The notes under the pieces: model-generated
Database searches by the model: none
What the model saw: the letters and a program-made list of their open reading frames with translations, nothing else
What the model was told of the DNA's origin: nothing
Assembly (NCBI GenBank): GCA_024231025.1
Contig: JAAEQW010000116.1
Location: 1-62,629 of the forward strand
Length of the DNA: 62,629 bases
Reading direction: 5' to 3'
Origin: Candidatus Omnitrophota bacterium
Lineage (GTDB): Bacteria > Omnitrophota > Gorgyraeia > Duberdicusellales > 4484-171
Shown: one piece after another, positions 1 through 62,629 of the stretch
Layout of the letters: each line of letters starts with the position of its first letter
Position numbering within the stretch: the stretch's first letter is position 1
Position numbers and translations under genes: made by a program

Positions 1-2
1 AA

Positions 3-3000
3 AACGGCAGGCCATTTGCCCCAAGTACAATAACCAGCGAACGCCGTCAACTTGGTAAAAATTATCTGGAGATACTTACTGACGGTGAGTGGGTTAGTTC
101 ACCCGATCGCGGACGGGAACAGGCATATCGCTTAAGTGATGATTATCGCAAGCTTAAACGCGATAACTTAAAGAGAGCTCTTTCAGGAGATCTGGCAGCG
201 ATTGAACATATGGATTCTGCAATGATTCCCCCGATGGAATTTGCTAACGTGAAAAGAGCAGTGAAAGGGCTATTCAAACTGAAGCCATCTACAAAAGAAG
301 GTTCTGACGCAGTTGCGGCCGCAAAAGCAAGAAACGCGAAAGTTTTAAGTGTTTTTGTAAAAGGTTCACGGAATGAGGATAAGAACGTTCGAGAGAGGTG
401 CGTAAGGTCATTAGGAACCGCTCTAGAAAGAGGCATCGACATCGGAGAAGATGGCGAAAAAGCTTTAGAAGAAGCTTTGAGTGATGATGACCACTTTGTT
501 CGAGAAGTAGCCGCAGCTGCAATAGCAAAAGGTTTGAATAGCGCGGGCGCCAATACTCGAGTCAATACCCGAGTGAGACGGGTAACAATGTTAGGAAGCG
601 CTTTTGATTTAGAAGGAGAAATACATATTGGAGAGGACGTTTTAGCAGTCTTAGGAAGAGCGTTAAAGGATCCGGATGAAGATGTCCGAGAAGCAGCCGT
701 AGCTGTAATAGCAAAAGGCTTGAATGGTGCAAATAAGACTGTTCTAGTAAGATGCATAACGATGTTAGGGGATGCCATAGAAGAAGGAATCGACATCGGA
801 GATGCCAATTTTCAGACTTTAGAAGAAGCCCTGGATAGTGTATATGACAATGTTTTAGAAGCAATTGCAATCGCAATAGCAAAAGGCTTGGATAGTAGGA
901 ATCCCAACATTCGAGCAAATTGCATAATAATAGCAGCAAACGCTATAGAAAGAAAGAACGATATCGGAGGGTATGGAATAGCCGCCACACAGAAGGCTTT
1001 GTTTGCCAAAGACGAAAAGGTTCAAAAAGCAGCTATGCAGGCATTAAGGGTTGGCTTAAGCAGTACACATGAAGATCTTCAATCAGCATATGTGACAATA
1101 TTAGTGGAGGCTTTAGAAAATGGAATTAAGATCGAAGACGATATCTTAGATGTCTTAACGAAAATTGTGGATAAAAAAGATTCACCCGTGAGAGAACGTG
1201 TAATGGAAATCTTAGAAAAAGAACTGACAGCAGTGGACGAGGCAGGTGCATCAAGCGATAAACAAAAAAAACCATCTCTCAAGGGGCAGGAGGGTTATTG
1301 GCCTGTGTTTAGCAATATGACTAACGGTCTTGCAGATATTTTGGAGAGAATTTTTAGCAAAGAAGAGAAAACCCCGGTAGTTAATCCGCTTTTAAAACCG
1401 GAAGAACGCTTTGATGCTCGGGTTGCGCGGGTGATGAAGAGTTTTGAAGATAAGTTTTTCTACACCGAGGATGAAGCTCAAAGTATTGATCTTGGTTCTT
1501 TAGATTACTCAATGTATGAAAACGGCGAAATCGTTAATCGTTTTGGTGTGGCAACGCGTGCAATTAAGAAGTTAGTATCCGGTGATAAAGGTCAGGTTAT
1601 GATTAAGGTAAGGTATCTTAATGGAGTATTTTTTACTACAGAAGATGTTAGGTTAAGTATTTTTGAAGGCAAAGTCATTGCTTATTTTAAACCATACACT
1701 CCGAATCCTATTTACGTTGATGTGAGCGATCAGGAAATTTTGGTAGGTCGAGACTGGGATCTTTTGGATCATAAAGTCGAGGAAATTTTTGGTTCAAAGG
1801 ATAGTGTTCGTAGCGAGGGGTTTGTTCAATCGCTTTATACTACTTTAGTTCGTCCACCTATTGCTGTTGCGTCTGGCGATTCATATCTAATGAAACTAAG
1901 GCTTCGTTCTTCTGTATTACAGGGAAGTGCCACAATGGAAATAGAATCGTCAATAATGCCGAGTTCTCAATTGGTGGATGATAAGCACTTCACAAAGAAA
2001 CGTTTGTTTTGGAAGAAGAAGATTGGGGATATTTCACGTGATGATGTTGAGAGAGCTTTAAATGAATTTATTGTTCGACGTTTGCTGGTAGACCGAGATC
2101 CAGCAAGGGAGCTAGAGGAAAAAAGAACAGAAGTGTTTATAGACAATGTTGATAATACGAATCTTTCGGGGTTGTTGCGTTTGGAGATTATTCATAAGAT
2201 TATTTCTGATGTTGACAATCAGGAAGTTGTAAGTGCTTTAGGCAGAGCCATTGATGCCCTTGATTTAGGAGAGGATGGAGTTGCGGAGAGGCTTGTTGGG
2301 GTTCGTGACGCAATTAGAGGGTTGTCTGTGTCTGGTGAAGATCGCTTTAAATCAACATACACTTCTTTGCAGCTCTTGATTAGTGGCAAATTTGTTCGTG
2401 TTTTAAAAGATAAAAATGCTGATCGTGATTCATCTGTTAATAAAGATGAGCCTGTCGTAGCGGATAAAGATCGCGAAGAAGAAACGGTACCAGCTGTTGA
2501 GGATAATCCATCTGCTAACAAAGGCAGGGTTAAGGTTTTTCAAACTTCTCCCCACCCACATTATGGTCAATCTACAGTTGAATTTTACGAAAACGACAGT
2601 GCCGAAGAATTACTTGAAAAACTCGCTCATGCAATTTCGACATTAGCTAAGCTATTGCCAGAGAAAGGCGATATGGGCATTTTGAGGCATGATCCCGTTC
2701 TTCTAAGATTTTTAGATGTTACTGTGAGCGAAAGAGATAGCGATCAAGACATTTACAATAAAGTAATAAAAGCTATATCTGTTAAGACGTTTATCGCGAC
2801 GCAGTTAGTAGGTTACGAAGCTAGTGATACTAGCCTTGAATGGTTTGATGGTGCTATGCGTTATATCTTGGATGGTGCACCGTCGCTAACGCATTTGCAA
2901 ACGGGAGGAAAAATTAATAAGGATAACTTTGGCAGCGTAGGCGGATGGAGTGACGACCGCGACCCCAACGGCTCGCCTTGGCAGCTTTTAGGTGAAATGG

Positions 3001-6000
3001 CAGCAGTTGCTCACGCGATAGGGTGGCTAGCAAGTGAAGATGGCCTTACCCTTGGGGGGATAATGTATTACATGATTTATTCGCGTTCTCCAAGCATAGT
3101 ACGTGAAGAACTTGAGATCTTAATTAATTTAGGGGTTATCGAAATCGCCGAAGTAGTTGATGGCACTAACCATTATCGGTTTGTACCAACCATAAGAGGT
3201 TTAGCTGGCAATTCAGATATGACAGGCGTATCAAGGATAGCCCACTTACTTAGCAGAATCAGAGAGATTGATTTAGGTTATCGCGCTTACCGTCGCAAAG
3301 GTACTAAGCCTTTGTATTGGGGTAGTATTCCCGGTGCTGCACTTGATGAAGCTGCTGAATTAGCGCAAGTAGAAATTCTCCATGCCTATGTAGAAGACAT
3401 CGAGCACAGCAAAGATGTTTTGCACTTTTTAGAAAGTGATGACTCAGATAGAGCAGGCAGGCTGTTTGAAGTTGCAAAGCTAGATCCGGCTAATGATGCA
3501 ATAAAAGAAATAGCAACGAAACTAATTAATCAGCGGGTTATGCAAGAAAAGGCAGTAATTAAATCTTGGGTGGACAGAATTTTAGAGCAAGGAAATAACA
3601 GCGTTCCCTTTTCTGCTCCACCGGTTATTATTGAAGCGCTAAACCAGAATATTTTTACTCCAAAAGAGATAGTCGATTGGATGAATCAGTTGTTGGATCG
3701 AGGAGATGTCTGGAGAATGCTTACGGCAGCTCTTACGATTACTGAGGCAATGAAGTCGGATTCTTTTAGGGAAAGTGAGGGTATTTCGGGAGAGATAATT
3801 GCAACTTTTGCCTCGCGAATGATTGGTAGGTTTGATGTGCCAGTTGAAGGTTTAGGGCTAGGTTCACATATGGCCGATAGCATTTTTACTGGAGAGACCG
3901 ATGAGAGTTTTTTTACTCAAAGAACCATTCAAAAACTTATTGATAAGCTAATGAAGCAAGGAGCGATTAACGAGGCAAAGATGATTGCCGATAAATTTTC
4001 AGAAGTTAACCATCCAAATTCAGTTGATATGGAAATCATTAATGGCGACGAAGCGAAAGAGTCTGATGATGTTGCAAAGGCACAGAAGTATCTTGATGAA
4101 GCAATACGTCTACTAGCTAAGGTTGATTCTAGAAAACTTGACGGTCTTTCTTTTCCCGTGGCAGATACAATAAGTATTCCTTATGTTTCGCTTGCGATTG
4201 ATCTGGTTAATTGGTTAGAAGGTCAAGGGAAAGCTAGCAAGGTGCACCTAGAATTTAGGCAGTACTTGAAGGAAGGCAAGCGTGGAATGAGATTAAAACA
4301 GGCTGTGGGCTATGACAATGAGGTTGACCGGGCGGTTTTAGAGGCTTGGCGAGCGATGAAAGGTAGGAACGTGGATGGGGCAATGCATGGTGTAAGTAAG
4401 GTTATACATCTTTTAGGTAACGCAGAACATGATGAAGCCGGAGAAACAGATTCGCTGGAAAATGTAAGCATACTTCTTGGGGTTACTCGCTGGCTAAATA
4501 GCGAATTAGCAATGGAACCAAAGCACCTATATCTTGAGCAATTAGTGAAGGCCAAGAAAACCGGAATGGAACTTAGAGAGGCGCTAGGTTATCCTAGTGG
4601 GCTTATTGATGCTAGCAAGTTAACCCATGTAAAGGTTCGTTTTCTTTGTGGCAACGGTTTCGAACCTCTGCCGTTTTTTGATTTTGTCAAAGAAATGGTG
4701 AGAATGGGTTTTAAGTTGGAAAAAGCTTCTTCCGTTAGCGATAAGTCTGATTCTGTGTCTTACAAAAGGCTTTCTGCGATGATGAAAAGGGGTGATTTCG
4801 ATCCCGCTGATTTTTATTTAGAGGATGTTTTTTTTGCCAAGAAAAGCGATGATTTGTGGTATGCGGTAGTCGATAAAGAGCATGGTTCTGTTTCTTATAA
4901 GGAGTTTTTTAATGCAATAAAAGCAAGTGGTCTTAGCCTTGACGATGTTGAAGTTGGCATGAATCAAGAAAAGACTGAAGCATTCTTGGTGGAAAAAAGC
5001 TCTCTTCCTAATGTAGCCGATAGCGCTGAAACGATGATCAACGGAGATGCAGGTCCATTTAACTATCTTTTTGGGTTGAGCGCAACATCGCCAATGATTG
5101 CAAGTGCAGTAGCGCAGTTGAACCGAGCGGGAAAAACAGATGACGCAAGACATTTAGAAGAGATGTCTATTGAAGAAGGTGTCACTGCAGAGGTGATCTT
5201 AGAAGATGACGACGACCCCACCTCTAAAGGTTCACCCGCGGGGCTTTTGGTTTTTGTCGCAAATAACGATGAATTGTTAGATGAATTATTGAAGGACCGT
5301 GGAGTTACCGATGGTGAAATGGCGGCAATTATGATTCGCCATGACAGAAGAAACCGCCAAAACGGCAAGCCATTTGCCCCAAGCACAATAACCGGCGAAC
5401 GCCGTCAAGCTGGTCAGGATCAGTTGGAAATATTTGTTGAAGGGGAAAAAGTTTCTCGGAGTGAAAGCCGTGGTCAGTGGAGCCAAGCCTATCGGCTAAA
5501 CGATCAATTGCGTGATCTTTCAAGAAATAGGTTAATTCATACCCTTAAAACCTTAGCGGCTATTGAGTTTATGGCGAGAGCAAGTATTCCAGAAAACGAA
5601 TTTGAAGGAGTAAAAACAAAAGCGAAGCGAATAATCAAGGAGGCTTTTGATCAAGAAGCTTTAGCCGTTGCAACTAGGGATGGCTTGATACAACAGGTAG
5701 TAGGTCTTTTAAATGAAAGGGCTTCTTACCAAGAGTCGGTTAGTGATAGAGATTGGGAAGCAAATACCAAAGCGATAGTCAAATTACTTAGAGAATTGGG
5801 TTATAAATCAGACAGCCAAGCCAAGGGTATTTTCCTGAGTTTAGCATTGTCGCCAAGGAGCGGTCCAAAAGATGTAATTATTCGAGAGCTAAAAGAATTA
5901 GAAGCGCTTGCTAATGCTGAAAAAAGAGTTTACCCCATAATGCATCCACCGTCTCAAGAAGGTGGCCGGGTGGTATTGGATGTTCGTCTAGATCCAGTAG

Positions 6001-7223
6001 CACGGCGTGCATTTCCAGTTGGTTCAAGGGAGCTTACCATAAGAGAAGATCTTGAGCCTGAATTACCTCCTCGCAAAGCTCGTCTTTCTCCCATGGTTAC
6101 GATTGAGCCGATGGAGCCAACAAAGCCAACAAAGGCAAGTGATTGGCAGCGTGAAGGTACAGAAGACTTAAACCTTGAGGGCCATATAAAGCGCCGCAAG
6201 CGAAGGGCAAACTCGTTGGAATGGTTGAAAGATGAAGAGGTCATCGACGAGATACTTTCTAGTGTTGCGGATAAAGATGACGACGATTCGGCTCCCGATG
6301 GTGCACCGGCGAATGTGTTTAAAATTGTTTTTGATGTTAGTGCTGCGGATGATGCTTATGATGAATTAGAGGAAGCGATTTTAGAGGAAGAGATTTCAGA
6401 GGAAGAGATTTTAGACGAAGATGAAATGGATGTTGATGGGATAGATAATGCCGCAATAGAAATAGACGCAGGTATGTTGCTTGATCCTGTTGATGAACCT
6501 GATTCTGAGGAAATAGTTCAAAGGAACATGATAAATGAAAACATAGGGATTAATGGTAATGACGTTACACTATCTTGGCTGATGAGTATGGTTAATCAAA
6601 AGAGGAAAGGTGCCCTAGGAAAGAGAAGCATTAGTCAGGCAACTATCAAGCGAGACACTAATCGCCTTGAAACAGCAGGTCTGGTTGAGAAAAAAATAGA
6701 ATCAGATGGTATCGTATTAATAATACCTACAGTAGAGCTAGATGACGAACAGGCAGGAGCTATTTATGCGGCGCTAACTAATGTTCCAAGGCGCTGGGAT
6801 CCAAGTGTAAAAGACGTTCAGGAAATCGTGCTTGGAGCTGTGGCGCAATGGCCAGTATTATATGGGAAAATAGAAGCAAATCAAAAACCAATTGCCTCTC
6901 CTTATCCGGGCGGCATTAAGGGTGGTATCGACTACGGCACGATGGATGCCACGGTAGATGTGCAAAACGAAGGCATCTATAAGATGACAATGCAGGAACT
7001 ACCATTTAAGGTTGAAAGTGTTGCCGGACTTCGGGCTAATGTTTTAATGGTATCAAAAATTGACGATCCTAACCAGGTCTTTGTTTCAAGAAGAAACAGG
7101 GAATTTGCCTCTTCAAAGGCACCGGTTAGGCCCAATCGTAAGCCTGTTCCAATGCCGCAGCCACTTTGCTTAGCTGCAGTAGCGATGATTAGAGAGAGGT
7201 CAAATAAAGTAGCTAAAAGCTAA
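3..7223 (+). CDS. Giant multidomain protein, 5'-truncated by the window edge (2406 codons visible); HEAT-like repeats, acidic tract, winged-helix-like segment; function unknown
   Basis: Track ORF 210..7223 stays open in the same frame back to base 3, with no in-frame stop and no ATG/GTG/TTG before 210. The upstream in-frame peptide NGRPFAPSTITSERRQLGK... is a paralogue of NGKPFAPSTITGERRQAGQ... encoded at 5359-5500 of the same ORF, so coding continues off the left edge. D/E-rich tract at ~6240-6500. SISQATIKRDTNRLETAGLVEKK (wHTH-like) at ~6624-6700. Confidence 0.85.
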   Translation, partial: NGRPFAPSTITSERRQLGKNYLEILTDGEWVSSPDRGREQAYRLSDDYRKLKRDNLKRALSGDLAAIEHMDSAMIPPMEFANVKRAVKGLFKLKPSTKEGSDAVAAAKARNAKVLSVFVKGSRNEDKNVRERCVRSLGTALERGIDIGEDGEKALEEALSDDDHFVREVAAAAIAKGLNSAGANTRVNTRVRRVTMLGSAFDLEGEIHIGEDVLAVLGRALKDPDEDVREAAVAVIAKGLNGANKTVLVRCITMLGDAIEEGIDIGDANFQTLEEALDSVYDNVLEAIAIAIAKGLDSRNPNIRANCIIIAANAIERKNDIGGYGIAATQKALFAKDEKVQKAAMQALRVGLSSTHEDLQSAYVTILVEALENGIKIEDDILDVLTKIVDKKDSPVRERVMEILEKELTAVDEAGASSDKQKKPSLKGQEGYWPVFSNMTNGLADILERIFSKEEKTPVVNPLLKPEERFDARVARVMKSFEDKFFYTEDEAQSIDLGSLDYSMYENGEIVNRFGVATRAIKKLVSGDKGQVMIKVRYLNGVFFTTEDVRLSIFEGKVIAYFKPYTPNPIYVDVSDQEILVGRDWDLLDHKVEEIFGSKDSVRSEGFVQSLYTTLVRPPIAVASGDSYLMKLRLRSSVLQGSATMEIESSIMPSSQLVDDKHFTKKRLFWKKKIGDISRDDVERALNEFIVRRLLVDRDPARELEEKRTEVFIDNVDNTNLSGLLRLEIIHKIISDVDNQEVVSALGRAIDALDLGEDGVAERLVGVRDAIRGLSVSGEDRFKSTYTSLQLLISGKFVRVLKDKNADRDSSVNKDEPVVADKDREEETVPAVEDNPSANKGRVKVFQTSPHPHYGQSTVEFYENDSAEELLEKLAHAISTLAKLLPEKGDMGILRHDPVLLRFLDVTVSERDSDQDIYNKVIKAISVKTFIATQLVGYEASDTSLEWFDGAMRYILDGAPSLTHLQTGGKINKDNFGSVGGWSDDRDPNGSPWQLLGEMAAVAHAIGWLASEDGLTLGGIMYYMIYSRSPSIVREELEILINLGVIEIAEVVDGTNHYRFVPTIRGLAGNSDMTGVSRIAHLLSRIREIDLGYRAYRRKGTKPLYWGSIPGAALDEAAELAQVEILHAYVEDIEHSKDVLHFLESDDSDRAGRLFEVAKLDPANDAIKEIATKLINQRVMQEKAVIKSWVDRILEQGNNSVPFSAPPVIIEALNQNIFTPKEIVDWMNQLLDRGDVWRMLTAALTITEAMKSDSFRESEGISGEIIATFASRMIGRFDVPVEGLGLGSHMADSIFTGETDESFFTQRTIQKLIDKLMKQGAINEAKMIADKFSEVNHPNSVDMEIINGDEAKESDDVAKAQKYLDEAIRLLAKVDSRKLDGLSFPVADTISIPYVSLAIDLVNWLEGQGKASKVHLEFRQYLKEGKRGMRLKQAVGYDNEVDRAVLEAWRAMKGRNVDGAMHGVSKVIHLLGNAEHDEAGETDSLENVSILLGVTRWLNSELAMEPKHLYLEQLVKAKKTGMELREALGYPSGLIDASKLTHVKVRFLCGNGFEPLPFFDFVKEMVRMGFKLEKASSVSDKSDSVSYKRLSAMMKRGDFDPADFYLEDVFFAKKSDDLWYAVVDKEHGSVSYKEFFNAIKASGLSLDDVEVGMNQEKTEAFLVEKSSLPNVADSAETMINGDAGPFNYLFGLSATSPMIASAVAQLNRAGKTDDARHLEEMSIEEGVTAEVILEDDDDPTSKGSPAGLLVFVANNDELLDELLKDRGVTDGEMAAIMIRHDRRNRQNGKPFAPSTITGERRQAGQDQLEIFVEGEKVSRSESRGQWSQAYRLNDQLRDLSRNRLIHTLKTLAAIEFMARASIPENEFEGVKTKAKRIIKEAFDQEALAVATRDGLIQQVVGLLNERASYQESVSDRDWEANTKAIVKLLRELGYKSDSQAKGIFLSLALSPRSGPKDVIIRELKELEALANAEKRVYPIMHPPSQEGGRVVLDVRLDPVARRAFPVGSRELTIREDLEPELPPRKARLSPMVTIEPMEPTKPTKASDWQREGTEDLNLEGHIKRRKRRANSLEWLKDEEVIDEILSSVADKDDDDSAPDGAPANVFKIVFDVSAADDAYDELEEAILEEEISEEEILDEDEMDVDGIDNAAIEIDAGMLLDPVDEPDSEEIVQRNMINENIGINGNDVTLSWLMSMVNQKRKGALGKRSISQATIKRDTNRLETAGLVEKKIESDGIVLIIPTVELDDEQAGAIYAALTNVPRRWDPSVKDVQEIVLGAVAQWPVLYGKIEANQKPIASPYPGGIKGGIDYGTMDATVDVQNEGIYKMTMQELPFKVESVAGLRANVLMVSKIDDPNQVFVSRRNREFASSKAPVRPNRKPVPMPQPLCLAAVAMIRERSNKVAKS
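400..1260 (+). repeat. HEAT/PBS-lyase-like helical repeat array (protein level) inside the left giant ORF
   Basis: Recurrent VRE(V/A)A.A.IAKGLN motifs with matching DNA: 497-540, 684-727 and 852-895 all contain ...gcaatagcaaaaggcttg.... They alternate with (E)RGIDIGEDG-type turns. Confidence 0.55.
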
Positions 7224-7240
7224 AATCATGTAAGAATTCA

Positions 7241-7271
7241 CCTCGTTACCTTTCCGGGTTTGGTAACGGGG
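7241..7271 (+). terminator. Stem-loop just after the giant-ORF stop codon (candidate terminator, no T-tract)
   Basis: cctcgttacc (7241-7250) pairs with ggtaacgggg (7262-7271), giving a 10-bp stem with one G-T pair and an 11-nt loop. No U-run follows, so intrinsic-terminator status is uncertain. Confidence 0.3.
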
Positions 7272-7299
7272 TATAGAACCCACAAAAACAATAGGCAAG

Positions 7300-7560
7300 A
7301 TCAGCCGCAGGTAAAATCTATTTTTGCGAAGGCTTGATGTCCGGTTCGTCTCCACGCGCGGAGCCGTGGAGTTCTTTGTTGCGGGCATTTTGCTTATCGA
7401 CTTTTCACCGATTACGTTCAAAGGACTCATGTGCGAAGCAACAAATAGCTATTTTACCGGAGGCACCAGCTTACTTCGCTCAGAATACCATGCTTTTAAG
7501 GCCTCAGGGCCTGCCTGCCCGCCGGCAGGCGGGCGGTACATGTCCCCGAGCAACAGACTT
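7300..7560. other. G+C-enriched, strongly self-complementary non-coding island (structured RNA candidate or degenerate repeat cluster)
   Basis: ggtaaaatctattt (7308-7321) is complementary to aaatagctattttacc (7443-7458). Inner hairpin ctccacg...cgtggag (~7349-7370). G+C hairpin gcccgcc-ggca-ggcgggc (7517-7534). cggtacatgtccccg (7534-7548) is an arm of the palindrome found inside the right giant ORF. Track ORFs 7324..7578 and 7334..7642 look like artefacts. Confidence 0.35.
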
Positions 7561-7661
7561 TCCGAATTTAATCCTTAATCCTTTTTTTCTTGCGAAATCC
7601 ATATACTCTAGTAAAATGCATATTCTGTACAAGATCCTATAAGAATGTGGCCTAATCCGAT

Positions 7662-7952
7662 ATGTTGGAAAAATATAAACAATACTTTAAAGAGAGCGAA
7701 AAGGAGTGGGAAGACCGCTGTATCCGTTGTGGCGGGTGTTGTGGTGCTTTTGATGATCCTTGCTTGCAATTAAGAAAAGATAATCAAGGGAAATATTATT
7801 GCGTATCGTATCAGGATAGATTTGGAGAACAGCTAACAAAAGAAGGAGAAAAGTTTGATTGCGTTCCGATATGGAAGATATATAACTCATATTGGAAGAA
7901 CGATCATCTTTGCGCTTACAAGAGAACGCGTAAGCTGCCTTGGAAAAAGTAG
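7662..7952 (+). CDS. Small cysteine-cluster protein (YkgJ-like CxxCxxCC zinc/iron-chelating domain)
   Basis: 96-aa ORF with CIRCGGCCGAF plus further Cys residues, the pattern of the CxxCxxCC family. Confidence 0.55.
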   Translation: MLEKYKQYFKESEKEWEDRCIRCGGCCGAFDDPCLQLRKDNQGKYYCVSYQDRFGEQLTKEGEKFDCVPIWKIYNSYWKNDHLCAYKRTRKLPWKK

Positions 7953-7997
7953 TTGATTTTTACTTAAAATTGACTATACTCGCCTTATGGGATTGAT

Positions 7998-8262
7998 GTA
8001 AAATGCAAAACCATAGCGCAAAAGTTAAAACCATGTAAGAATTAAGAATTTCCCGTTTACGGGATCCTATTAAATAAAGCAATAATCAAGTTACAAGTTA
8101 CAATGACCAAACAATAACCAATGATCAAATTTAAATAACCAAACGGTTTGATGATTGAATATTGAAATTTGAAATTTGTTTGCCTGCCCGCCTGCCGGCG
8201 GGTATCTTGTAACTTGTATCTTGTTTTTTGTATTGAGAATGATCAACTTACTACTCATGACT
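7998..8262. repeat. Composite intergenic repeat: partial family-B copy + family-A long hairpin (inverted relative to 13066-13300) with a nested G+C hairpin
   Basis: 7998-8045 resembles family B (gtaaaatgcaaaaccatagcgcaaaag). The reverse complement of 8046-8262 aligns with 13100-13300 (e.g. aaaccgtttggttatt, tcattggttattgtttggtcattgtaactt). 8182-8202 gcctgcccgcctgccggcggg is an extra insertion absent from the 13-kb copy. Confidence 0.8.
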
Positions 8263-8276
8263 ATACTAAAAAAAAT

Positions 8277-8909
8277 ATGATTGTACCAGCTTTGCTGACC
8301 GACAAAAAAGAAAATTTAGAGAAGATGCTTGATCTGTGTTCTGGATTTACTGATTTTGTCCAGATTGATGTTATGGATGGGGAGTTTGTGCCATCAACAA
8401 GCATTGGTCCCAAAGATTTAGATGGATTAGGCGGAAAAATCAGAAGTGAAGCTCACATTATGGCCCAGGATCCATTATCTTGGCTGGATGCTTTTAAGGG
8501 GATTGGCTCTGAGCGAATAATTTATCATTTTGAAGCCAATTGTGATCATGCAAAAACTATTGAGACCATCAAGGCGTGCGGTTGTGAGGTGGGAATTGCT
8601 ATAAATCCGCCAACTACCATTGAACAAGTTGAGCCTTGGATAGATAAGGTCGATTCGGTGCTATTTATGTCAGTTATTCCAGGATTCTATGGTGCTCCTT
8701 TTATACCGGAAGTTTTAAATAAAATACGTGAATTTAAAAAGATTTTTCCGGATAAGGTTGTTGGTATCGATGGCGGAGTAAAACTCAACAACGTAAAGGA
8801 AATAGCTGATAGCGGAGTAGATTATATATGTGTGGGTAGCGCCTTGTTAAAGGCCGGCAATCCCAAAGAGGCTTATGAGCGGTTTTTAGGCGAGTTAGGA
8901 ATAGTTTAA
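8277..8909 (+). CDS. rpe: Ribulose-phosphate 3-epimerase family protein
   Basis: VQIDVMDGEFVP, FMSVIPGFYG and GIDGGVKLNN match the RPE-fold motifs. The track start at 8169 (TTG) runs through the repeat element, so the in-frame ATG at 8277 is preferred. Confidence 0.75.
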   Translation: MIVPALLTDKKENLEKMLDLCSGFTDFVQIDVMDGEFVPSTSIGPKDLDGLGGKIRSEAHIMAQDPLSWLDAFKGIGSERIIYHFEANCDHAKTIETIKACGCEVGIAINPPTTIEQVEPWIDKVDSVLFMSVIPGFYGAPFIPEVLNKIREFKKIFPDKVVGIDGGVKLNNVKEIADSGVDYICVGSALLKAGNPKEAYERFLGELGIV

Positions 8910-8911
8910 TA

Positions 8912-9712
8912 ATGAGTAAAACTTTAAAAGCAATTATTTTTGTCGTTTTAATTCTTGTTCCGATATTTTTTTACAGGGGTTTATCTAGGCAAAAAGCAAC
9001 TACCAAGGTTGAAACTGCCACAGTTAAAAACGATGTAGTTACCACTAAACCCAAAATGGCAATTATTTTTGATGACTTAGGTGAAAGCTTAAGTGAAGTG
9101 AAAGAAGTTTATTCGCTAGACATTCCGGTTACTATTTCTGTAATACCGGGTTTAAAATTTTCAAAAAATATTGCCCATATTGGGGACCGTTGTGGATTTT
9201 CAGTTATGGTGCACATGCCGATGGAGCCCAAAAACGAAAAGCAATATAGAACTAATAAGTATAAGTTTATACGCGCTGCGATGAAAAGAAGGGAAATAAA
9301 ATCTTTACTGCGCTACTATTTAAATTCAATTAAGATTGCCATTGGTGTGAATAATCACATGGGTTCGGCTGCTACTGAAGATTTTGCGCTTATGTCTACG
9401 GTTATGGAGGCGATAAAAGAGAAAAAACTTATTTTTATTGATAGCCGTACGTCACTGGAATCAGTTGCCTATGACGCTGCTATTAAAACGGGTTTAGTTG
9501 CGGGCTTTGCTGAAGGATTTATTGATGCAATTGATGATACAGCTTTTATTGAAAAAAGGATCGATCAGCTTGCCGAAAGAGCAAGGCATAAGGGGAAAAT
9601 TATTGTTATTGGTCACCCTAAAAGTAAGACCTTCAAAGCGCTAAAAAAGAAATTACCTGCTTTAAAAAAAGAAATAGACTTCGTTACAATAGAGGATTTG
9701 TTTAGCTTATAA
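8912..9712 (+). CDS. Divergent polysaccharide deacetylase (YibQ family), N-terminal membrane anchor
   Basis: AIIFDDLG, VHMPMEP and GVNNHMGSAAT motifs, plus an N-terminal hydrophobic helix. Confidence 0.75.
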   Translation: MSKTLKAIIFVVLILVPIFFYRGLSRQKATTKVETATVKNDVVTTKPKMAIIFDDLGESLSEVKEVYSLDIPVTISVIPGLKFSKNIAHIGDRCGFSVMVHMPMEPKNEKQYRTNKYKFIRAAMKRREIKSLLRYYLNSIKIAIGVNNHMGSAATEDFALMSTVMEAIKEKKLIFIDSRTSLESVAYDAAIKTGLVAGFAEGFIDAIDDTAFIEKRIDQLAERARHKGKIIVIGHPKSKTFKALKKKLPALKKEIDFVTIEDLFSL

Positions 9713-9722
9713 CTCGCCTTTT

Positions 9723-10250
9723 ATGAAAAAAGTTTTACTGCATATTTGTTGTGGCGTATGCGCTTTGCATGCGATTGATCGGCTTAAAGAGGATGGATTT
9801 CTTGTTTGGGGTTTGTTTTTTAATCCCAATATTTATCCTCACCAAGAATATCAAAAAAGGCTAGATAGCTGCCGTTGCCTAAAAGATTTAAAATCAATTG
9901 AGTTGATCGAAGAGCAATATTTAGCGCAGGATTGGTTGGATCTCTGCCAAGGGTTTGAAAAAGAGCCTGAAAATGGCCGCCGTTGCCTGCTTTGCTACGC
10001 AATGCGTCTCGAGCGAACATACGAGCTTGCAAAAGCAAGCAAATTTGATTGCTTTACAACTACCTTAACAATTAGCCCGCATAAAAACAGCAGAATTATA
10101 AATGAAATGGGTAATAAAATCGGTGGTGATTATTTTTTAGCTTGCGATTTTAAAAAAGAAGATGGATTCAAAAAAACAATTGAACTAGCCAAGCAAAATA
10201 ATTTTTACCGACAGAACTATTGCGGATGTGTATATAGCTTAACCCCATAA
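9723..10250 (+). CDS. queH: Epoxyqueuosine reductase QueH (DUF208)
   Basis: N-terminal LLHICCGVC, FFNPNIYPHQEY and C-terminal YRQNYCGCVYS are typical of QueH. Confidence 0.8.
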   Translation: MKKVLLHICCGVCALHAIDRLKEDGFLVWGLFFNPNIYPHQEYQKRLDSCRCLKDLKSIELIEEQYLAQDWLDLCQGFEKEPENGRRCLLCYAMRLERTYELAKASKFDCFTTTLTISPHKNSRIINEMGNKIGGDYFLACDFKKEDGFKKTIELAKQNNFYRQNYCGCVYSLTP

Positions 10251-10256
10251 TTATTT

Positions 10257-11159
10257 ATGGAAAGATATTATTCGTTTAATAGGTATTTAAAAAGCATCTT
10301 TGGTTCTCGCGTGCATCGCATTGGTATTAATGCGGGATTTAGTTGCCCTAATATCGATGGTACTTTATCTGATGATGGATGCAGCTATTGCAACAATAAG
10401 GCATTTGGGGTGTATGTTCGTTGTGACGCTGAAATAAAGAAGCAGATAGAAGAGTCGATTAGCTTTTATAAGCAACGCATGGGGGTCAACCAATTTATTG
10501 CTTATTTTCAATCTTTTAGTAACACTTATGCTGATCTTGACAGGTTGAAACAAGCCTATAATGTAGTGAGGAGTTTTCCTGAGATTGCTGGAATCTGTAT
10601 ATCTACAAGACCGGATTGTGTTGATGAAGATAAGATAAGGATGATTTCGCAGTATAAGAAAGATTATCTTGTCTGGATCGAATACGGATTGCAAACGACA
10701 AGCAACAAAATGCTACGAGCTATAAATCGCAACCATACCTATGAAGATTTCCTTTTTTCATTAAACTTAACTAGAAAGTATAAAATTAATGCTGGCGTGC
10801 ATATGATTTTAGGCTTACCTAAAGCAACTCATCAAGATATGATGACAGACTGCCATAATTTAGCCAAGCTTGATTTGCAAGGCATAAAATTTCATGTTCT
10901 ACATGTTTCGAAAAATACCTCCCTCGAGAAGGCCTACAATAAAGGCGAGGTAAGGCTTATGACCGAGGCTGAGTATATAAGCGTTGTGTGTGATTTTCTG
11001 GAGTGCTTACCGCCGACGATTGCGATATTGAGACTTGCGTCAACCGCCTTTAAGGATTATTTAATTGCGCCTAGTTGGACTAGCAATAAGTCGGTAGTTA
11101 TCGAAGGCATAAGAAGAGAACTAGTTAAGAGAAATACTCATCAGGGGTGTAAGTTATAA
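10257..11159 (+). CDS. TIGR01212-family radical SAM protein (YhcC/YtqA-like)
   Basis: RVHRIGINAGFSCPNIDGT...GCSYCNN N-terminal cluster region; about 300 aa. Confidence 0.75.
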   Translation: MERYYSFNRYLKSIFGSRVHRIGINAGFSCPNIDGTLSDDGCSYCNNKAFGVYVRCDAEIKKQIEESISFYKQRMGVNQFIAYFQSFSNTYADLDRLKQAYNVVRSFPEIAGICISTRPDCVDEDKIRMISQYKKDYLVWIEYGLQTTSNKMLRAINRNHTYEDFLFSLNLTRKYKINAGVHMILGLPKATHQDMMTDCHNLAKLDLQGIKFHVLHVSKNTSLEKAYNKGEVRLMTEAEYISVVCDFLECLPPTIAILRLASTAFKDYLIAPSWTSNKSVVIEGIRRELVKRNTHQGCKL

Positions 11160-11340
11160 GTTATAAGTTGTAGGTCATAAGTTAGCGTAAAACTAAAAAC
11201 GAAAAACGTAAAGCCATAGCGTAAAATTTAAAACCAAATGGATTCTTTATTCCGGAAAGAAATTTTGAATTTTGAATTATGGTTTTTCGCTTTTAGCTTT
11301 TCGTTTTTAGTTGATTTTTTATGACTTACGACTTCACAAG
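11150..11340 (+). repeat. Family-B dispersed long-hairpin repeat (copy B1)
   Basis: ...agcgtaaaactaaaaacgaaaaacgtaaagccatagcgtaaaatttaaaa...ttccggaaa...tttgaattatggtttttcgcttttagcttttcgtttttag.... The arms are mutually complementary. About 90% or more identical by eye to 32800-32990 and to the reverse complement of 30537-30709. Confidence 0.85.
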
Positions 11341-11357
11341 GAACTTGTGAATAAGCC

Positions 11358-11385
11358 TTGATAGCATGGCGAAATAGCGTATAAT
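11358..11385 (+). promoter_or_regulatory. Sigma70-like promoter upstream of nadE
   Basis: TTGATA (11358-11363), 16-nt spacer, TATAAT (11380-11385). Confidence 0.5.
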
Positions 11386-11424
11386 ATTTTTTTACCATGA
11401 ACCCTGTTCGGTCTTTAGACTTTA

Positions 11425-13065
11425 ATGGGGAATAATAAGAAGAAAGGACTAAATAGAGTGAAAGTTGCTTTAGCTCAAATTAATTGTTGCGTGGGCGATC
11501 TTGACGGCAATACCAAAAAAATCATTTCCGCTATTAAAAAAGCTAAGCTTAAGGGTGTTGACCTTCTGGCTTTTCCAGAACTAGCCGTTACGGGGTATCC
11601 ACCGGAGGATCTTCTTTTAAGAGAGAGCTTTGTTGCTAAGAATTTGCAGTGCCTTAAGCGTATTGAAAAAGTAACAAAAGGTATCGCGGTGGTAGTTGGT
11701 TTTGTTAGTCGGGATAAAGAAGGGCTATATAATTCTTGCGCAATTGTTTGCGATGGTAAGATTAAAAACATATACAATAAAATCAACCTGCCGAATTATG
11801 GCGTGTTTGATGAAAAGCGTTATTTCGCACACGGTGATGAATTATGCATATACGAGTTTGAGGGTAGGAGATTTTGTATAAATATTTGTGAAGACATCTG
11901 GGAAGAAAATTTTGCCGACTATCTAAAGGGTCAGAATCTTGATTTTATCTTAAATATCTCAGCATCTCCGTTTTATGTGGGAAAAGTTTTTCTACGTGAT
12001 CAAGTTTTATCCAGAGTTGCAAAAAAAACAAAAACAACGCTTTTTTATTGTAATCTTGTGGGTGGACAAGATGAGATTGTTTTTGACGGCACGAGTAAAA
12101 TTTTCTCAAAAGATGGAAAATTAATTGCTTGTGCAAAAAGATTCAAAGAAGACCTAATAGTTTTTGATTTTAATGGTAAGAAAAAATATCCGCTAAAAAC
12201 AATAAAAATCAATAAAGAGGAAGAAGTGTGTTCGGCTGTTTCACTTGGCCTGCATGATTACATACAAAAGAATGGCTTTAAAAGTGTTGCGGTTGGTGTT
12301 AGCGGAGGCATTGATTCGGCGTTGACTCTTGCTTTGGCGGTGCGTGTTCTTGGTAAAGAAAACGTTTATGGTTTGATTATGCCATCACAATATACATCAA
12401 AAGGCACTTTAGCCGATGCTAAAAAAATCTGCAAAAATTTAGGCATAAAAAATCACATCATTAATATCGAAAGCATTTATACAAGTTATGAAAAAGCACT
12501 GAAGCCTGTTTTTAAAGGAAAGAGAGCTGATGTAACCGAAGAGAACATCCAAGCAAGAATTCGCGGCAATCTTTTAATGGCATTTTCTAATAAATTTGGC
12601 GCCCTTGTGCTGAATACAGGAAATAAGAGCGAGGGTTCTTGCGGGTATTGCACCCTTTATGGTGATATGATAGGTGGATATGCGCCGCTGAAGGATTTAA
12701 CCAAAAACATGGTTTATAAGCTTGCACGCTATATAAATAAAACTTCCAAAGGAGATGTTATCCCGAAAACAACAATTACCAGGGCTCCTTCGGCAGAGTT
12801 ACGCCTTAATCAAAAAGATGCCGACAGTCTTGGGCCGTATAATTTATTGGATCCAATATTGGAATACTACATTGAGAAAGATTTATCTTTAGAGCAGATA
12901 GTAAATGAGGGATTTAAGAGGAGTGTGGTTGAAAAAGTGATAAAAATGGTTGATTCTAACGAATACAAGCGTCGCCAGGCGCCGTTGGGTGTAAAAATTA
13001 CACAACGTGCTTTCGGAAAAGACAGACGCATGCCGATAACTAATAAGTATAGAATTGCTACGTAA
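11425..13065 (+). CDS. nadE: Glutamine-dependent NAD+ synthetase
   Basis: N-terminal CN-hydrolase domain (VALAQIN..., FPELAVTGY, CEDIW) plus a C-terminal NAD-synthase domain (GVSGGIDSA). An alternative in-frame GTG start at 11458 (VKVALAQ) has a better SD-like aaagga. Confidence 0.9.
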   Translation: MGNNKKKGLNRVKVALAQINCCVGDLDGNTKKIISAIKKAKLKGVDLLAFPELAVTGYPPEDLLLRESFVAKNLQCLKRIEKVTKGIAVVVGFVSRDKEGLYNSCAIVCDGKIKNIYNKINLPNYGVFDEKRYFAHGDELCIYEFEGRRFCINICEDIWEENFADYLKGQNLDFILNISASPFYVGKVFLRDQVLSRVAKKTKTTLFYCNLVGGQDEIVFDGTSKIFSKDGKLIACAKRFKEDLIVFDFNGKKKYPLKTIKINKEEEVCSAVSLGLHDYIQKNGFKSVAVGVSGGIDSALTLALAVRVLGKENVYGLIMPSQYTSKGTLADAKKICKNLGIKNHIINIESIYTSYEKALKPVFKGKRADVTEENIQARIRGNLLMAFSNKFGALVLNTGNKSEGSCGYCTLYGDMIGGYAPLKDLTKNMVYKLARYINKTSKGDVIPKTTITRAPSAELRLNQKDADSLGPYNLLDPILEYYIEKDLSLEQIVNEGFKRSVVEKVIKMVDSNEYKRRQAPLGVKITQRAFGKDRRMPITNKYRIAT

Positions 13066-13300
13066 TTCTTGTACAGTCGTAAGCAACAAGTTATAAGTAC
13101 TAAGTGATAAACTATGAGTTGTAACTCGGTTATTTTCAATACAAGATACAAGAAACAAGATACAAGATGCAAACAAATTACAATACCCAATTATCAAACC
13201 GTTTGGTTATTTGAATTTGGTCATTGGTTATTGTTTGGTCATTGTAACTTGGTTATTGTTTTATTTAGCAAGATCCCGTCACATGACGGGAATTATTTAT
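13066..13300 (+). repeat. Family-A dispersed long-hairpin repeat (copy A2)
   Basis: A/C-rich arm (caatacaagatacaagaaacaagatacaagatgcaaacaaattacaat...) facing a G/T-rich arm (gtttggttatttgaatttggtcattggttattgtttggtcattgtaacttggttattg). Terminal mini-hairpin cccgtc-acat-gacggg (13275-13290). Related copies at 8046-8262 (inverted), 37225-37352 and 40128-40312. Confidence 0.85.
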
Positions 13301-13321
13301 GACTGAATTGTGGAGGTAAAA

Positions 13322-13834
13322 ATGAGAATAATATCATTTCTTTTGATTTTTGTTTTTTGCGCAATGAATGTTTTTGCTTTAGAAATTCGTAGTTCGGCTT
13401 TTGAAAACGGAGGCTATTTACCGGCGAAATATACTTGCGATTCTGTAAACGTTTCACCGTCTTTTTTCTGGAGCGATATTCCGTCCAAAACAAAAAGTTT
13501 TGTTCTTATTTGCGATGATCCGGATGCGCCGTATGGGAATTGGACACATTGGGTAGTTTTTAATATTTCAGCCGATACAGTTCAGCTTCCGGAGGGTATC
13601 GCAAAAGATACAACTTTGCCTTTGATGGCAAAACAAGGGATGAATGATTTTGGTGAGGTCGGTTATGGAGGCGCTTGCCCACCGGCTGGTAATGTGCATC
13701 GTTATTTTTTCAAACTATATGCTTTAAATACAACTCTTGATTTAGACGATGATGCCAATAAAGATGATGTAGTCGAGGCAATGAAAGGGTATATCATTGC
13801 TGAAGCAAAAATAAAAGGACTATATAGAAGATAA
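13322..13834 (+). CDS. YbhB/YbcL-family (PEBP/Raf-kinase-inhibitor-like) protein with signal peptide
   Basis: CDDPDAP, WTHWVVFNI and GYGGACPP...HRYFFKLYAL motifs. ATG 13322 is preceded by GGAGG (13312-13316); the track GTG at 13310 is less likely. Confidence 0.8.
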   Translation: MRIISFLLIFVFCAMNVFALEIRSSAFENGGYLPAKYTCDSVNVSPSFFWSDIPSKTKSFVLICDDPDAPYGNWTHWVVFNISADTVQLPEGIAKDTTLPLMAKQGMNDFGEVGYGGACPPAGNVHRYFFKLYALNTTLDLDDDANKDDVVEAMKGYIIAEAKIKGLYRR

Positions 13835-13870
13835 GTTGCAAGAGACTATAGACCATAGACCATAGACAAG

Positions 13871-13914
13871 AAACAAAATATCCGCCTGCCAATACGGCGG
13901 GTAATTTGTTTTTT
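13871..13914 (+). terminator. Rho-independent terminator-like hairpin after the PEBP gene
   Basis: aaacaaaata-tccgcc-tgccaatac-ggcggg-taatttgtttttt: a G+C stem extended by A/T pairing and followed by a T-run. Preceded by family-C words (gaccatagaccatagac, 13846-13866). Confidence 0.6.
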
Positions 13915-13923
13915 GGAGCTTAG

Positions 13924-15499
<1,576 letters not shown>

Positions 15500-15557
15500 G
15501 TTGATAGTATAAATAGGCAAAAGATGGTTGACGAAGGCCGGTGAAGGTTTTCGATTT

Positions 15558-15634
15558 CGCGGGGTGGAGCAGTCAGGCAGCTCGCAAGGCTCATAACCTT
15601 GAGGTCAGAGGTTCAATTCCTCTCCCCGCAACCA
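15558..15634 (+). tRNA. tRNA-Met (anticodon CAU), initiator-type
   Basis: The 77-nt cloverleaf folds by hand: acceptor CGCGGGG/CCCCGCA with a C1-A72 mismatch (bacterial initiator hallmark), D arm GAGC..GCTC, anticodon loop CTCATAA, T arm AGAGG-TTCAATT-CCTCT, encoded ACCA. Very close to E. coli tRNA-fMet at the 5' end. Confidence 0.92.
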
Positions 15635-15645
15635 TCTTTATAGTA

Positions 15646-15674
15646 GGGGCACAGCGGGCTGTGCCCTTTTTTTA
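15646..15674 (+). terminator. Rho-independent terminator after the tRNA
   Basis: gggcaca...tgtgccc stem followed by ttttttt (15667-15673). Confidence 0.75.
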
Positions 15675-15855
15675 TTTTTGGTGAGGTCAACATTGGATCC
15701 AGTAAGCCTTTTAAAATCAAGCATAATTAGAGCTCTTAAAGTGCTTGACTCAGAATATCAAATATGATAATCTAATTTTACGAAAAGCACCCATGAGGGT
15801 GTTTTCTTTTATGTTAAGTAGTAATTATAAAGTTTGTATCACTAAAGGAGGTAGT

Positions 15856-16482
15856 ATGAGGAAGAAAATTCTCTTCTATGTTTTGGTACCTTTTCTTATT
15901 TTCACTTTGAATGGCTGCGCGCTTATTTTGCAAAAAGGAAGGCGCTCTGATATGGAAAAAATTGAGTCGCTCGAAAAAGAGCTTGCCGAATTAAGACGCA
16001 CAAGAGGCGTTTTAGAACAACGCTTAGCTCAAGAAATCGAGAATGATCAAGTAAGCGTAAGAATGGGCAAGCGAGGCTTAGTTATTACTTTTGTTGCTGA
16101 AGTTCTTTTTGATTCAGGAAAGGCTAAGCTAAGAGATCAAGCTAAGTTTACCCTTGAGAAGATTGCCGGTATTCTTGGAGAAGAAGTTCCCGAAAATCAT
16201 ATTGCTGTAGAGGGTCACACCGATAACGTACCGATAAAACATTCTCGCTGGAAGTCAAATTGGGAATTGTCAGCACATCGCGCTTTAAGTGTTTTGAGTT
16301 TTCTGGAAAGTGTAGGCATTGATTCGTCTAAGCTCTCTGCAACTGGCTATGGAGAATTCCAACCAGTAGGCTCTAATGATGATGCCGGAGGAAAGCAACT
16401 AAATAGAAGAGTTGAGATTATTATCGTGCCGAATTCCACCTATGCTACACAAACGGATCTTGATGTGGAGGATCTGAAATGA
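15856..16482 (+). CDS. OmpA/MotB-family peptidoglycan-binding lipoprotein
   Basis: ATG 15856 follows AAAGGAGG. Lipobox FTLNGC. C-terminal OmpA-like domain (VEGHTDNVP..., NWELSAHRA, NRRVEIIIVP). The track TTG start at 15745 is rejected. Confidence 0.8.
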   Translation: MRKKILFYVLVPFLIFTLNGCALILQKGRRSDMEKIESLEKELAELRRTRGVLEQRLAQEIENDQVSVRMGKRGLVITFVAEVLFDSGKAKLRDQAKFTLEKIAGILGEEVPENHIAVEGHTDNVPIKHSRWKSNWELSAHRALSVLSFLESVGIDSSKLSATGYGEFQPVGSNDDAGGKQLNRRVEIIIVPNSTYATQTDLDVEDLK

Positions 16483-16835
16483 CCGATAAACCGCTAGTCT
16501 TAAGTCTTTTAATCGGACTTGTTGTTGTTTTGCTTATTGCTGGTGTTTCTATTTTGGTTAAGATGAATTCCCTGTCAGATGTTTATAAGCAGGAATTAGC
16601 AAAAAGCATTACATTGCAAAAAAATATTGAAGATTTAAAATCGGAAAATGAGTCGTTGGAAAAAGACAATAAAGAGCTGCAGGCTAGAAAAGATGCAATT
16701 GAAGATGAAAACGCAAGTTTGAAAGATTCCGTTACGACATTGCAAATTGAAAATAAAAAGCTTGAGAAGCTTAAGGAAAAATTAGAAGATAATCTTACCG
16801 AAGAGCTGATAAAGAAGAACCCAAAGGGGAACTAA
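16479..16835 (+). CDS. Membrane-anchored coiled-coil protein, function unknown
   Basis: ATGA overlap with the OmpA-like gene. N-terminal TM helix, then a heptad-rich K/E/L sequence. Confidence 0.6.
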   Translation: MTDKPLVLSLLIGLVVVLLIAGVSILVKMNSLSDVYKQELAKSITLQKNIEDLKSENESLEKDNKELQARKDAIEDENASLKDSVTTLQIENKKLEKLKEKLEDNLTEELIKKNPKGN

Positions 16836-16862
16836 CCGTAAACAACAAGTTGCACTTTGCAA

Positions 16863-16886
16863 GGGGGCCGATACGCCCCCTTTTTT
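16863..16886 (+). terminator. Rho-independent terminator
   Basis: gggggc-cgatac-gccccc followed by tttttt (16881-16886). Confidence 0.75.
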
Positions 16887-16894
16887 AATTGATT

Positions 16895-17599
16895 ATGAAG
16901 TCAAAAACTCCAAAACATATTGCAATAATCATGGATGGAAATGGCCGTTGGGCTAAGGCAAGAGGCCTATCTCGAACGTTGGGTCATAAAGAAGGCGTTA
17001 AACGAGTTGTTGAAATGCTAAGGGAAGCTAAGAAATTAGGAATAAAAATAGTTACTGTTTTTGCTTTTTCGTCTGAGAATTGGTCGCGTTCGGGTAAGGA
17101 AGTGAACAAGATTTTTTCGTATATGCGAATATTCTTAGATCTCTATAAGCAAGAATTGCTAAAACAGGGTGTTAGGCTTAATATGATTGGGCGCAGAGAT
17201 AGAATAGATGAAGGTTCGATGAAGAAATTACAAGAAATTGAAGTTGCCACCGCAAATAATGAGGCACTTTTATTTAATGTTGCTTTAGATTATGGGGGAC
17301 GATGGGATATCGTTCAAGCAGCAAAAAAAATTGCTAAAGATTACAAGACCAAAAAGATATCTACTGATGGCATAAATGAAGCTGTTTTTAGTAATTATCT
17401 TTCTTTGCGAGACCTGCCGGATCCTGATTTAATGATTAGAACTTCCGGCGAGGAAAGAGTGAGTAATTTTTTGATATGGAACCTAGCCTACAGTGAGCTT
17501 TATTTTTGTCCTAAGCATTGGCCTGATTTCGACAAGAAGGAATTAGCAAAAGCAATAGACGTTTACTCTAAAAGAAAAAGAAGGTTCGGTAAAGTATGA
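16895..17599 (+). CDS. uppS: Undecaprenyl-diphosphate synthase (isoprenyl transferase)
   Basis: HIAIIMDGNGRWA, FAFSSENW.R and RTSGEERVSNFLIWN motifs. ATG 16895 is preferred to the TTG at 16889. Confidence 0.93.
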   Translation: MKSKTPKHIAIIMDGNGRWAKARGLSRTLGHKEGVKRVVEMLREAKKLGIKIVTVFAFSSENWSRSGKEVNKIFSYMRIFLDLYKQELLKQGVRLNMIGRRDRIDEGSMKKLQEIEVATANNEALLFNVALDYGGRWDIVQAAKKIAKDYKTKKISTDGINEAVFSNYLSLRDLPDPDLMIRTSGEERVSNFLIWNLAYSELYFCPKHWPDFDKKELAKAIDVYSKRKRRFGKV

Positions 17600-18387
17600 T
17601 GAAGCGTGTAGTAAGTTCAACTTTTTTAATTATTCTTACAATAATTGGAATAGCTTTTAAAGAGCTGTGCGCGGTTATTGTATGTGTAGTTACCTTTATC
17701 GCTCTTTATGAGTTTTTTTATATGGTTGAGAAAAAAGGTGTGCGCTTATTCAAACCGTTGGGGCTTATCGTTGGTGTATTCATTCCGATAACGATTTATT
17801 TTCGTTTTCCGATAAAAGAAGGGTGGCAGTTTTCGTTTGTTGTTTTGGGCTTATTCCTTTTATTTTTACTTGAGTTGCGTAAGAAAAGAGCTCATCAGCC
17901 GGTTTTTTCGATTTCAGCGACAGTATTTGGCATACTTTACATTTCGTGGTGTTTTAGTTTTATTATTCGCATTCGACAACTTCCGGAAGGTGCGCTTTTG
18001 GCCGGATTTTTGATTTTGGTTACTAAATCATCGGATATGGGTGCGTATTTTTGGGGGAAGGCATTCGGTAAAACGGCGCTTCTTGAGCGAGTAAGCCCTA
18101 AAAAGTCTTTGGAGGGCTCAATCGGCGGATTTTTTACAAGTTTGGTAGTTGGAATTATTTTTTCGTTATTCATTGGTAGTATTACCTTTTGGGAAAAATT
18201 CTTTTTAATTATAATTTTGGCAATAATTGCTCAATTAGGAGATCTTTTTGAGTCCTTAATTAAAAGAGATTGTCAGGTTAAGGATTCTGGAAAAATTTTC
18301 CCCGGAATGGGGGGAGTGCTAGATGTTATCGACAGTATCATTTTTACTGCGCCAACATTTTATTTATATGTTACGATGATGCGTTAA
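17596..18387 (+). CDS. cdsA: Phosphatidate cytidylyltransferase
   Basis: Polytopic membrane protein with SDMGAYFWGKAFGK and SPKKSLEGSIGG motifs. ATGA overlap with uppS. Confidence 0.9.
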   Translation: MMKRVVSSTFLIILTIIGIAFKELCAVIVCVVTFIALYEFFYMVEKKGVRLFKPLGLIVGVFIPITIYFRFPIKEGWQFSFVVLGLFLLFLLELRKKRAHQPVFSISATVFGILYISWCFSFIIRIRQLPEGALLAGFLILVTKSSDMGAYFWGKAFGKTALLERVSPKKSLEGSIGGFFTSLVVGIIFSLFIGSITFWEKFFLIIILAIIAQLGDLFESLIKRDCQVKDSGKIFPGMGGVLDVIDSIIFTAPTFYLYVTMMR

Positions 18388-18391
18388 ATTT

Positions 18392-19543
18392 ATGAAAAAA
18401 GTATTAATTTTTGGTTCAACCGGCTCTATAGGAAAAAACGCGTTAAGCGTTATGAAAACGGCTACTAGAAAGTTTAAGGTTTTGGGTCTTTGCGCTAATA
18501 GTGATATAAAGACGCTTCTTTTCCAGATAAAAGAATATTGTCCGCGTTATGTTTGCGTTGTTGATGAAAAACAAGCAAGCATACTAGCTAAAAGTTTAGA
18601 CAAGCGTATTACGCTTTTTAGGGGGCAAGTTGGTTTGGAGGAGTTTTCAACTATTAACAGTGATATTTCAATTATGGGAATTTCGGGGATAGCGGCGCTT
18701 AAATCGCTGATGATAAACTTAAAACATACAAAAAAAATTGCCTTGGCTAATAAGGAATCAATAGTTGTTGGTGGATCATTTGTTCTTAATAAAGCTAAAC
18801 GATGCAAAACTGAGATTATTCCGGTAGATAGTGAGATAAATTCGTTATTTCAACTTTTTTCAATAAATGATAAGCATTTAAACAAAGTTTATCTTACTGC
18901 ATCTGGAGGGTCACTTATAAATTATAAAAAGAAGGAATTGGCAAAAGTTAGCGCTAAAGAGGTGCTGGCGCATCCAACCTGGAAGATGGGGCCGCGCGTA
19001 ACCGTTGATAGCGCGACACTGGTGAATAAAGGGTTTGAGGTTATTGAAACCCATTGTTTTTTTGATATTCCATATGAAGATATTGATATTATAATTCATC
19101 GTCAATCGACAGTGCATGCGATGATTGAGTTTAAAGACAGTGCTTTGTTCGCCTGCATTTATCCACCGGACATGAAGATGCCGATTGCTTATGCACTCTA
19201 TCATCCTGCCAGGAGCCCACATGCTGGTGGCACTGGCCTTGGGCTTAAGTTTTCTTTGAGCTTTGAGCCACTTGACTATAAGCAGTTTCCTTCAATTAAG
19301 ATTATTCTTGAAGCGGCAAAACGAGGCGGCAATTCTTTGGCAGTATTAAATGCCTGTGATGAGGTGGCAGTTGAGTATTTTTTACGAGATAAAATTAAAT
19401 TTACTCATATACATAAAATTTTAGAACGTATGTTTAGTAAAATGCCGCAAGCTTCATTGAAAAGTGTAGATGACGTTTTCTTTTGGGATAAGTGGGCAAG
19501 ACAAAAAACAAATGAATATATAAAATCGGGACTAACCAACTAG
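18392..19543 (+). CDS. dxr: 1-deoxy-D-xylulose-5-phosphate reductoisomerase
   Basis: IFGSTGSIG, LANKESIV, PVDSEINS and HPTWKMG motifs. Confidence 0.93.
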   Translation: MKKVLIFGSTGSIGKNALSVMKTATRKFKVLGLCANSDIKTLLFQIKEYCPRYVCVVDEKQASILAKSLDKRITLFRGQVGLEEFSTINSDISIMGISGIAALKSLMINLKHTKKIALANKESIVVGGSFVLNKAKRCKTEIIPVDSEINSLFQLFSINDKHLNKVYLTASGGSLINYKKKELAKVSAKEVLAHPTWKMGPRVTVDSATLVNKGFEVIETHCFFDIPYEDIDIIIHRQSTVHAMIEFKDSALFACIYPPDMKMPIAYALYHPARSPHAGGTGLGLKFSLSFEPLDYKQFPSIKIILEAAKRGGNSLAVLNACDEVAVEYFLRDKIKFTHIHKILERMFSKMPQASLKSVDDVFFWDKWARQKTNEYIKSGLTN

Positions 19544-19552
19544 GAGTAAAAC

Positions 19553-20662
19553 ATGTTTAATTTATTAATTTTTATAGTTATCTTGAGTATTTTGATAGTT
19601 GTGCATGAATTTGGGCATTTTTTGGCCGCGAGAAGATATGGCGTAGGGGTTGAAAAGTTTGCGATTGGTTTTGGTCCGGTTATCTTTCAGATAAAAGGTA
19701 AGGCTACTGATTTTTTAGTTTGCCTTTTTCCGTTAGGTGGATATGTTAAATTGGCCGGTGAAACGCGTCAAGATTGCCAAGGCCAGCGGGATGAATTTTA
19801 TTCAAAGCCGGTAGGCGTAAAAACACGAATTGTTTTGGCGGGGCCGATGTTTAATTTTCTTTTAGCTTTTGTTCTTTTTTGGGCAATTGCGGTTATTGGT
19901 TTTCCCCGACCGGATTATGCGAATACTGTTGTTGGAGAAGTTTTGCAAGGGTACCCAGCCGCTAGCGCGGGTTTAGAGGAAGGCGATCGCATTGTTATTG
20001 TTAACGGTAAAAAGGTAAATGATTGGCTCGCGATGAAAGCAGCAATTACTAAAAGTGATGAAGAGGTTTCTCTTTTAGTGGATCGTTCTGGTAACGCTTT
20101 AGCATTAACTCTTGGGCTAAAGGACAGTGAATATGCGGACGATTTTGGTCAGAAAAAAAGTCAAAGAATCATTGGAATTGTGCCGCCGACAATTAACGCA
20201 AAATATAATATTTTTGTTGGTTTTTTTAAAGCATTTCAGATGTTGTTTTCAATGACATATTTTATGGCGAAAGGGTTTCTATTTATTATTTTAGGTATTT
20301 TGCCTTTTAAGGAAGCCGTGGCTGGACCGATCGGTATTTTTTACATTACATCTGAGGCGGTAAAAATTGGTATAGTTGCCATTTTGCATTTAATGGCAGT
20401 GCTGAACGTAAGTTTGACAATTGTGAATTTAATGCCGTTACCTTTGATGGATGGTGGACATGCATTCTTATTCTTAATAGAAAGGATCAGAAAAAAGAGA
20501 TTAAGCGAAAAAATCGAAGAGATCATAGCTAGGGTGGGTTTTGCGATGCTTGGGCTTTTGATTGTATTTGTTTTTTATAATGATGTTATAAAGTTTGGAT
20601 CTAAAATCTGGCCCTCTAAAAATGCCCAGCAGGTTGAAGAGGTTGTCGAGGAACAAGAGTGA
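19553..20662 (+). CDS. rseP: RIP metalloprotease RseP (site-2 protease)
   Basis: HEFGHF zinc motif, PDZ segment, NLMPLPLMDGG motif. Confidence 0.9.
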   Translation: MFNLLIFIVILSILIVVHEFGHFLAARRYGVGVEKFAIGFGPVIFQIKGKATDFLVCLFPLGGYVKLAGETRQDCQGQRDEFYSKPVGVKTRIVLAGPMFNFLLAFVLFWAIAVIGFPRPDYANTVVGEVLQGYPAASAGLEEGDRIVIVNGKKVNDWLAMKAAITKSDEEVSLLVDRSGNALALTLGLKDSEYADDFGQKKSQRIIGIVPPTINAKYNIFVGFFKAFQMLFSMTYFMAKGFLFIILGILPFKEAVAGPIGIFYITSEAVKIGIVAILHLMAVLNVSLTIVNLMPLPLMDGGHAFLFLIERIRKKRLSEKIEEIIARVGFAMLGLLIVFVFYNDVIKFGSKIWPSKNAQQVEEVVEEQE

Positions 20663-21696
20663 GTAAAACGGCGAAAATAGGAAAATTAAAGATAGGAGCT
20701 AAGTATCCGATTAGGATAAAGGGAATGCTCAAAACACCGATTGCTAAAACTAAACAATTAATCGGTGAAGCGAAGAGCCTTGAGGCCGAAGGAGTTGAGG
20801 CGATCAGACTTGCTGTTTTAAATGAAGAGGGCGCAAGAGCGGCAACTATTTTGCGAAAGCATGTGTCTGTTCCTTTGGTTGCCGATATTCACTTTCAATA
20901 TAAGACGGCACTTATGGCGATTGATTCAGGGTTTGAGGGTATTAGATTAAATCCGTCTAATATTTATAAAAAAAATGAAGTAATCAGCGTTGTCAAAAGT
21001 GCCAAGAGAAATAAAATCTCAATACGAGTGGGGGTAAATTCCGGAGGATTTAAGAAAAATTTTTCTTCGCGGCGAATGATGGCAAAGCAAATGGTAAAAT
21101 CTGCAGTAGATTATATTAAAATTTTAGAAAAGCAGAATTTTTTTGATACGATGGTTTCATTTAAGGGTGCCGATGTGTTGACTACCCTAGAGGCTAACAG
21201 GATGTTTGCTAAAAAATCAGATTACCCGTTGCACTTAGGCGTTACCGCGACCGGCCCTTTTGTTGATGCGGTAGTTAAATCGTCAATTGGAATCGGTACA
21301 CTTTTGTCAGAAGGCATTGGCAACGTGATAAGAGTGTCCTTATCAGCGCCATCAGTGCTAGAAGTGCAAGTTGCTAAGGCAATTTGCCAAGCGCTTGATT
21401 TAAGAAGGTTTGGTCCGGAAATTATATCTTGTCCAACATGTTCTCGTTGCGAAGTCGATTTAATAAAAATCGTTGATGAGTTTAAAAGAAAAATTGAAAA
21501 AGATAAAATTGATAAATATTGTAAAGTTGCACTTATGGGGTGTGTTGTTAATGGGCCGGGCGAAGCTTATCAGGCAGATATTGGTGCTGCTTTTGGCAAA
21601 AAAAAGGCAGCCATTTTTAAAAAAGATAAAATTATAGGCTGGAGTAATGAAAAAGATATTATTGGTGATTTACTTAAAGAAGTGAGGAAAAAATGA
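20659..21696 (+). CDS. ispG: 4-hydroxy-3-methylbut-2-en-1-yl diphosphate synthase
   Basis: VADIHF, RLNPSNI, ISCPTCSRC and GCVVNGPGEA motifs. GTGA overlap with rseP. Confidence 0.92.
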   Translation: MSKTAKIGKLKIGAKYPIRIKGMLKTPIAKTKQLIGEAKSLEAEGVEAIRLAVLNEEGARAATILRKHVSVPLVADIHFQYKTALMAIDSGFEGIRLNPSNIYKKNEVISVVKSAKRNKISIRVGVNSGGFKKNFSSRRMMAKQMVKSAVDYIKILEKQNFFDTMVSFKGADVLTTLEANRMFAKKSDYPLHLGVTATGPFVDAVVKSSIGIGTLLSEGIGNVIRVSLSAPSVLEVQVAKAICQALDLRRFGPEIISCPTCSRCEVDLIKIVDEFKRKIEKDKIDKYCKVALMGCVVNGPGEAYQADIGAAFGKKKAAIFKKDKIIGWSNEKDIIGDLLKEVRKK

Positions 21697-22934
21697 ATGT
21701 AAAAGATATCAAAAAAGAGATCCAGCGTGAAATAAGCATGTGGGTTGGCCAAAAACAAAATCTAACTGAGGAGTTTATTCGTCAACAAGCAGAAAAAGTA
21801 TTTGAGAATTTATCCAAAAAATTTGATATGAGCGGCATTAATAAAGACAAGGTTATAAAATCACTTTCGGCTGATTTTTTGGGTCTTGGTCCGTTGCAAA
21901 AGCTCATGGATGATAAAGACATTACTGAAATTATGGTTAACGGTCCGGATAAAATTTTTATAGAAAAAAATGGTAAGAAAATTCTTTCCGATATTAAGTT
22001 TGAAGATCTCGATCAGTTGCGTTACATCGTAGAAAAAATGCTTACCCCATCGGGTCGGCGCGTGGATGAGAGCTCTCCGTTTGTTGATTTTTCTTTAGAT
22101 GACGGTTCTCGTGTTAATGTAATAATTCCACCTTTAGCGGTTGGAGGTGCGGTAATAACGATTAGAAAATTCTTACGTACCATAAATAATCTGGATGACT
22201 TAGTAAAATTAGGAACTCTTGACCCTCGAATGGCCGAATTTTTGGTTGCTTGTCTTAAGGCGAAGCGCAATATTCTTTTTTCTGGTGCGACTGGATCCGG
22301 AAAAACGACAACCATGTCTGCCTTGTCATCCTATATCGATGAGCAAGAACGGATTGTAACTATTGAAGATGCCCTTGAGCTTGATTTGCGCCAAGAGCAC
22401 ATTGTTAGGCTTCTCACAAAAGCCGCTAATATCGAAGGTAAGGGTGAAATCACATTGCGACATTTGTTCTCTAATACTCTTCGAATGCGTCCAACTCGAA
22501 TAATTCTTGGCGAGATCAGAGGTGCCGAAGCCGTTGATTATCTGCAGGCATTAAATAGTGGACATGGAGGATGCCTGGCAGTTATTCATTCTTCAACGCC
22601 TGCTGATGCTGTTGGTAGGCTTGAGACGATGTTTTTATATGCTGGTTTGAGTCTTCCAACCTCAACAATCAGAAAGCAAATTGGTTCTGGTCTTGATTTG
22701 ATTTTACAGCATGAGCAATATGGTGATGGTTCAAGAAAGATCAATCACATTACTGAAGTTGAAAAAGGGCCTGATGGCGCGGTTCTTCGTGATATTTTTA
22801 AATATGAAGCTGAAGATGTTGACGAAAAAGGAGCTGTGCGTGGCCATTATAAAGCGATTAACAAACCCAATTTTTTTGATGTATTCAAAAAAAGAGGCAT
22901 CAAAATAAACGAAGATATATTCAAACCCGATTAA
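21693..22934 (+). CDS. CpaF/TadA-family type II/IV secretion ATPase
   Basis: MVNGPDKIFIEKNGK, Walker A GATGSGKTT and RMRPTRIILGEIRGAEA motifs. ATGA overlap with the ispG stop. Confidence 0.85.
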   Translation: MNVKDIKKEIQREISMWVGQKQNLTEEFIRQQAEKVFENLSKKFDMSGINKDKVIKSLSADFLGLGPLQKLMDDKDITEIMVNGPDKIFIEKNGKKILSDIKFEDLDQLRYIVEKMLTPSGRRVDESSPFVDFSLDDGSRVNVIIPPLAVGGAVITIRKFLRTINNLDDLVKLGTLDPRMAEFLVACLKAKRNILFSGATGSGKTTTMSALSSYIDEQERIVTIEDALELDLRQEHIVRLLTKAANIEGKGEITLRHLFSNTLRMRPTRIILGEIRGAEAVDYLQALNSGHGGCLAVIHSSTPADAVGRLETMFLYAGLSLPTSTIRKQIGSGLDLILQHEQYGDGSRKINHITEVEKGPDGAVLRDIFKYEAEDVDEKGAVRGHYKAINKPNFFDVFKKRGIKINEDIFKPD

Positions 22935-22947
22935 AAAGGAAAAGAGC

Positions 22948-24177
22948 ATGTTATTTTCTGAAAGTTTCATTTTCACTGCAAGAGAGGATCCAAAGACTGC
23001 TGATTGCACTAGCCATAAGCTTTTGCTGAAAGGGTGTTTTTTGTATATGGTATCGTCTGGGATCTACTCTTATTTACCTTTAGGACACAGGGTTCTTGAA
23101 AATGTGAGCAATATTATAAGAAAACATATGAATGCTTGTGGTGCGCAGGAAATTTTGATGAGTGCGCTACAGCCGATTGAAATGTGGCAAAAAACAGGAA
23201 GAGACAAAGACTTAGAAGAAGTTATGTTTAAATTCAAAGACAGAAAGAATCGCGATCTCTGCCTTGGACCGACACATGAAGAAGAGATCACTGAAATAGT
23301 AGCTAAATTTCTTACATCGTACAAGCAGTTGCCATTTACTCTTTATCAGATTCAGGCAAAGTTTAGAGATGAGCCAAGGCCGCGTTTTGGCCTGATGCGT
23401 AGTGCCGAATTTATTATGAAGGATGCTTATAGTTTTGATATTGATGAGGAAGGGCTGGCGTTGAATTATGAAAAAATGCTTGGTGCTTATAAAAAAATAT
23501 TTACCGAGTGTGGATTAGAATTTGTGGAAGTAAAAGCCGATAGTGGTGTAATGGGCGGTGACGTATCTCATGAGTTTATGGTGGCAGCTGCGATTGGTGA
23601 AGATGAACTGTTTTATTGCGACAAATGCAAACAGTACTTTAAAGAAAGTGGAAAGTGCTGCAATTGTAAATTAGATTTAAAAGAAGTCAAAACCGTTGAA
23701 ATCGGACACGTCTTTAAGCTAGGAGCGAAATATTCTAAAGTGGGAGGGGCGATGTTCTTAGATAATAAAGGAAAATCTCAGCCGGTGATAATGGGCTGTT
23801 ATGGAATAGGTGTTAGTCGAATCCTGCCGGCGATTGTCCAGACTAATCACGATGATAAAGGTATAATTTGGCCAAAAGGAATTAGTCCATTTGATGTGAG
23901 TATTCTTATTTTAAGCGATGGAGCAAAGGAAAATGCAATTGAGATATCAGGTACTTTGGAGGATCTAGGCATAAGCACGTTGGTTGATGACCGTCCTTTA
24001 AGTGCAGGGGTAAAATTCAATGATGCTTATTTAATTGGCAATCCTTTTGTTGTTGTTGTTGGTAAAAATTTCATTAATTCTGGAAAATTGGATATTGAAG
24101 TGCGCAAAACAAAAGAAAAACTATGCTTTACTAAAGATGAAGCAATTGATTTTTTAAAAAAAGAGTATGGTAAATAA
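22948..24177 (+). CDS. proS: Proline--tRNA ligase, bacterial-type but lacking the INS editing domain
   Basis: Class II motifs (FRDEPRPRFGLMRSAEF, GCYGIGVSR). Only 409 aa. The INS position is occupied by a short Cys-rich segment, YCDKCKQYFKESGKCCNCK. Confidence 0.88.
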   Translation: MLFSESFIFTAREDPKTADCTSHKLLLKGCFLYMVSSGIYSYLPLGHRVLENVSNIIRKHMNACGAQEILMSALQPIEMWQKTGRDKDLEEVMFKFKDRKNRDLCLGPTHEEEITEIVAKFLTSYKQLPFTLYQIQAKFRDEPRPRFGLMRSAEFIMKDAYSFDIDEEGLALNYEKMLGAYKKIFTECGLEFVEVKADSGVMGGDVSHEFMVAAAIGEDELFYCDKCKQYFKESGKCCNCKLDLKEVKTVEIGHVFKLGAKYSKVGGAMFLDNKGKSQPVIMGCYGIGVSRILPAIVQTNHDDKGIIWPKGISPFDVSILILSDGAKENAIEISGTLEDLGISTLVDDRPLSAGVKFNDAYLIGNPFVVVVGKNFINSGKLDIEVRKTKEKLCFTKDEAIDFLKKEYGK

Positions 24178-24622
24178 TCAAGATAAAATAAAAATAGCGG
24201 TTCAAAATATATTAAACGATTGCGATGTGGAATTAATAGAGTTTAAGTCGTTTTTTGGTCAGGGCCAATATATTGTTCGTTGTGTTGTTGATTGCCCTGG
24301 AGGCGGAATTTTAATCGATGATTGTTCGCGCGTAAATAAAAAGGTGACCAATTTTTTGAATGAGAGCGGGCTTTTGGGTGAAAAGTTTTGCGTTGAAGTT
24401 AATTCGCCGGGTTTAGATAGGAAATTAAAAGGATATGATGACTTCAAAAGAGCTTTGCGTAGGCAAATGGGCTTATGGCTTGAAACGGCAGTTGATGGTA
24501 AGGAATATGTCGAGGGAGAAATTATTGCTGTGAATAAAGAGTTTTTATCGATAAAAATTAAAGAGAAGACGGTTGATATTAATTTTTCAGAGATTAAAGT
24601 GGGTAAGGAAAAAATAAAATGA
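24167..24622 (+). CDS. rimP: Ribosome maturation factor RimP
   Basis: Size, position upstream of nusA, and VEVNSPGLDRKL motif. Confidence 0.85.
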   Translation: MVNNQDKIKIAVQNILNDCDVELIEFKSFFGQGQYIVRCVVDCPGGGILIDDCSRVNKKVTNFLNESGLLGEKFCVEVNSPGLDRKLKGYDDFKRALRRQMGLWLETAVDGKEYVEGEIIAVNKEFLSIKIKEKTVDINFSEIKVGKEKIK

Positions 24623-24709
24623 GCTCTGCTGGATCTTCGGATCACATCAGGGCTGAGACTGTAACATAAATATGTTAAAAAAACGACAATAGCTAGGAGG
24701 TCTAACAGA

Positions 24710-27700
24710 GTGAATAAAGAATTTTTAAATGTGGTTGAACAGCTAGAGAGAGAAAAAGGTTTAGATAAGGGGGTGCTCATTGAGGCGGTAAAGTATGCCT
24801 TAGAAGTTGCTGCTCGAAAAATAGCCAAGATCAATCAGCCAGACTTTGAAGGGGATGTTCGTGTTGAGATTGATGAGTCTAAGGGAGATATCTGTGTTTA
24901 CGTTGGTGATGAGGAAATGGTTTCAAAAGAGTTCGGCAGGATTGCAGCCCAAACCGCGCGCCAAGTTATAATACAAAAGATACGTGAAGCTGAAAAAGAA
25001 AACGTCTATAACGAATTTAAAGGTAAAGAAGGTGATATCGTTGGCGGTTTGGTGTATCGCCTTGAGAAGCGGGCAATTATTCTTGATCTTATGGGCAAGG
25101 CGGAGGGGATAATTCCACATTCGTTTATGTCGCCGTTAGATAAATTTAGGATGGGCGAAAGGGTAAGAGCCTTCATCTATGAAGTAAAAAAAGAAAAAGG
25201 TACCCAAATTATTCTTTCTCGTAAGCATGAAAATTTAGTTAAAAAATTATTTGAACTTGAAGTTCCTGAGATTTACGAAGGGATAGTTGAGGTAAAATCA
25301 ATTTCCAGAGAGGCAGGCGAACGAACAAAAATTGCGATGTTTTCTAAGGATGACAAGGTTGATTGCGTTGGTGCCTGTGTTGGTATTCGTGGATCAAGAG
25401 TGAAGAGCGTTATTGATGAATTACGCGGGGAAAAAATAGATATTGTTCGCTGGCATGATGACATAAAGGAGTTTATAAAAGCTGCGCTTGCTCCGGCGGT
25501 TATATGGAGAATTGAGCTCGATCGGGAAAGTAAAAGAGCGAGGGTACTTTTACCCAATGATCAGTTGTCTTTGGCGATTGGCAAAAAAGGGCAGAATGTT
25601 CGCCTTGCTTCTAAGCTTGTTGGCTGGGAGATAGACGTTCGTTCTCGTGAGGCAATGGAAGAAGAAATTAAAGAAATAGCATTGCTTAAGAGCGTTGGCA
25701 AGAAAGTTGCAACGGTAGTAGTGGAGGCTGGTTTTGGCGGTGTAGCTGCTTTGGCCAGGACTGATGTTGGTAAGTTGTCTGAACTTAAAGGTATCGGAAA
25801 GAAGAAAGCCGCGCAGATTATTGATGAAGCGAAAAAAGCGATCAAGAAAGTAGTGAAAAAGGAAAACAAAAAAGAAGAAAAAAAGAAGAAAAAAAGGAAG
25901 AAAAAAATGAGAATTCATGAATTAGCTAAGATTTTAAATATGGATAGTAAAGAATTGCTGGTTAAACTTAAGAAGCTTAATTTTCCGGTGAAAAGTCATA
26001 TGTCTAGCATTGATGAAGAAACAGCAGAAGTTATTAAGCAGGAATTAAGCGCTCTTAATGAAAAAGAGATAGCCGACAATGTAATTGAAGTTGATTTTCC
26101 AATTAGCATAAAAGACTTATCAATCCGTCTTAATATGAAACCATCAGAGCTTTTGACCGATTTAATGCGTAAAGGTAAACTTTATACCATTAATCATTCA
26201 CTTGATGAAAAAACTGCTTGCAGTATTGCCTATGGTTATAAGGTTAATTTGTCTGCGAAACCTTCTCAGGAAGAAACTATCCTAAAGACAGAATCAAAAA
26301 ATTTAAAACCCAGGGCTCCAATTGTAACATTTATGGGCCATATCGATCATGGAAAAACTTCTCTTTTGGATCACATAAGAAAAAGTACGATTACCGCAAA
26401 AGAAACTGGCGGTATAACGCAACATATCGGAGCATACCTTGTAAATCATCATAAAGGGGAAATTACTTTTCTGGATACGCCGGGCCATGAAACTTTTACA
26501 GCGATGCGCGCTCGTGGTGCGAACATAACTGATATTGTAGTTTTAGTTGTTGCTGCCGATGAAGGAGTTAAGCCTCAAACGATTGAAGCACTCGATCATG
26601 CTAAAGCAGCGAAGGTCCCGATAATTGTGGCAATTAATAAGATTGATCGGCCTAATGCTGACATTGATATGGTGAAGCAAGAGCTTTCTAAAGCTGGGCT
26701 TGCTCCCGAAGATTGGGGCGGTGAAACTATTACTGCGCCGGTTTCGGCCAAAACTGGTAAAGGAATGGATGATTTGCTTGACTTAATTCTTCTTCAGGCA
26801 GAGATACTAGAATTAAAAGCTGATTACGATAGAGCAGCGGTTGGGATGGTAGTTGAAGCAAGGCTTTCCAAGGGGAAAGGACCTTTAATAACTGCGCTTG
26901 TAACCGGTGGAAAATTAAATGTTGGCGATTGGTGCGTTTGTGGTCTTTATTGCGGTAAGATAAGAGCGATGCATAATGATCATGGTCAAGTGGTTAAAGA
27001 GGCACTGCCATCACATCCGGCAGAAATATTAGGATTAGGGGGTGTGCCGAATCCTGGTGACCAGTTGTTTGTTGTTCCAAATGAGAAGGCAGCGAAGGAA
27101 ATTGCAACCAAAAGAAAAGAAGAAGAGGCAAGAAAAAAATTAATTGCCCCAACCCATCTTAAATTAGAGGATTTATATCAGAAAATGCAAGAAGGGGCCC
27201 TCAAGCAGCTCAAAGTAATACTAAAGGCTGATGTTGGTGGAACTCTGGAAGCGGTTGAAGGAGCGTTACAAAAGATTCCTTCGCAAGAAGTGGCATTAGT
27301 CGTAGCCCATAAGGGAGTTGGCGCAATAAACTCTTCCGACATTTTATTGGCAGATGTTACTGATGCGATTGTTGTTGGTTTCAAATCTGGTATGGATTCA
27401 AAGGCTCGAGAACTATCGAAAGCAAAAGGGATTGAAGTACGAACTTATCAGATAGTTTATGAGTTGATTGATGACATAAGGGCGGCTTTGGAAGGACTGC
27501 TTACTCCTCAAATTAAGCGGACATTTTTGGGTCGAGCAAAGGTTAAAACTGTATTTAAGTTATCAAAATCAGGAATAATTGCCGGGTGTATGATTGATAA
27601 AGGAAAAATAGTTCGTGGCGCGGTTTGCCATGTGTTTAGAGGAAATGAAGTTGTTTTTGAAGGTAAAATTCAATCATTAAAAAGGTTCAAAGAGGATGTT

Positions 27701-27817
27701 CGTGAAGTTGGACAAGGTTATGAATGTGGAATTAGCGTTGGGCTTGACAGTATTGCGCCCGACGATGTTATTGATGTTTTTAATGAGGAAATGGTAGCGC
27801 AACGCCTTAAATCATAG
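24710..27817 (+). CDS. nusA-infB: Single ORF encoding NusA (24710-25906) fused in frame to IF-2 (ATG 25907 onward)
   Basis: GTG start after AGGAGG. NusA N-terminal, S1 and KH domains, an HhH-like region, then [17 protein letters not shown]. No stop precedes [10 protein letters not shown]..., the IF-2 N-terminus. IF-2 G domain [25 protein letters not shown]. The codon-by-codon reading of 25859-25909 confirms the frames are continuous. Confidence 0.9.
25851..25909 (+). other. Poly(A)-rich lysine tract at the nusA/infB junction with an out-of-frame ATGA
   Basis: Three A7 runs (25878-84, 25889-95, 25901-07). In the +1 frame a TGA (25908-25910) overlaps the infB ATG (25907-25909), and that frame is open only back to the TGA at 25854-56. 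Confidence 0.8.
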
Positions 27818-27832
27818 AATTCGGAGACATTT

Positions 27833-28819
27833 ATGGAAAAAAAGATAGTTTTAAGCGGTATGCGTCCAACAGGGCGTTTGCACATTGGTCATTGGGTGGG
27901 AGCTCTTTCTAATTGGGTCAGCCTACAGAATGAATATAACTGTTTTTTTATGGTTGCTGATTGGCACGCAATTATGAGTGAGTACAAGGATCCTTCCTTG
28001 ATCAAGGAATACTCTCTAGACAATGTTGCTGATTGGTTGAGTTGGGGGGTAAACCCCAAGCAGGCAGTGGTTTTTGTTCAATCTGAAGTGAAAGAGCACA
28101 TTGAGCTTTTTATGCTTTTATCGTTTATTACGCCCTTAGGGTGGCTTTCTCGATGCCCGACTTTTAAGGAACAAGTTCAGCAACTTAAGGAAAAAGAAGT
28201 TAACACATACGCTTTTTTAGGTTATCCGACTTTGCAGTCTGCTGATATTACACTTTATAAGGCTGATTGCGTTCCGGTTGGAGAAGATCAGCTTCCTCAT
28301 CTTGAAATGTGTCGTGAAGTTGTGCGGCGTTTTAATTTTCTTTATAAAAATAAAGTTTTGGTTGAGCCACAACCATTATTGACCAAAGAATCCCGTCTTT
28401 TGGGCCTTGATTGCAGAAAAATGAGCAAGAGTTACGGCAACTTTATTGCTTTAGATGAAGATGTAGATTCTATAAGGCGTAAGGTGCTGTCGATGATTAC
28501 TGATCCGGCTCGAATTAAAAAAGATGACCCAGGACATCCAGATATCTGTAATGTTTTTACTTACCACAGTGTTTTTAATCCTGCCATAAAGGATGAAGTA
28601 TGCGATTGGTGTGTTAATGCGAAAAAAGGCTGCAAAGACTGTAAAGTTCTTTTGGCTGATACGCTTAATGATTTCATTGCGCCAAAAAGAGAAGAGAAGA
28701 CAAAGCTTCTAAAAGATAAAAAATATTTAACAGAAGTGCTTGATTCTGGTAAAGAAAAAGCGTCAAGCGTTGCCGGTGCAACTTTAAAGCAGGTAAAAGA
28801 GGCAATGAAATTGCGGTAA
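27833..28819 (+). CDS. trpS: Tryptophan--tRNA ligase with a C-terminal Cys cluster
   Basis: GMRPTGRLHIGHWVG (HIGH) and KMSKS. Cys pattern C-x17-C-x2-C-x6-C-x2-C in HPDICNV...VCDWCVNAKKGCKDC. Confidence 0.93.
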   Translation: MEKKIVLSGMRPTGRLHIGHWVGALSNWVSLQNEYNCFFMVADWHAIMSEYKDPSLIKEYSLDNVADWLSWGVNPKQAVVFVQSEVKEHIELFMLLSFITPLGWLSRCPTFKEQVQQLKEKEVNTYAFLGYPTLQSADITLYKADCVPVGEDQLPHLEMCREVVRRFNFLYKNKVLVEPQPLLTKESRLLGLDCRKMSKSYGNFIALDEDVDSIRRKVLSMITDPARIKKDDPGHPDICNVFTYHSVFNPAIKDEVCDWCVNAKKGCKDCKVLLADTLNDFIAPKREEKTKLLKDKKYLTEVLDSGKEKASSVAGATLKQVKEAMKLR

Positions 28820-28826
28820 TGGTTTT

Positions 28827-29534
28827 ATGAAGATAAGATTAGATATTTTCGAGGGGCCGTTGGATTTGCTGATTTATCTTATTAAGAAAAGTCACCTTAA
28901 TATTCATGATATCCCAATGGTTTTGGTGGTTGATCAGTATTTACAATTTTTAGAACTCATGAAGATGCTTGACATTAATCTTGCGTCTGAATATTTGGTT
29001 ATGGCAGCAACTTTAATTAGCATAAAATCAAAAATGCTTCTGCCTCAAGAGAAAAAGGAAGACGAACCAGAAGATGACCCTCGTGAAGAATTGATTAAGC
29101 GACTTCTTGAATATGAAAAGTTTAAAGAAGCGGCCGATTTTCTTAAAGGCAAAGAGCGTGAACGTCTTAAATATGTTGCTCGCCCATCTGCCGAATTGCC
29201 TAAAAAGGAAGTTTACCTTGAAGCATCTATTTTTGATTTGATTAATGCCTTTAAAACCGCTCTTAAAGAAGTACCCAGAGATATATTTTTTGAAGTTATA
29301 AAAGACGAGTTTACTGTTGAAGACAAAATCCATGATCTTTTGCATGTGCTTTTAATTAAGGAAAAAATTGCTTTGGCGGACCTTTTTATTAGCGCTAAAA
29401 ATAAACTGGAGATTGTTGTAACATTCTTAGCAATACTTGAATTAATAAAATTACGTGAAATAATTGCTTATCAGGAAGAGTTGTTTGGATCAATTTTAAT
29501 TGCCCGTCGAGAAAGCATGGTGATGCAACCGTGA
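28827..29534 (+). CDS. scpA: Segregation and condensation protein A
   Basis: FEGPLDLLIYLIKKSHLNIHDIPM N-terminus is typical of ScpA. Confidence 0.85.
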   Translation: MKIRLDIFEGPLDLLIYLIKKSHLNIHDIPMVLVVDQYLQFLELMKMLDINLASEYLVMAATLISIKSKMLLPQEKKEDEPEDDPREELIKRLLEYEKFKEAADFLKGKERERLKYVARPSAELPKKEVYLEASIFDLINAFKTALKEVPRDIFFEVIKDEFTVEDKIHDLLHVLLIKEKIALADLFISAKNKLEIVVTFLAILELIKLREIIAYQEELFGSILIARRESMVMQP

Positions 29535-30535
29535 GTGAGGATAAAGCCGTAAATTATTGGAATGAGAATGAAGACGAAAGAATTATAAATCTTTCGCTTC
29601 GCCCTACAAAGCTTGACGATTTCATCGGTCAGGGTAATGTAATCTCTTCTTTAAAAATCGCGATCGAAGCTGCTAAAAAAAGAGAGGAGCCGCTTGAGCA
29701 TGTGCTTTTGTCGGGTCCGCCGGGGCTGGGTAAAACATCACTTGCCTACTGCATTGCCAAGGAAATGGGTGCAAAACTTACCACTACTAGTGGTCCGGCA
29801 ATTGAACGAGCCGGAGACCTTGTTGGTATCTTAACAAATCTAGAGTGCGGTGATATCCTTTTTATTGACGAGATCCATCGCATATCGCGTGTAGTTGAGG
29901 AGTTTATCTATCCGGCAATGGAGAATTTTCAAATTGACTTTGTAATTGATAAGGGTCCTTATGCCAAAAGCGTTAAGTTTAACTTACAACCATTTACCTT
30001 AATTGGAGCAACTACTCGCAAAGGACTGTTGAGTGCACCGTTGCGTGGGCGGTTTGGTCTTTTTTATGATTTTGACTTTTATACTCCCGAGGATCTATCA
30101 CATGTTGTTGCAAGAAGTGCTCAGCTTCTCGCTATCGAAGTTGATAAGGAAAGCTGTCTTGAAATTGCTGCTCGTTCGCGCGGCACTCCTAGACTTTGTA
30201 ACCGATTGCTTAAACGCGTACGCGATTATGCACAAGTTGTTGGTGAAGGCAAAATCGATACCAATATTACACATAAAGCTTTAGAAGCTGTAGGAGTTGA
30301 TACTCAGGGATTTGATGATTTAGATAGAAAATATCTTTATTCGTTAATTACTCTTCATGGCGGAGGTCCTGCTGGCATTGAGGCGATTGCTGCATCGTTA
30401 GGTGAAGATAAAGGAACACTAGAAGACGTAGTCGAGCCATATCTTTTGAAAAAGGGATTCATTATGCGCACTCCCCGCGGCCGTGTGGCTAATGAAAGCT
30501 CCTATAACCATCTCAATATCTCCCGCAAGTCTTAG
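29531..30535 (+). CDS. ruvB: Holliday junction branch migration helicase RuvB
   Basis: LRPTKLDDFIGQ, GPPGLGKTS, FIDEIHR and the arginine-finger region. Confidence 0.95.
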   Translation: MSEDKAVNYWNENEDERIINLSLRPTKLDDFIGQGNVISSLKIAIEAAKKREEPLEHVLLSGPPGLGKTSLAYCIAKEMGAKLTTTSGPAIERAGDLVGILTNLECGDILFIDEIHRISRVVEEFIYPAMENFQIDFVIDKGPYAKSVKFNLQPFTLIGATTRKGLLSAPLRGRFGLFYDFDFYTPEDLSHVVARSAQLLAIEVDKESCLEIAARSRGTPRLCNRLLKRVRDYAQVVGEGKIDTNITHKALEAVGVDTQGFDDLDRKYLYSLITLHGGGPAGIEAIAASLGEDKGTLEDVVEPYLLKKGFIMRTPRGRVANESSYNHLNISRKS

Positions 30536-30536
30536 A

Positions 30537-30709
30537 AATAAGAATTAAAAAATCAACTAAAAACGAAAAGCTAAAAGCGAAAAACCATAATTAAAAATTC
30601 AAAATTTCTTTCCGGAATAAAGAGTTTATTTATTTTTAAATTTTACGCTATGGCTTTGCGCTTTGCGTTTTTAGGTTTGCGTTAATTTGATACTTATAAC
30701 TTATAACTA
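30537..30709 (-). repeat. Family-B dispersed long-hairpin repeat (copy B2, inverted) between convergent ruvB and lgt
   Basis: Its reverse complement is near-identical to 32830-32960 (gcaaagcgcaaagccatagcgtaaaatttaaaaataaataaactctttattccggaaagaaattttgaatttttaattatggtttttcgcttttag...). Confidence 0.85.
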
Positions 30710-31405
30710 TCAATAATGTTTTCTGGAATTTTTGAAATATAGAAAAGCTCCAGCAATAATACTAAAGATGGAAAAAATTTGCGAGGTAGATAAAAATTCA
30801 ACATAACCGCGCGGATCTTGGCGAAAAAATTCAATGATAAAGCGAAACAGGCCATAAGTAATTAAATAAGCAAACACAAGCGCTCCGTCGAACTTTTTTC
30901 TTCTTCTTAAGATCCAAAAAGTAACAAAAATTACAAAAAGTCCGCATGCTGAGATTAATTGAATGGGGAATACCGCTTCTAATTTACCGTAGCAACAGCC
31001 ATAAAAAAAGCATCCTATTCTGCCAAAAGCATGCCCTAAGGGTACGCCTAAAATGATGATATCGCTGTATTTTAAAAAGTTTATGTTTTTTCTGCGGGTC
31101 AAAAGGTAAATTGTCGTAAGACCTCCAACTACTCCGCCAAAAAATACAAATCCTGCCCGGGCAAAAATCATATTCAGTGGGTTGGTTAGAAAATCTTTAA
31201 ATTCAACTAAAATGTAAAGTAGTCTTGCTCCGAGGAAAGAGAAAATTAGCGACCAGAAAAATATGTCAGAAAAATCATCATACTTTATTCCGACGCGTTT
31301 AGCTTCTTTTGAGGCGATGGCATATCCGGCTAATACCCCTAAAAAAACGCAAAACCCATAAGTGTAAATTGTAAATGGCCCGATTTTACATAATATTGGA
31401 TGCAT
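30710..31405 (-). CDS. lgt: Prolipoprotein diacylglyceryl transferase
   Basis: Polytopic membrane protein with GPFTIYTYG..., GRIGCFFYGCCYG motifs. The only minus-strand gene in the window. Confidence 0.9.
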   Translation of the reverse strand: MHPILCKIGPFTIYTYGFCVFLGVLAGYAIASKEAKRVGIKYDDFSDIFFWSLIFSFLGARLLYILVEFKDFLTNPLNMIFARAGFVFFGGVVGGLTTIYLLTRRKNINFLKYSDIIILGVPLGHAFGRIGCFFYGCCYGKLEAVFPIQLISACGLFVIFVTFWILRRRKKFDGALVFAYLITYGLFRFIIEFFRQDPRGYVEFLSTSQIFSIFSIIAGAFLYFKNSRKHY

Positions 31406-31558
31406 TTCGCCTCCTTTCTATATCCAAGTATAAGGTATTGTATGCAAAAAATCAAGCAATCTAAATTTATCTCAAGAGAATTTTAAAACTTTCCTAAATA
31501 TTTTCAGGCAGTTAACAAATTTCTTAGTAAGTAGGCTTGCAGATAGTTTCAGATTCCC

Positions 31559-31586
31559 TTCATTTCTAAATAATTTGTGGTATAAT
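31559..31586 (+). promoter_or_regulatory. Extended -10 promoter upstream of tgt
   Basis: TTCATT (31559-64), 16-nt spacer containing TGg (31578-80), TATAAT (31581-86). Confidence 0.45.
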
Positions 31587-31614
31587 CATCTTTAATGTAA
31601 GGGGTATTTTTTGA

Positions 31615-32796
<1,182 letters not shown>

Positions 32797-32799
32797 GGA

Positions 32800-32990
32800 T
32801 GGTTTTAAGTTGTAAGAATTAAGTTAGCGCAAAACTAAAAATGCAAAGCGCAAAGCCATAGCGTAAAATTTAAAAATAAATAAACTCTTTATTCCGGAAA
32901 GAAATTTTGAATTTTTAATTATGGTTTTTCGCTTTTAGTTTTTCGTTTTTAGCTGATTTCTTACGACTTACGACTTATCACTTATGACTG
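32800..32990 (+). repeat. Family-B dispersed long-hairpin repeat (copy B3)
   Basis: Collinear with 11150-11340. Flanked by the word repeats gttgtaagaattaagt / cttacgacttacgacttatcacttatgac. Confidence 0.85.
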
Positions 32991-32994
32991 ACAT

Positions 32995-33690
32995 ATGATT
33001 ATTGATATTGTTACTATATTCCCTAAGATGTTTCTTTCGATAGTTGGGGAGTCGATCATTAAAAGAGGTATTGATAAGGGGTTGGTTAAAATCAACCTGC
33101 ATGATTTGCGTGATTACGCTAAAGAGCCGCACAAAAAAGTAGATGCCCCATCTTATGGAGGTGGGGGAATGGTGTTTCGTGTTGAACCGGTCTTTGAAGC
33201 AATAGAAGGTATTTTAGGATGTAGTATTTACCCTGAGAATAAAAAAAATTCCCAGACGAAAGTTGTTTTAATGAGCCCAAAGGGTAGGCAGTTAAATCAA
33301 AAAATGTCGCGATGTTTCTTGAAATATGAGAGATTAATTGTGTTGGCACCCAGATATGAGGGTGTTGATGAGCGCATTAGATATATTGTTGATGAAGAAA
33401 TATCAATTGGTGACTACGTTTTAAGCGGTGGCGAGTTGCCGGCAATGGTTTTTGTTGATTCTTTGGTCAGATTAATTCCGGGTGTTGTTTCAGATCAGGA
33501 ATCAATCAAGTGCGAAAGTTTTGAGAAAAATGCTTTGGATTTCCCACATTATACCCGACCAGAAGAGTTTCGGGGGATAAAGGTGCCTGAAGTGCTGCTT
33601 TCGGGGGATCACGCGAAGATAAATAAATGGCGAGAAGATAAATCTTTAGAAATAACTAAAGAAAAACGACCAGATCTACTACGTAAATGA
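32995..33690 (+). CDS. trmD: tRNA (guanine37-N1)-methyltransferase
   Basis: IVTIFPKMF, PRYEGVDERI, ISIGDYVLSGGELPA and LLSGDHAKI motifs. Confidence 0.93.
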   Translation: MIIDIVTIFPKMFLSIVGESIIKRGIDKGLVKINLHDLRDYAKEPHKKVDAPSYGGGGMVFRVEPVFEAIEGILGCSIYPENKKNSQTKVVLMSPKGRQLNQKMSRCFLKYERLIVLAPRYEGVDERIRYIVDEEISIGDYVLSGGELPAMVFVDSLVRLIPGVVSDQESIKCESFEKNALDFPHYTRPEEFRGIKVPEVLLSGDHAKINKWREDKSLEITKEKRPDLLRK

Positions 33691-33732
33691 GACTTAGACT
33701 TTTTCTTCCTTTGTTGAAAAAGTCTAAGTCTC
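33689..33732 (+). repeat. Perfect 17-bp-stem hairpin, copy 1 (overlaps the trmD stop)
   Basis: gagacttagactttttc (33689-33705), ttcctttgtt loop, gaaaaagtctaagtctc (33716-33732). Confidence 0.9.
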
Positions 33733-33828
33733 ATTTAGAATGAATATGAATAATAATGGTTCGTCCGGCTGCCTAAATACTGGTGAAACTTCTTCGATAT
33801 TTCCCCAGAGCAGCTCGGACATAAATTC

Positions 33829-33871
33829 GACTAGAGACTTTTTCTTCCTTTGTTGAAAAAGTCTAAGTCTC
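33829..33871 (+). promoter_or_regulatory. Same hairpin, copy 2, ending 4 nt before the rplS Shine-Dalgarno
   Basis: 43 nt (agactttttcttcctttgttgaaaaagtctaagtctcatttag) are identical to copy 1. AGGAGG at 33876-81, ATG at 33888. Confidence 0.6.
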
Positions 33872-33887
33872 ATTTAGGAGGTTTAAC

Positions 33888-34235
33888 ATGGATAAGTTAG
33901 CGCTTACAGAAAAAGAATTAAAGGAAAGCTTAAAGAAGGATTATCCGGAATTTAATCCGGGTGATATTATCAAAGTTTACTACAAAATTAAAGAAAAGGA
34001 TAAGGAGAGGCTGCACCCTATTGAAGGGATTGTAATCAAGCTCCAAGGAGCAATGCACAGGCGCGCATTTACCTTAAGGAGAATTGCTTACGGCCAGGCG
34101 TATGAGGTAACTTTTCCTTACTACACTCCAAACATTGCAAAAATTGAGTTAGTTAAAAAAAGTCGCAGACGTCCGCGTAGAAGCAAGCTTTACTATTTAC
34201 GCAAAAGAGTTGGCAAGAAAGCAATGCTTGCCTAA
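33888..34235 (+). CDS. rplS: 50S ribosomal protein L19
   Basis: FNPGDIIKVYYKIKE..., the ER...F.G region, and the trmD-rplS context. Confidence 0.93.
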   Translation: MDKLALTEKELKESLKKDYPEFNPGDIIKVYYKIKEKDKERLHPIEGIVIKLQGAMHRRAFTLRRIAYGQAYEVTFPYYTPNIAKIELVKKSRRRPRRSKLYYLRKRVGKKAMLA

Positions 34236-34239
34236 TGGA

Positions 34240-34388
34240 TGAGACCAAAGACCATAGACTTTGTATTTAATGACTGATGAAATTGATAGATAAAAAAATA
34301 AAAAATAGTTTCAAGATGACAATCCAAGAATATTGTTTGGTTTTATTTTAGTTAGGTCTGTTGTCTTTGGTCTATTGTCTATAGTCTA
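34240..34388. repeat. Family-C long hairpin ('gaccaaagac/atagac' words)
   Basis: Left arm gagaccaaagaccatagac (~34241-59) faces right arm ggtctgttgtctttggtctattgtctatagtc (34355-86). The same words occur at 13846-66 and 52682-52743. Confidence 0.75.
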
Positions 34389-34392
34389 AATT

Positions 34393-34950
34393 ATGATTGT
34401 TGGTATAGATGAAGCAGGAAGAGGGCCATTAGCGGGAGCAGTTGTGGGGTGCGCGCTTTATTTGGAGAGCGATGTTCCTTTTGTGGTGCGTGATTCGAAA
34501 GAGCTTTCTGCCGGCAAACGTGAAGCGATCTTTGAATGGTTAATGAGTAATGCGATATATTCAGTGAATATTGCAACCGCCCAAGAAATAGATAAAATCA
34601 ACATTTTAAATGCAACTTTTTTAACTTTTAATCGGGCGATTGGCGATTTGATCGAAAAAGTTCCAAAGTTAAAAGAAGCTGAATTCATCATTGATGGTAA
34701 TGCGTTTAAGACATCTCTAGATGTTAATTATCGCTGCATGGTAAAAGCAGACAAGAAAGTTAAGGAAGTGTCTTGTGCGTCAATAGTGGCCAAGGTTACT
34801 AGAGATTATCTGATGGGGATAGCCGATTTTACTTATCCGGAATATAATTTCTTCAAACATAAAGGCTATCCAACAAAAGAGCATTTTTTAGCTGTGGCTA
34901 AACATAGCCTAAGCCCCATTCATCGTAAGAGCTTTAATAGTAAATTATGA
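34393..34950 (+). CDS. rnhB: Ribonuclease HII
   Basis: VGIDEAGRGPLAGAVV and DSKELS motifs; about 185 aa. Confidence 0.92.
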   Translation: MIVGIDEAGRGPLAGAVVGCALYLESDVPFVVRDSKELSAGKREAIFEWLMSNAIYSVNIATAQEIDKINILNATFLTFNRAIGDLIEKVPKLKEAEFIIDGNAFKTSLDVNYRCMVKADKKVKEVSCASIVAKVTRDYLMGIADFTYPEYNFFKHKGYPTKEHFLAVAKHSLSPIHRKSFNSKL

Positions 34951-35462
34951 AAAACAATCGGGCAAAATTTAAAAGTTATTTTAACGATTTAGGCAAAAAG
35001 ACTGCTTCACCTGGCGGAGGGAGTGCAGTATGTGTGATATTTTCCTTAGGGGTTGCTTTGATTGAGATGGCAATGCAATATTCATTGAAGAAAAAACGAA
35101 ACGATATTGATCGCCTAAAGGAGCTACGCGCAAAAGTGTATCCTTTGATTGATTTAGACGGTGAAATCTTTAGCAAGATAATGAAAGCAAAATCGCCTGA
35201 TCGCGCTGCTTTGATCGGCGAAGGTGAAAAACTAATTATCGATTTAGGAAAAAGCGCACATAAAGCATTCAAAATTAGTGCCCCACGCCATGGCGAAATC
35301 AAGAGATGCATTATTAGTGATTTCGATGTTGGTCTTGATTGTTTGAAAATAACTTTGAAGGGGTGTATTGCTAATTTAGAAGGTAATGCTGTAATGTTTG
35401 GTAAGAAGAGTAAGTATATAGAAACTTTTAAAAATATTTTAAAACAATGGCGAAAGTATTAA
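34947..35462 (+). CDS. Cyclodeaminase/cyclohydrolase (FTCD C-terminal-like) family protein
   Basis: ASPGGGSAV motif, helical, about 170 aa, immediately upstream of and overlapping folD. Confidence 0.65.
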   Translation: MKNNRAKFKSYFNDLGKKTASPGGGSAVCVIFSLGVALIEMAMQYSLKKKRNDIDRLKELRAKVYPLIDLDGEIFSKIMKAKSPDRAALIGEGEKLIIDLGKSAHKAFKISAPRHGEIKRCIISDFDVGLDCLKITLKGCIANLEGNAVMFGKKSKYIETFKNILKQWRKY

Positions 35463-36286
35463 AGGCTGAACATATTCACGGTGATTTAATTAAAGAAATC
35501 AAAGAAAGCATTTGTGGTGCTATCTCGCTTGCTTCAGTAAGAATCGGTGACGATTATTCGTCGGGAGTATATTTTTCTCAACAGGAAAAACTTGCCTCAG
35601 AACTCGCAGTAGATTATAAGGCGGTAGTTTTACCAAAAAGTATCAGCATGAGTGATTTTGCTGCTAAGATAAGTGAGCTGAATTGCGACGATAGTATCAA
35701 TGGAATTGTGATTAATAAGCCATTTCCTTCAAATTGGAAAGAAGAAGAAGTGTTCTCTTTAATTGACGCAAAGAAAGACATTGAAGGGATGAATCCTTAC
35801 AGTTTGGGGTTATTGATCATGGGTCGGCCGATGTTTGTTTCACCTACCGTAAAAAGCATTCTGAAGTTTATCAGTTTAACCGGCGTTGACCTAAAGGGCA
35901 AGGAAGTGGTTATTGTGGGTGCATCAATGTTGATCGGACGTCCACTGGCGCCAATTTTAACTAATATGATGGCAACGGTAAGCGTTACGCATATTGAAAC
36001 ATATAATAGTGGTCATTTACCTGATTACCTTAAGCGGGCCGATATCATAGTGAGCTCAGTTGGAAAAGCAGATCTCATAAAAGCGGAATGGGTAAAAGAA
36101 GGAGCAGTTGTGATCGATGTTGGCATTTCAAGAAAAGACGGTCACATTGCCGGTGATGTTGAGTTCGACGGAGTTTCTAAAAAAGCATCATTCATTACGC
36201 CTGTTCCCGGCGGGGTAGGCAAACTTACTACATTATTTTTATTTGGGAATTTAGTAAAAGCGGCAAAAAATAAATGCAGAAAATAA
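35447..36286 (+). CDS. folD: Bifunctional methylenetetrahydrofolate dehydrogenase/cyclohydrolase
   Basis: GASMLIGRPLA Rossmann segment and ITPVPGGVGKLT near the C-terminus. Divergent N-terminal half. Confidence 0.8.
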   Translation: MAKVLKAEHIHGDLIKEIKESICGAISLASVRIGDDYSSGVYFSQQEKLASELAVDYKAVVLPKSISMSDFAAKISELNCDDSINGIVINKPFPSNWKEEEVFSLIDAKKDIEGMNPYSLGLLIMGRPMFVSPTVKSILKFISLTGVDLKGKEVVIVGASMLIGRPLAPILTNMMATVSVTHIETYNSGHLPDYLKRADIIVSSVGKADLIKAEWVKEGAVVIDVGISRKDGHIAGDVEFDGVSKKASFITPVPGGVGKLTTLFLFGNLVKAAKNKCRK

Positions 36287-37224
36287 TAGTTGTTGGTGGT
36301 GGAGTTTCAGGGCTGTCTTTTATTAGAAAGATTAGAGAAAAGCGCTCCGATGTAAAAATTACCTTAGTTGATAAAGCTTCTCATTCGTTTAATAAGAGTG
36401 ATTTTTTGAATACCTTTTCATTTAGAAATCGCATTGATCTTGGTCAATTTTGCTCAGAAACAAAGGTAGAATTTATTCAGGATGCATTAGAGCGGATTAA
36501 CGTTCGCAGAAAAAAAATATATTTTAAAAATAAAGAATCGCGAGATTTCGAAAAATTAGTTATTGCGACCGGATTGAAATCTAAAAAAATTACAGCCAAA
36601 GGTGAGCATCGCGAAGGATTTTTTTATCTTTCGTCGTTTGATCTTCTAGCGTTGCGAAATCGAATAAAGATGTTTAATGAAATAACTGTATTTGTTTCGA
36701 CAATCTTAGGAGTAAAGCTTGCGTTGGGTTTACGTGGATTGGGTAAAGATGTAAGCATCGTAACCGGAGGTTTTGATTTTCTTGGTTTGCACAAAGAGAA
36801 ATTAGAAAACTATTTTAGAGAAAATGATATTTCTGTTTATCAGGCAGCAATTGAGGAAGCAATTGGAGAAGGAACAGTTAAGGCGGTTAAGATAAAACCG
36901 CTAAAGATTTTATCATCGCAGATAGTTTTGGTTGATAGTGGTTTTACGGTGAACCGAGATTTTTTTGAAGAAGACATAAAAATTAGAGATAATTTTTTTA
37001 CTGATTGTCAGGATCTTTATTTTGTCGGTGATGTAAATAATTCCAATATTGATGGAGAGCTGTTTTTCGGTGCAGACTCTAGTAGCGCAGAATCACAAGG
37101 CGAATCACTCGCAGATTATATTTTAGATGGTAAACAGCCTGTGATTGAGATAAGTAATTACGATAAAGAAAAAGCAATTAATAATATTGCATCTAATAGA
37201 GTTAATGCAATATTTCGTGAATAA
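36274..37224 (+). CDS. NAD(P)/FAD-dependent oxidoreductase
   Basis: N-terminal IIVVGGGVSG dinucleotide fold and a second Rossmann-like segment. Substrate unknown. Confidence 0.6.
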   Translation: MQKIIVVGGGVSGLSFIRKIREKRSDVKITLVDKASHSFNKSDFLNTFSFRNRIDLGQFCSETKVEFIQDALERINVRRKKIYFKNKESRDFEKLVIATGLKSKKITAKGEHREGFFYLSSFDLLALRNRIKMFNEITVFVSTILGVKLALGLRGLGKDVSIVTGGFDFLGLHKEKLENYFRENDISVYQAAIEEAIGEGTVKAVKIKPLKILSSQIVLVDSGFTVNRDFFEEDIKIRDNFFTDCQDLYFVGDVNNSNIDGELFFGADSSSAESQGESLADYILDGKQPVIEISNYDKEKAINNIASNRVNAIFRE

Positions 37225-37352
37225 CCAATAACCAAGATGCAAGATACAAACAAATCCCAATATCCAATATCTAATAATCAAAAAATTTGGTTATTTGAAT
37301 TTGGTCATTGGCTATTGTTTGGTTATTGTAACTTGTAACTTGGTTATTCAGT
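37225..37352 (+). repeat. Family-A dispersed long-hairpin repeat (copy A3)
   Basis: caagatgcaagatacaaacaaat...tttggttatttgaatttggtcattggctattgtttggttattgtaacttgtaacttggttatt is collinear with 13150-13260. Confidence 0.85.
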
Positions 37353-37379
37353 AAGGGGAAACTAAAAGGGAGGTTAATC

Positions 37380-38540
37380 ATGGCTGAATGGTTAGGTATA
37401 GGAAGGCGGGCACGCCGTTGTTATGGGTTTGATGAAATTGCATTGGCTCCAGGAAGAATTACAATTGATCCACAAGGTATAGATACTTCTTGGAAATTTG
37501 GCGATAAAGAATTTTCTGTGCCGATCCTTGCCGCAGCGATGGATGGAGTGGTTGGAGTAAAATTTGCCATTGAAATGTCGCGATTAGGTGCAATGGCAGT
37601 TTTAAACTTGGATGGTGTGCAAACGCGCTATGACAATCCGGATGAAGTTTTAGATGAAATAGCCAAAGCAACGCCACCTGAGGCAACTAATCTTATTCAG
37701 AAAGTATATACAACGCCAATTAAGGATAAGCTCATTGCTAAAAGAGTTGACGAGATAAAAAAAGGTAAAGGGTATGCTGCGGTAAGCTGTATTCCTCAAA
37801 ATGCGGCTAAATTTGCACCAATTGCGGAAAGCGCAGGCGTTGATTGTTTTGTGGTTCAGTCTACAGTAACTACCGCAAGACACGAATCCAATAACTATAA
37901 ACCATTAGATTTGCATAAATTTTGTAAAGAAAGAAAAGTGCCGGTTATTTTAGGTAATTGTGTAACTTATGAAGTTATACTGGAGTTGTTTGAAACTGGC
38001 TGTGCTGGTGTATTAGTTGGTGTTGGTCCGGGAGCAGCTTGCACGACAAGAGGCGTTTTGGGTATTGGAGTGCCTCAGGTTACGTCAACGATTGATTGCG
38101 CTAAAGCGCGTGATTTCTATTATCAAAAAACAGGTAAATATATTTCAATTATTACTGATGGCGGCATGCGCAGAGGCGGAGATGTGTGTAAGGCTTTTGC
38201 TAGTGGTGCTGATGCAGTAATGGTTGGCTCTGCTTTCGCAAGAGCTAAAGAGTCACCGGGCGGAGGGTTTCATTGGGGTATGGCAACGTCACACGGCAAC
38301 TTACCGCGTGGAACACGTATTGAAGTTGGTGTAACGGGAACCCTGGAGCAGATTCTTTTTGGTCCGGCAGTGGTTGATGACGGCTCGCAAAATTTGATTG
38401 GTGCGTTAACCACTTCAATGGGGTGTTTGGGCGCAAAGAGTATTAGAGAAATGCAATTTGTTGAAATTATTATTGCTCCTTCGATACAAACCGAAGGAAA
38501 GATTTTTCAAGCCTCACAAGGCATTGGAATGTGTAAATAA
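37380..38540 (+). CDS. GuaB3-type IMP dehydrogenase-related protein (no CBS pair)
   Basis: FDEIALAPG start, catalytic-loop-like GVGPGAACTTR, 386 aa, directly upstream of guaA. Confidence 0.75.
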   Translation: MAEWLGIGRRARRCYGFDEIALAPGRITIDPQGIDTSWKFGDKEFSVPILAAAMDGVVGVKFAIEMSRLGAMAVLNLDGVQTRYDNPDEVLDEIAKATPPEATNLIQKVYTTPIKDKLIAKRVDEIKKGKGYAAVSCIPQNAAKFAPIAESAGVDCFVVQSTVTTARHESNNYKPLDLHKFCKERKVPVILGNCVTYEVILELFETGCAGVLVGVGPGAACTTRGVLGIGVPQVTSTIDCAKARDFYYQKTGKYISIITDGGMRRGGDVCKAFASGADAVMVGSAFARAKESPGGGFHWGMATSHGNLPRGTRIEVGVTGTLEQILFGPAVVDDGSQNLIGALTTSMGCLGAKSIREMQFVEIIIAPSIQTEGKIFQASQGIGMCK

Positions 38541-38582
38541 TGCGGTTGACGGTTAACAGTTGACAGGATAAAAGGAGAGAGA

Positions 38583-40124
38583 TTGAAGAAGAATACGGTT
38601 TTGATTTTGGATTTTGGGTCGCAATATACACAGCTTATTGCTCGACGCGTAAGAGAGCTAAAAGTTTTTAGTGTAATTGAGCCGTGCAATGTATCTTTAG
38701 AAAAAATAAGAAAAATTAATCCGCAGGCGCTAATTCTTTCTGGCGGACCCCATAGCGTTTATGAAAAAGGTGCACCAGGTTTGTGCAAGGGGATTTTTAA
38801 ATTAGGTGTTCCGATTCTTGGAATTTGTTATGGTATGCAGATTTCAGTTCAAACCTTGGGAGGCTTGGTTAAGGAATCTAAAAAGCGTGAATATGGCCGA
38901 GCAGTAATGCATATTGACAGTCATGATGACTTATTTTTTTCGCTTCCGAGGAAAATTACTTCATGGATGAGTCATACTGATCAAACTGTAACTTTACCTA
39001 AAGGATTTAAAGTTCTTGCTCATACGGCAAATACAAAGTTTGCCGCCATTGGGAATAAGAAGAAAAATCTTTATGGTGTGCAGTTTCATCCGGAAGTTGC
39101 ACACACTGAAATGGGCTCACAAATTCTTTCTAATTTTATTTTTAGAATTGCTAAATGTCTTGCTACCTGGAAGTTACAAAATTTTATTACCGATCAAATA
39201 AAAGAAATCCGTAAAAAAGTAGGCAATAAGAATGTTATTTTGGGTTTAAGTGGAGGGGTTGATTCGTCAACTGCTGCTGTACTTTTACACAAAGCAATCG
39301 GCAAAAAATTAAAGTGCATTTTTGTTAATAATGGTGTGCTGCGCAAAAAAGAAGCCGAAAATGTTATTGCTATTTTTCGAGATAAATTTAAGCTTAATTT
39401 ACATTATGCTGATGCAAGTAAATCTTTTTTAGGTAAGCTTAAGGGTGTGGTTGATCCTGAAAAAAAGCGTAAGATTATTGGCCATGAATTTATTAGAGTT
39501 TTTGATGTTGAATCTCGCAAGGTGAAGGATGCGCAATTTTTAGTGCAGGGTACGCTTTATCCGGATGTAATTGAATCAACCTCTTTTTTTGGTGGTCCAA
39601 CTGCACGAATCAAATCTCATCACAATGTTGGAGGGTTACCCAAGAATATGAAATTGAAGTTGATTGAGCCGTTTCGTCAACTTTTTAAGGATGAAGTTAG
39701 AGAGATTGCCAAATTATTAGAATTACCGAATGAAATAATCGGTCGCCATCCTTTTCCTGGTCCGGGGTTGGCGGTGCGCATCATCGGTGAGGTTACAGAA
39801 GAGAGGGTAAAGATCTTGCAAGAAGCCGATGCAATAATGGAAAAGATAATTCGAAAGCATGGCCTTTATGATGATATATGGCAATTACTATGCGTGCTGT
39901 TGCCGCTTAAGACAGTTGGGGTGATGGGAGATAAACGCACTTATGAAAATGTGGCAGCAATTCGTGCGGTGGATAGCGTTGATGGGATGACTGCCGATTG
40001 GTTTAAAATGCCGCATAAAACTTTAGATGAAATTTCTAACGCAATTATTAATAAAGTGCGTGGCATAAATCGTGTTGTTTATGATATAAGCTCTAAACCT
40101 CCGGCAACAATCGAATGGGAATAA
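38583..40124 (+). CDS. guaA: Glutamine-hydrolysing GMP synthase
   Basis: [30 protein letters not shown] and C-terminal [11 protein letters not shown] start after AAGGAGAG. Confidence 0.95.
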
Positions 40125-40127
40125 AGT

Positions 40128-40312
40128 CGTAAATGCTAAATAACCAAGAAACAAGATACAATAACCAAATAATCACCAAGAACCAAATTTCAATAATCAA
40201 ACGAAATGTTAACTATTAGTTTTATATTTATATAGTATATCTTGTTTGATTATTGGTCATTGGTTATTACTTGTACCTTGTTTCTCGGTTATTGATTATT
40301 TGCTTACAACTA
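40128..40312. repeat. Family-A-type long hairpin (copy A4)
   Basis: aaataaccaagaaacaagatacaataaccaaataatcacc...caataatcaaac faces gtttgattattggtcattggttattacttgtaccttgtttctcggttatt. Confidence 0.8.
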
Positions 40313-40314
40313 AT

Positions 40315-43300
40315 ATGTTACATAGTGATTTTGTACATCTTCATGTTCACACCCAGTACAGCCTTTTAGATGGTGCTTGTCTTTTGCCCCGGTTAGTCGA
40401 TAAGGCAGCAAAGCTTAAAATGCCGGCGCTTGCGATTACCGATCATGGAAACATATTCGGTGCGATAAAATTCTACAGTCTTTGTGTTAAAAAGGGCATA
40501 AAGCCGATTATCGGCTGTGAATGCTATATGGCATCAGCTTCTCGTTTCAATAAAGAGTTTAGAAGTAATGAAGACACAAATTATCACATCGTACTTTTAG
40601 CTAAAGATGAAGAAGGCTACCATAACTTGATCAAGCTGGTAAGTCTTGGGCATACCGAAGGTTTTTATTATAAACCACGCATTGATAAGGAAATTCTTAC
40701 CAAATACAGTAAAGGATTAATTGGGTTAAGTGCTTGTTTAAAGGGTGAAGTTTCGTCGTTGATTCTTTCCGGTAGCATTGATCGGGCGCAAAAAGCTGCC
40801 GATCAATACTTAAATATTTTTGGAAAAGGTAATTTTTACCTTGAAATAATGGAAAACGCTTTAGATGAGCAAAAAATAGTTAATAAACAATTGCTTAAGA
40901 TATCTAAAGATTTGGATATTCCGCTGGTGGCAACTAATGATATCCATTACTTAGACCAAGAAGATGCATTCGCCCATCAGGCTTTATTAAGTATTCAAAC
41001 TCAAACTACACTTTCTGATCCAAAACGATTTAAATTTACAGGTGACAGTTTTTATTTCAGAACTCCCAAAGAAATGAAGACCATTTTTAACGAAATTCCT
41101 GTGGCGATTAAAAATACTTTAGAGGTAATGCAGAAATGCAATTTGATTTTAGACTTCACCAAAACTCACTTACCGCATTTTCCGATACCTGATAATAGCA
41201 ATGAGAATGATTATTTAAAAAAGTTATGTTTAGAGGGTTTAAAAAAACGTTACGCTATGACAACAGAGGTTATTACAAAGCGTTTGGATTATGAATTGGG
41301 CGTAATCGCAAAAACCGGTTTTGCAAGTTACTTTCTTATTATTTGGGATCTGATTAAGTTTTCCAAAGAGAGTAACATTGCAGTTGGACCAGGAAGAGGG
41401 AGCGCTGCCGGAAGCATTGTTAGTTATCTCCTAGGTATAACCGATATTGACCCATTGCGTTATGATCTTCTTTTTGAACGATTTTTAAATCCTGCGCGTA
41501 TTTCAATGCCTGATATTGATATGGATTTTTGTTATGAGAAGAGATCTCAAGTTTTAGATTATGTTGGCCAGCGTTACGGTAGAGAAAATGTTGCTCAAAT
41601 CATAACTTTTGGAACTATGCTTGCGCGGGCGGTTATACGAGACGTAGGAAGAGTTATGGATTTTAATTACAGTGAAGTTGATAAAATAGCCAAAATGATC
41701 CCTGCGATTCCGGGCCGTACCGTAACTTTAAAAGAGGCGCTTAGTTTAAGTCCTGAGCTTACTGAAATTTATAAGACAGATAATCGGATAAAGCAGTTGA
41801 TTGATGTTGCGGCGCGGTTGGAAGGGCTTTCGCGTCATGCTTCGACTCATGCTGCGGGAGTAGTTATTTCCGATAAACCTTTGATGGATCGAATTCCTTT
41901 AATTCGTGGTGCAGAGAGCGAACTAGTTACCGGTTTTGATATGGATTCACTGGAGAAAAGTGGCATGCTTAAGATGGATTTTTTAGGCCTAAAAACTCTT
42001 ACGGTCATTGAAGAGGCGATAAAGATTATAAAACGAACGAAGAATATTGATCTTGATATTGCAAATATTCCATTGGACGACCAAGTGTCATTTGACCTTC
42101 TGCGCGATGCCGGCACGGTTGGCGTGTTTCAGCTTGAAAGTAGGGGGATGCGTGAAATTCTTAGAAAAATTATTCCAACTAGATTTGAAGATTTAATCGC
42201 GGTTCTTGCTCTGTATCGCCCGGGTCCTTTAGGCAGTGGCATGGTTGATGATTTTATTATGCGCAAACATGGTAAAAAGAAAGTTGAATATCTTCATCCA
42301 AGCTTGGAGGATGTCTTAAAGGGAACATATGGGATAATTCTATATCAAGAGCAGACCATGCAGATTGTGTCTCACTTAGCTGGTTTTGACATGTCTCGAG
42401 CAGATTTACTTCGTAAAGCGATTGGTAAAAAGATTCCTGAAATAATGGAGGAGCAGAGAGGTTTGTTTGTTGAAGGGTGCAGGAAGAATAAAATTCCAGC
42501 AAATATTGCTAATCAGATATTTGATTTAATTGACTATTTTTCGGGGTACGGATTTAATCGGAGCCACAGCGCTGCTTATGCGATGATTTCATACCGAACA
42601 GCTTTTCTTAAGGCTAATTATCCGGTTGAATTTATGGCAGCATTGTTAACCAGTGAGCGCAACAATACCGATAAAGTAGTTGAATACATTAACGAATCGA
42701 GTCGAATGGGAATAAAAGTTTTACCGCCGGATATTAATACAAGCTATACGAATTTTACTGTAACTGAAGATGGTAATATTCGTTTTGGTTTAATGGCGAT
42801 CAAAAATGTTGGCAAAGCTGCTCTTGAGAGCATTATTCAAGTGAGGACGACAGGAGTATTTGATGACTTTTTTTCATTTTGTGATCGAGTTGATTCTCGC
42901 ACAGTAAACAAAAAGGTAGTTGAAAGCCTTATTAAGAGTGGCGCAATGGATAGTTTTGGTTTAAAGCGTGCGCAAATGGCAGCAGTATTGGATAAAATTT
43001 TAGCTAAAAATACGAAAAAAATAGATATTAATCAGATGGTTCTATTTAAGCCGCCAAAAGAAAATATTATCCCCGATGTTGATGAGTGGTCACTGCCTCA
43101 GATTTTGGATTTCGAGAAGAGCCTTTTAGGTATATATGTGACTGCCCACCCTTTATGTGCGTATTCCAACACAGTTAAATATTTTAATCGTTCTCAAATT
43201 GGTTCTTTTTATGAGTCATCAAAAAGTGGAGACGTTCTAATCTGTGGAATTATTGAAAAAATTAAGGCAATAACTACTCGCAAAAGCGGTAAGCGTATGG

Positions 43301-43719
43301 CAATTCTTAAACTTGAGGACGAGAGCGGTAATGTAGAGGTAATTATATTTCCAAAGCTGTACGAAGAGGCATCGTTTATGCTAAGGGAGAAAGCGGTTGT
43401 GATTATTAACGGCAAGCTTGAATCTAAAGAGAAAATTCCTAAAGTATTAGCCTCGCAAATTACCGTTATCGAGCAAGCATATGGCAAAGTGAAAAAAGTT
43501 GATATCTCTATTGAACAGGATAAGTTTCCGTTAGATAAGCTTAAAAAAATATTTGCCATAAACAAAGGCAATATCCCGGTATTTTTTACTTTTAAAAAGT
43601 CAAAATTTCATGGAGTTAAGATAAAAACTGCCCAAAGTTTTCACTTGGCTCTAAACGATAGGGTTTTAGGGGAGATTGGTGCTTTAATCGGTGAAGATAA
43701 TCTATCTTTAACCCTTTAA
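40315..43719 (+). CDS. dnaE: DNA polymerase III alpha subunit
   Basis: PHP domain FVHLHVHTQYSLLDG, the PDIDMDF palm and an OB fold. ATG 40315 is preferred; the track TTG at 40246 lies in repeat A4. Confidence 0.95.
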   Translation: MLHSDFVHLHVHTQYSLLDGACLLPRLVDKAAKLKMPALAITDHGNIFGAIKFYSLCVKKGIKPIIGCECYMASASRFNKEFRSNEDTNYHIVLLAKDEEGYHNLIKLVSLGHTEGFYYKPRIDKEILTKYSKGLIGLSACLKGEVSSLILSGSIDRAQKAADQYLNIFGKGNFYLEIMENALDEQKIVNKQLLKISKDLDIPLVATNDIHYLDQEDAFAHQALLSIQTQTTLSDPKRFKFTGDSFYFRTPKEMKTIFNEIPVAIKNTLEVMQKCNLILDFTKTHLPHFPIPDNSNENDYLKKLCLEGLKKRYAMTTEVITKRLDYELGVIAKTGFASYFLIIWDLIKFSKESNIAVGPGRGSAAGSIVSYLLGITDIDPLRYDLLFERFLNPARISMPDIDMDFCYEKRSQVLDYVGQRYGRENVAQIITFGTMLARAVIRDVGRVMDFNYSEVDKIAKMIPAIPGRTVTLKEALSLSPELTEIYKTDNRIKQLIDVAARLEGLSRHASTHAAGVVISDKPLMDRIPLIRGAESELVTGFDMDSLEKSGMLKMDFLGLKTLTVIEEAIKIIKRTKNIDLDIANIPLDDQVSFDLLRDAGTVGVFQLESRGMREILRKIIPTRFEDLIAVLALYRPGPLGSGMVDDFIMRKHGKKKVEYLHPSLEDVLKGTYGIILYQEQTMQIVSHLAGFDMSRADLLRKAIGKKIPEIMEEQRGLFVEGCRKNKIPANIANQIFDLIDYFSGYGFNRSHSAAYAMISYRTAFLKANYPVEFMAALLTSERNNTDKVVEYINESSRMGIKVLPPDINTSYTNFTVTEDGNIRFGLMAIKNVGKAALESIIQVRTTGVFDDFFSFCDRVDSRTVNKKVVESLIKSGAMDSFGLKRAQMAAVLDKILAKNTKKIDINQMVLFKPPKENIIPDVDEWSLPQILDFEKSLLGIYVTAHPLCAYSNTVKYFNRSQIGSFYESSKSGDVLICGIIEKIKAITTRKSGKRMAILKLEDESGNVEVIIFPKLYEEASFMLREKAVVIINGKLESKEKIPKVLASQITVIEQAYGKVKKVDISIEQDKFPLDKLKKIFAINKGNIPVFFTFKKSKFHGVKIKTAQSFHLALNDRVLGEIGALIGEDNLSLTL

Positions 43720-43748
43720 TACGACGAGAGTTATATAAAAACTTGCCC

Positions 43749-43777
43749 TTGACACGTTAATTTTACAGTGATAGACT
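43749..43777 (+). promoter_or_regulatory. Sigma70-like promoter predicting a leaderless HU-family mRNA
   Basis: TTGACA (43749-54), 17 nt, TAGACT (43772-77). The ATG at 43784 is 7 nt after the -10 element and there is no SD. Confidence 0.5.
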
Positions 43778-43783
43778 AAAAAT

Positions 43784-44056
43784 ATGAGAAAACGAGGCAT
43801 TGTTTTAAAAATCAGCCAAGAGACAGGGATAAAGCAGGTAGTGGTGAAAGACGTTGTGCAGCGTACTTTTAATACCATTTTACAGGCTCTAGTGGATGGT
43901 GACCGCATTGAACTTCGAAATTTTGGAGTCTTCCAGGTCAAGAAACGGAAACGCAGAATTGGCCGGAATCCAAAGACCGGAGAAGTCGTTCCTGTTCCAG
44001 AGAGGCGTACGGTGGTGTTTAAGCAGGGCCTGGAAATGAAAAAGCTTATAAAGTAA
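43784..44056 (+). CDS. HU/IHF-family DNA-binding protein
   Basis: NFGVFQVKKRKRRIGRNPKTGEVVPVPERRTVVFK beta-arm motif; 90 aa. Confidence 0.88.
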   Translation: MRKRGIVLKISQETGIKQVVVKDVVQRTFNTILQALVDGDRIELRNFGVFQVKKRKRRIGRNPKTGEVVPVPERRTVVFKQGLEMKKLIK

Positions 44057-44131
44057 TCCCTCTTTAAGGTGAATCCCGTCAATTTTTTCTACCCAATGGG
44101 AAAACAATATTAATCAGGGAGATTTTGTAAG

Positions 44132-45376
44132 GTGAGTAAAAAATACCGTAGTATTCGAGGGACTGCTGATTTTGATTCCCATCAAGCGTATGCTTTTAAT
44201 CGAGTCGTAGAGATCGCACGCCAATCTTTTAAGAATTATTCCTTTGATGAAATTATTTTACCTTTTCTTGAAGAAGAGGGTTTATTTGTAAGAGGTGTTG
44301 GGCAAAATAGTGACATTGCTGAAAAGCAGTTGTTTAGGATTCAAGATAAAGACGGCGTTGTTCTTCGTCCTGAAGGAACTGCCCAAGTTGTAAGATATTT
44401 TCTGGAAAATTCATTATTCAATCATGGAGATTTTTTTAAATTTTCTTATATTGGTGCGATGTTTCGCGGCGAGCGTCCGCAAAAAGGGCGGCTTCGTCAG
44501 TTTCATCATCTTGGAGCAGAGGCTATTGGTTCAGACAATCCTGCCTTAGATGCGCAAATAATTATTCTAGCGTTAGACATTTTAGATGCAGTTGGTGTTA
44601 AAGAGAAAGAGCTTTTAATCAATACATTGGGGTGTGACAAAGATAAAGAAATTTTTTCCAAAGAGCTGGTTAAAAAACTGGATAGTAAAAAAAATAATCT
44701 CTGTGAGGACTGTAAGCGTCGGCTCGGCAAAAATCCATTGCGAGTTATTGATTGCAAAAATAAAGAGTGTAAAAAAACGGTAACTTCACTAAACATAGGC
44801 GAAGGTAGGCTATGCTCTAATTGCCAGACACATTTTGATGAGGTGCTCGGTGTATTAGATATGCTCAAAATAAAATACACGCATGCACCTTATTTAGTGC
44901 GAGGCCTTGATTATTACACAAATACTGTTTTTGAAATTACATCATCGGCTTTAGGCTCGCAAGATGCGATTGGGGCCGGTGGTCGCTATAACAATCTGAT
45001 TAAAAATCTAGGCGGGCCGGATATTCCTGCGATTGGATTTGCTTTGGGAATAGAGAGAATTCTTATTGCCCTAGGCGAAAGCGGCGAAAAAGAAAGACTA
45101 AAAGCGTACGTTGCTGTTGCTGATAATTCTTTAAGAGGTGATGCTTTAAAAATGGTTAATGAGTTAAGAGGTGAGGGCATATCTTGTGATACGGATTATT
45201 GTTTGAAGTCTCTAAAAGGGCAATTAAGAGCTGCTGTTAAGAGGCGTGCAAGATTTGTTGTAATATTTGGTGAAGAAGAGCATAAAAAAGGGTGTGTTTT
45301 ATTGAAAGATATGGATAAATCAATACAGAGTGAAATAAAAACAAAAGACTTAATCAACGAGGTGAAAAATGCTTAG
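44132..45376 (+). CDS. hisS: Histidine--tRNA ligase
   Basis: Class II motifs (LRPEGTAQVVR, FRGERPQKGRLRQFHH, GGRYNNL). GTG start. Confidence 0.92.
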   Translation: MSKKYRSIRGTADFDSHQAYAFNRVVEIARQSFKNYSFDEIILPFLEEEGLFVRGVGQNSDIAEKQLFRIQDKDGVVLRPEGTAQVVRYFLENSLFNHGDFFKFSYIGAMFRGERPQKGRLRQFHHLGAEAIGSDNPALDAQIIILALDILDAVGVKEKELLINTLGCDKDKEIFSKELVKKLDSKKNNLCEDCKRRLGKNPLRVIDCKNKECKKTVTSLNIGEGRLCSNCQTHFDEVLGVLDMLKIKYTHAPYLVRGLDYYTNTVFEITSSALGSQDAIGAGGRYNNLIKNLGGPDIPAIGFALGIERILIALGESGEKERLKAYVAVADNSLRGDALKMVNELRGEGISCDTDYCLKSLKGQLRAAVKRRARFVVIFGEEEHKKGCVLLKDMDKSIQSEIKTKDLINEVKNA

Positions 45377-46760
45377 AACGCACACATGTGGAGAACTGAA
45401 TAAGGATTGTATTGGCAAGGAAGTTACCCTGTGCGGTTGGGTTGATTCTCGCCGTGACCACGGAAAACTGATTTTTATTGATTTAAGAGACCGCTATGGG
45501 AAAACCCAAATAGTCTTTTTGCCAAAACCAAAAGAGTTAAATGAGCAAGCCAAAAGATTAAGAAGTGAAACGGTTGTGAAAATTGTTGGCGAAGTTAATG
45601 AACGGCCCAAAGGTACGGTTAATGAAAATATATCAACTGGTTATGTTGAATTGTTAGCCAAAGAAATTGAAATATTAAATCAAAGTGAAGAGCTGCCATT
45701 TGCAATTGAGGATGACGTAGAAGCTGGCGAAGAGGTAAGGCTTACTCATCGTTATCTTGATTTAAGAAGAAAAATTATGAAGGATAAAATAATTATGCGT
45801 CATAATTTCAATCAGGCTTTTCGTTCTTTTTTAAATGGTGTTGGTTTTTTAGAAATTGAAACGCCTTATCTTTCAAAGTCAACTCCAGAAGGTGCGCGTG
45901 ACTATTTGGTTCCTTCGCGCCTTAATCCAAATAAATTTTATGCACTTCCGCAATCACCACAAATATTGAAACAGCTTCTAATGGTTTCTGGATTCGACAA
46001 ATATTATCAAATTGTGCGGTGTTTTCGTGATGAAGATTTAAGAAAAGATCGTCAACCCGAATTTACTCAACTTGACTTAGAGATGTCTTTTATTGAGCAG
46101 GAAGACATATTTCGTCTTATGGAGGAGATGATCGCCAAGTCTTTTAAGGATGTTTTGGGGGTGGAACTAAAAACACCGTTTCCGAGAATGCTTCATAGCG
46201 AGGCTAAAGAAAAATATAATAGCGATAAACCGGATATAAGAGAAGACGGCAATCCTTTTGCATTTTTATGGGTTGTTGATTTTCCTCTATTTGAATATAA
46301 TGATGATAATCAAAGATGGCAGTCTTGTCACCACCCGTTTACTTGCCCGCATCCAGATGATTTAGAGTTTTTGGAAAAAGGAGAATTGGAAAAAGTTCGG
46401 TCTTGTTCTTACGATTTAGTTTTTAACGGTGAAGAAATAGGCAGTGGTTCGATAAGAATCCACTCAACTGAATTACAGTCAAAGATTTTTCAAACTTTAG
46501 GTATTTCCGAAAAAGAAGCCCAGGAAAAATTTGGATTTTTATTGCGTGCCTTTAAGTATGGGGCACCCCCTCATGGAGGAATTGCGTTAGGTTTGGATCG
46601 GCTGTATACTATAGTGAGCGGTTCAGCAAGCATTAGAGAGGTTATTGCTTTTCCTAAGACTCAAAAAGGCATTTGCCCTTTGAGTGAAGCTCCATCAACC
46701 GTTAGCGCTAATCAGCTCAAAGAGCTATTTTTAGACCTAGTAGAAAAGGAAGAGACTTAA
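45369..46760 (+). CDS. aspS: Aspartate--tRNA ligase, bacterial-type core lacking the GAD insertion
   Basis: OB fold, FRDEDLRKDRQPEFTQLD, HHPFT and GGIALGLDR motifs. SDKPDIREDGNPFAFLWVVDFP joins directly where bacterial enzymes carry about 130 aa. Confidence 0.9.
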   Translation: MLRTHTCGELNKDCIGKEVTLCGWVDSRRDHGKLIFIDLRDRYGKTQIVFLPKPKELNEQAKRLRSETVVKIVGEVNERPKGTVNENISTGYVELLAKEIEILNQSEELPFAIEDDVEAGEEVRLTHRYLDLRRKIMKDKIIMRHNFNQAFRSFLNGVGFLEIETPYLSKSTPEGARDYLVPSRLNPNKFYALPQSPQILKQLLMVSGFDKYYQIVRCFRDEDLRKDRQPEFTQLDLEMSFIEQEDIFRLMEEMIAKSFKDVLGVELKTPFPRMLHSEAKEKYNSDKPDIREDGNPFAFLWVVDFPLFEYNDDNQRWQSCHHPFTCPHPDDLEFLEKGELEKVRSCSYDLVFNGEEIGSGSIRIHSTELQSKIFQTLGISEKEAQEKFGFLLRAFKYGAPPHGGIALGLDRLYTIVSGSASIREVIAFPKTQKGICPLSEAPSTVSANQLKELFLDLVEKEET

Positions 46761-46776
46761 TAAGGGGAGGGTTGTT

Positions 46777-46980
46777 ATGGAAACGGTACCTCATAAGAAA
46801 GTTAAGGTTTTTAAGATGAAGAATCGTAAAGGGTACGGGTGTATTTGTTTGGACAATCTAACCGAAGGTAAAACCCCTTTACAAGCATGCGATAGAATGG
46901 TAAAAGCTTTAAGAAGGGGCGGTTACCAACTTAAAGAAATAGATGTAATTATGGCTAAAAAATTAGTAGTAAGTGTATAA
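46777..46980 (+). CDS. Small hypothetical protein (67 aa)
   Basis: ATG preceded by GGGGAGGG; tightly packed between aspS and the LysM gene. No recognisable motif. Confidence 0.45.
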   Translation: METVPHKKVKVFKMKNRKGYGCICLDNLTEGKTPLQACDRMVKALRRGGYQLKEIDVIMAKKLVVSV

Positions 46981-46990
46981 GGAGGGAAAA

Positions 46991-47479
46991 ATGAAAAAAC
47001 TATTATTGTTGCTGGCGGTTGTTTTTTTAAGTGGATGCTTAACAAGAACCTACGTTACCGAACAACCCCGTATTGATTTAGACATTGAAGGAAACCAGGG
47101 TTATATTTCCGGAAATCCTCCAGAAATCCAACGCCAATATCGGTTGGGTAAAACTCGCAAAGTGGCGGTGTGGGAAATAGAACTTGGCGGGCATGGTCCG
47201 CGCAAAAAGGCAGAAGTAGAAGAACCCGCTATAGATGAATACATCGAAGAGGACAGTTCATATGATGATTATGAGGATGAAGACGTCAGTATTTCAACTT
47301 CAGAAAACGAAATAACCGAGTATACTGTGCAGAAAAACGATACATTGCAAAAAATTTCGGATAAATTTTATGGAACAACAAAAAAATGGATGTTTCTTTA
47401 CGAATCTAACAAGCATGTATTGGCTAGTCCGAATAAAGTGTATCCGGGAATAGTGTTGGAAATTCCTGAGTTAGAGTAA
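46991..47479 (+). CDS. LysM-domain lipoprotein
   Basis: ATG after AAGGAGGG. Lipobox FLSGC. Acidic linker. C-terminal LysM (YTVQKNDTLQKISDKFYG...VYPGIVLEIP). Confidence 0.8.
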   Translation: MKKLLLLLAVVFLSGCLTRTYVTEQPRIDLDIEGNQGYISGNPPEIQRQYRLGKTRKVAVWEIELGGHGPRKKAEVEEPAIDEYIEEDSSYDDYEDEDVSISTSENEITEYTVQKNDTLQKISDKFYGTTKKWMFLYESNKHVLASPNKVYPGIVLEIPELE

Positions 47480-47486
47480 TTTTTTT

Positions 47487-48938
47487 ATGAAAATTTTTGC
47501 AAAGAAAAAAGAGTATGAAATAATTCCTTTCATTGTTCCGGTATTATTTTTTATTTTTGCCGTAATGATGTTTTTGGTTTTTCATGATACACCAACTAAT
47601 CTTGCGCCATTGCTTTCGGTGGTGATTCTTTTTATTTACGCTAAAGTTTTCAAAAAAGTCGGTAATCTACCTTCCTATATTGATTTATTGCTCTTGCTTG
47701 GCATTGTGATTGTTGTTTTCTTTTTCATATCGTTTATTCCATCAAGAATCATTGGATTCGTTGGTTTTATGCCCAATACGGTTAAGGTTTTTGTTTTCGG
47801 CATTTCAACTATTGGTTTTGTAATGCTGATTACCCTTCTTTTTGATAGCCTTGAGTTATCACTACTTTTTTCAATATTTATTGCACAACTTGTAACCGCA
47901 ATTGAGGGGGCAAGCCTTAATATCGGCACTTCTTTGTTTTGTGTTTCTCTAGCCTCAGCAATGCTTAGTTATCGATTACGTGGCCGTTCGCAAGTTGTAA
48001 AAGCAGTTTTTTTCTCGGTTCTTGTATTCTTTTTTGCCTATCTGCTAGAAAGTATGGATGGGCTTTTGATGATGGCTCCGATTAATTTAGAGTTTTTGCA
48101 ATTTACCTTATTGGCCGGAGTTATCGCATCGCTTATGATGATGATCGCGCTTCCGGTTATAGTTACTGGTCTTCTGTATTTGTTTGAATATATTTTTAAA
48201 GTTGTTACTAATATATCGTTGTTGGAGTTGTCTGATTTCAACCACCCTATTTTAAGGAGACTGATATTAGAAGCTCCGGGTACCTATCAGCATTCTTTGG
48301 TTGTTGCTAATTTAAGCGAGGCAGCAAGTGAAGCAATTGGAACCAACTCACTATTGGCAAGAGTTGGGGCGTATTATCATGATATTGGTAAACTTGTTAA
48401 GCCGGATTATTTTGTTGAAAACCAAATTTTGCATCGTGATGCGCACAAAACCCTTAAGCCGTCAATGAGCAAGCTTATCATTTTAAACCACGTTAAAGAA
48501 GGCGTTGAGCTTGCCAAAAAGAAACACCTTAATCCTAGAATAATTGATTTTATTACTCAGCATCATGGTCGAACGCTTATTTATTATTTTTATAAAATGG
48601 CAAAAGAGCTAGAGCCTGATGGTGAACATGAAGAAGAATATCGCTACCCCGGCCCTAAGCCTCAAACTAAAGAAATTGCTATTGTGTCTTTGGCTGATAC
48701 GATTGAGGCTGTATCGCGCACATTAGAAGATCCGACACCGGCTCGCATTGAAGAACTCGTTCGAGAAGTTGTGCGTAAACGTTTTATGGAAGGAGAGCTT
48801 GACGAAACTAATCTTACTTTAAAAGAAGTGGAATATATAACGCAAAGTTTTATTCGCGTACTTAATGCAGTTTTTCATACCCGCATCAACTATCCAAAAG
48901 ATGAACCCCGTAAAAACAATGAGAAAAGGAATGGGTAA
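47487..48938 (+). CDS. 7TM-HD membrane phosphohydrolase (HDIG domain; YqfF/PgpH-like)
   Basis: Multi-TM N-terminal half, HSLVVANL...YHDIGK...QHHG HD domain, and conserved position upstream of ybeY. Confidence 0.8.
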   Translation: MKIFAKKKEYEIIPFIVPVLFFIFAVMMFLVFHDTPTNLAPLLSVVILFIYAKVFKKVGNLPSYIDLLLLLGIVIVVFFFISFIPSRIIGFVGFMPNTVKVFVFGISTIGFVMLITLLFDSLELSLLFSIFIAQLVTAIEGASLNIGTSLFCVSLASAMLSYRLRGRSQVVKAVFFSVLVFFFAYLLESMDGLLMMAPINLEFLQFTLLAGVIASLMMMIALPVIVTGLLYLFEYIFKVVTNISLLELSDFNHPILRRLILEAPGTYQHSLVVANLSEAASEAIGTNSLLARVGAYYHDIGKLVKPDYFVENQILHRDAHKTLKPSMSKLIILNHVKEGVELAKKKHLNPRIIDFITQHHGRTLIYYFYKMAKELEPDGEHEEEYRYPGPKPQTKEIAIVSLADTIEAVSRTLEDPTPARIEELVREVVRKRFMEGELDETNLTLKEVEYITQSFIRVLNAVFHTRINYPKDEPRKNNEKRNG

Positions 48939-48979
48939 TTTGTTTTATCGGGGTAAGCTCTGTAAAAACAAATAGAAAA

Positions 48980-49408
48980 ATGACAGTCAAAACACCGATA
49001 GTTGAGATAGTTAATGCTCAAAAACTCAAAAAACTTAATCTTAAAAAAATAAAGGGATATTTATCAAAAATTTTTAAGATTCTTGGCATATCTAAGCAAG
49101 TATCCATTCTTTTTTGTGATAACCGCCGGATACGTAATTTAAATAGAAAGTATTTTAAAGTTAACTGTGCAACTGATGTTATAGCCTTTCCGTTAGAGGA
49201 GGATGATTATCTTGGCGAGGTGATTATATCTGTGGAGAAGGCCGCAAAGAGTTGCGCGAAGTATTCAAATACCTGGGAAAAAGAACTAACGCTGTATCTC
49301 GTTCACGGGGTGTTGCACTTGGTGGGATATAACGATATTAAAAATTCTGATAAGGTGAAAATGCAATCCAAAGAGTGTGAAATAATGAAGGTATTGTATG
49401 ACAGCTAG
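48980..49408 (+). CDS. ybeY: rRNA maturation endoribonuclease YbeY
   Basis: HGVLHLVGYND zinc motif; 142 aa. Confidence 0.9.
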   Translation: MTVKTPIVEIVNAQKLKKLNLKKIKGYLSKIFKILGISKQVSILFCDNRRIRNLNRKYFKVNCATDVIAFPLEEDDYLGEVIISVEKAAKSCAKYSNTWEKELTLYLVHGVLHLVGYNDIKNSDKVKMQSKECEIMKVLYDS

Positions 49409-50171
49409 AGTTGAAAAAGATCTAGGCTTTGTTTTGCGTAAGTATAATCTGCGTGAGACAACGATCATTTCTACAATTTATACCAAAAGATTTGGCAAAA
49501 TAAAAGGAATTCTAAAGGGATTTCATACTCAAAAAAAAGAATTTGCGACATCAATGGATACGCTTACCCTTAATGAATTTCTTTTTTATCCAAAAAGAAG
49601 AGAGATTTGGCTTATTTCTTTTGCTGATCTTATAGAGGGTTATTCTTTTATCAGAAAAGATTTGGCCCGTGCGCAATCTGCGGCTGTTTTTGTTCATTTA
49701 CTTGATAAGATTTTGCCGATTTGGGATAGTAATGCGGCTGTTTTTGATTTGATTAAGGAGTGTCTTTATTATTTGGAAACTGAAGATGAGAGTAAAGTGC
49801 TTTATGTGTTTTTGATAAAGCTGCTAACGTTTTCCGGTTTTAAACCGGAATTTGACCGCTGCTTGCGCTGTCATTCCAATTTAGGAGCAAAGATTTTTTT
49901 TAGTGCTTCTCGAGGAGGGCTTTTGTGCAGCAATTGCTGTGTGGCGGTTTCTGATGTTCAGTCAATAAGCAGGGAAGTTTCCTCAACGATCCTTTATATC
50001 CAGAATAACGATTTTCCCCATGTTTTAAGGGTAAAACCAACCAAATATTGCGAAAGAAACATTCTGTATATTCTACGGGAGTTTATTTTTTACCATTTGG
50101 ATTTTGATATCACTCGCAATAATTATCGGGACACAATGCTTAATTATCGAAAGGCAGAGGCAAGGAATTGA
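49398..50171 (+). CDS. recO: DNA repair protein RecO
   Basis: OB-fold N-terminus, CxxC...CxxC zinc module (CLRCHS...CSNCC), and the ybeY-recO context. Confidence 0.8.
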   Translation: MTARVEKDLGFVLRKYNLRETTIISTIYTKRFGKIKGILKGFHTQKKEFATSMDTLTLNEFLFYPKRREIWLISFADLIEGYSFIRKDLARAQSAAVFVHLLDKILPIWDSNAAVFDLIKECLYYLETEDESKVLYVFLIKLLTFSGFKPEFDRCLRCHSNLGAKIFFSASRGGLLCSNCCVAVSDVQSISREVSSTILYIQNNDFPHVLRVKPTKYCERNILYILREFIFYHLDFDITRNNYRDTMLNYRKAEARN

Positions 50172-50195
50172 GTATTTTTCCCCATAATTATTCAC

Positions 50196-50224
50196 TTGAT
50201 GTTTTAACAGCAGTCAACTATAAT
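50196..50224 (+). promoter_or_regulatory. Sigma70-like promoter predicting a near-leaderless queF mRNA
   Basis: TTGATG (50196-201), 17 nt, TATAAT (50219-24). ATG at 50233; no SD. Confidence 0.5.
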
Positions 50225-50232
50225 AATCGGAT

Positions 50233-50676
50233 ATGATTTATAGTAATCGAGAAATTGACCCCTTAGAGAAAAAAGCCAAAAAAACAACAGGTAAGCTTTA
50301 TGATCCTTGTGATATTGATCAGGGAATATTGCAGACTATTGCCTATAAATACCCTAAGCGTAAAATTACCGTAGAGTTAAATAGTAATGAGTTTACTTGT
50401 GTTTGTCCCTTTTCCGGCTTGCCCGACTTTGCCAATCTTACAATAAGATATACGCCACGAGAAAAACTTATCGAGACAAAATCCCTTAAATACTATCTTT
50501 ATGCGTTTCGTAATGTGAGAATTTATAATGAGCATGTGGTTAATAAAATTTTAGAGGATTTAGTTAAAGTTTTAAAGCCGCATAACTTTGAGGTAGTTGC
50601 TCACTTTACAACACGGGGTGGAGTTGAAAGCAAAGTCACCGCTAATTATAAGAACTCCCAGGAACGCAATGCTTAG
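50233..50676 (+). CDS. queF: NADPH-dependent 7-cyano-7-deazaguanine reductase (type I)
   Basis: EFTCVCPFSGLPDFA catalytic Cys motif and E(S/T)KSLK motif. Confidence 0.9.
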   Translation: MIYSNREIDPLEKKAKKTTGKLYDPCDIDQGILQTIAYKYPKRKITVELNSNEFTCVCPFSGLPDFANLTIRYTPREKLIETKSLKYYLYAFRNVRIYNEHVVNKILEDLVKVLKPHNFEVVAHFTTRGGVESKVTANYKNSQERNA

Positions 50677-50690
50677 TCATAAGTCGTAAG

Positions 50691-50840
50691 CCTGCCTGCC
50701 GCAGGCAGGTATTAAGTTCGGAAAATCCGGCAAATCGAAACAAACTATAATGACCAAAATCCTAATTTCAAAAACAGAAATATTTAATAACAGTTTAGAG
50801 TTTTTGTCATTGGGATTTTGATATTGTTTTGAAAAGTTAA
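50691..50840. repeat. G+C hairpin plus degenerate family-A-like hairpin
   Basis: cctgcctgc/gcaggcagg (50691-50709). Then aaacaaactataatgaccaaaatcctaatttcaaaa faces ttttgtcattgggattttgatattgttttgaaa. Confidence 0.6.
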
Positions 50841-50844
50841 AAAG

Positions 50845-51807
50845 ATGATTAAAAAGATAATTGGATTTGTTTTATTATTCTGCATTTGTAACGGCTGTTC
50901 GCAGAGTCTGCATAAGAATAAGTTTGTGATTTCTGGAACTTATTTGGAAGTAATTTCTCCATATAGCCAGGCAGCATCAATTGTGCACAAAGAGTTTAAG
51001 CGGCTGAATAAAGTGTTTAATATTTACGATATTGATTCGGAAATCTCGCGTCTTAATCGCACCTATAACCAACCAGTCAAAGTATCTAATGAACTCATTG
51101 AGCTGATAAAGCTTTCTAAAGAAGTTAATCGTATTTCCGATGGAGCATTTGATATTAGTTGCGGAGTTTTGTTTAATTTTTGGAAGAGCATTATTAAAAA
51201 TGGCAGCATTGATAAATTCCCCACAACCGAAGAAATTGATAAATTAAAAGAGCTTTGTGGCATGCAATATATTGATATTAACGAAGATAACCAAACAATT
51301 ACTATCACAAAAGAGGGATTAAAAATTGATTTAGGTGCCATTGCAAAAGGGTATATGGTTGACTCAGCTGTTGAAATTTTAACTCATAATAACATCGACA
51401 GCGCTTTAATAAATGCCGGAGGAGATATCTATTGTTTAGGAAAAAACGGCTCACGCTCTTGGCAAGTTGGCTTAAAGGATCCATCAGGTTTAAGCGGGAT
51501 AATTGAGCAAGAAGCAATAGTGGATGAGGCAGTTGCTACTTCAGGAAATTATGAACAATTTTTTGAATATGAAGGTGTGGAATTCTCACATTTAATTGAT
51601 CCACGCACAGGATTTCCGGTTAAGCATTCAGCCAGTAGCGTAACAGTTATAAGTAAAAACTGCACAACCGCCGATAGCTTAGCTACCGCGTTTTTTGTTT
51701 TAGGGACGGATGGGGTGAGTGAATTTTTATCAAAAAATAGATCTACAATGCGAATATATTTTGTTAGCGGCAAGGGCGAAGATATGCATATTCAAATGTA
51801 CCGGTAA
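50845..51807 (+). CDS. apbE: FAD:protein FMN transferase (ApbE family) lipoprotein
   Basis: IDLGAIAKGY, ATSGNYEQFF and LIDPRTGFPV motifs; lipobox-like CNGC. Confidence 0.85.
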   Translation: MIKKIIGFVLLFCICNGCSQSLHKNKFVISGTYLEVISPYSQAASIVHKEFKRLNKVFNIYDIDSEISRLNRTYNQPVKVSNELIELIKLSKEVNRISDGAFDISCGVLFNFWKSIIKNGSIDKFPTTEEIDKLKELCGMQYIDINEDNQTITITKEGLKIDLGAIAKGYMVDSAVEILTHNNIDSALINAGGDIYCLGKNGSRSWQVGLKDPSGLSGIIEQEAIVDEAVATSGNYEQFFEYEGVEFSHLIDPRTGFPVKHSASSVTVISKNCTTADSLATAFFVLGTDGVSEFLSKNRSTMRIYFVSGKGEDMHIQMYR

Positions 51808-51812
51808 AAAAA

Positions 51813-52640
51813 ATGAATAAACGAACTGCCAATTCGATTAAAACCAAAAAGAGCAAGGTGGTTATGCTTACATGCTACGACTATGCTTTTGCTCATATTT
51901 TAGATGAAGCCGGTGTAGATATTTTGCTTGTTGGTGATTCGATGGCAAATGTTGTTCTGGGTCTTGAGGAGACAAGAAAAATTAGTATTAAAGAAATGCT
52001 AAACCATACAAAAGCAGTTGCGTTGGGTAGTAAGGAAGCGATGGTTGTTGGTGATATGCCGTACGCTGCTTATCAAAAGAATCCTAAAAAATGTGTTTAT
52101 TACGCTAAGAAGTTTATTGAAGCTGGAGCCGACGGGGTTAAAATCGAATGGTTCAAAGAGTGCAAGTACGTTGTTAAAAGGCTAATTAAAAATAAAATAC
52201 CGGTAATGGGCCATATCGGTCTTACTCCTCAAACAGCGCACCTTTTGGGTGGGTTTAAAGTTCAGGGTAAAACTAAAAAATCAGCCCTGAATTTAATTAA
52301 GCAAGCTAAGATCCTTGAAGATTTGGGTGTATTTAGCTTGGTTTTAGAGTGCATTCCGCATCAGCTTGCCTCACATATTACCAAACAGCTAAAAATTCCC
52401 ACCATAGGCATTGGCGCGGGATCAGGATGCAGAGGGCAAGTGCTTGTTTTATATGATTTTCTCGGTCTTTATAAGCGAATTAGGCCAAAATTTGTAAGGG
52501 TTTATAAGGATCTTTCCATTCAAACCAGTGACGCGGTTCGTCAGTTTAGTAATGAAATAAACAACGGTAAATTCCCCAATATTTCCGAAAGCTTCTCTAT
52601 GGACGCCACCCAATGGCGCCACCTACGCAAAGAACTCTAA
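51813..52640 (+). CDS. panB: 3-methyl-2-oxobutanoate hydroxymethyltransferase
   Basis: MLTCYDY, LVGDSMANVVLG and GHIGLTPQ motifs. Confidence 0.92.
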   Translation: MNKRTANSIKTKKSKVVMLTCYDYAFAHILDEAGVDILLVGDSMANVVLGLEETRKISIKEMLNHTKAVALGSKEAMVVGDMPYAAYQKNPKKCVYYAKKFIEAGADGVKIEWFKECKYVVKRLIKNKIPVMGHIGLTPQTAHLLGGFKVQGKTKKSALNLIKQAKILEDLGVFSLVLECIPHQLASHITKQLKIPTIGIGAGSGCRGQVLVLYDFLGLYKRIRPKFVRVYKDLSIQTSDAVRQFSNEINNGKFPNISESFSMDATQWRHLRKEL

Positions 52641-52681
52641 AAAAGGGGTCAGGTCTAATCCGTACCAGGTGCCAATTAATT

Positions 52682-52743
52682 ATAGACCAAAGACAATAGA
52701 CCAAAGACAATAGACCAAAGACAATAGACCAAAGACAATAGAC
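52682..52743 (+). repeat. Tandem 14-bp repeat (atagaccaaagaca x4.4), family-C words
   Basis: Four perfect units at 52682-52737 plus a partial atagac. No spacers, so not a CRISPR array. Confidence 0.95.
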
Positions 52744-52790
52744 TCCCGCCTTTGGCGGGACAGACGCCGACTAAAGGCCAAAGAGTGGCT
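52744..52790 (+). repeat. G+C-rich palindromic element (tcccgcc-ttt-ggcggga + cagacgccgac)
   Basis: gactcccgcctttggcgggaca is identical over 22 nt to 53911-53932 inside the giant ORF. Confidence 0.85.
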
Positions 52791-53113
52791 TGTTTTGATT
52801 TCTAAAAGAACGTCTGAAAACCGTAAGCGGGCATGGTTTTTTGACGATAGTCAAAAAGAGCGAAGGTTTGAAGCCGAGCGAAAGCCAGCCTCGCTGGGGC
52901 TGGATAAGCGGTTCTGGAAGAAACAAAACAAGACACGAGCAGGGGGTAGATTAGTCGCAGGTGAAAACTATTTTTACTTCTTGTTTTTATTTATTCTTGC
53001 TCAAAAGTATTCTGAACTTACAACTTACGACTTACAACATACGACTGAAATGTAACCGCTTACAAAAAACTCAATAAAATCAAGCATTTCTATGGCATTT
53101 ATCCCGATGAATA

Positions 53114-53122
53114 TGGTATAAA
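53114..53122 (+). promoter_or_regulatory. Possible extended -10 element upstream of the right giant ORF
   Basis: TGgTATAAA (53114-53122) with only a weak -35. Followed by an A/T-only tract (~53140-53178). Confidence 0.25.
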
Positions 53123-53209
53123 CAAGCGATACCTATTATTATTAATAATAATATTACTATTACTATTAATATATAGGGGCGGGTTTTAAAATCGTCCGTC
53201 ATAAAAATT

Positions 53210-56200
53210 ATGAGAAAAGGAACAACACATTTTAAAGCGATTGCCAGTTTTTTGGCTACTGCAATATTTCTTTCTAGCTTTGCTGTTTATTTTAGCCAAT
53301 TGACAACAAAAAGTTATGCGTCAGTCCTTCCTTATATGCCATCGCCAACAAAATTACTTAAAGTAAGCGATCAATTTAATTATCCGGTTTTATGTGGAAT
53401 AAAGTTTTATCCGCAGGATCCATTCAAATTTGATTTTGTTATTGATAAAAAAGATTCTAATATCGCTGACGGAGAGATTAAAGAAGAAGCCTTAAAGTTG
53501 ATAAGATACTTTTTGTCTTCAGTGGCAATTCCCGAGGATGACCTTTGGGTTAATCTGTCGCCTCATGAGGAGAATTCAGTTATTCCTCACGAACTTGGTT
53601 TAACCGATTTGGGAAAAGATATGTTAGGTGAAGATTATGTTTTAAAACAACTCATGGCGTCATTGGTTTATCCTGAGGAACCGGTTGGTAAGAAATTTTG
53701 GGAGAAGGTTTATGCTCGTGCGTATGAATTGTATGGAACCACTAATATTCCAATTGATACTTTTAATAAGGTTTGGATTGTGCCCAAAACAGCAGTGATT
53801 TATGAAAATGGTAATAGTGCTTTTGTTGGTAAAGCGCACTTGAAAGTAATGCTTGGGGAGGACTACGTTGCCCTTCGACGAGCTCAGGATTCTACACAGC
53901 AACATAGTCAGACTCCCGCCTTTGGCGGGACAAGTGCCGACGATAGATTCCCGCCAAAGACGGGACAGGCGCCGACCAAAGACCAGATAAACAATATTTC
54001 ATCTCAGATAATGCGCGAAGTGGTTTTACCGGTAATTGAAGAGGAAGTCAATCAGGGCGAGCACTTCGCTATTTTGCGCCAAATTTACCATTCTTTAATT
54101 CTTGCAACCTGGTTCAAACGCCGTTTACGGCGTTCAATTGACAGTCTGCGGGGACATGTACCGAAAGCGCAGGCCGAAGGCCGAGAACGGTACGTGTCCC
54201 CGGAAGCAAAGACTAACATCCTAGACAAAATATACATTGATCAGAAGAAGATCAAAGGCATCGAAGGCACGGATCCTCAAATAAAAGATAAAATCTACAA
54301 TCAATACTTAGAAGCTTATAAAAAAGGTGTCTATAACTACATCAAACGCGATTACGACCAGCCTTCAGGCAAGCACGTTAACCGCAGGTATTTTTCTGGT
54401 GGTATGGCAATGCGTATTTTATCAAATATGGAAGTTATAGAGATAGATGAAAACTCTACAGAAAGCATGCCAGTGCCTCAGGCTCCAGTCGGAGGCACTT
54501 TCAATTTACTTGGCGTGGGATCCGGCGGCATTCTTATGAGCCCACCGCCAATACCTCCTGTGCCACCATCAGGAACTCCGCCTGGTTCGCCTTCTGACGG
54601 TCCGCCAAGAGGCGAAGGCGTCATCGCTAGAGTGGAGCGGTTACTTGCAGCTGGTAATTACGAACAAGCAAAAAACATGGCGGTAGATAAAATCAAAACC
54701 AAGGAGATTAGGAGCAAAGAAAAAATTGATCAATGGATGTATAAAATGCTAGGAAGTGCTCAGTGGCCTTGTGCTCGAGCAATAGTAGATGAGGCAATAG
54801 GGGTGGGAATTTTTACTAAAAATGAGATTATCGAATGGGTGGATGAATTAGTAAGGGAAAAGCACATTGACCACGCTCACGTTGTTATGATTGGAGCAAT
54901 AGAGAAAAATATTTTGCCTGGCAATGATGCCGATAAAGAGAAAATTAAAAAATGGATTAGTGATTTGACAGCGGCAAGGCATCCCATCGATGTTGGTCTT
55001 ATTAATCGGGCAATAACGTTAGCAAATGCCTTCAACAAAGATGAAATTATAGTTTGGGTGAATGAATTATTGGCGGAAGGAAGAAAACATGAGGGTACCT
55101 CTTGTGATATTATAGTCGCGGCAATCGAGAAAAAGATTCTAACCGTCGAGGATAAATCAATAATCATAAAATGGTTAGATCCATTAATGGATCAAGGATT
55201 TATTGGTGCAATTTACTTTATTGTATCTGCTGCAATAGAACATGATGTTTTTGATAACGAAGATGTTTCAGAGGCAATTCCAAAACTTGTAGGCGATGAA
55301 GATAGTGCAAAAAAACTCATCACCGAGTATTTCAATAAAAAAGGTTGGCTCCACACCGGTCTTAACCAAGATTGGGCGCAAGTGTTAGCAGGAGAAGACA
55401 TTGAAGAAAAGCTCAAAAACCATCACGATCAATATGTAGAAGTTATTCTAACCCCTGCCGGTGAAGAGCGCACTAAAGCGGCGATGGCCCTGCGGGAATG
55501 GTTGTATTTAGGTGGGAATAATAGCCCAACGCCGCTTACCAAGATTGAACTCGATATTGAGCTTCTTAATATGTACAAACTCCCTTGGGACGATTTCTGC
55601 GAAAAAAGAGCGCGCTTTGGTGATCGCATTTATGATGATCCGGCGGAAGTGGTTGCCGAGCTTATAGGGGGGCATGAATTTGGGGCCGAAGAACAAAAGC
55701 GGATTAGGTTTGTAGAATCGTATCTAGGCGGCAGAAGTTTTTCAGGAACAGTGGAGAGAATGACGGCAGAATATATTGTTGAGGGAAAGATTAAGAGCAA
55801 GGCAAAGATTTTTGAATGGATCGATCGGCTTGGGGATAACACTAGTGTGAAAAGTCTTGTCGATGCGGCCGTAAAAGCTGGAATTATTACATATGCAGAT
55901 AATGTCCGAGTTAAAGCCTGGGTGAACAGATTCTTAACTGACAGGAGATTTGTGGTTTCCTCATGTGACATTCTCCGCACGGCAATAAGGGCGAAGATTA
56001 TAACCAAGGAAGATAAATTAAAAGTTGAAGAATGGATCGACGAGTCTATAAGCCCAGGGAATAGTTTTCTGGTAAGTACTGCGATAACTGAGGCAATTGA
56101 TGGTGAAATTCTAGTTGACCAGGATAAGGAGAAAATTATTAAATGGGCCGATCAGATCGCAGGTTTGGACTACCATAAGGAAAAGGCAGGAGTTGCTCTT

Positions 56201-59200
56201 ATGGCAAAGGTGGGTGTCGAAAAAGAAATATTTAGCAAAAAAGACATTATTGCCTGGTTTGATCGATTGATAGCTGAAGCGCTTTGGGATTATGCCAGTG
56301 CAATTTCTCAGGCAGCGCGTAGTTGTGATCTTTACGATCGGCACGATGCCCTGGAAGCGATTGAGAAATTAAGAGGAGACGATCCAAGCCGGGGCGATCC
56401 AATTGTTTCTTATTTTTTCAATAAAGACATGTGGATCCATACAGGCATTAATGAAACCTGGGCGCAGGTATTGGGCGATCCGAAATTTGAGGAAATGATC
56501 CAAACTCCGCACAAGCAATTTGTTGGGTACCCGCGTGATATGTATAGAAAAGTGATTACTGCCACGGGCGAAGACCGTCTTTTAAAAGCGATGGCTCTAA
56601 GGGAGTGGATGTTCCTGGGAGGGCCTTTGAGTCCTAAGTCATTTCATGAGATTAAGATTGATCCAGTTTTGGTTGACCTCTATCGTTTACGCTGGGACGA
56701 CTTCTGCGAAAAAAGAGCGCGCTTTGGTGATCGGATTTACGATGATCCGGCGGGAGTGGTTGGTGAGCTTATAGCAGGGCACACATTCCCAGATGAGCAA
56801 GATGACCAGTCGCCACCACCATCCGCACCATCTTCGTTACCACCATCCTCAGATTCACCTGTAGTGAGCGAAGTCGAACTACCACAAGGAGGTTCTTCTG
56901 CGGAGGCTAAGCTTATTGTCGAGGTGGATCGGTTGATTGAGGAAGAGAATTTCGATGATGCAAAAAGATTAACAATAGATGGAATAAAGGATGGAACTAT
57001 TAAGGGTAAAACAAAAATTCGAAAATGGGTGAATCAATTGATAGAGAAAAATGCAATAACTCCTGCCAAGGCTATTGCAATCATAGCAATAGAGGCAAAG
57101 ATTTTTACTAAAGATGAGATTACAGAATGGATTGATGGACTATTAGCGAAAGGTGGAGTGGATGTGCGCGTTGTCAGTCCTATTACGTGTACGGCGATAA
57201 AAGCAAAAATCTTAACTCGTGACAACGAAGCGAAGATTGTAACATGGGTGGATGGGTTGGTAAATATAGGTGATAGGTATCTTGCTGGCCTTATCGTTGT
57301 TGCAGCAATCGAGGCAAATATTTTGACTGGTCAAAATAAACTAAAGGTTGAAGAATGGATAGATGAATTAATAAAGGAACGAATTAGGACCGACATTATA
57401 GTCGCGGCAATAAAATCAGAGATCTTAACCCGTGATGACAAACCAAAAATCATAGTATGGATAGATGAATTGGTGAAGAGAGAGGATGACGGAGAAGGTT
57501 GGGGTTATGCCTTTGATATCGCCGTCGCAGCAATAGAGTGCAATGTTCTTGACGGGGTTGATGCGTTGAATGTAATTTCAAAGTTTATAGGTAGTGAGTA
57601 TGAAGAAGAAGTGGGAGGTCTCGTTACTAAATTCCTTGATACTGGCAAATGGTTCCACACTGACGTTCCCCAAGATTGGGCGCGAGTTTTAGATTATCCC
57701 GAGATTGAGAACAGGCTCAAAAACCACTGTGACCAATATACCAAAATTATTCTGACCCCTGCCGGTGAAGAGCGCACTAAAGCGGCAATGGCCCTGCGGG
57801 AGTGGTTGTTTTTAGGTGGGGATGAAAGCTCCAAACCGATTGCAGATATTAAACTCGACATAGAACTCCTTAATATGTACAAACTCCCTTGGGAAAAGTT
57901 CTGCAAACAAAGAGTGCGGTTTAGTGATAATGATATCTATAACCGGCCTAAAGAGGTTGTTGCCCAGCTTGTGGGGGAGAATGCGTTTGAGGGCGGAGAC
58001 AATCCAGAATTAATCGCTAAGATCGATCGGTTGATTGCGCAGAATAAACATCAAGAAGCAAGAATTTTAGTAGTAGAAAAAATTGTAGATTGGGTTGATA
58101 AACTACTAGTAAAAGGAACAATGCACCATAGCGAAGCTATTGCCATTGCAGTAATAAAGCCAGGGGTTTTTACCGATAACGATAAAGGAAAAATTTTAGA
58201 GTGGATGGAACAGTGGAAAGAAAACCATATAAGAGGATTTCGTTTGATAAATATATCCCCAGTAATAGAAGCAAAGATTCTAACCCGCGAAAATGTATCA
58301 AAGATCATGGAGTGGATAGATTTGTTGATAGAAAAGGGAGATTGTTCTTCTGCTAAGGATGTCGCATTTGCAGCAATAGAAGGGAATATTTTCTATACGG
58401 CGGATGCTTTAGGAGTAATTTCAAAATTTACTCATTATAAGAAAGAGTTTGAAGCAAAACAATTTGCCACCGAATTTCTCGATAAGGGTCGATGGCTCCA
58501 CACCGGTCTTAACCAAGATTGGGCGCAAGTATTAATAGGGGCAAACATCGAAAAGAGACTAAAAGACCACCGCGATGAATATATAGAAGTTATTCTAGCC
58601 CCTGCCGGCGAAGAACGCACTAAAGCGGCAATGGCCCTGCGGGAGTGGTTGTTTTTAGGTGGGGACGAGAGATCTAAACTGTTTGCTGAAATTGAACTTG
58701 ATACAGAGCTTCTTGATCTTTACCGCTTACGCTGGGACGACTTCTATTATCAAAGAGCGCGGTTTAGCAATGACGATATCTATAATAATCCTAAAAAGGT
58801 TGTTACCCGGCTTGTGGAGGCGTATGTGTTTGAAAGTGATGAATCGCAGCTTATTATCGGAATTGATCGGTTGATTACACAGAAGAGATATCAAGAGGCA
58901 AGAATTTTAGCAGTTAAAAGAATTGCAGCAGGTGAAATTGCAGACAAAGAAAAGATTGTAGATTGGGTTAATAAATTGCTAGTGAAAGGAGCAAGAGCTC
59001 ACAGCGAAGCCATTGCCGTTGCAGCAATAAAGATAGAGATTTTTACTGAGAACGATAAAGGAAAAATTTTAGAGTGGATGGAACAGTGGAAAGAAAACCA
59101 CATAGGGGGATTTTGTTTGATGAGTGTACCCCCTGCAATAGAAGCGAAAATTTTAACTCGTGACAATAAAACAAGGATTATAGAATGGGTAGATTCGTTG

Positions 59201-62200
59201 ATAGAAAGAAGAGATTATTGTTCTGCCAAGGATGTCACATTTGCAGCAATAGAGGGGAATATTTTCTATGCGGCCGATGCTTTGGTAATTTTAAAACTTG
59301 TTCATTATAAAATAGAGTTTGAAGCAAAACAATTTGCTACCGAATTCCTCGATAAGGGCAAATGGTTCCATACCGATGTTCCCCAAGATTGGGCGCAGGT
59401 GTTAACAGGGGCAAATATCGAAGAGATGCTCAAAGACCACCGTGATCAATATATTGAAGTCATCCTAGCCCCTGCCGGCGAGCAACGCACTCTTCGTGCG
59501 ATGGCCCTGCGCGAGTGGTTGTACCTAGGTGGGAATGAGAGCCCTACAGCACTTAGCGATATCACTCTCGACCCAATCCTCATTGATTTCTACAAACTCC
59601 CTTGGGAAAAGTTCTGCAAACAAAGAGCGCGCTTTGGTGATCGGATTTACGATGATCCGGCGGGAGTGGTTGGTGAGCTTATAGCAGGGCACACATTCCC
59701 AGATGAGCAAGATGACCAGTCGTCACCACCATCCGCACCACCTTCGTTACCACCTCCTTCAGGCCCACCTGTAGTGAGCGAAGCCGAATTATCTCAAGGA
59801 GGTTCTTCTGCGGAGGCTAAGCTGATTACTGAGATTTACAGGTTGGTTGAGACAAGGGAGTATTCAGAAGCAAAAGATTTAGCGGTAAAAGGGATTAAGC
59901 GGGGAGATATCAATAATAAAGAGAAGATTCAAGAATTGGGTATTTGGTTAGCAAAAAAGACTCGATCGACTTCCATTTCAGTTGATGATATCTATCCCAT
60001 TACAGTTGCTGCAGTAGAAGCTAGAATTTTTAATCAAGATGAAATTATGGATTGGGTGGATGAATTTCGAAAAATAGATGATGCAACTGTAGCAAGCAAG
60101 ACTGCCCTTGCCGCAGTGGAAGCTGGAATTTTCAACACAGATGAAATTGTTAAATGGGTTTACAGGTTAACAGTAGAAAGAAGGGGGCAAGGGGGTGCGA
60201 TTGTTGCTTGTCATATGGTTGAGATGTTGATAATGGAGCGTAAACCCTTTAATAATAAAGAAATTATAGAATGGGTGGATATATTACTAGACGCAGAAAG
60301 TCTTTATATTTCTACTGCCATTGTGGTCAGTGCGATAAAAGCAAAGATTTTAACCAGTTACGACAAGACAAAGGTTATGGAGTGGTCGATGCGGTTTTCG
60401 CATGAATCACTCGATGGCAAGATAGTTACTAGCCCTATAGTGGTAGCAGCGATAAATGAGCACATTTTAACTAGCGACGATAAAACAACAGTTCTGGAAT
60501 TGATCGATAAAATAGCAAACGCAAGTAACGTTTTGGATACATTATCGCCTATAGCGGTAGCAGCGATAAATGAGCACATTTTAACTAGCGACGATAAAGC
60601 AACAGTTCTGGAATTGATTGATAAAATAGCAAACGAAAATGACAATTCGGATATATTGTGGCCCATGGTGGCGGCAGCGATTAATAAGCGCATTTTAACT
60701 AGCGACGATAAGGCAAAGGTTGTGGAATGGATTAATAAAAGATTGACCAAGAATGCAATTTTGATCGATCTTCCTTCTAACGAATTTGTCCTTGTGGCCA
60801 AAAAAGAAGAACTGTTTGATTCCAGTGATGTTTTATGGCTGGTTAATAAATATATTGAACATGGGCAAAGAGATCAAGCCATAGAATTCATCATTGAACT
60901 TATTAAAGAGAATCAATGGCTCCACACCGGTCTTAACCAGGATTGGGCGCAGGTGTTGGCAGGAGAAGACATTGAAGAAATGCTCAAGGGTCACCAAGAT
61001 CAATACGCCGAAGTCATTCTAACCCCTGCTGGTGAAGAGCGCACTAAAGCGGCGATGGTCCTGCGAGAGTGGTTGTACTTAGGTGGGGATGAGAGTTCCA
61101 AATCGCTTGCTGAGATTGCACTCGACATTGAACTCCTTGATCTTTATCGTTTGCGTTGGGGTGATTTCTGCGAAAAAAGAGCGCGCTTTGGTGATCGGGT
61201 TTATGATGAGCCGGCGGGAGTGGTTGAGGAGTTTGCCGGAGACCATGAGTTTGAGGGTGATGGAGGCAACCCAGAATTAGTTGCCGAAGTAGATCGATTG
61301 ATTGAGGTAGGGGAATACGAAGAAGCAAAAGATCTCACCACCAAATTACTTGATACTGGCAAATGGCTCCACACCGACGTTTCCCAAAACTGGGCGAAAG
61401 TGCTTGATGATCCAGTAGTTGAAGAGATGCTTAAGCATTACCGTGATGATTATGTGGCGATGATTCTTGCTCCGTCTACCGAGCGTCTCTCTCGGGCGAT
61501 GGCTTTAAAGGAAGCGTGTTACCTTCGGTCAATCGGCCAAGGCGAAAATCCTTCCGACATCAAACTCAGCCGCATCCTTGCACATTTCTACAAACTCCCC
61601 TGGGAAGAGTTTCATAAAGAGAGAATGCGCGATAGTAATAGTATTTATCATGATCCAGAAATGTGGTCTCTCGATATCGCGGATAAGTATGAATATGAGA
61701 GTAGTCAAGATATTCTAGGAGTAATTGCTGAAATTGACCGGATAGTTGCGAAGGAAAACTATAGAGAGGCGAGGATTTTAGCGGTAGGACATATAAAAGC
61801 TGGGAGAATTAATGATAAAACAAAGATTAAATTTTGGGTAGATGAATTGTTGGCTCAAACCGGTAGTTTACATTCTTCAACTAGCGGCAATGCAATCGCG
61901 GTTGCGGCAGTACAAGCAGATCTTTTTACTAAACGAGAAATCCAATCCTGGATAGATGAATTATTGGCTCGGAGTGATGTTGAGAGTACGGCAGGGTGTG
62001 CTCGTGACATTGTAGTTGATGTAATCGAAAGAGATATTTTTACTCAAGAATACAAAGAAGTCATTCAAGCTTGGGTAGGCATAATGTTAGATCGAAGGGA
62101 TGCATTTGGTGCACATGGCAGCTGGGGCATTACGAGTGCGGCAATAGAAAAGGAAATCTTCGGCGCGCCAGAAGTATTGCCGATAATCACAAGACTTCTA

Positions 62201-62629
62201 GATTATTGGGGTGATCATGAGGCAAAAGAACTCATTACTAAATGTTTTGATAAAAACAAATGGCTCCACACTGACGTTCCCCAAGACTGGGCGCAGGTGC
62301 TGGATGATTCAGTAGCTGAAGGTATCCTCAAGCATTACCATGATGATTATACGGCAATGATTCTCGCTCCGTTTGCTGAACGTCTCCCTCGAGCGATGGC
62401 TTTAAAGGAAGCGTGTTACCTTCGGTCAATCAACCAGGTCAAAGATTCTTCCCAAATTGTTCTCGACCCAATCCTCATTGATTTCTATAAACTCCCTTGG
62501 GAAAAGTTTTGCGAACAGAGAGCGCGCTTTGGTGATCGCATTTATGATGAGCCGGCGGGAGTGGTTGGTGAGCTTATAGCAGGGCACACATTCCCAGATG
62601 AACAAGATGACCAGTCGCCACCACCATCC
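53210..62629 (+). CDS. Giant secreted/surface repeat protein, 3'-truncated by the window edge (3140 codons visible, no stop); not in the supplied ORF track
   Basis: I translated this frame codon by codon from ATG 53210 (in-frame TAG at 53174-76 upstream) to base 62629 and met no stop. N-terminal signal/anchor MRKGTTHFKAIASFLATAIFLSSFAVYFSQ...SYA. About 430-aa head domain (LWVNLSPHEEN..., NKVWIVPK..., HFAILRQIYHSLILATWFKRRL). Pro-rich linkers at 54541-54612, 56810-56862, 59720-59772 and 62618 onward. Eight in-frame copies of a ~110-aa W(L/F/I)HT...W(A)..VL...PAGEERTKAAMALREWL.LGG...LPW..FC.KRARFGDRIYDDPAGVV domain, with Trp codons at 55346, 56432, 57650, 58493, 59363, 60917, 61364 and 62261. 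Arrays of ~38-aa AI.AAIEAKILT..DK.KI.EWIDEL helical repeats lie between them. Confidence 0.9.
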   Translation, partial: MRKGTTHFKAIASFLATAIFLSSFAVYFSQLTTKSYASVLPYMPSPTKLLKVSDQFNYPVLCGIKFYPQDPFKFDFVIDKKDSNIADGEIKEEALKLIRYFLSSVAIPEDDLWVNLSPHEENSVIPHELGLTDLGKDMLGEDYVLKQLMASLVYPEEPVGKKFWEKVYARAYELYGTTNIPIDTFNKVWIVPKTAVIYENGNSAFVGKAHLKVMLGEDYVALRRAQDSTQQHSQTPAFGGTSADDRFPPKTGQAPTKDQINNISSQIMREVVLPVIEEEVNQGEHFAILRQIYHSLILATWFKRRLRRSIDSLRGHVPKAQAEGRERYVSPEAKTNILDKIYIDQKKIKGIEGTDPQIKDKIYNQYLEAYKKGVYNYIKRDYDQPSGKHVNRRYFSGGMAMRILSNMEVIEIDENSTESMPVPQAPVGGTFNLLGVGSGGILMSPPPIPPVPPSGTPPGSPSDGPPRGEGVIARVERLLAAGNYEQAKNMAVDKIKTKEIRSKEKIDQWMYKMLGSAQWPCARAIVDEAIGVGIFTKNEIIEWVDELVREKHIDHAHVVMIGAIEKNILPGNDADKEKIKKWISDLTAARHPIDVGLINRAITLANAFNKDEIIVWVNELLAEGRKHEGTSCDIIVAAIEKKILTVEDKSIIIKWLDPLMDQGFIGAIYFIVSAAIEHDVFDNEDVSEAIPKLVGDEDSAKKLITEYFNKKGWLHTGLNQDWAQVLAGEDIEEKLKNHHDQYVEVILTPAGEERTKAAMALREWLYLGGNNSPTPLTKIELDIELLNMYKLPWDDFCEKRARFGDRIYDDPAEVVAELIGGHEFGAEEQKRIRFVESYLGGRSFSGTVERMTAEYIVEGKIKSKAKIFEWIDRLGDNTSVKSLVDAAVKAGIITYADNVRVKAWVNRFLTDRRFVVSSCDILRTAIRAKIITKEDKLKVEEWIDESISPGNSFLVSTAITEAIDGEILVDQDKEKIIKWADQIAGLDYHKEKAGVALMAKVGVEKEIFSKKDIIAWFDRLIAEALWDYASAISQAARSCDLYDRHDALEAIEKLRGDDPSRGDPIVSYFFNKDMWIHTGINETWAQVLGDPKFEEMIQTPHKQFVGYPRDMYRKVITATGEDRLLKAMALREWMFLGGPLSPKSFHEIKIDPVLVDLYRLRWDDFCEKRARFGDRIYDDPAGVVGELIAGHTFPDEQDDQSPPPSAPSSLPPSSDSPVVSEVELPQGGSSAEAKLIVEVDRLIEEENFDDAKRLTIDGIKDGTIKGKTKIRKWVNQLIEKNAITPAKAIAIIAIEAKIFTKDEITEWIDGLLAKGGVDVRVVSPITCTAIKAKILTRDNEAKIVTWVDGLVNIGDRYLAGLIVVAAIEANILTGQNKLKVEEWIDELIKERIRTDIIVAAIKSEILTRDDKPKIIVWIDELVKREDDGEGWGYAFDIAVAAIECNVLDGVDALNVISKFIGSEYEEEVGGLVTKFLDTGKWFHTDVPQDWARVLDYPEIENRLKNHCDQYTKIILTPAGEERTKAAMALREWLFLGGDESSKPIADIKLDIELLNMYKLPWEKFCKQRVRFSDNDIYNRPKEVVAQLVGENAFEGGDNPELIAKIDRLIAQNKHQEARILVVEKIVDWVDKLLVKGTMHHSEAIAIAVIKPGVFTDNDKGKILEWMEQWKENHIRGFRLINISPVIEAKILTRENVSKIMEWIDLLIEKGDCSSAKDVAFAAIEGNIFYTADALGVISKFTHYKKEFEAKQFATEFLDKGRWLHTGLNQDWAQVLIGANIEKRLKDHRDEYIEVILAPAGEERTKAAMALREWLFLGGDERSKLFAEIELDTELLDLYRLRWDDFYYQRARFSNDDIYNNPKKVVTRLVEAYVFESDESQLIIGIDRLITQKRYQEARILAVKRIAAGEIADKEKIVDWVNKLLVKGARAHSEAIAVAAIKIEIFTENDKGKILEWMEQWKENHIGGFCLMSVPPAIEAKILTRDNKTRIIEWVDSLIERRDYCSAKDVTFAAIEGNIFYAADALVILKLVHYKIEFEAKQFATEFLDKGKWFHTDVPQDWAQVLTGANIEEMLKDHRDQYIEVILAPAGEQRTLRAMALREWLYLGGNESPTALSDITLDPILIDFYKLPWEKFCKQRARFGDRIYDDPAGVVGELIAGHTFPDEQDDQSSPPSAPPSLPPPSGPPVVSEAELSQGGSSAEAKLITEIYRLVETREYSEAKDLAVKGIKRGDINNKEKIQELGIWLAKKTRSTSISVDDIYPITVAAVEARIFNQDEIMDWVDEFRKIDDATVASKTALAAVEAGIFNTDEIVKWVYRLTVERRGQGGAIVACHMVEMLIMERKPFNNKEIIEWVDILLDAESLYISTAIVVSAIKAKILTSYDKTKVMEWSMRFSHESLDGKIVTSPIVVAAINEHILTSDDKTTVLELIDKIANASNVLDTLSPIAVAAINEHILTSDDKATVLELIDKIANENDNSDILWPMVAAAINKRILTSDDKAKVVEWINKRLTKNAILIDLPSNEFVLVAKKEELFDSSDVLWLVNKYIEHGQRDQAIEFIIELIKENQWLHTGLNQDWAQVLAGEDIEEMLKGHQDQYAEVILTPAGEERTKAAMVLREWLYLGGDESSKSLAEIALDIELLDLYRLRWGDFCEKRARFGDRVYDEPAGVVEEFAGDHEFEGDGGNPELVAEVDRLIEVGEYEEAKDLTTKLLDTGKWLHTDVSQNWAKVLDDPVVEEMLKHYRDDYVAMILAPSTERLSRAMALKEACYLRSIGQGENPSDIKLSRILAHFYKLPWEEFHKERMRDSNSIYHDPEMWSLDIADKYEYESSQDILGVIAEIDRIVAKENYREARILAVGHIKAGRINDKTKIKFWVDELLAQTGSLHSSTSGNAIAVAAVQADLFTKREIQSWIDELLARSDVESTAGCARDIVVDVIERDIFTQEYKEVIQAWVGIMLDRRDAFGAHGSWGITSAAIEKEIFGAPEVLPIITRLLDYWGDHEAKELITKCFDKNKWLHTDVPQDWAQVLDDSVAEGILKHYHDDYTAMILAPFAERLPRAMALKEACYLRSINQVKDSSQIVLDPILIDFYKLPWEKFCEQRARFGDRIYDEPAGVVGELIAGHTFPDEQDDQSPPPS
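53908..53985 (+). repeat. Two adjacent G+C-rich palindromic elements embedded in frame in the giant ORF
   Basis: tcccgcc-ttt-ggcggga (53914-30) and tcccgcc-aaa-gacggga (53949-65), each followed by ca(a/g)g(t/c)gccgac. They match the intergenic copy at 52741-52775. They encode SQTPAFGGTSADDRFPPKTGQAPTKDQ. Confidence 0.8.
54141..54214 (+). repeat. 15-bp-stem G+C palindrome embedded in frame in the giant ORF
   Basis: cggggacatgtaccg (54149-63) pairs with cggtacgtgtccccg (54188-202), with ggcc-gaa-ggcc in the loop. The right arm plus flank (cggtac.tgtccccg...agact) recurs at 7534-7558 in intergenic DNA. Confidence 0.8.
58025..59375 (+). repeat. Tandem duplication of a ~870-nt (~290-aa) module within the giant ORF
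   Basis: 58025-58500 is collinear with 58865-59375 (gatcggttgatt...caagaagcaagaatttta...aacgataaaggaaaaattttagagtggatggaacagtggaaagaaaacca...). The W.HT codons are 870 nt apart (58493 and 59363). Confidence 0.85.
60434..60775 (+). repeat. Three tandem 114-nt (38-aa) units within the giant ORF
   Basis: Units start at 60434, 60548 and 60662. The first two are near-identical (cctatag.ggtagcagcgataaatgagcacattttaactagcgacgataaa.caacagttctggaattgat.gataaaatagcaaacg). This is the source of the repetitive antisense track ORF 60358..60801. Confidence 0.9.

Follow-up and report, generated by a model that had tools for sequence, protein, structure and literature searches.

In the exported proteins of the TpsA/FhaB/CdiA two-partner secretion type and of the Rhs/MARTX type, a signal peptide and a conserved N-terminal domain are followed by a long repetitive middle and a variable functional part, and many paralogues occur. 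Cargo proteins that carry a T9SS CTD or a sortase/exosortase signal share a conserved C-terminal sorting domain.

In the phylum Omnitrophota, a class of very large proteins named Archaeovorins has been described, characterised by a length of >30,000 aa, numerous TM helices, and divergent SecA DEAD/preprotein-binding, glycosyltransferase, methyltransferase, NUDIX and peptidase domains (West-Roberts et al. 2023, bioRxiv 10.1101/2023.11.21.568195). In that preprint HEAT repeats are the commonest Archaeovorin domain; they are placed outside the cell by prediction, with a proposed role as binding surfaces. According to a second preprint, contig boundaries routinely interrupt the long ORFs of Omnitrophota, a signal peptide or TM segment is present in ~94% of these ORFs, HEAT repeats provide repeat scaffolding, and the reported giants average about one TM helix per 400-1,000 aa (Nielsen & Lui 2026, bioRxiv 10.64898/2026.06.07.730766).

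The stretch of DNA analysed here (the window) comprises 62,629 nucleotides of a contig from an Omnitrophota genome, and both its left and right edges lie within long ORFs. The left-edge ORF is the subject of this report. The features discussed, all on the forward strand, are as follows; P0001 to P0009 denote related proteins from database searches.

3..7223, forward: left-edge ORF of 2,406 codons plus stop, its 5' end cut off at the window edge
3..278, forward: module A (aa 1-92), paralogous to aa 1787-1879, which shows that coding extends upstream of ATG210
321..1277, forward: HEAT-repeat array of about six units of ~59 aa (aa ~107-425), from Pfam and internal repeats
2949..3488, forward: family module 'NGSPxQLLGE...GLTL...VREELxILINLGVIEIA...YRF...EIDLGYRAYRRKGTKPLYWGSIP' (aa 983-1162), with three copies in P0001 at 44-58% identity
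3396..4010, forward: helical repeats including 'IFTPKEIVDWMNQLL' (aa ~1132-1336), with relatives among the tandem repeats in the right-edge ORF
3948..4619, forward: a family module of ~100 aa, present twice in tandem (aa 1316-1539), with matches in P0002-P0009 at 30-46% identity
5361..5639, forward: module A' (aa 1787-1879), internal paralogue of the left-edge peptide by self-alignment
6303..6482, forward: acidic tract (aa 2101-2160), 40-45% D+E
6627..6692, forward: SISQATIKRDTNRLETAGLVEK segment (aa 2209-2230), DeoR-type HTH-like but sub-threshold (Pfam HTH_DeoR)
6915..7220, forward: conserved C-terminal region (aa 2305-2406), with GGIDY at aa 2307-2311 and then a basic Pro-rich tail at aa 2361-2406
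7350..7371, forward: terminator-like hairpin, 127 nt past the stop codon, a consensus match only, such matches being no more numerous than in shuffles
53207..62629, forward: sister gene of at least 3,141 codons counted from its Met, left incomplete by the right edge

In frame 3 no stop occurs between nt 3 and the TAA/TAG at 7221-7223, a span of 2,406 sense codons; stops are reached by nt 31 and by nt 56 in the remaining two forward frames. From nt 3 on, the first possible in-frame start (ATG/GTG/TTG) is the ATG at 210, and no Shine-Dalgarno-like sequence was seen upstream of it. Self-alignment matched aa 1-92 to aa 1787-1879 with 54% identity over 94 aa (E 6e-23), and the 69 codons lying 5' of ATG210, taken alone, gave a local score of 165 against 35 +/- 4.6 for shuffled sequences (maximum 55, n=1000). 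The two copies have diverged in the manner of coding sequences: nt 1-88 and 5359-5446 are 81% identical as DNA, 19 of 41 identical residues are specified by different synonymous codons, and most differences fall at third positions. The paralogue score and this pattern of substitution together indicate that the stretch before ATG210 is coding and that the gene is cut by the window edge. Met70 (ATG210) pairs with an internal Met of the paralogous copy and is therefore not a start; this alignment and the coding signal upstream rule ATG210 out as the true start codon. An antisense ORF at 143-808 was set aside as a probable antisense shadow of the HEAT-coding frame. The left-edge gene continues leftwards beyond the window, which the open frame to nt 3 and the paralogous first 92 aa confirm, as a preliminary description of this DNA had claimed; the "giant" size that it also assigned to the gene is unproven, the visible minimum being 2,406 aa.

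The sister gene, which the preliminary description missed, begins with a signal peptide or anchor and a domain referred to here as the N-domain (53207-54466), which is followed by tandem repeats of 280-430 aa; no C-terminal region is reached before the right edge. The right end of the window lies in a 95%-identical repeat, its final 169 nt matching 59566-59734 at 94.7% identity. The contig looks broken at both ends in long repetitive genes. Joining the two edge ORFs as one gene on a circle was considered and rejected, as the frames do not continue into each other (a codon is completed at nt 62629, and frame 1 meets a stop at nt 31); a 62.6-kb circular replicon with dnaE, infB and aminoacyl-tRNA synthetases is also implausible. 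Phage origin was ruled out by the core bacterial neighbours rpe, eno, dxr, ispG, infB, dnaE and the aminoacyl-tRNA synthetases. A search of the window against Rfam returned the tRNA only.

Both edge genes have a raised GC content, and the excess sits in GC1. Their GC3 equals that of the housekeeping genes in the window; the higher GC therefore reflects amino-acid composition, the left-edge gene is native on this measure, and horizontal transfer was discarded as an explanation.

Within the left-edge ORF, two Pfam families scored above their gathering cut-offs, both over aa 107-236: HEAT_2 (PF13646; 6e-10, 39.6 bits against a cut-off of 27.7) and HEAT (PF02985; 1.7e-6, 28.2 bits against 23.5). 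Self-alignment carries the repeats on to aa ~425. The array resembles bacterial HEAT-repeat proteins of the Pfam HEAT_2/HEAT/HEAT_EZ clan in its roughly six tandem helical-hairpin units above gathering cut-offs, but unlike in those proteins HEAT repeats make up only ~13% of the visible ORF, the remainder consisting of lineage-specific modules. Among these, the helical repeats at aa ~1132-1336 match the repeats of the right-edge ORF at 24-28% identity (E 4e-8 and 1e-7) and were also recovered by a motif scan. The consensus of the ~100-aa module reads '...EAIRLL..VD...L....FPVAD......LAI..V..L........LE....L..G..G..LK.A.GY'. A 15-nt tandem repeat at 6366-6421 lies inside the region coding for the acidic tract.

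These results uphold most of the architecture given in the preliminary description. The HEAT repeats, the D/E-rich tract and, by composition, the basic Pro-rich tail are all present, and the domain order listed was essentially correct; the PBS-lyase type of HEAT repeat that it named was not specifically matched. Its view that no enzymatic motif is present also holds, as Pfam, NCBIfam, PHROGs and PDB sequence searches gave HEAT only, with no match for the whole ORF in PHROGs, NCBIfam or PDB sequences. The ~1,700 aa described as having no nameable motif, on the other hand, contain three recognisable family or paralogue modules.

Relatives were found by an exhaustive HMMER search with aa 440-1639 against 1.84 billion representative proteins, which yielded 8 matches. 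P0001 starts with the tail of an N-domain that is 66% identical to that of the right-edge ORF. P0002 is complete (1,393 aa), contains the ~100-aa module twice besides a signal peptide, and its N-domain is 49% identical to that of the right-edge ORF (E 1e-117). The ~100-aa module is also found in P0003, P0006 and P0009, each of which, like P0002, bears the N-domain. The earlier statement that the protein matches no family is thereby overturned, since its C-terminal 100 aa and two internal modules are shared with the N-domain-bearing P0001 and P0002, and these two proteins connect the left-edge ORF to an Omnitrophota family with at least 400 members.

The profile that defines this family comprises the N-domain plus module and finds at least 400 proteins, 120 of them listed at E 1e-127 to 1e-180. 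All phylum-labelled members are Candidatus Omnitrophota; among the matches listed, 26 of 30 organism-labelled names were Candidatus Omnitrophota or Omnitrophica, and the other four read 'bacterium' only. Two matches have the locus-tag prefix NTU54 in common, which places at least two paralogues in one MAG. The members share a layout in which a Sec signal peptide (N-termini resembling '...LLCFxLxFEQSGFA|Q') and a conserved N-domain of ~330-430 aa with the signature FWVNL.P ... R.Y[FY]SGG precede a variable cargo, and a C-terminal region starts from GG(I/V)D(F/Y/L). The cargo includes HEAT repeats, PGK, GAPDH, PGI, TIM, methyltransferases and HD, and in genomes the bracket of N-domain and C-domain was seen around PPDK (locus L008), an unannotated segment (L009) and HEAT repeats (L007). 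Relatives measure 350-1,400 aa as called, and the parts of one disrupted gene add up to roughly 2,850 aa. The N-domain is absent from the protein encoded by 1-7223; by comparison with the family, the missing 5' part would encode a signal peptide and an N-domain of about 330-430 aa.

The N-domain was modelled as an alpha/beta fold (pLDDT 74.5). Foldseek searches with the model gave nothing significant against PDB (best E 0.14, NheA/Mak toxins, TM ~0.1) or BFVD (best E 0.07), and a profile search against PDB sequences was empty; the N-domain is without a counterpart in Pfam, NCBIfam, PDB or BFVD. With no significant structural neighbour in PDB or BFVD, no mechanism can be read from the fold. A word-indexed protein search with the whole left-edge ORF and with its C-terminal 282 aa returned 0 matches, in an index that seems to lack P0001, P0002, P0003 and P0006. 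A scan of genome contigs for relatives gave only a weak HEAT match in an Oscillospiraceae MAG (L001), and a scan of metagenome contigs with the N-terminal 400 aa and the C-terminal 117 aa gave no match. Look-ups for identical copies of three proteins encoded in the window were likewise empty, and these scans yielded no sequence to the left of the window. A literature search for the family motifs found nothing relevant.

Most complete family members carry GG[IV]D[FYL] 100-125 aa before the C-terminus. In the left-edge ORF, GGIDY is the sole such motif in 2,406 aa and lies 99 aa from the end; the region after it looks beta-strand-like by eye. Over its last 100 aa the ORF shares 96% identity with the C-terminus of P0001, which apart from this stretch and the shared modules is divergent, and the region is 28% identical to the C-terminus of P0002 (E 3e-11). 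The C-domain of the main clade is helical and Cys-containing (GGIDFR.LPIVTQ...IPS.ERIKEY...). An hmmsearch comparison of the left-edge region with a 41-sequence profile of that domain was not significant, and hhalign aligned 17 columns around the motif with a probability of 25%; no homology of the C-terminal region of the left-edge ORF, P0001 and P0002 to the main-clade domain was detectable beyond the ~10-residue GGID motif. The three proteins make up a subgroup that differs from the main clade in its C-terminal region.

A conserved ~100-aa C-terminal region that follows variable cargo in signal-peptide-bearing proteins, nearly invariant between the left-edge ORF and an otherwise divergent relative, recalls the cargo of T9SS CTD and sortase systems. 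No CTD or sorting-signal model of Pfam or NCBIfam matched the left-edge ORF, however; a terminal TM helix followed by a basic tail, as in sortase/exosortase signals, is lacking, the hydrophobic stretch being ~9 aa only, and no cognate machinery was identified.

The same near-identity to P0001 could be taken as a mark of a non-functional locus, either a remnant of a decaying pseudogene or a chimeric assembly of repeats from different family members. The ends of the window also lie in or near repeated sequence, and several family genes in other MAGs are broken by IS elements, frameshifts or stops. A non-functional locus is very improbable given an uninterrupted frame of 2,406 sense codons at 42% GC, the chiefly synonymous and third-position differences between the paralogous copies, and a GC3 equal to that of the neighbouring housekeeping genes; moreover, DNA repeats inside 1-7223, the left end excepted, stay at or below 88% identity.

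We consider the left-edge ORF most likely to encode the C-terminal portion of a non-enzymatic scaffold or adhesin, built of HEAT and other helical modules, that is exported and belongs to an Omnitrophota-specific, highly paralogous family (probability about 0.6). ORF 3-7223 would be the 3' part of a longer Omnitrophota gene, cut because contigs end in the long repetitive genes at either end. The cargo of this member is non-enzymatic, comprising the HEAT array, the family helical modules, an acidic linker and possibly a winged-helix-like segment. The protein would be exported through Sec by means of an N-terminus lying outside the window and would then act in the envelope or at the cell surface as a protein-binding scaffold or adhesin, with the repeats as its binding surface, while the conserved terminal regions may serve in handling (export, anchoring or processing). 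A role of this kind has already been suggested for long HEAT-rich proteins of this host-dependent phylum. The signal peptide, the N-domain and export are predicted by analogy with the two relatives P0001 and P0002. Nothing within the window itself shows a membrane or surface location, as the visible 2,406 aa are without a hydrophobic segment (no 19-aa window with a mean Kyte-Doolittle hydropathy >1.6). A position outside the cytoplasm is also hard to square with winged-helix-like segments and with enzymes of cytoplasmic type among the family's cargo.

This hydropathy profile also bears on whether the ORF represents the last 2.4 kaa of a true Archaeovorin-type giant of over 10,000-30,000 aa, a membrane-threaded protein with many TM helices, SecA-like domains and enzymes, almost all of it lying to the left of the window. 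The likenesses are several: the source phylum is the same, HEAT scaffolding occurs in a long and largely Pfam-dark ORF, the left-edge peptide copies an internal segment in an internal duplication that has diverged at the DNA level, the ORF is cut at a contig end as is typical of long ORFs in the phylum, and the wider family places glycolytic enzymes, PPDK and methyltransferases, which overlap with Archaeovorin domains, behind an export signal. Against this, the visible part lacks the TM helices that would be expected at the reported spacing. Pfam searches (whole ORF at E<=1, tiles at E<=10) found no SecA DEAD, preprotein-binding, glycosyltransferase, methyltransferase, NUDIX or peptidase domain in it. 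Of the dockerin, EF-hand or bacterial TSP3 repeats that mark Dockerin-type giants (West-Roberts et al. 2023), only EF-hand_14 matched, under its cut-off (E 0.14-0.18). The ORF is demonstrated at 2.4 kaa and not >30 kaa, and its end resembles that of ordinary-sized family members, relatives with the same C-terminus being about 1.4-1.8 kaa. The family is further set apart by the N-domain, seen in relatives and the right-edge gene, together with the GGID-led C-terminal bracket, of which the available portions of West-Roberts et al. 2023 and Nielsen & Lui 2026 make no mention. We regard an Archaeovorin-type giant as unlikely.

Still less likely is a cytoplasmic HEAT and winged-helix protein with a role in DNA binding or in the organisation of chromatin or regulatory complexes, its likeness to exported members being due to shuffled modules; such a reading was implicit in the preliminary description. 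The winged-helix-like segment named there does resemble HTH_DeoR at aa 2209-2230 (E 0.02), with EAP30 and HVO_A0261_N matching weakly too, but its 15.1 bits stay under the cut-off of 21. DUF2582, another wHTH family, matched aa ~1000-1016 within the aa 983-1162 module at E 0.17, also sub-threshold, and the wHTH families other than HTH_DeoR gave E 0.12-0.26, below threshold. A weak Replic_Relax match in P0001, the basic tail and the lack of a TM segment in the visible part are compatible with a cytoplasmic DNA-binding protein. Every wHTH match nevertheless falls under its curated cut-off, profile searches of the aa 983-1162 and ~100-aa modules against PDB sequences were empty, and a single-sequence AlphaFold model of aa 2150-2406 (pLDDT 29) is uninformative and unusable for the wHTH or the C-terminal fold. 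The modules and C-terminus, moreover, recur in P0001 and P0002, two proteins with the N-domain that goes with a signal peptide.

A broader and rather doubtful reading is that the N-domain and the GGID-led C-terminal region are handling modules of an Omnitrophota-specific system that may export, process or display interchangeable cargo, namely HEAT scaffolds, glycolytic enzymes, PPDK and methyltransferases. The logic of the family architecture is that of TpsA/FhaB/CdiA and Rhs/MARTX-type polymorphic exported proteins. Pfam and NCBIfam searches found no TPS domain, haemagglutinin, RTX or RHS repeats in either edge ORF; unlike in two-partner secretion, no TpsB-like partner was seen, and the N-domain model, unlike those proteins, is an alpha/beta fold with no significant PDB neighbour. 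If such a system exists, the cargo might be displayed at the cell surface or carried to host or prey cells, the near-invariant last 100 aa of the left-edge ORF would be a sorting or anchoring signal with GGID as a processing site, and both edge genes would belong to it as members with expanded repeats. In that case the N-domain would represent a new fold, its sole structural echoes being ClyA-family pore-forming toxins, which were not significant, and the giant genes of the phylum might be built or have evolved from such units.

A long ORF cut by a contig end is expected and ordinary in an Omnitrophota genome. The useful result is the family, with hundreds of paralogues confined to a host-dependent, largely uncultured phylum and with interchangeable cargo, including normally cytoplasmic enzymes, bracketed between a signal peptide with N-domain and a C-terminal region. 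For annotators a simple rule follows: where one contig ends in an N-domain and another in a GGID C-terminal region, these mark the two ends of family genes, and such pieces may be complementary fragments. Members of 350-1,400 aa offer a tractable handle on the puzzle of the phylum's 30-150-kaa giants, in which HEAT scaffolds and glycolytic enzymes lie behind export signals, and on how such proteins are handled.

The ORF at the left edge of the window is most likely the C-terminal 2,406 aa of a repeat-expanded member of an Omnitrophota protein family, and the window appears to hold two members of this family:

3-7223, + strand: left-edge ORF, open at the left edge
53207-54466, + strand: family N-domain of the right-edge ORF, before the tandem repeats
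53207-62629, + strand: right-edge ORF, open at the right edge

Translation of the window keeps frame 3 open from nt 3 to the stop at 7221-7223 (2,406 sense codons); at this end the two other forward frames meet stops by nt 31 and nt 56, and every reverse frame is closed early. The ORF list begins at 210 because ATG 210 is the first start-type codon in frame, with no ATG, GTG or TTG in frame between nt 3 and 210 and no Shine-Dalgarno-like sequence found ahead of it. Self-comparison aligned aa 1-92 with aa 1787-1879 of the same ORF (54% identity, E 6e-23). The 69 codons 5' of ATG 210 gave a local score of 165 compared with 35 ± 4.6 (maximum 55) in 1,000 shuffles; of its 41 identical residues, 19 have different synonymous codons in the two copies, divergence is greatest at third codon positions, and Met70 pairs with a Met inside the second copy. 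The paralogue score, the synonymous pattern and the pairing of Met70 therefore establish that the stretch before ATG 210 is coding and under selection and that the gene is truncated at the window edge, as the preliminary description had claimed from the lack of a stop back to nt 3 and from the paralogous upstream peptide. A 221-aa ORF with a TTG start (143-808, - strand) lies antisense to the HEAT-repeat region and is taken to be a shadow of the HEAT coding frame and not a gene.

HEAT-type repeats were the only features that Pfam identified in the left ORF: HEAT_2 (6e-10) and HEAT (1.7e-6) scored above their cut-offs at aa ~107-236, and in the self-comparison the ~59-aa units continue to aa ~425. 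The HEAT repeats recognised by eye were thus borne out, and so were the D/E-rich tract (aa 2101-2160, 40-45% D+E) and the basic, proline-rich tail (aa 2361-2406). The winged-helix-like SISQATIKRDTNRLETAGLVEK segment matched HTH_DeoR at E 0.02, but with 15.1 bits, below the Pfam cut-off of 21, and two further winged-helix families matched the tile scanned alone at E 0.12-0.26; such sub-threshold matches are suggestive. A single-sequence AlphaFold model of aa 2150-2406 reached a pLDDT of 29. Searches of PHROGs, NCBIfam and PDB sequences with the left ORF gave no matches, and aa ~1132-1336 weakly resemble the repeats of the right ORF (E 4e-8). In no 19-residue stretch of the visible 2,406 aa does the mean hydropathy attain 1.6, hence the visible part is without a transmembrane segment.

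A word-indexed protein search with the whole left ORF and with its C-terminus returned 0 matches, while an exhaustive HMMER search of 1.84 billion representatives with aa 440-1639 matched eight proteins. One of these relatives, P0001 (1,394 aa, N-terminally truncated), opens with the last part of a conserved domain (66% identity to aa 361-416 of the right ORF) and carries three copies of the module at aa 983-1162 of the left ORF (44-58% identity); its last 100 residues share 96% identity with the left ORF C-terminus. These residues (P0001 aa 1295-1394, the counterpart of window 6915-7220) belong to proteins that are elsewhere 44-58% identical or unalignable, a pattern suggestive of either strong selection on a terminal signal or gene conversion between paralogues. 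A second relative, P0002 (1,393 aa), is complete with a signal peptide; its N-domain, the conserved region of ~330-430 aa after the signal peptide, is 49% identical to that of the right ORF (E 1e-117), it holds two copies of the ~100-aa module found at aa 1316-1539 of the left ORF, and its C-terminus is homologous to that of the left ORF (28% identity, E 3e-11). The N-domain and the 100-aa module also occur together in P0003 and P0006, and Pfam holds no model for the N-domain, the modules or the C-terminal region of these relatives. From the domains shared with P0001 and P0002 it follows that the edge ORFs represent opposite ends of a single protein architecture, the left ORF its C-terminal and the right ORF its N-terminal part. 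The earlier statement that the left protein matches no family is wrong, as both relatives tie it to a family bearing the N-domain.

A profile of the N-domain and module (family alignment A1), with scoring limited to 8,000 candidates, placed the family size at at least 400 proteins. For the 120 matches listed, E values run from 1e-127 to 1e-180 and lengths from 333 to 939 aa; 26 of the 30 organism-labelled matches are Candidatus Omnitrophota/Omnitrophica MAGs and the remaining four are labelled only 'bacterium'. Two matches share a locus-tag prefix, so at least two paralogues occur in one MAG. The N-termini of the family are classic Sec signal peptides ('...LLCFxLxFEQSGFA|Q...'), and the N-domain behind them has the pattern FWVNL.P ... 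R.Y[FY]SGG. The motif GG[IV]D[FYL], which begins the C-terminal region, was found in 48 of 128 sequences, mostly 100-125 aa from the C-terminus; GGIDY is its sole occurrence in the left ORF, 99 aa from the end, as compared to 99 in P0001 and 102 in P0002. Detectable homology between the C-terminal region of these three proteins and the helical, Cys-containing C-domain of the main clade is limited to ~10 residues around GGID, and the window genes form a distinct subgroup of the family.

Between the N-domain and the C-terminal region, together termed the bracket, lies a variable cargo. HEAT repeats are the cargo in 4 of 81 members, and P0037 is an intact 784-aa protein with HEAT cargo in an ordinary chromosomal setting; P0106 (537 aa), made of N-domain and C-domain, exemplifies a minimal complete member. 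Other cargo comprises phosphoglycerate kinase, GAPDH, phosphoglucose isomerase, triosephosphate isomerase, several SAM methyltransferases and HD, and in most of the 81 members nothing was recognisable. Enzymes of cytoplasmic type, PPDK (pyruvate-phosphate dikinase) among them, stand behind a Sec signal peptide and N-domain, and the same puzzling set has been reported for the Archaeovorin giants, a named class of Omnitrophota proteins.

Three genomic loci confirm the bracket of N-domain and C-domain. At L008 (10001-15326) the ORF with the N-domain shares 8 nt with a 1,426-aa PPDK ORF (11046-15326) that has the family C-domain at its end; at L009 (10001-14870) a 726-aa ORF with a terminal C-domain comes after an N-part ORF; and at L007 (10001-19769) an IS transposase (DDE_Tnp_1) and three ORFs come after the N-part ORF, two of the three being HEAT and the last having a terminal C-domain. 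The N-part and these three ORFs sum to roughly 2,850 aa. Division into N-part and C-part ORFs is frequent, through an IS in L007, the 8-nt overlap or frameshift in L008 and a stop in L009, and may reflect pseudogenisation, phase variation or sequencing error. The best family match, P0009, has the N-domain, the 100-aa module and a GGVDF C-domain and occurs on prophage-like contigs (L004 7259-9937, L005 6442-9120, L006 10001-12679), flanked on one side by tail genes (tail L, NlpC/P60, a GpJ-like 1,527-aa protein) and on the other by an rve-type integrase and a DNA methylase; in this it resembles a phage-carried cargo gene. The Omnitrophota MAG bearing L009 also has an intein in each of gyrB, gyrA and glmS (Intein_splicing), with LAGLIDADG in glmS (L009 1-7545).

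AlphaFold2, given the right ORF N-domain and 81 family sequences, predicted an alpha/beta fold that combines two beta-hairpins with long helices (pLDDT 74.5, pTM 0.71). Foldseek found no significant neighbour for this model in the PDB, the best being the NheA/Mak toxins of the ClyA family (E 0.14, TM ~0.1), and nothing significant in BFVD; profile searches of PDB sequences with the N-domain and both internal modules were empty. The handling domains therefore give no mechanistic clue so far.

The right ORF is open in frame 2 (+) from 53177, with a first Met at 53207, and runs to nt 62629, which makes at least 3,141 codons. Its first part is a hydrophobic signal or anchor segment, and tandem repeats of 280-430 aa follow. 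Repeats of high identity are where short-read assemblies break, and the contig probably broke inside one here, since the final 169 nt are 94.7% identical to 59566-59734 and 92% to 56693-56824. The window thus looks like a whole contig with long repetitive genes at both ends; for Omnitrophota MAGs, bioRxiv 10.64898/2026.06.07.730766 describes long ORFs that contig boundaries interrupt and that are annotated as truncated proteins.

The window is a piece of bacterial chromosome and not phage. Nearly all genes are on the + strand, and the neighbours include rpe, queH, nadE, eno, tRNA-Met, an OmpA-family gene, uppS, cdsA, dxr, rseP, ispG, a PilB/GspE-type ATPase, proS, rimP, nusA-infB, trpS, scpA, ruvB, lgt, tgt, trmD, rnhB, folD, guaB, guaA, dnaE, hisS, aspS, recO, apbE and panB. 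GC is 0.42 at both ends and 0.36-0.38 elsewhere; the end genes equal the housekeeping genes in GC3 and have their excess in first codon positions, so the difference stems from amino-acid composition and does not indicate transfer. The ATPase gene (T2SSE, 21693-22934, +) stands isolated between ispG and proS, with no further secretion or pilus genes near it within the window. Downstream of rimP, a single 1,035-aa ORF (24710-27817, +) joins NusA domains (aa 4-376) in frame with IF2 (aa 398-1013). NusA and IF2 are normally encoded by two separate genes, and the fusion may be a trait of the lineage or an artefact of assembly or of a frameshift.

P0001 and P0002 suggest by analogy that the missing 5' part of the left gene would encode at least a signal peptide and N-domain (~330-430 aa), which would bring the full protein to at least about 2,800 aa; the label 'giant' given in the preliminary description is unproven. 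As its visible cargo of HEAT and helical modules is non-enzymatic, the best-supported function would be that of an exported protein-binding scaffold or adhesin in the envelope or at the cell surface; the homology relations, the truncation and the family signal peptides are solid, while export, location and role are what we infer. According to bioRxiv 10.1101/2023.11.21.568195, HEAT is the most frequent domain of Omnitrophota giant proteins, and these HEAT repeats are predicted to be extracellular and proposed as assembly or binding surfaces; bioRxiv 10.64898/2026.06.07.730766 reports signal peptides or TM segments in about 94% of long Omnitrophota proteins. The Archaeovorin type has many TM helices, SecA-like domains, glycosyltransferases and other enzymes, and the Dockerin type has dockerin and TSP3 repeats, whereas the visible left ORF has none of these; nor did Pfam and NCBIfam reveal TPS, RTX or RHS features in it. 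The left-edge protein would work in the manner of such long exported multi-module proteins but belongs to no named type. As first framed, the finding of a long gene cut by a contig end is real and ordinary for Omnitrophota. Pfam and NCBIfam hold no model for the bracket family, no mention of it was found in the accessible parts of the two preprints, and a literature search with the family motifs gave nothing relevant. Both window members are truncated and unusually long, and the gain lies in recognising a large family, restricted to Omnitrophota, whose terminal modules are conserved and whose cargo is interchangeable.

What the first reader, a model, noticed from the sequence alone, without database searches (positions are those of the whole stretch)
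53210..62629. Giant secreted hierarchical-repeat ORF missing from the ORF track (at least 3,140 codons, still open at the window end)
This is the most striking object in the window. The supplied track shows only short antisense ORFs across 53.2-62.6 kb because the real ORF has no stop inside the window.

Reading from ATG 53210, the visible product has four parts:
- a signal peptide or membrane anchor;
- a ~430-aa non-repetitive head domain (LWVNLSPHEEN..GLTDLGKDMLGEDYVLKQLMASLVYPEE...NKVWIVPK...ILRQIYHSLILATWFKRRL) that I recognise only as a recurrent domain of unknown function;
- Pro-rich linkers;
- at least three ~970-aa super-modules.

Each super-module combines arrays of ~38-aa amphipathic helical repeats with copies of a ~110-aa domain: W[LF]HT..NQDWAQVL...PAGEERTKAAMALREWLYLGG...LPW..FCEKRARFGDRIYDDPAGVV.

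I see no known catalytic, adhesin (Ig, cadherin, RTX, haemagglutinin), collagen-like or Rhs/YD signatures. A signal-peptide-bearing, linker-segmented alpha-solenoid fibre of unknown length suggests a cell-surface or cell-cell-contact structure. From memory, giant genes have been reported in some uncultivated lineages such as Omnitrophota and linked to epibiotic or predatory lifestyles; I cannot verify that connection here.
Basis: partly seen in the sequence, partly recalled or inferred. Interest (0 to 1): 0.9.

Follow-up and report, generated by a model that had tools for sequence, protein, structure and literature searches.

The report
Truncated giant secreted repeat protein, Omnitrophota-type
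The window ends in the first 3,140 codons of a very long, exported, all-helical repeat protein of the kind already known from the tiny host-dependent bacteria called Omnitrophota; its building blocks match no described family and its function is still only inferred.

Summary
Frame 1 from ATG 53210 is open for all 3,140 codons to the last base. The window is a whole 62,629-bp contig, so the gene is cut by the contig end.

The product has four parts:
- a Sec signal peptide;
- a ~390-aa head domain;
- Pro/Ser-rich linkers;
- eight modules, each made of 0-8 helical hairpin repeats of ~38 aa (37 in all) capped by a ~113-aa "W.HT" domain.

The modules group into super-modules with linker-to-linker periods of 970 and 965 aa, after a shorter first one. 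The copies are diverged (60-95% nt identity) and under purifying selection (dN/dS 0.14-0.57). They are therefore not assembly inflation or a pseudogene.

The head is the N-terminal domain of a large family in Omnitrophota-labelled MAGs (at least 909 protein clusters, at least 547 loci). It is always N-terminal behind a signal peptide. In 57 of 62 complete relatives it is paired with a conserved ~60-aa C-terminal "GGIDL...PVIINI" tail around a hypervariable body. Neither head nor tail is in Pfam or NCBIfam.

The W.HT cap is very rare: six other representatives among 1.84 billion proteins.

AlphaFold gives an alpha-solenoid for the modules and an alpha/beta fold with no PDB match for the head.

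Function is inferred only: an exported acidic scaffold. This is a new member of a known kind, the very long proteins of Omnitrophota.

The parts
52641..53209 (+). 569-bp intergenic leader upstream of the giant ORF.
   Evidence: - It carries short tandem repeats: ATAGACCAAAGACA x4.4 at 52682-52743, a 14-mer x2.2 at 53016-53046, and an AT-rich 18-mer at 53134-53172.
- A G+C-rich hairpin lies at 52744-52760.
- There is no convincing sigma-70 promoter on the + strand ahead of the ATG, and no clear Shine-Dalgarno sequence.
53210..53320 (+). Sec-type signal peptide (aa 1-37): MRKGTTHFK, then a hydrophobic core, then SYA|SV.
   Evidence: - Hydropathy peak of 1.79 at aa 8-26.
- In 61 of 62 relatives with a complete N-terminus, a hydrophobic 12-mer (hydropathy >= 2.0) follows 2-3 K/R and is followed by x-[YFH]-A-Q just before the conserved LPxPGxMV motif.
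- No dedicated signal-peptide predictor was available.
53321..54403 (+). Head domain (aa 38-398), ending in the family motif RRYFSGG.
   Evidence: - The HMM built from 52 relatives matches with E = 9e-165, and it is the only copy in all six frames of the window.
- At least 909 homologous protein clusters at 40-54% identity and at least 547 loci in GTDB species genomes.
- AlphaFold model: pLDDT 74.5, pTM 0.70, mixed alpha/beta.
- Foldseek finds no match with E < 0.001 against PDB or BFVD.
- No Pfam, NCBIfam or PDB-sequence match.
54404..54616 (+). Disordered stretch plus Pro-rich linker 1 (aa 399-469; SPPPIPPVPPSGTPPGSPSDGPP).
   Evidence: pLDDT is below 50 for aa 397-464. The proline runs are listed.
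54617..55717 (+). Module 1 (aa 470-836).
   Evidence: Six 38-aa hairpin repeats (aa 494-686) and a W.HT cap at aa 713-825 (nt 55346-55684)..
55718..56809 (+). Module 2 (aa 837-1200). It ends super-module 1.
   Evidence: - Five repeats (aa 857-1023) and a W.HT cap at aa 1075-1194 (nt 56432-56791), which has a 7-aa insertion.
- The junction motif lies at 56774-56805.
56810..56902 (+). Pro/Ser-rich linker 2 (aa 1201-1231; SPPPSAPSSLPPSSDSP).
56903..57994 (+). Module 3 (aa 1232-1595).
   Evidence: Six repeats (aa 1267-1447) and a W.HT cap at aa 1481-1594 (nt 57650-57991)..
57995..58864 (+). Module 4 (aa 1596-1885).
   Evidence: - Four repeats (aa 1616-1733) and a W.HT cap at aa 1762-1875 (nt 58493-58834).
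- 75% nt identity to module 5, with dN/dS 0.33.
58865..59725 (+). Module 5 (aa 1886-2172). It ends super-module 2.
   Evidence: - Four repeats (aa 1912-2031) and a W.HT cap at aa 2052-2164 (nt 59363-59701).
- This is the module that was modelled: pLDDT 87.5, pTM 0.74, 17 helices and no strands.
- The junction motif lies at 59684-59715.
59726..59806 (+). Pro/Ser-rich linker 3 (aa 2173-2199).
59807..61285 (+). Module 6 (aa 2200-2692).
   Evidence: - Eight repeats (aa 2235-2514) and a W.HT cap at aa 2570-2682 (nt 60917-61255).
- It includes the only near-tandem DNA array in the gene: 114 nt x2.7 at 60434-60740, 86% matches.
61286..61726 (+). Module 7 (aa 2693-2839): a W.HT cap with no 38-aa repeats.
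   Evidence: W.HT at aa 2719-2831 (nt 61364-61702). It is the most divergent copy, 34% identical to copy 1.
61727..62611 (+). Module 8 (aa 2840-3134). It ends super-module 3.
   Evidence: - Four repeats (aa 2868-2984) and a W.HT cap at aa 3018-3130 (nt 62261-62599).
- The last 169 nt of the contig are 95% identical to 59566-59734.
62612..62629 (+). First six codons of Pro-rich linker 4. The contig ends here, so the gene continues for an unknown length.
   Evidence: - Contig length equals window length.
- No continuation was found in GTDB genomes, JGI metagenomes or IMG/VR.
3..7223 (+). 3' part (2,406 codons) of a second long gene, cut by the contig start. It shares the 38-aa repeat type with the giant ORF.
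   Evidence: - Frame 3 is open from nt 3.
- Codons 1-92 are 54% identical (E = 1e-23) to aa ~1787-1879 of the same ORF, and the match runs across the ATG at 210, so that ATG is not the start.
- Three hits of the 38-aa repeat HMM at aa 1170-1320.
- HEAT repeats near the visible N-terminus.
- KGGID lies 100 aa before the stop, but the tail HMM score is not significant.

Best explanation
**What it is.** This is the 5' part of a very long gene of an Omnitrophota-type bacterium, cut off by the end of the contig. It belongs to a phylum-wide family built as: signal peptide, ~390-aa head, hypervariable body, ~60-aa C-terminal tail. The tail of this member lies beyond the contig.

**How it most likely works.**
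1. The Sec system exports the protein and signal peptidase I cuts after SYA37. This step is supported by sequence.
2. The head, probably together with the tail, is the constant handle that the cell uses to sort, anchor or further secrete all members of the family. This step is inferred from the architecture alone.
3. In this member the variable body is a chain of eight acidic alpha-solenoid modules. Each module is a stack of ~38-aa helix-turn-helix repeats closed by a W.HT helical cap. The fold is shown by the structure model.
4. Flexible Pro/Ser linkers tie the modules into super-modules. This is shown by the sequence.
5. A body like this carries no catalytic signature. It most plausibly acts as an elongated, multivalent protein-binding scaffold in the envelope or on the surface of a host-dependent cell. 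This is inference.
For: **Real coding sequence**
- Open frame of 3,140 codons, against 102-327 stops in the other frames.
- Copies are diverged (60-95% nt identity) with dN/dS 0.14-0.57 and dS from 0.55 to above 3. The duplications are old and selected, not an assembly artefact.

**Contig truncation**
-.

**Export**
- N-terminal K/R, a hydrophobic core and SYA|S.
- The same layout occurs in 61 of 62 relatives.
- Pro/Ser-rich linkers; by general knowledge these are common in secreted multidomain proteins.

**Family**
- Head HMM E = 9e-165, one copy in the window.
- At least 909 protein clusters.
- At least 547 loci in GTDB species genomes. Of the 79 fetched, 55 are labelled Omnitrophota, Omnitrophica or Aceula, 23 "Planctomycetales" and 1 "bacterium".
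- The head is always N-terminal, one per protein. Complete ORFs run 361-3,331 aa, and 17 of 79 run off a 10-kb flank.
- 57 of 62 complete ORFs end in the GGIDL...PVIINI tail.
- 63 of the 74 tail-bearing ORFs also have the head. Most of the other 11 are cut at a locus edge or by N-runs.
- Bodies differ from member to member: methyltransferase, receiver domain, ABC1 kinase, PGK, ankyrin, SNF2, NHL, NUDIX, HEAT.

**Fold of the body**
- Module model has pLDDT 87.5 and 17 helices.
- The best Foldseek matches are TPR, PPR and Puf solenoids, but all weak.
- Net charge is -132.

**Literature**
- Omnitrophota carry many very long proteins; about 94% have a signal peptide or TM helices.
- "Tandem-repeat scaffold" is a recognised class, and 137 of 916 have no hit in any domain library.
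Against: - No signal-peptide or topology predictor was run. The hydrophobic core is long (about 19 aa), so an uncleaved anchor is possible.
- Nothing shows where the protein ends up after Sec, and no binding partner is known.
- No secretion genes flank the gene. Its upstream neighbours are panB, apbE, queF, recO and ybeY, and no conserved neighbour exists across 79 family loci.
- Many family bodies are enzymes that use cytoplasmic substrates (NUDIX, kinases, PGK), which fits awkwardly with an extracellular location.
- The tail cannot be checked for this member.
- The organism's phylum is inferred only from the head family, not from marker genes.
- The module's multiple alignment had only eight paralogous rows, so the model could overstate regularity.
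Confidence: 0.55

Rival explanations
1. Membrane-tethered periplasmic scaffold. The N-terminal hydrophobic helix is not cleaved. It acts as a signal-anchor, so the whole solenoid chain hangs from the inner membrane into the periplasm rather than being released or surface-displayed.
For: - The hydrophobic stretch is about 19 residues, long for a cleaved signal peptide.
- AlphaFold models aa 6-32 as one continuous helix.
- Published topology surveys find most long Omnitrophota proteins membrane-anchored.
Against: - A small-x-Ala motif sits at a fixed distance before the conserved mature N-terminus in nearly all relatives. This is what a signal peptidase I site looks like.
- No other TM-like segment appears in 3,140 aa. 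The only other stretch above the hydropathy threshold (aa 2358, 1.67) lies inside a repeat helix.
Confidence: 0.2
2. Polyprotein precursor. The Pro/Ser linkers, or the short acidic junctions between modules, are processing sites. The gene product is cut into units of about 300-970 aa that act separately.
For: - The junction sequence GHTFPDEQDDQSPPPS is kept almost identical three times (1 mismatch in 32 nt) while the flanking modules have diverged.
- In the remote W.HT relatives, most caps are followed by a conserved peptide such as LPKPEATDM or ATDMAG.
- West-Roberts et al. raise cleavage of giant proteins as a possibility.
Against: - No protease domain lies in the visible part of the protein or next to the gene.
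- High conservation of the junction is equally explained by gene conversion or recent recombination between super-modules.
- There are no proteomic data.
Confidence: 0.12
3. RNA- or nucleic-acid-binding solenoid of the PPR or Puf type.
For: The top Foldseek matches of the module include mitoribosomal PPR protein mS39, designed PPR proteins and Puf4. The repeat length of about 38 aa is close to PPR (35) and Puf (36).
Against: - All those matches have E > 0.3 and TM-scores of 0.39 or less.
- The protein is strongly acidic, with net charge -132.
- It carries a signal peptide.
- No Pfam PPR or PUF hit.
Confidence: 0.03
4. Artefact: an assembly-inflated or chimeric repeat region, or a decaying pseudogene.
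For: - Both contig ends fall inside repeat-rich long genes. The last 169 nt are 95% identical to an internal copy, so the assembler clearly struggled here.
- No read data were available.
Against: - No two copies are identical; most are 60-82% identical at DNA level.
- There is no stop in 9.4 kb.
- dN/dS is well below 1 in all 33 comparisons for which it could be computed; dS was saturated in the other 4.
- The invariant residues of the cap are kept in all eight copies.
Confidence: 0.05

Closest known systems
Very long or 'giant' proteins of Candidatus Omnitrophota, in particular the 'tandem-repeat scaffold' and Pfam-dark classes (West-Roberts et al. 2023, bioRxiv 10.1101/2023.11.21.568195; Nielsen & Lui 2026, bioRxiv 10.64898/2026.06.07.730766)
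   Same: - Same lineage, judged from the head family.
- N-terminal signal peptide.
- An N-terminal region with no library domain.
- A long internally repeated body.
- Diverged rather than identical nucleotide repeats.
- Truncation at a contig boundary.
- No hit in domain libraries.
   Different: - Only 3,140 aa are visible, so the size class (10 kAA or more, or above 30 kAA) cannot be claimed.
- The visible part has none of: SecA-DEAD, C39 or S8 peptidase, dockerin, TSP3 repeats, the glycosyltransferase/NUDIX enzyme set, or internal TM helices.
- I found no description of the head-tail cassette or the W.HT cap in either paper.
The six remote W.HT-domain proteins found here (P0122, 6,703 aa and complete, from an ENA contig; P0123-P0127)
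   Same: - Same module logic: an array of ~37-38-aa helical repeats closed by a cap with the shared core DW..vL ... ER..Am..K ... YKLPW..FC, repeated 2-7 times per protein (6-7 in P0122) except for the single cap of P0127.
- P0125 has the same repeat type.
   Different: - They have a different N-terminal leader and no head domain (HMM E > 0.1).
- P0122 and P0127 also share a long non-repeat region, which in P0122 carries P-loop motifs and faint AAA-family hits.
- Most caps are followed by a conserved ATDM-type peptide that is absent here.
- P0125 has TM segments between modules.
Alpha-solenoid repeat proteins (HEAT/ARM, TPR, PPR, Puf)
   Same: Stacked helix-turn-helix repeats of 34-40 aa form an elongated superhelix. 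By general knowledge such proteins usually act as binding scaffolds.
   Different: - No Pfam repeat model matches.
- Foldseek similarity is weak, with E > 0.3.
- The repeat signature (..AAIEAkIlT.dDK.kIieWiDeLi..g) and the dedicated cap domain are its own.
Cellulosomal scaffoldins and other secreted multi-module proteins joined by Pro/Thr/Ser linkers
   Same: Signal peptide, repeated non-catalytic modules, and Pro/Ser-rich flexible linkers between modules.
   Different: No cohesin, dockerin or carbohydrate-binding module is detected. The modules are all-helical, not beta-sandwiches.
Two-partner-secretion exoproteins (TpsA, e.g. filamentous haemagglutinin, CdiA)
   Same: Signal peptide, then a conserved N-terminal domain shared by a family, then a very long repetitive body, with variable content between family members.
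   Different: - The head is alpha/beta with no TPS (Haemagg_act) match.
- The body is alpha-helical, not a beta-helix.
- No TpsB-like neighbour.
- The family has a conserved C-terminal tail rather than a variable C-terminal toxin.

Membership tests
Omnitrophota giant / very long proteins (West-Roberts 2023; Nielsen & Lui 2026) | Length at or above the class threshold (>= 10,000 aa in Nielsen & Lui; > 30,000 aa in West-Roberts) | not testable with these tools
   3,140 codons are visible and the contig ends inside the gene. No continuation contig was found.
Omnitrophota giant / very long proteins (West-Roberts 2023; Nielsen & Lui 2026) | Encoded by a member of phylum Omnitrophota | tested here: inconclusive
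   Indirect only. The head domain's relatives are mostly in Omnitrophota-labelled MAGs: 55 of 79 fetched loci, with 23 labelled Planctomycetales by automated third-party assemblies. No marker-gene placement of this contig was possible.
Omnitrophota giant / very long proteins (West-Roberts 2023; Nielsen & Lui 2026) | Signal peptide and/or transmembrane helices | tested here: met
   An N-terminal signal-peptide-like segment, conserved across the family. This rests on a heuristic, not a trained predictor.
Archaeovorin-type giant proteins (West-Roberts 2023) | Glycosyltransferase, methyltransferase, glycosyl hydrolase, peptidase and NUDIX domains; SecA-DEAD domain | tested here: not met
   None of these appears in the visible 3,140 aa. 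They could still lie in the missing part. Other head-family members do carry methyltransferase and NUDIX domains.
Dockerin-type giant proteins (West-Roberts 2023) | [quoted passage not shown] | tested here: not met
   No PF00404 or PF18884 hit.
Head-tail family defined here | N-terminal signal peptide followed directly by the ~390-aa head domain (LPxPGxMV ... WVNLSPYE ... TFNKVWI ... RKYFSGG) | tested here: met
   HMM E = 9e-165, aligned to aa 13-425. 40-54% identity to more than 100 relatives.
Head-tail family defined here | C-terminal ~60-aa tail GGIDLNP...GFxPVIINIxPxxNLPxLLG | not testable with these tools
   The C-terminus lies beyond the contig end. The tail is present in 57 of 62 complete relatives.
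HEAT/ARM, TPR or PPR repeat families | Significant match to the family's repeat profile | tested here: not met
   The giant ORF has no such Pfam hit at E <= 0.1. ORF A at the other contig end does have HEAT_2 (E = 5e-10).
HEAT/ARM, TPR or PPR repeat families | Alpha-alpha hairpin solenoid fold | tested here: inconclusive
   The model is all-helical with paired helices. Foldseek matches to TPR, PPR and Puf structures are weak: E 0.3-3, TM-score 0.39 or less.
Two-partner secretion TpsA exoproteins | TPS domain (Pfam Haemagg_act) after the signal peptide, and a beta-helical passenger | tested here: not met
   No Pfam hit. The head is alpha/beta with no PDB match, and the body is helical.

The most novel reading that the evidence does not exclude
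The head and the GGIDL tail together form a previously undescribed, phylum-wide export or anchoring cassette. It would be a sorting-signal pair that lets Omnitrophota send almost any body, from a 400-aa enzyme to a giant repeat protein, to the envelope, the surface or a host cell. In this reading the W.HT-capped solenoid modules are docking units of a modular surface scaffold used in host or prey contact.
Probability: 0.2. Interest if true: 0.8.

Novelty: new member of a known kind. Interest (0 to 1): 0.5.

Why it matters
Omnitrophota are very small bacteria, and published work infers a host-dependent or predatory life for many of them. Their huge genes are among the least understood objects in microbial genomics, and how such proteins are exported and what they bind is an open question.

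This contig does not answer that question, but it gives three concrete handles:
1. **A constant head and a constant tail frame hypervariable bodies.** This holds in hundreds of proteins of the phylum. It points to one shared sorting or anchoring route that could be tested with a small family member instead of a giant one.
2. **The body here is a clean, confidently modelled alpha-solenoid.** It is built from a repeat and a cap domain that are almost unique in public data, and both are small enough to express and use as bait.
3. **Both contig ends break in such genes.** This shows how routinely short-read MAGs hide them.

If the cassette idea is wrong, the gene remains one more orphan long repeat protein of a lineage already known for them.

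Tried and rejected
**Domain libraries**
- Pfam FAD_binding_9 (27 bits, above its cut-off of 23) is rejected. No single stretch passes; the score is a sum of weak 40-aa matches inside the repeated W.HT caps, to part of a beta-barrel domain, whereas the caps are helical.
- kleA_kleC, PBD, ComJ, SPIN and FimV_Cterm are all below their cut-offs.
- Pfam and NCBIfam scans of the family tail found nothing.
Its P-loop motifs were read by eye, and its AAA-family hits come only from faint precomputed records.

**Homology searches for the body**
- Word-indexed searches with one W.HT copy and with the eight-module alignment found nothing. Only the exhaustive profile search found relatives.
- Scans of GTDB genomes, JGI metagenomes and IMG/VR with the W.HT profile found nothing.
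- An exact 32-mer from the contig end found nothing in JGI metagenomes. The rest of the gene was therefore not recovered.

**Structure comparisons**
- Foldseek of the head against PDB and BFVD, and of the module against PDB, gave no match with E < 0.001.
- PDB sequence and profile searches found nothing.

**Genome context**
- I considered that the gene at the contig end and ORF A at the contig start are one gene on a small circle, and rejected it. The frames do not join: the end is in frame 1 and the start is open only in frame 3. The contig also carries ordinary chromosomal housekeeping genes.
- ORF A as the tail-bearing 3' end of a head-family gene is only suggested. KGGID sits at the right distance from the stop, but the tail HMM score is -1.4 bits.
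- A search for a conserved neighbour gene across 79 family loci found none. The only recurrent cluster is an antisense ORF inside the head.
- Exact look-ups of the window's PanB and of P0001 in the contig index found no record.

**Literature**
- Searches for the tail motif and for a conserved N-terminal domain in Omnitrophota found nothing relevant.


Full report
**1. The observation**

Translating 53210-62629 on the + strand gives 3,140 codons with no stop. The other five frames of the same stretch have 102-327 stops, so the open frame is far beyond chance.

The nearest upstream in-frame stop is at 53174-53176, and ATG 53210 is the first start codon after it. The mechanical ORF list shows only two short antisense ORFs here, because it leaves out ORFs that run off the source.

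An identical 3,140-aa protein is on record from a single NCBI contig whose length equals the window, 62,629 bp. The window is therefore a whole contig, and the gene is cut by the contig end, not by the choice of window.

**2. Anatomy**

*Signal peptide (aa 1-37).* Three K/R are followed by a 19-aa hydrophobic core and SYA|S.

*Head (aa ~38-398).* It ends in RRYFSGG.

*Linkers.* aa 399-469 are modelled as disordered and include the first proline-rich linker. Further Pro/Ser linkers lie at aa ~1201-1231 and ~2173-2199, and a fourth begins at aa 3135.

*Modules.* Between the linkers lie eight modules. An iterated HMM finds 37 copies of a ~38-aa unit with the pattern ..AAIEAkIlT.dDK.kIieWiDeLi..g. 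They are distributed 6, 5, 6, 4, 4, 8, 0 and 4 over modules 1-8. Each module ends in a ~113-aa domain that starts W[LFI]HT. The eight copies share 24 invariant residues, including W31, H33, T34, W40, R72, Y107, W111, F114 and P129 of the alignment.

*Super-modules.* The junction sequence that closes each super-module occurs three times, at 56774, 59684 and 62579. The periods are 2,910 and 2,895 nt, that is 970 and 965 aa. The first super-module is shorter, about 750 aa.

**3. The repeats are real**

- At DNA level most copies are 60-82% identical. The best pair is 95% over 169 nt at the very end of the contig.
- The only near-tandem DNA array is 114 nt x2.7 at 60434-60740.
- Nei-Gojobori comparison of modules and of cap domains gives dN/dS of 0.14-0.57, with dS from 0.55 to saturation.

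These are old duplications kept under purifying selection. Identical, assembly-inflated copies or a decaying pseudogene would look different. The contig does end inside the most conserved repeat, which explains why assembly stopped there. Copy number beyond the end is unknown.

**4. The head domain**

*Distribution.* A word-indexed search with aa 1-470 found at least 909 protein clusters at 40-54% identity. Nearly all named ones are "Candidatus Omnitrophota/Omnitrophica", and several come from the same MAG. Of the 79 loci fetched, 55 are labelled Omnitrophota, Omnitrophica or Aceula (an Omnitrophota genus). Another 23 are labelled "Planctomycetales" in automated third-party assemblies, and one is labelled "bacterium". 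The best match, at 54%, is a marine planktonic Omnitrophota MAG.

*Position and copy number.* In all 79 loci the head is at the N-terminus of its ORF, with at most 65 codons of open frame upstream, and it occurs once per protein. The window has exactly one copy (E = 9e-165).

*Signal peptide across the family.* In 61 of 62 relatives with a complete N-terminus, 2-3 K/R and a strongly hydrophobic 12-mer precede x-[YFH]-A-Q and then the conserved LPxPGxMV. This is the classical layout of a signal peptidase I substrate. No trained predictor was available.

*No known relative.*
- The head has no Pfam or NCBIfam model.
- It has no PDB relative by sequence or profile.
- Its AlphaFold model (pLDDT 74.5, pTM 0.70; three beta-hairpins packed against about ten helices) has no Foldseek match with E < 0.001 in PDB or BFVD.

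**5. A family architecture that emerged from the relatives**

- Complete ORFs that start with the head are 361-3,331 aa long (median about 1,500), and 17 of 79 run off a 10-kb flank, so they are at least 3,660 aa.
- When 21 long members were aligned, a conserved C-terminus appeared. In total 57 of 62 complete ORFs carry a GG[IV][DNS][LFM] motif within their last ~140 aa. The ~60-aa tail built from these has the consensus kGGIDLNPakLnLQtkgdGkgvplPldpqeLenlqIeGFvPVIINItPvtNLPlLLG, usually followed by a short variable extension.
- Among all ORFs in the loci, 63 of the 74 with the tail also have the head. Most of the other 11 are cut at a locus edge or by runs of N.
- 14 of 76 loci hold two or three head-bearing ORFs in tandem on the same strand.
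- The bodies between head and tail are unrelated to one another: methyltransferases, receiver domains, ABC1 kinase, phosphoglycerate kinase, ankyrin, SNF2 helicase, NHL, NUDIX, HEAT, GNAT, and also HD, GT2, HAD, TPR and metallophosphatase.
- None of the 79 contains the W.HT cap or the 38-aa repeat.
- The tail is not in Pfam or NCBIfam.
- No neighbouring gene is conserved across the loci.
- I found no description of this head-tail cassette in the two giant-gene papers or in full-text searches.

**6. The body**

*Rarity.*
- Word-indexed searches found no relative of the W.HT cap or of whole modules.
- An exhaustive profile search of 1.84 billion representative proteins found only seven proteins with E <= 0.001. 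One is the window's own protein. The others are P0122 (6,703 aa, E = 2e-26, 6-7 copies) and P0123-P0127 (E from 1e-12 to 8e-4).
- Scans of GTDB genomes, JGI metagenomes and IMG/VR found nothing.

*The remote relatives.*
- They share the module logic. Arrays of 37-38-aa helical repeats are closed by a cap with the common core DW..vL ... ER..Am..K ... YKLPW..FC.
- They have other leaders and no head.
- P0122 is a complete gene among ordinary genes on a 117-kb contig. It also carries P-loop motifs and faint precomputed AAA-family hits.
- P0125 has TM segments between modules.
- In the relatives most caps are followed by a conserved ATDM-type peptide that the window protein lacks.

*Fold.* AlphaFold models module 5 with pLDDT 87.5 and pTM 0.74, as 17 helices and no strands. 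The nearest PDB folds are TPR, PPR and Puf solenoids, but only weakly (E >= 0.33, TM-score 0.39 or less). The protein is acidic, with net charge -132. Apart from the signal peptide, the only stretch above the hydropathy threshold (aa 2358, 1.67) lies inside a repeat helix.

**7. Surroundings**

- The rest of the contig is ordinary chromosomal housekeeping on the + strand. By reading the translations it includes enolase, ispG, proS, a NusA-IF2 ORF, trpS, ruvB, tgt, trmD, guaA, dnaE, hisS and aspS. By Pfam it includes YbeY, RecO, QueF, ApbE and PanB directly upstream of the giant ORF. No secretion genes are adjacent.
- G+C is 0.36-0.40 in the housekeeping part and 0.42-0.43 in both long genes.
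- The other contig end is also inside a long gene. Frame 3 is open from nt 3 to 7223, which is 2,406 codons.
- The first 92 codons of that ORF are 54% identical (E = 1e-23) to aa ~1787-1879 of the same ORF. The match runs across the ATG at 210, so that ATG is not the start.
- That ORF carries HEAT repeats and three copies of the same 38-aa repeat.
- It has KGGID 100 aa before its stop, but the tail HMM does not support a tail (-1.4 bits).
- The two long ORFs are not one gene on a small circle, because the frames do not join.

**8. Explanation**

*Shown or strongly supported:*
- a real, selected coding sequence;
- truncation by the contig end;
- a Sec-type signal peptide;
- membership in the head family, through the head;
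- an alpha-solenoid body with flexible linkers.

*Inferred:*
- The head, with the tail, is the constant sorting or anchoring handle of the family.
- This member's body is a multivalent binding scaffold in the envelope or on the surface.

*Rivals:*
- an uncleaved anchor that holds the chain in the periplasm;
- processing at the conserved junctions into separate units;
- a nucleic-acid-binding solenoid, disfavoured by the charge and the signal peptide;
- an artefact, disfavoured by divergence and dN/dS.

*Unresolved tension.* Many family bodies are enzymes that normally work on cytoplasmic substrates. West-Roberts et al. met the same puzzle for the giant proteins. It fits either delivery into another cell or a wrong topology, and nothing here decides between the two.

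**9. Comparison and novelty**

Very long proteins are a known hallmark of Omnitrophota. Published catalogues hold thousands of proteins of 10 kAA or more, about 80% of them sequence singletons. About 94% have a signal peptide or TM helices, and "tandem-repeat scaffold" is a named class. Of 916 examined, 137 had no hit in any domain library.

This gene is a new member of that known kind. It cannot be filed in the size-defined "giant" class, because its length is unknown. In its visible part it fails the Archaeovorin and Dockerin domain criteria.

Beyond the literature I could read, two things are new: the head-tail cassette seen across the phylum, and the near-orphan W.HT-capped solenoid module. 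That justifies moderate interest, not the 0.9 first assigned.

Noticed in passing
window 3-7223 (+): The contig also starts inside a long gene. Frame 3 is open from nt 3 for 2,406 codons. The first 92 codons repeat an internal segment of the same ORF (54% identity, E = 1e-23), so the ATG at 210 is not the start. The ORF has HEAT repeats, three copies of the giant ORF's 38-aa repeat, and a KGGID motif 100 aa before the stop that the tail HMM does not support.
   Followed up: partly
loci L001-L079 (GTDB genomes), e.g. L033:10001-16537, L067, L045: Head-family proteins almost always end in a conserved ~60-aa tail (GGIDLNP...GFxPVIINIxPxxNLPxLLG): 57 of 62 complete ORFs. 14 of 76 loci hold 2-3 family genes in tandem on the same strand. 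Neither head nor tail is in Pfam or NCBIfam.
   Followed up: partly
window 24710-27817 (+): NusA and IF-2 are encoded as one 1,035-aa ORF (NusA_N, S1, KH_5, HHH_5, then IF2_N, GTP_EFTU, IF-2). They are joined by a Lys-rich stretch encoded by an A-rich tract around 25860-25910. An ATGA at the IF-2 start would give the usual overlapping stop/start if NusA were in the +1 frame. This is either a true fusion or a 1-nt homopolymer error.
   Followed up: partly
window 52641-53209: The 569-bp leader of the giant ORF holds a perfect 14-bp tandem repeat (ATAGACCAAAGACA x4.4, 52682-52743) next to a G+C-rich hairpin (52744-52760). It also holds a second 14-mer repeat (53016-53046) and an AT-rich 18-mer repeat (53134-53172) just before the start codon.
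   Followed up: no
window 1-7223 and 53210-62629 versus the rest: Both long genes have higher G+C (0.415-0.433) than the housekeeping genes between them (0.35-0.40). GC skew is positive throughout, consistent with all genes lying on one replication arm.
   Followed up: no
window 21693-22934 (+): A T2SSE-family ATPase (CpaF/TadA-like, E = 1e-53) sits alone between ispG-like and proS-like genes. It is 30 kb from the giant ORF, and no other secretion or pilus genes are visible.
   Followed up: no
P0122 on L080:10001-30112; also P0124, P0127: In the remote W.HT relatives most caps are followed by a short, strongly conserved peptide (LPKPEATDM, ATDMAG). This looks like a processing or recognition site, and it is absent from the window protein.
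   Followed up: no
window 15558-15634 (+): A single tRNA-Met (CAT) is the only RNA gene that Rfam or ARAGORN detects on the contig.
   Followed up: yes

What the first reader, a model, noticed from the sequence alone, without database searches (positions are those of the whole stretch)
53908..54214. Intergenic-type G+C palindromes inserted in frame within the giant protein's head domain (RPE-like behaviour)
Two element types otherwise seen in non-coding DNA lie inside the coding frame.
- Type 1: a tandem pair of tcccgcc-(ttt/aaa)-g.cggga + ca.g.gccgac units (53908-53985). These share 22 identical nt with the intergenic copy at 52741-52762 and encode the low-complexity peptide SQTPAFGGTSADDRFPPKTGQAPTKDQ.
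- Type 2: a 15-bp-stem palindrome cggggacatgtaccg...cggtacgtgtccccg (54149-54202). Its arm and flank recur at 7534-7558, and it encodes RGHVPKAQAEGRERYVSPE.

Both interrupt otherwise well-conserved-looking head-domain sequence without breaking the frame. This parallels Rickettsia palindromic elements, which insert in frame into protein genes and add peptide segments.
Basis: partly seen in the sequence, partly recalled or inferred. Interest (0 to 1): 0.7.

Follow-up and report, generated by a model that had tools for sequence, protein, structure and literature searches.

The report
Intergenic-type palindromes read in frame
Two short G+C-rich hairpin repeats that normally sit between genes in this Omnitrophota genome are translated as part of two floppy loops in the N-terminal domain of a giant protein; this is a known kind of selfish-DNA behaviour, seen here in a new phylum and recurring across one protein family.

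Summary
A hairpin unit, TCCCGCC-TTT-GGCGGGA plus a ..GCCGAC tail, occurs twice in the giant ORF (53914-53976) and once in the spacer 1.17 kb upstream, with 23 identical bases. A palindrome with 15-bp arms (54149-54202) has a single-arm copy at 7534-7548. Chance expects none of these.

- **Stability:** both coding copies are among the four most stable 60-nt folds of the window.
- **Position:** both lie in predicted disordered loops between helices, at sites that are variable across the domain family.
- **Closest relative with DNA (L155):** its same two loops are built from the ATAGACC/AAAGACA heptamer arrays and hairpin types that are intergenic in this window.
- **Other homologues:** other palindromes, including GTAG-tagged REP doublets, sit in these and other loops. 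The same DNA is sometimes read in different frames. One element also lies in frame in a pantothenate kinase gene.

Best reading: REP/REPIN-like intergenic palindromes are captured in frame where the protein tolerates them. They behave like Rickettsia palindromic elements and intragenic REPs, but they are not members of those families. I rate this a new member of a known kind, of moderate interest.

The parts
53210..62629 (+). Giant ORF, 5' part only, running off the window. Its N-terminal head domain (about aa 1-398, nt 53210-54403) has an N-terminal hydrophobic helix.
   Evidence: The head has no Pfam match and 939 homologues, nearly all named Omnitrophota/Omnitrophica. The AlphaFold model has mean pLDDT 67, with no PDB fold match.
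53876..53998 (+). Loop 1 (aa 223-263), lying between the conserved DYVAL and SSQIMREV motifs. It is hypervariable in all homologues.
   Evidence: Alignment A1. The model shows coil at 232-256 and pLDDT below 50 at 234-247. GC is 0.52-0.62 against 0.39 for the window.
53910..53941 (+). Type 1 unit A: AGAC + hairpin TCCCGCC-TTT-GGCGGGA (53914-53930) + tail CAAGTGCCGAC.
   Evidence: It shares 23 identical nt with 52740-52762.
53942..53976 (+). Type 1 unit B: GATAGAT + hairpin TCCCGCC-AAA-GACGGGA (53949-53965, one C.A mismatch) + tail CAGGCGCCGAC.
   Evidence: It aligns over 47 nt (38 identical) to the intergenic copy with its flanks. Units A and B together fold at -30 kcal/mol.
53971..53989 (+). 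Remnant of the heptamer array (GCCGACCAAAGACCAGATA) directly after unit B.
   Evidence: the only coding match of the ATAGACCAAAGAC pattern beside the four intergenic arrays. Also.
54137..54217 (+). Loop 2 (aa 310-336), lying between WFKRRLRRS and ILDKIYIDQ. Most homologues have no residues here.
   Evidence: The model shows coil at 314-330 and pLDDT below 50 at 318-330.
54149..54202 (+). Type 2 palindrome, 54 nt or 18 codons. It has arms of 15 nt at 54149-54163 and 54188-54202 and an inner hairpin GGCC-gaa-GGCC at 54172-54182.
   Evidence: -38.5 kcal/mol, z -6.0. It is the most stable 60-nt window of the 62.6 kb. All six reading frames are open.
52682..52743 (+). Intergenic tandem array of ATAGACC/AAAGACA heptamers (a 14-mer repeated about 4.5 times) downstream of panB. 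It runs directly into the hairpin.
   Evidence: (family D14). panB is identified.
52740..52771 (+). Intergenic type 1 copy: AGAC + TCCCGCC-TTT-GGCGGGA + CAGACGCCGAC.
52775..52803 (+). Weak terminator-like hairpin (AGGCCAaagagTGGCTT) followed by a T-rich tail, directly after the type 1 copy.
7509..7558 (+). Intergenic composite 300 nt downstream of the 2337-aa HEAT-repeat ORF. It holds hairpins GCCTGCC.../CCCGCC-GGCA-GGCGGG, then a single type 2 arm CGGTACATGTCCCCG (7534-7548) with the flank AGCAACAGACT.
8187..8202 (+). A further CCCGCC-TGCC-GGCGGG hairpin in the spacer upstream of the ribulose-phosphate epimerase gene.
15643..15666 (+). GTAG-tagged hairpin GTAGGGGCACAG-cggg-CTGTGCCC plus a T-run, downstream of tRNA-Met. 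The same element lies in frame in loop 1 of the homologue in L155.
   Evidence: 14 identical nt, GTAGGGGCACAGCG.
13841..13912 (+). A second spacer with the same layout: an ATAGACC heptamer array, then the hairpin CCGCC...GGCGG with a T-run.

Best explanation
The two segments are copies of this lineage's small intergenic palindromic repeats. These are REP/REPIN-like G+C-rich hairpins that normally sit, together with A/C-rich heptamer arrays, in the spacers 3' of genes. Here they have become part of the coding sequence of two structurally permissive loops of the head domain.

**Shown:**
- The same nucleotide sequences occur in spacers and in the ORF.
- The coding copies keep the reading frame and contain no stop codon.
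- They lie in predicted disordered loops that vary in length across the family.
- Related genes carry other palindromes of the same general type at the same and other loops. Units are gained, lost and replaced, and the same DNA is read in different frames.

**Inferred:**
- The copies arrived by a DNA-level event. One route is transposition of hairpin units by a trans-acting HUH tyrosine transposase of the RAYT type. The other is ectopic gene conversion or template switching from a spacer copy.
- Only in-frame, stop-free copies in tolerant loops survive selection.
- The result is 18-27 extra hydrophilic, Gly/Pro/Arg-rich residues that are probably neutral for the protein. It also places a hairpin of -30 to -38 kcal/mol in the mRNA, which the ribosome must unwind.
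For: **In the window.**
- Identity between coding and spacer copies is far beyond chance.
- GC is 0.52-0.62 in a window averaging 0.39.
- The two coding hairpins are among the four most stable 60-nt folds.
- All four perfect G+C stems of at least 7 bp found in coding DNA lie in 53920-54620. The 38 other genes, all housekeeping, have none.
- Both segments are in coil with pLDDT below 50, between helices, at indel-prone columns of the family alignment.

**In the closest homologue with DNA.**
- L155 encodes P0004, about 55% identical.
- Loop 1 is GCCTGCC-ggca-GGCAGG, then an ACCAAAGACCATAGACC... array, then GTAGGGGCACAG-cgtgat-GTGCCC.
- Loop 2 is an ACCATAGACAATAGACCAAAGACC... array.
- These match the window's intergenic arrays at 52683-52726 and the hairpins at 15643 and 50691.

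**In other homologues.**
- 10 of 15 rare in-frame insertions fold within the top 2% of same-length windows of their own locus.
- Extreme hairpins occur at 6.1 per 1000 windows in head domains, 1.2 in other coding DNA and 10.9 in spacers.
- Loop 1 of L145, L146 and L147 holds modular GTAG-tagged hairpins: [A][C], [B][C] and [A].
- L123 carries one element twice, in opposite orientations.
- The element in the L150 head recurs in frame in a Pan_kinase (coaX) gene in L145.
- The GGGGACATG...CGTGTCCCC palindrome is read as RGHVP in L154 and as PGDM in L148 and L140, on identical DNA.
Against: - No transposase is present in the window.
- The source genome could not be retrieved. Copy number and genome-wide distribution are therefore unknown.
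- The only type 1 spacer copy is 1.17 kb upstream of the coding copies, in the same gene's 5' spacer. That fits local conversion as well as a dispersed family.
- There are no target-site duplications.
- The type 1 and type 2 elements lack the GTAG/CGTC tags of the described REP superfamilies.
- In one homologue subfamily the loop DNA is more conserved than synonymous sites of the domain. That could mean selection on the nucleotide sequence rather than neutrality.
- The core hairpin CCCGCC-TTT-GGCGGG occurs in many phyla. Part of the cross-genome resemblance may therefore be convergence on a stable hairpin.
Confidence: 0.7

Rival explanations
1. The hairpins are functional nucleic-acid elements selected within head-domain mRNAs or DNA. 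Possible roles are translational pausing during membrane targeting of the N-terminal anchor, mRNA stabilisation or processing sites, or recombination hot spots among head-domain paralogues. On this view they are not neutral passengers.
For: - In L153, L154, L148 and L140, about 22 nt (CAA(A)CGCCAACCAGGGGACATG) and other loop stretches are nearly identical. Synonymous sites of the conserved domain are only 44-55% identical. The left arm is read in two different frames.
- The same T.G (U.G) wobble, on the sense strand, is kept in the window, L154, L148 and L140 (sequences).
- Inner stem bases differ between copies but stay complementary.
- Hairpins are about 5 times denser in head domains than in other coding DNA.
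Against: - Only 11 of 32 homologue loci have an extreme hairpin in the head.
- Positions vary across at least six sites, and the sequences belong to several unrelated types.
- The same elements occur in spacers and in an unrelated enzyme gene.
- The synonymous-site comparison is biased, because identical residues in an unconstrained loop are mostly unchanged codons.
- There is no Rfam match.
Confidence: 0.15
2. The copies arose without any transposition. Local ectopic gene conversion, or replication template switching between the gene's own upstream spacer and the loop, produced them. The similarity to other genomes reflects inheritance of an old loop module plus convergence on stable hairpins.
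For: - The type 1 partner is only 1.17 kb away, in the same gene's 5' spacer. It is 23/23 identical to unit A, while the surrounding heptamers in the ORF are degenerate.
- The loop flip TTT/AAA between units A and B is the signature expected of intrastrand template switching in a hairpin (inference).
- P0066 has the same hairpin in the same loop and frame.
- There are no target-site duplications and no transposase.
Against: - The type 2 partner is 46.6 kb away.
- Related elements sit in different loops, frames and orientations, and in an unrelated gene, in other genomes.
- Modular gain, loss and replacement of units occurs among related genes.
Confidence: 0.25
3. The heptamer arrays and hairpins in the loops act as a slippage-prone tract. 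This would make the surface-exposed head loops hypervariable, or make the gene phase-variable.
For: - 7-nt tandem units lie in frame in the loops of L155, and remnants lie in the window's loops.
- Loop lengths vary widely among homologues.
Against: - The coding arrays are short and imperfect.
- In the window only one or two degenerate units remain.
- There is no evidence of length polymorphism.
- A perfect array would hit an in-frame TAG within 14 codons, which follows from the sequence itself.
Confidence: 0.05
4. The resemblance is a chance or compositional coincidence, or reflects conservation of the peptide.
For: The core hairpin is common in many phyla.
Against: - Zero matches are expected in shuffles.
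- The flanks beyond the hairpin also match.
- The nearest homologues lack these peptides.
- The same DNA is read in different frames.
Confidence: 0.03

Closest known systems
Rickettsia palindromic elements (RPE; Ogata et al. 2000 and 2002, as summarised in PMC10969869 and PMC3733652)
   Same: - Palindromic repeats found both between genes and in frame inside genes.
- They add a peptide segment at a structurally tolerated place.
- They occur in a low-GC genome.
   Different: - RPEs are about 100-150 bp, specific to Rickettsia, and found in dozens of unrelated genes per genome.
- The elements here are 28-54 nt with unrelated sequence, in Omnitrophota.
- In this window they are confined to one gene.
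Intragenic REPs, GTAG- and CGTC-tagged palindromic repeats (Di Nocera et al. 2013, PMC3733652), and REP doublets/REPINs mobilised by RAYT transposases (Bertels and Rainey 2011, from my own knowledge)
   Same: - G+C-rich stem-loops of 20-40 bp, mostly 3' of genes.
- They are often paired in opposite orientation.
- They are sometimes entirely inside ORFs, where dimers encode 20-30 residues. Opitutus terrae, a PVC relative, is the richest case.
- Type 2 is a doublet in the ORF and a singlet in the spacer.
- Homologues L145-L147, L149 and L155, and the window hairpin at 15643, carry true GTAG-tagged units.
   Different: - Type 1 and type 2 lack a GTAG or CGTC tag next to the stem.
- No RAYT gene is known for them.
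- They are embedded in heptamer arrays.
- They recur in one protein-domain family.
Bacterial MITEs (review PMC10969869)
   Same: Type 2 has terminal inverted repeats and no coding capacity of its own. MITEs can also create in-frame fusions.
   Different: - 54 bp is below the usual 70-300 bp.
- There is no target-site duplication.
- There is no related insertion sequence.
Mobile G+C clusters of yeast mitochondrial genomes, including in-frame copies in var1 (from my own knowledge)
   Same: G+C-rich palindromic clusters scattered through an A+T-rich genome, tolerated in frame in a variable protein.
   Different: They belong to an organelle of a eukaryote, with unrelated sequences. This is an analogy only.
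Intrinsic transcription terminators
   Same: A G+C-rich hairpin 3' of genes. The spacer copies sit in terminator regions.
   Different: The coding copies, and the type 1 spacer hairpin itself, are not followed by a T-run.

Membership tests
Rickettsia palindromic elements (RPE) | A repeated palindromic element present both in non-coding DNA and in frame within ORFs | tested here: met
   The frame is continuous.
Rickettsia palindromic elements (RPE) | Length of about 100-150 bp and membership of the RPE sequence families of Rickettsia | tested here: not met
   The units are 28-35 nt (type 1) and 54 nt (type 2). The homologues are Omnitrophota. Sequences were not compared directly with RPE consensus sequences.
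Rickettsia palindromic elements (RPE) | Insertion in many unrelated genes of the same genome | tested here: not met
   In the window only the head domain is affected. There are no comparable hairpins in the 38 other genes. A related element does occur in a coaX gene in locus L145. The whole genome was not available.
Rickettsia palindromic elements (RPE) | The encoded segment lies at a structurally tolerated, surface or loop position | tested here: met
   Both segments are in coil with pLDDT below 50, between helices, and at variable alignment columns. The model confidence is only moderate.
REP / REPIN (GTAG- or CGTC-tagged) | A short (20-40 bp) G+C-rich imperfect palindrome | tested here: met
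REP / REPIN (GTAG- or CGTC-tagged) | A conserved GTAG or CGTC tetranucleotide next to the stem | tested here: not met
   Direct reading of 52740-52771, 53910-53976, 54140-54210 and 7509-7558 finds no consistent tag. The tag is present in the window hairpin at 15643 and in the coding hairpins of L145-L147, L149 and L155.
REP / REPIN (GTAG- or CGTC-tagged) | Located mainly 3' of ORFs, often as inverted doublets, with singlets also present | tested here: met
   The spacer copies are 100 nt after panB and 300 nt after the 2337-aa ORF. Type 2 is a doublet in the ORF and a singlet at 7534. The hairpins of units A and B are mutually inverted.
REP / REPIN (GTAG- or CGTC-tagged) | A cognate RAYT (HUH tyrosine transposase) gene in the genome, flanked by the repeats | not testable with these tools
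   None is among the window's genes. The source genome was not retrievable.
REP / REPIN (GTAG- or CGTC-tagged) | High copy number genome-wide | not testable with these tools
   Only 62.6 kb is available. It holds 3 type 1 units, 3 type 2 arms and 2 further CCCGCC hairpins.
MITE | Terminal inverted repeats | tested here: met
   Type 2 has 15-bp arms. Type 1 has none beyond its own stem.
MITE | A target-site duplication flanking the element | tested here: not met
   The flanks GACAGTCTG and GAAGCAAAGAC contain no direct repeat.
Intrinsic terminator | A hairpin immediately followed by a T/U-run | tested here: not met
   The tails are caagtgccga, caggcgccga and gaagcaaaga. The scan lists none on the + strand in the ORF.

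The most novel reading that the evidence does not exclude
The loops of this Omnitrophota-wide N-terminal domain are not just tolerant dumping grounds. On this reading they are maintained landing pads, or functional nucleic-acid modules. A heptamer-array-plus-hairpin cassette would be kept at the nucleotide level, independently of reading frame. It would be exchanged between spacers and coding loops, and would serve the mRNA or DNA of these secreted or anchored proteins. Possible roles are paced translation during membrane targeting, or recombination hot spots that shuffle heads onto different C-terminal bodies, including giant proteins.
Probability: 0.15. Interest if true: 0.8.

Novelty: new member of a known kind. 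Interest (0 to 1): 0.55.

Why it matters
- **New phylum.** In-frame palindromic repeats are best known from Rickettsia and a few REP-rich bacteria. Finding the behaviour in Omnitrophota extends it to a phylum known almost only from metagenomes.
- **A concrete model system.** The behaviour recurs in one uncharacterised N-terminal domain that heads hundreds of proteins, giant ones included. This offers a defined system for asking how selfish or regulatory hairpins enter and persist in genes.
- **Practical consequences.** Such segments inflate apparent protein divergence. They create low-complexity loops that mislead domain annotation and structure prediction. They also mark positions in the head domain where insertions are tolerated.
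- **An unreported layout.** Spacer-type heptamer arrays found together with the hairpins inside coding loops did not turn up in the papers I searched.

Tried and rejected
- **Species-genome scan.** Matches came from many phyla, mostly outside ORFs. The core hairpin is too generic to locate the source genome, so this was a poor use of the scan.
- **Exact-protein look-ups.** Look-ups for window genes (panB, enolase) and for the nearest homologues P0001 and P0088 found nothing. The source contig and the closest genome stayed out of reach.
- **Metagenome scan.** It returned only relatives of 34-47% identity.
- **Database searches with no result.** Rfam, at gathering and relaxed thresholds, gave nothing beyond a chance mir-92 match far below threshold. 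Pfam has no family for the head domain or the rest of the giant protein. Foldseek against PDB gave no match with E below 0.1.
- **G+C-rich linker after the head (54440-54680).** A k-mer search found no repeat partners elsewhere in the window.
- **Stop codons as the reason for the frame.** I considered whether stop codons force the frame that is used. All six frames of type 2 and four of six frames of type 1 are open, so frame choice is not explained by stops alone.
- **Synonymous-site comparison.** I treat the comparison as suggestive only, because of ascertainment bias.
Full report
**What is in the sequence**

The finding lies in the first 1 kb of a very large ORF that starts at ATG 53210 and runs off the end of the window, more than 3100 codons.

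Type 1 consists of two 35-nt units.
- Unit A is AGAC + TCCCGCC-TTT-GGCGGGA + CAAGTGCCGAC (53910-53941).
- Unit B is GATAGAT + TCCCGCC-AAA-GACGGGA + CAGGCGCCGAC (53942-53976).
- An 18-nt probe for the hairpin finds exactly three places in the window: 52744 (intergenic), 53914, and 53948 on the other strand with two mismatches. No match is expected in shuffles.
- Unit A and the intergenic copy share 23 identical bases.
- Unit B plus its flanks aligns without gaps to the intergenic copy over 47 nt, with 38 identities. This includes the flanks GAC.ATAGA and .AAAG.CCA. The score is 29 against 9.8 +/- 1.9 for shuffles.

Type 2 is a 54-nt palindrome (54149-54202).
- It has 15-nt arms forming 14 Watson-Crick pairs plus one T.G.
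- The arm CGGTACATGTCCCCG recurs exactly at 7534-7548, with a similar right flank.
- The related hairpin CCCGCC-N3-4-GRCGGG occurs at five sites in the window (7518, 8187, 52745, 53915, 53950), against zero expected.

As RNA the two coding segments fold at -30 kcal/mol (z -4.1) and -38.5 kcal/mol (z -6.0). In a scan of all 60-nt windows, the type 2 fold is the most stable in the 62.6 kb and the type 1 fold is the fourth most stable. The other two of the top four are intergenic. The one small correction is that the unit spacing is 35 nt.

**Setting in the genome**

- The window has 39% G+C.
- It carries housekeeping genes, including enolase, dxr, ispG, nusA/infB, ruvB, tgt, trmD, guaA, dnaE, hisS, aspS, recO and panB. 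Almost all are on the + strand. No transposase is present.
- About 89% of the window is coding. Perfect G+C-rich stems of at least 7 bp occur eight times in spacers and four times in coding DNA. All four coding cases lie in 53920-54620 of the giant gene.
- The type 1 spacer copy sits about 100 nt downstream of panB, in the 570-nt spacer before the giant gene. It is preceded by 4.5 perfect copies of the 14-mer ATAGACCAAAGACA, which is two 7-nt units. It is followed by a weak terminator-like hairpin.
- The same heptamer arrays occur in three other spacers. At 13841 the array is again followed by a hairpin with a T-run.
- The coding copies are also flanked by degenerate heptamers: ...CATAGTCAGAC before unit A, GATAGAT before unit B, and GACCAAAGACCAGATA after unit B. 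In loop 2 the flanks are ATTGACA and AAAGACT.
- What lies in the ORF is therefore a piece of the spacer module, heptamers plus hairpins, and not just a hairpin.

**Setting in the protein**

- The first ~400 residues have no Pfam match.
- They have 939 homologues at E <= 0.001. Nearly all of those that carry a name are from Omnitrophota/Omnitrophica. The domain is fused to many different C-terminal parts.
- The alignment shows strongly conserved blocks: LWVNLSP, DY.LKQ, TFNKVWI.P, LRQ.Y..LILA.WFK and YFSGG.
- Type 1 (aa 233-259) falls in a linker between DY.AL and S.I.RE..LP that is non-conserved and of variable length in every homologue.
- Type 2 (aa 314-332) falls between WFK..L..S and Y.DQ.KIKG. 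Most homologues have no residues there, while the nearest subfamily has 14-47 variable residues.
- The nearest homologues (P0001 to P0004, 50-57% identical in alignment A1) do not contain these peptides.
- An AlphaFold2 model (mean pLDDT 67) places both segments in coil with pLDDT below 50, between long helices.
- No solved structure resembles the fold.
- Removing the 54-nt palindrome removes exactly 18 codons.

**Related genes from other genomes**

I obtained DNA for 36 homologous loci.

1. *L155 is the closest homologue for which DNA was available (P0004, about 55% identical).* Its two loops are built from the very sequences that are intergenic in the window.
   - Loop 1 is GCCTGCC-ggca-GGCAGG, then ACCAAAGACCATAGACCAGAGACCATAGACCAA, then GTAGGGGCACAG-cgtgat-GTGCCC.
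   - Loop 2 is ACCATAGACAATAGACCAAAGACCAAAGACCAAAAAG.
   - These align over 45-51 nt with the window's spacer array at 52668-52726. They share 14 nt with the GTAG-tagged hairpin after tRNA-Met at 15643, and an 11-mer with the hairpin at 50691.

2. *Rare insertions are mostly strong hairpins.* Across the family, 10 of 15 rare in-frame insertions, at six different positions of the domain, fold within the top 2% of same-length windows of their own locus. Most are G+C-rich.

3. *Head domains are enriched in extreme hairpins.* Over 32 loci, extreme hairpins (z <= -3.5) occur at 6.1 per 1000 windows in head domains, 1.2 in other coding DNA and 10.9 in spacers. By my count from the list, that is about 19 against 24 separate sites, in 51 kb against 285 kb. 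They are present in 11 of the 32 loci.

4. *The units are modular.* Loop 1 has three different compositions.
   - L145: [GTAGGGGCGAATAATCATTCGCCC][AGACGCGATAAATCGCGTCTCTAC].
   - L146: [GTAGAGACGTGATTCATCACGTCTC], followed by the same second unit.
   - L147: the first unit only.

   L123 has one element twice, in opposite orientation, in two loops.

5. *The window's own motifs recur elsewhere.*
   - P0066/L153 has CCCCGCCTTTGGCGGGGCAAGC in loop 1, in the same frame (PAFGG).
   - P0034/L154 has GGGGACATGTTCCCC...GGGGTACGTGTCCCCAAGCA (RGHVP...YVSP) in loop 1 rather than loop 2.
   - L148 and L140 have the same arms with other spacers, read as PGDM...VSPS.
   - The 22 nt CAA(A)CGCCAACCAGGGGACATG are thus translated in two different frames.

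6. *An unrelated enzyme gene is also hit.* An ~80-nt palindrome with the type 1 core (TCGATACA-TCCCGCC-nnn-GGCGGGA-CACTC...TGTATCGA) lies in a rare insertion of the L150 head. It also lies in frame inside a type III pantothenate kinase gene in L145. Both sides of that gene align to solved CoaX structures.

**Interpretation**

These results show that the conserved entity is DNA, not peptide. Hairpin units of the spacer type have repeatedly become part of permissive loops of this domain.

The closest described phenomena are the intragenic GTAG/CGTC REPs of Di Nocera et al. (PMC3733652) and the Rickettsia palindromic elements (summarised in PMC10969869). [quoted passage not shown] Opitutus terrae, a relative in the PVC group, is the richest case for GTAG repeats.

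Type 2 has the doublet/singlet pattern of REPINs: two inverted arms in the ORF and one arm in the spacer. Type 1 and type 2 fail the tag criterion of the REP superfamilies and the size criterion of RPEs and MITEs. They have no target-site duplication. I therefore file them as a new family of a known kind, not as members of those families. They are not terminators either, since no T-run follows them.

**What remains open**

The copying mechanism is inferred, not shown.
- *Transposase route.* A RAYT-type transposase acting on single-stranded hairpins is the textbook candidate. None is in the window, and the source genome could not be found.
- *Local conversion route.* Local gene conversion or template switching is a serious alternative for type 1. 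Its only partner is in the gene's own upstream spacer, 1.17 kb away. The perfect 23-nt identity contrasts with degenerate surroundings. Units A and B differ by a flipped loop.
- *Functional element.* A functional RNA or DNA role cannot be excluded.
  - For it: in one subfamily the loop DNA is better conserved than synonymous sites of the domain, though that statistic is biased. A sense-strand U.G wobble is kept in copies from five different loci.
  - Against it: hairpins are absent from two thirds of the homologous loci. They vary in type and position. They also occur in spacers and in an unrelated gene.

I found no report of this in the papers on Omnitrophota giant proteins that I read. Those papers note only that the N-terminal regions lack identifiable domains.

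**Verdict**

The feature is real. It is best described as REP/REPIN-like spacer palindromes, together with heptamer-array remnants, translated in two disordered loops of an Omnitrophota-specific head domain. It is a new member of a known kind. It is of moderate interest because the behaviour is recurrent and family-wide, and because the nucleotide-level conservation across reading frames is unexplained.

Noticed in passing
window 13841-13876, 34240-34260, 34352-34389 (- strand), 52682-52740; also 8080-8128, 13149-13261, 37226-37345, 40145-40297: Many spacers are filled with A/C-rich arrays of 7-nt period. One type is ATAGACC/AAAGACA. Other families look like CAAGATA and TTGGTCA/TTGGTTA. They are often next to a G+C hairpin. 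The function is unknown, and the same array type is translated in the loops of the homologue in L155.
   Followed up: partly
window 11159-11334 (+), 30539-30720 (-), 32789-32976 (+): A dispersed intergenic repeat of 170-182 nt, 88-90% identical, in three copies and both orientations (D13/I1/I2).
   Followed up: no
window 24710-27817: One ORF of 1035 aa matches NusA domains (N, S1, KH, HHH) followed by IF-2 domains. This is either a nusA-infB fusion or a lost stop. A Lys/Glu-rich A/G-rich low-complexity repeat (family D20) lies at 25843-25908, inside this ORF.
   Followed up: no
window 33684-33737 and 33835-33876: A perfect 22-bp-stem palindrome downstream of trmD, with a second related copy 110 nt further on. 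At -30.6 kcal/mol it is one of the most stable folds in the window.
   Followed up: no
window 54117-54134, 54472-54499, 54588-54620: Three more perfect G+C stems in the giant gene. One lies inside the conserved WFKRRLRRS helix. Two lie in the G+C-rich Pro/Gly linker after the head domain. No partners were found elsewhere in the window.
   Followed up: partly
L145 10001-11000, L146 10001-11000, L147 10001-11100: Loop 1 of three related head genes is built from interchangeable GTAG-tagged REP units read in frame (SVGANNHSPV, KQDAINRVST, GRDVIHHVS). L147 also has the first unit in two neighbouring long ORFs.
   Followed up: partly
L145 4623-5405: A type III pantothenate kinase gene carries an in-frame palindrome of about 80 nt, encoding ...VECRAPLDTSRPWRDTRGARCIE.... 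It is shared with a head-domain insertion in L150 from the same sample series.
   Followed up: yes
loci L002, L111 and others: The hairpin TCCCGCC-TTT-GGCGGGA is the centre of larger palindromes, such as GTCATTGCGAG...CGAAGCAATC and GTCATCCTGAG...CGAAGGATCC, on contigs from other phyla (L002 is titled an uncultured Melioribacter sp.), often inside long ORFs. It may be a very widespread hairpin core.
   Followed up: no
window 55100-62629: The body of the giant protein is made of diverged internal repeats, with DNA copies 60-95% identical and spacings of roughly 840-2900 nt. A 114-nt tandem repeat occurs three times at 60434-60775. There is no Pfam match.
   Followed up: no
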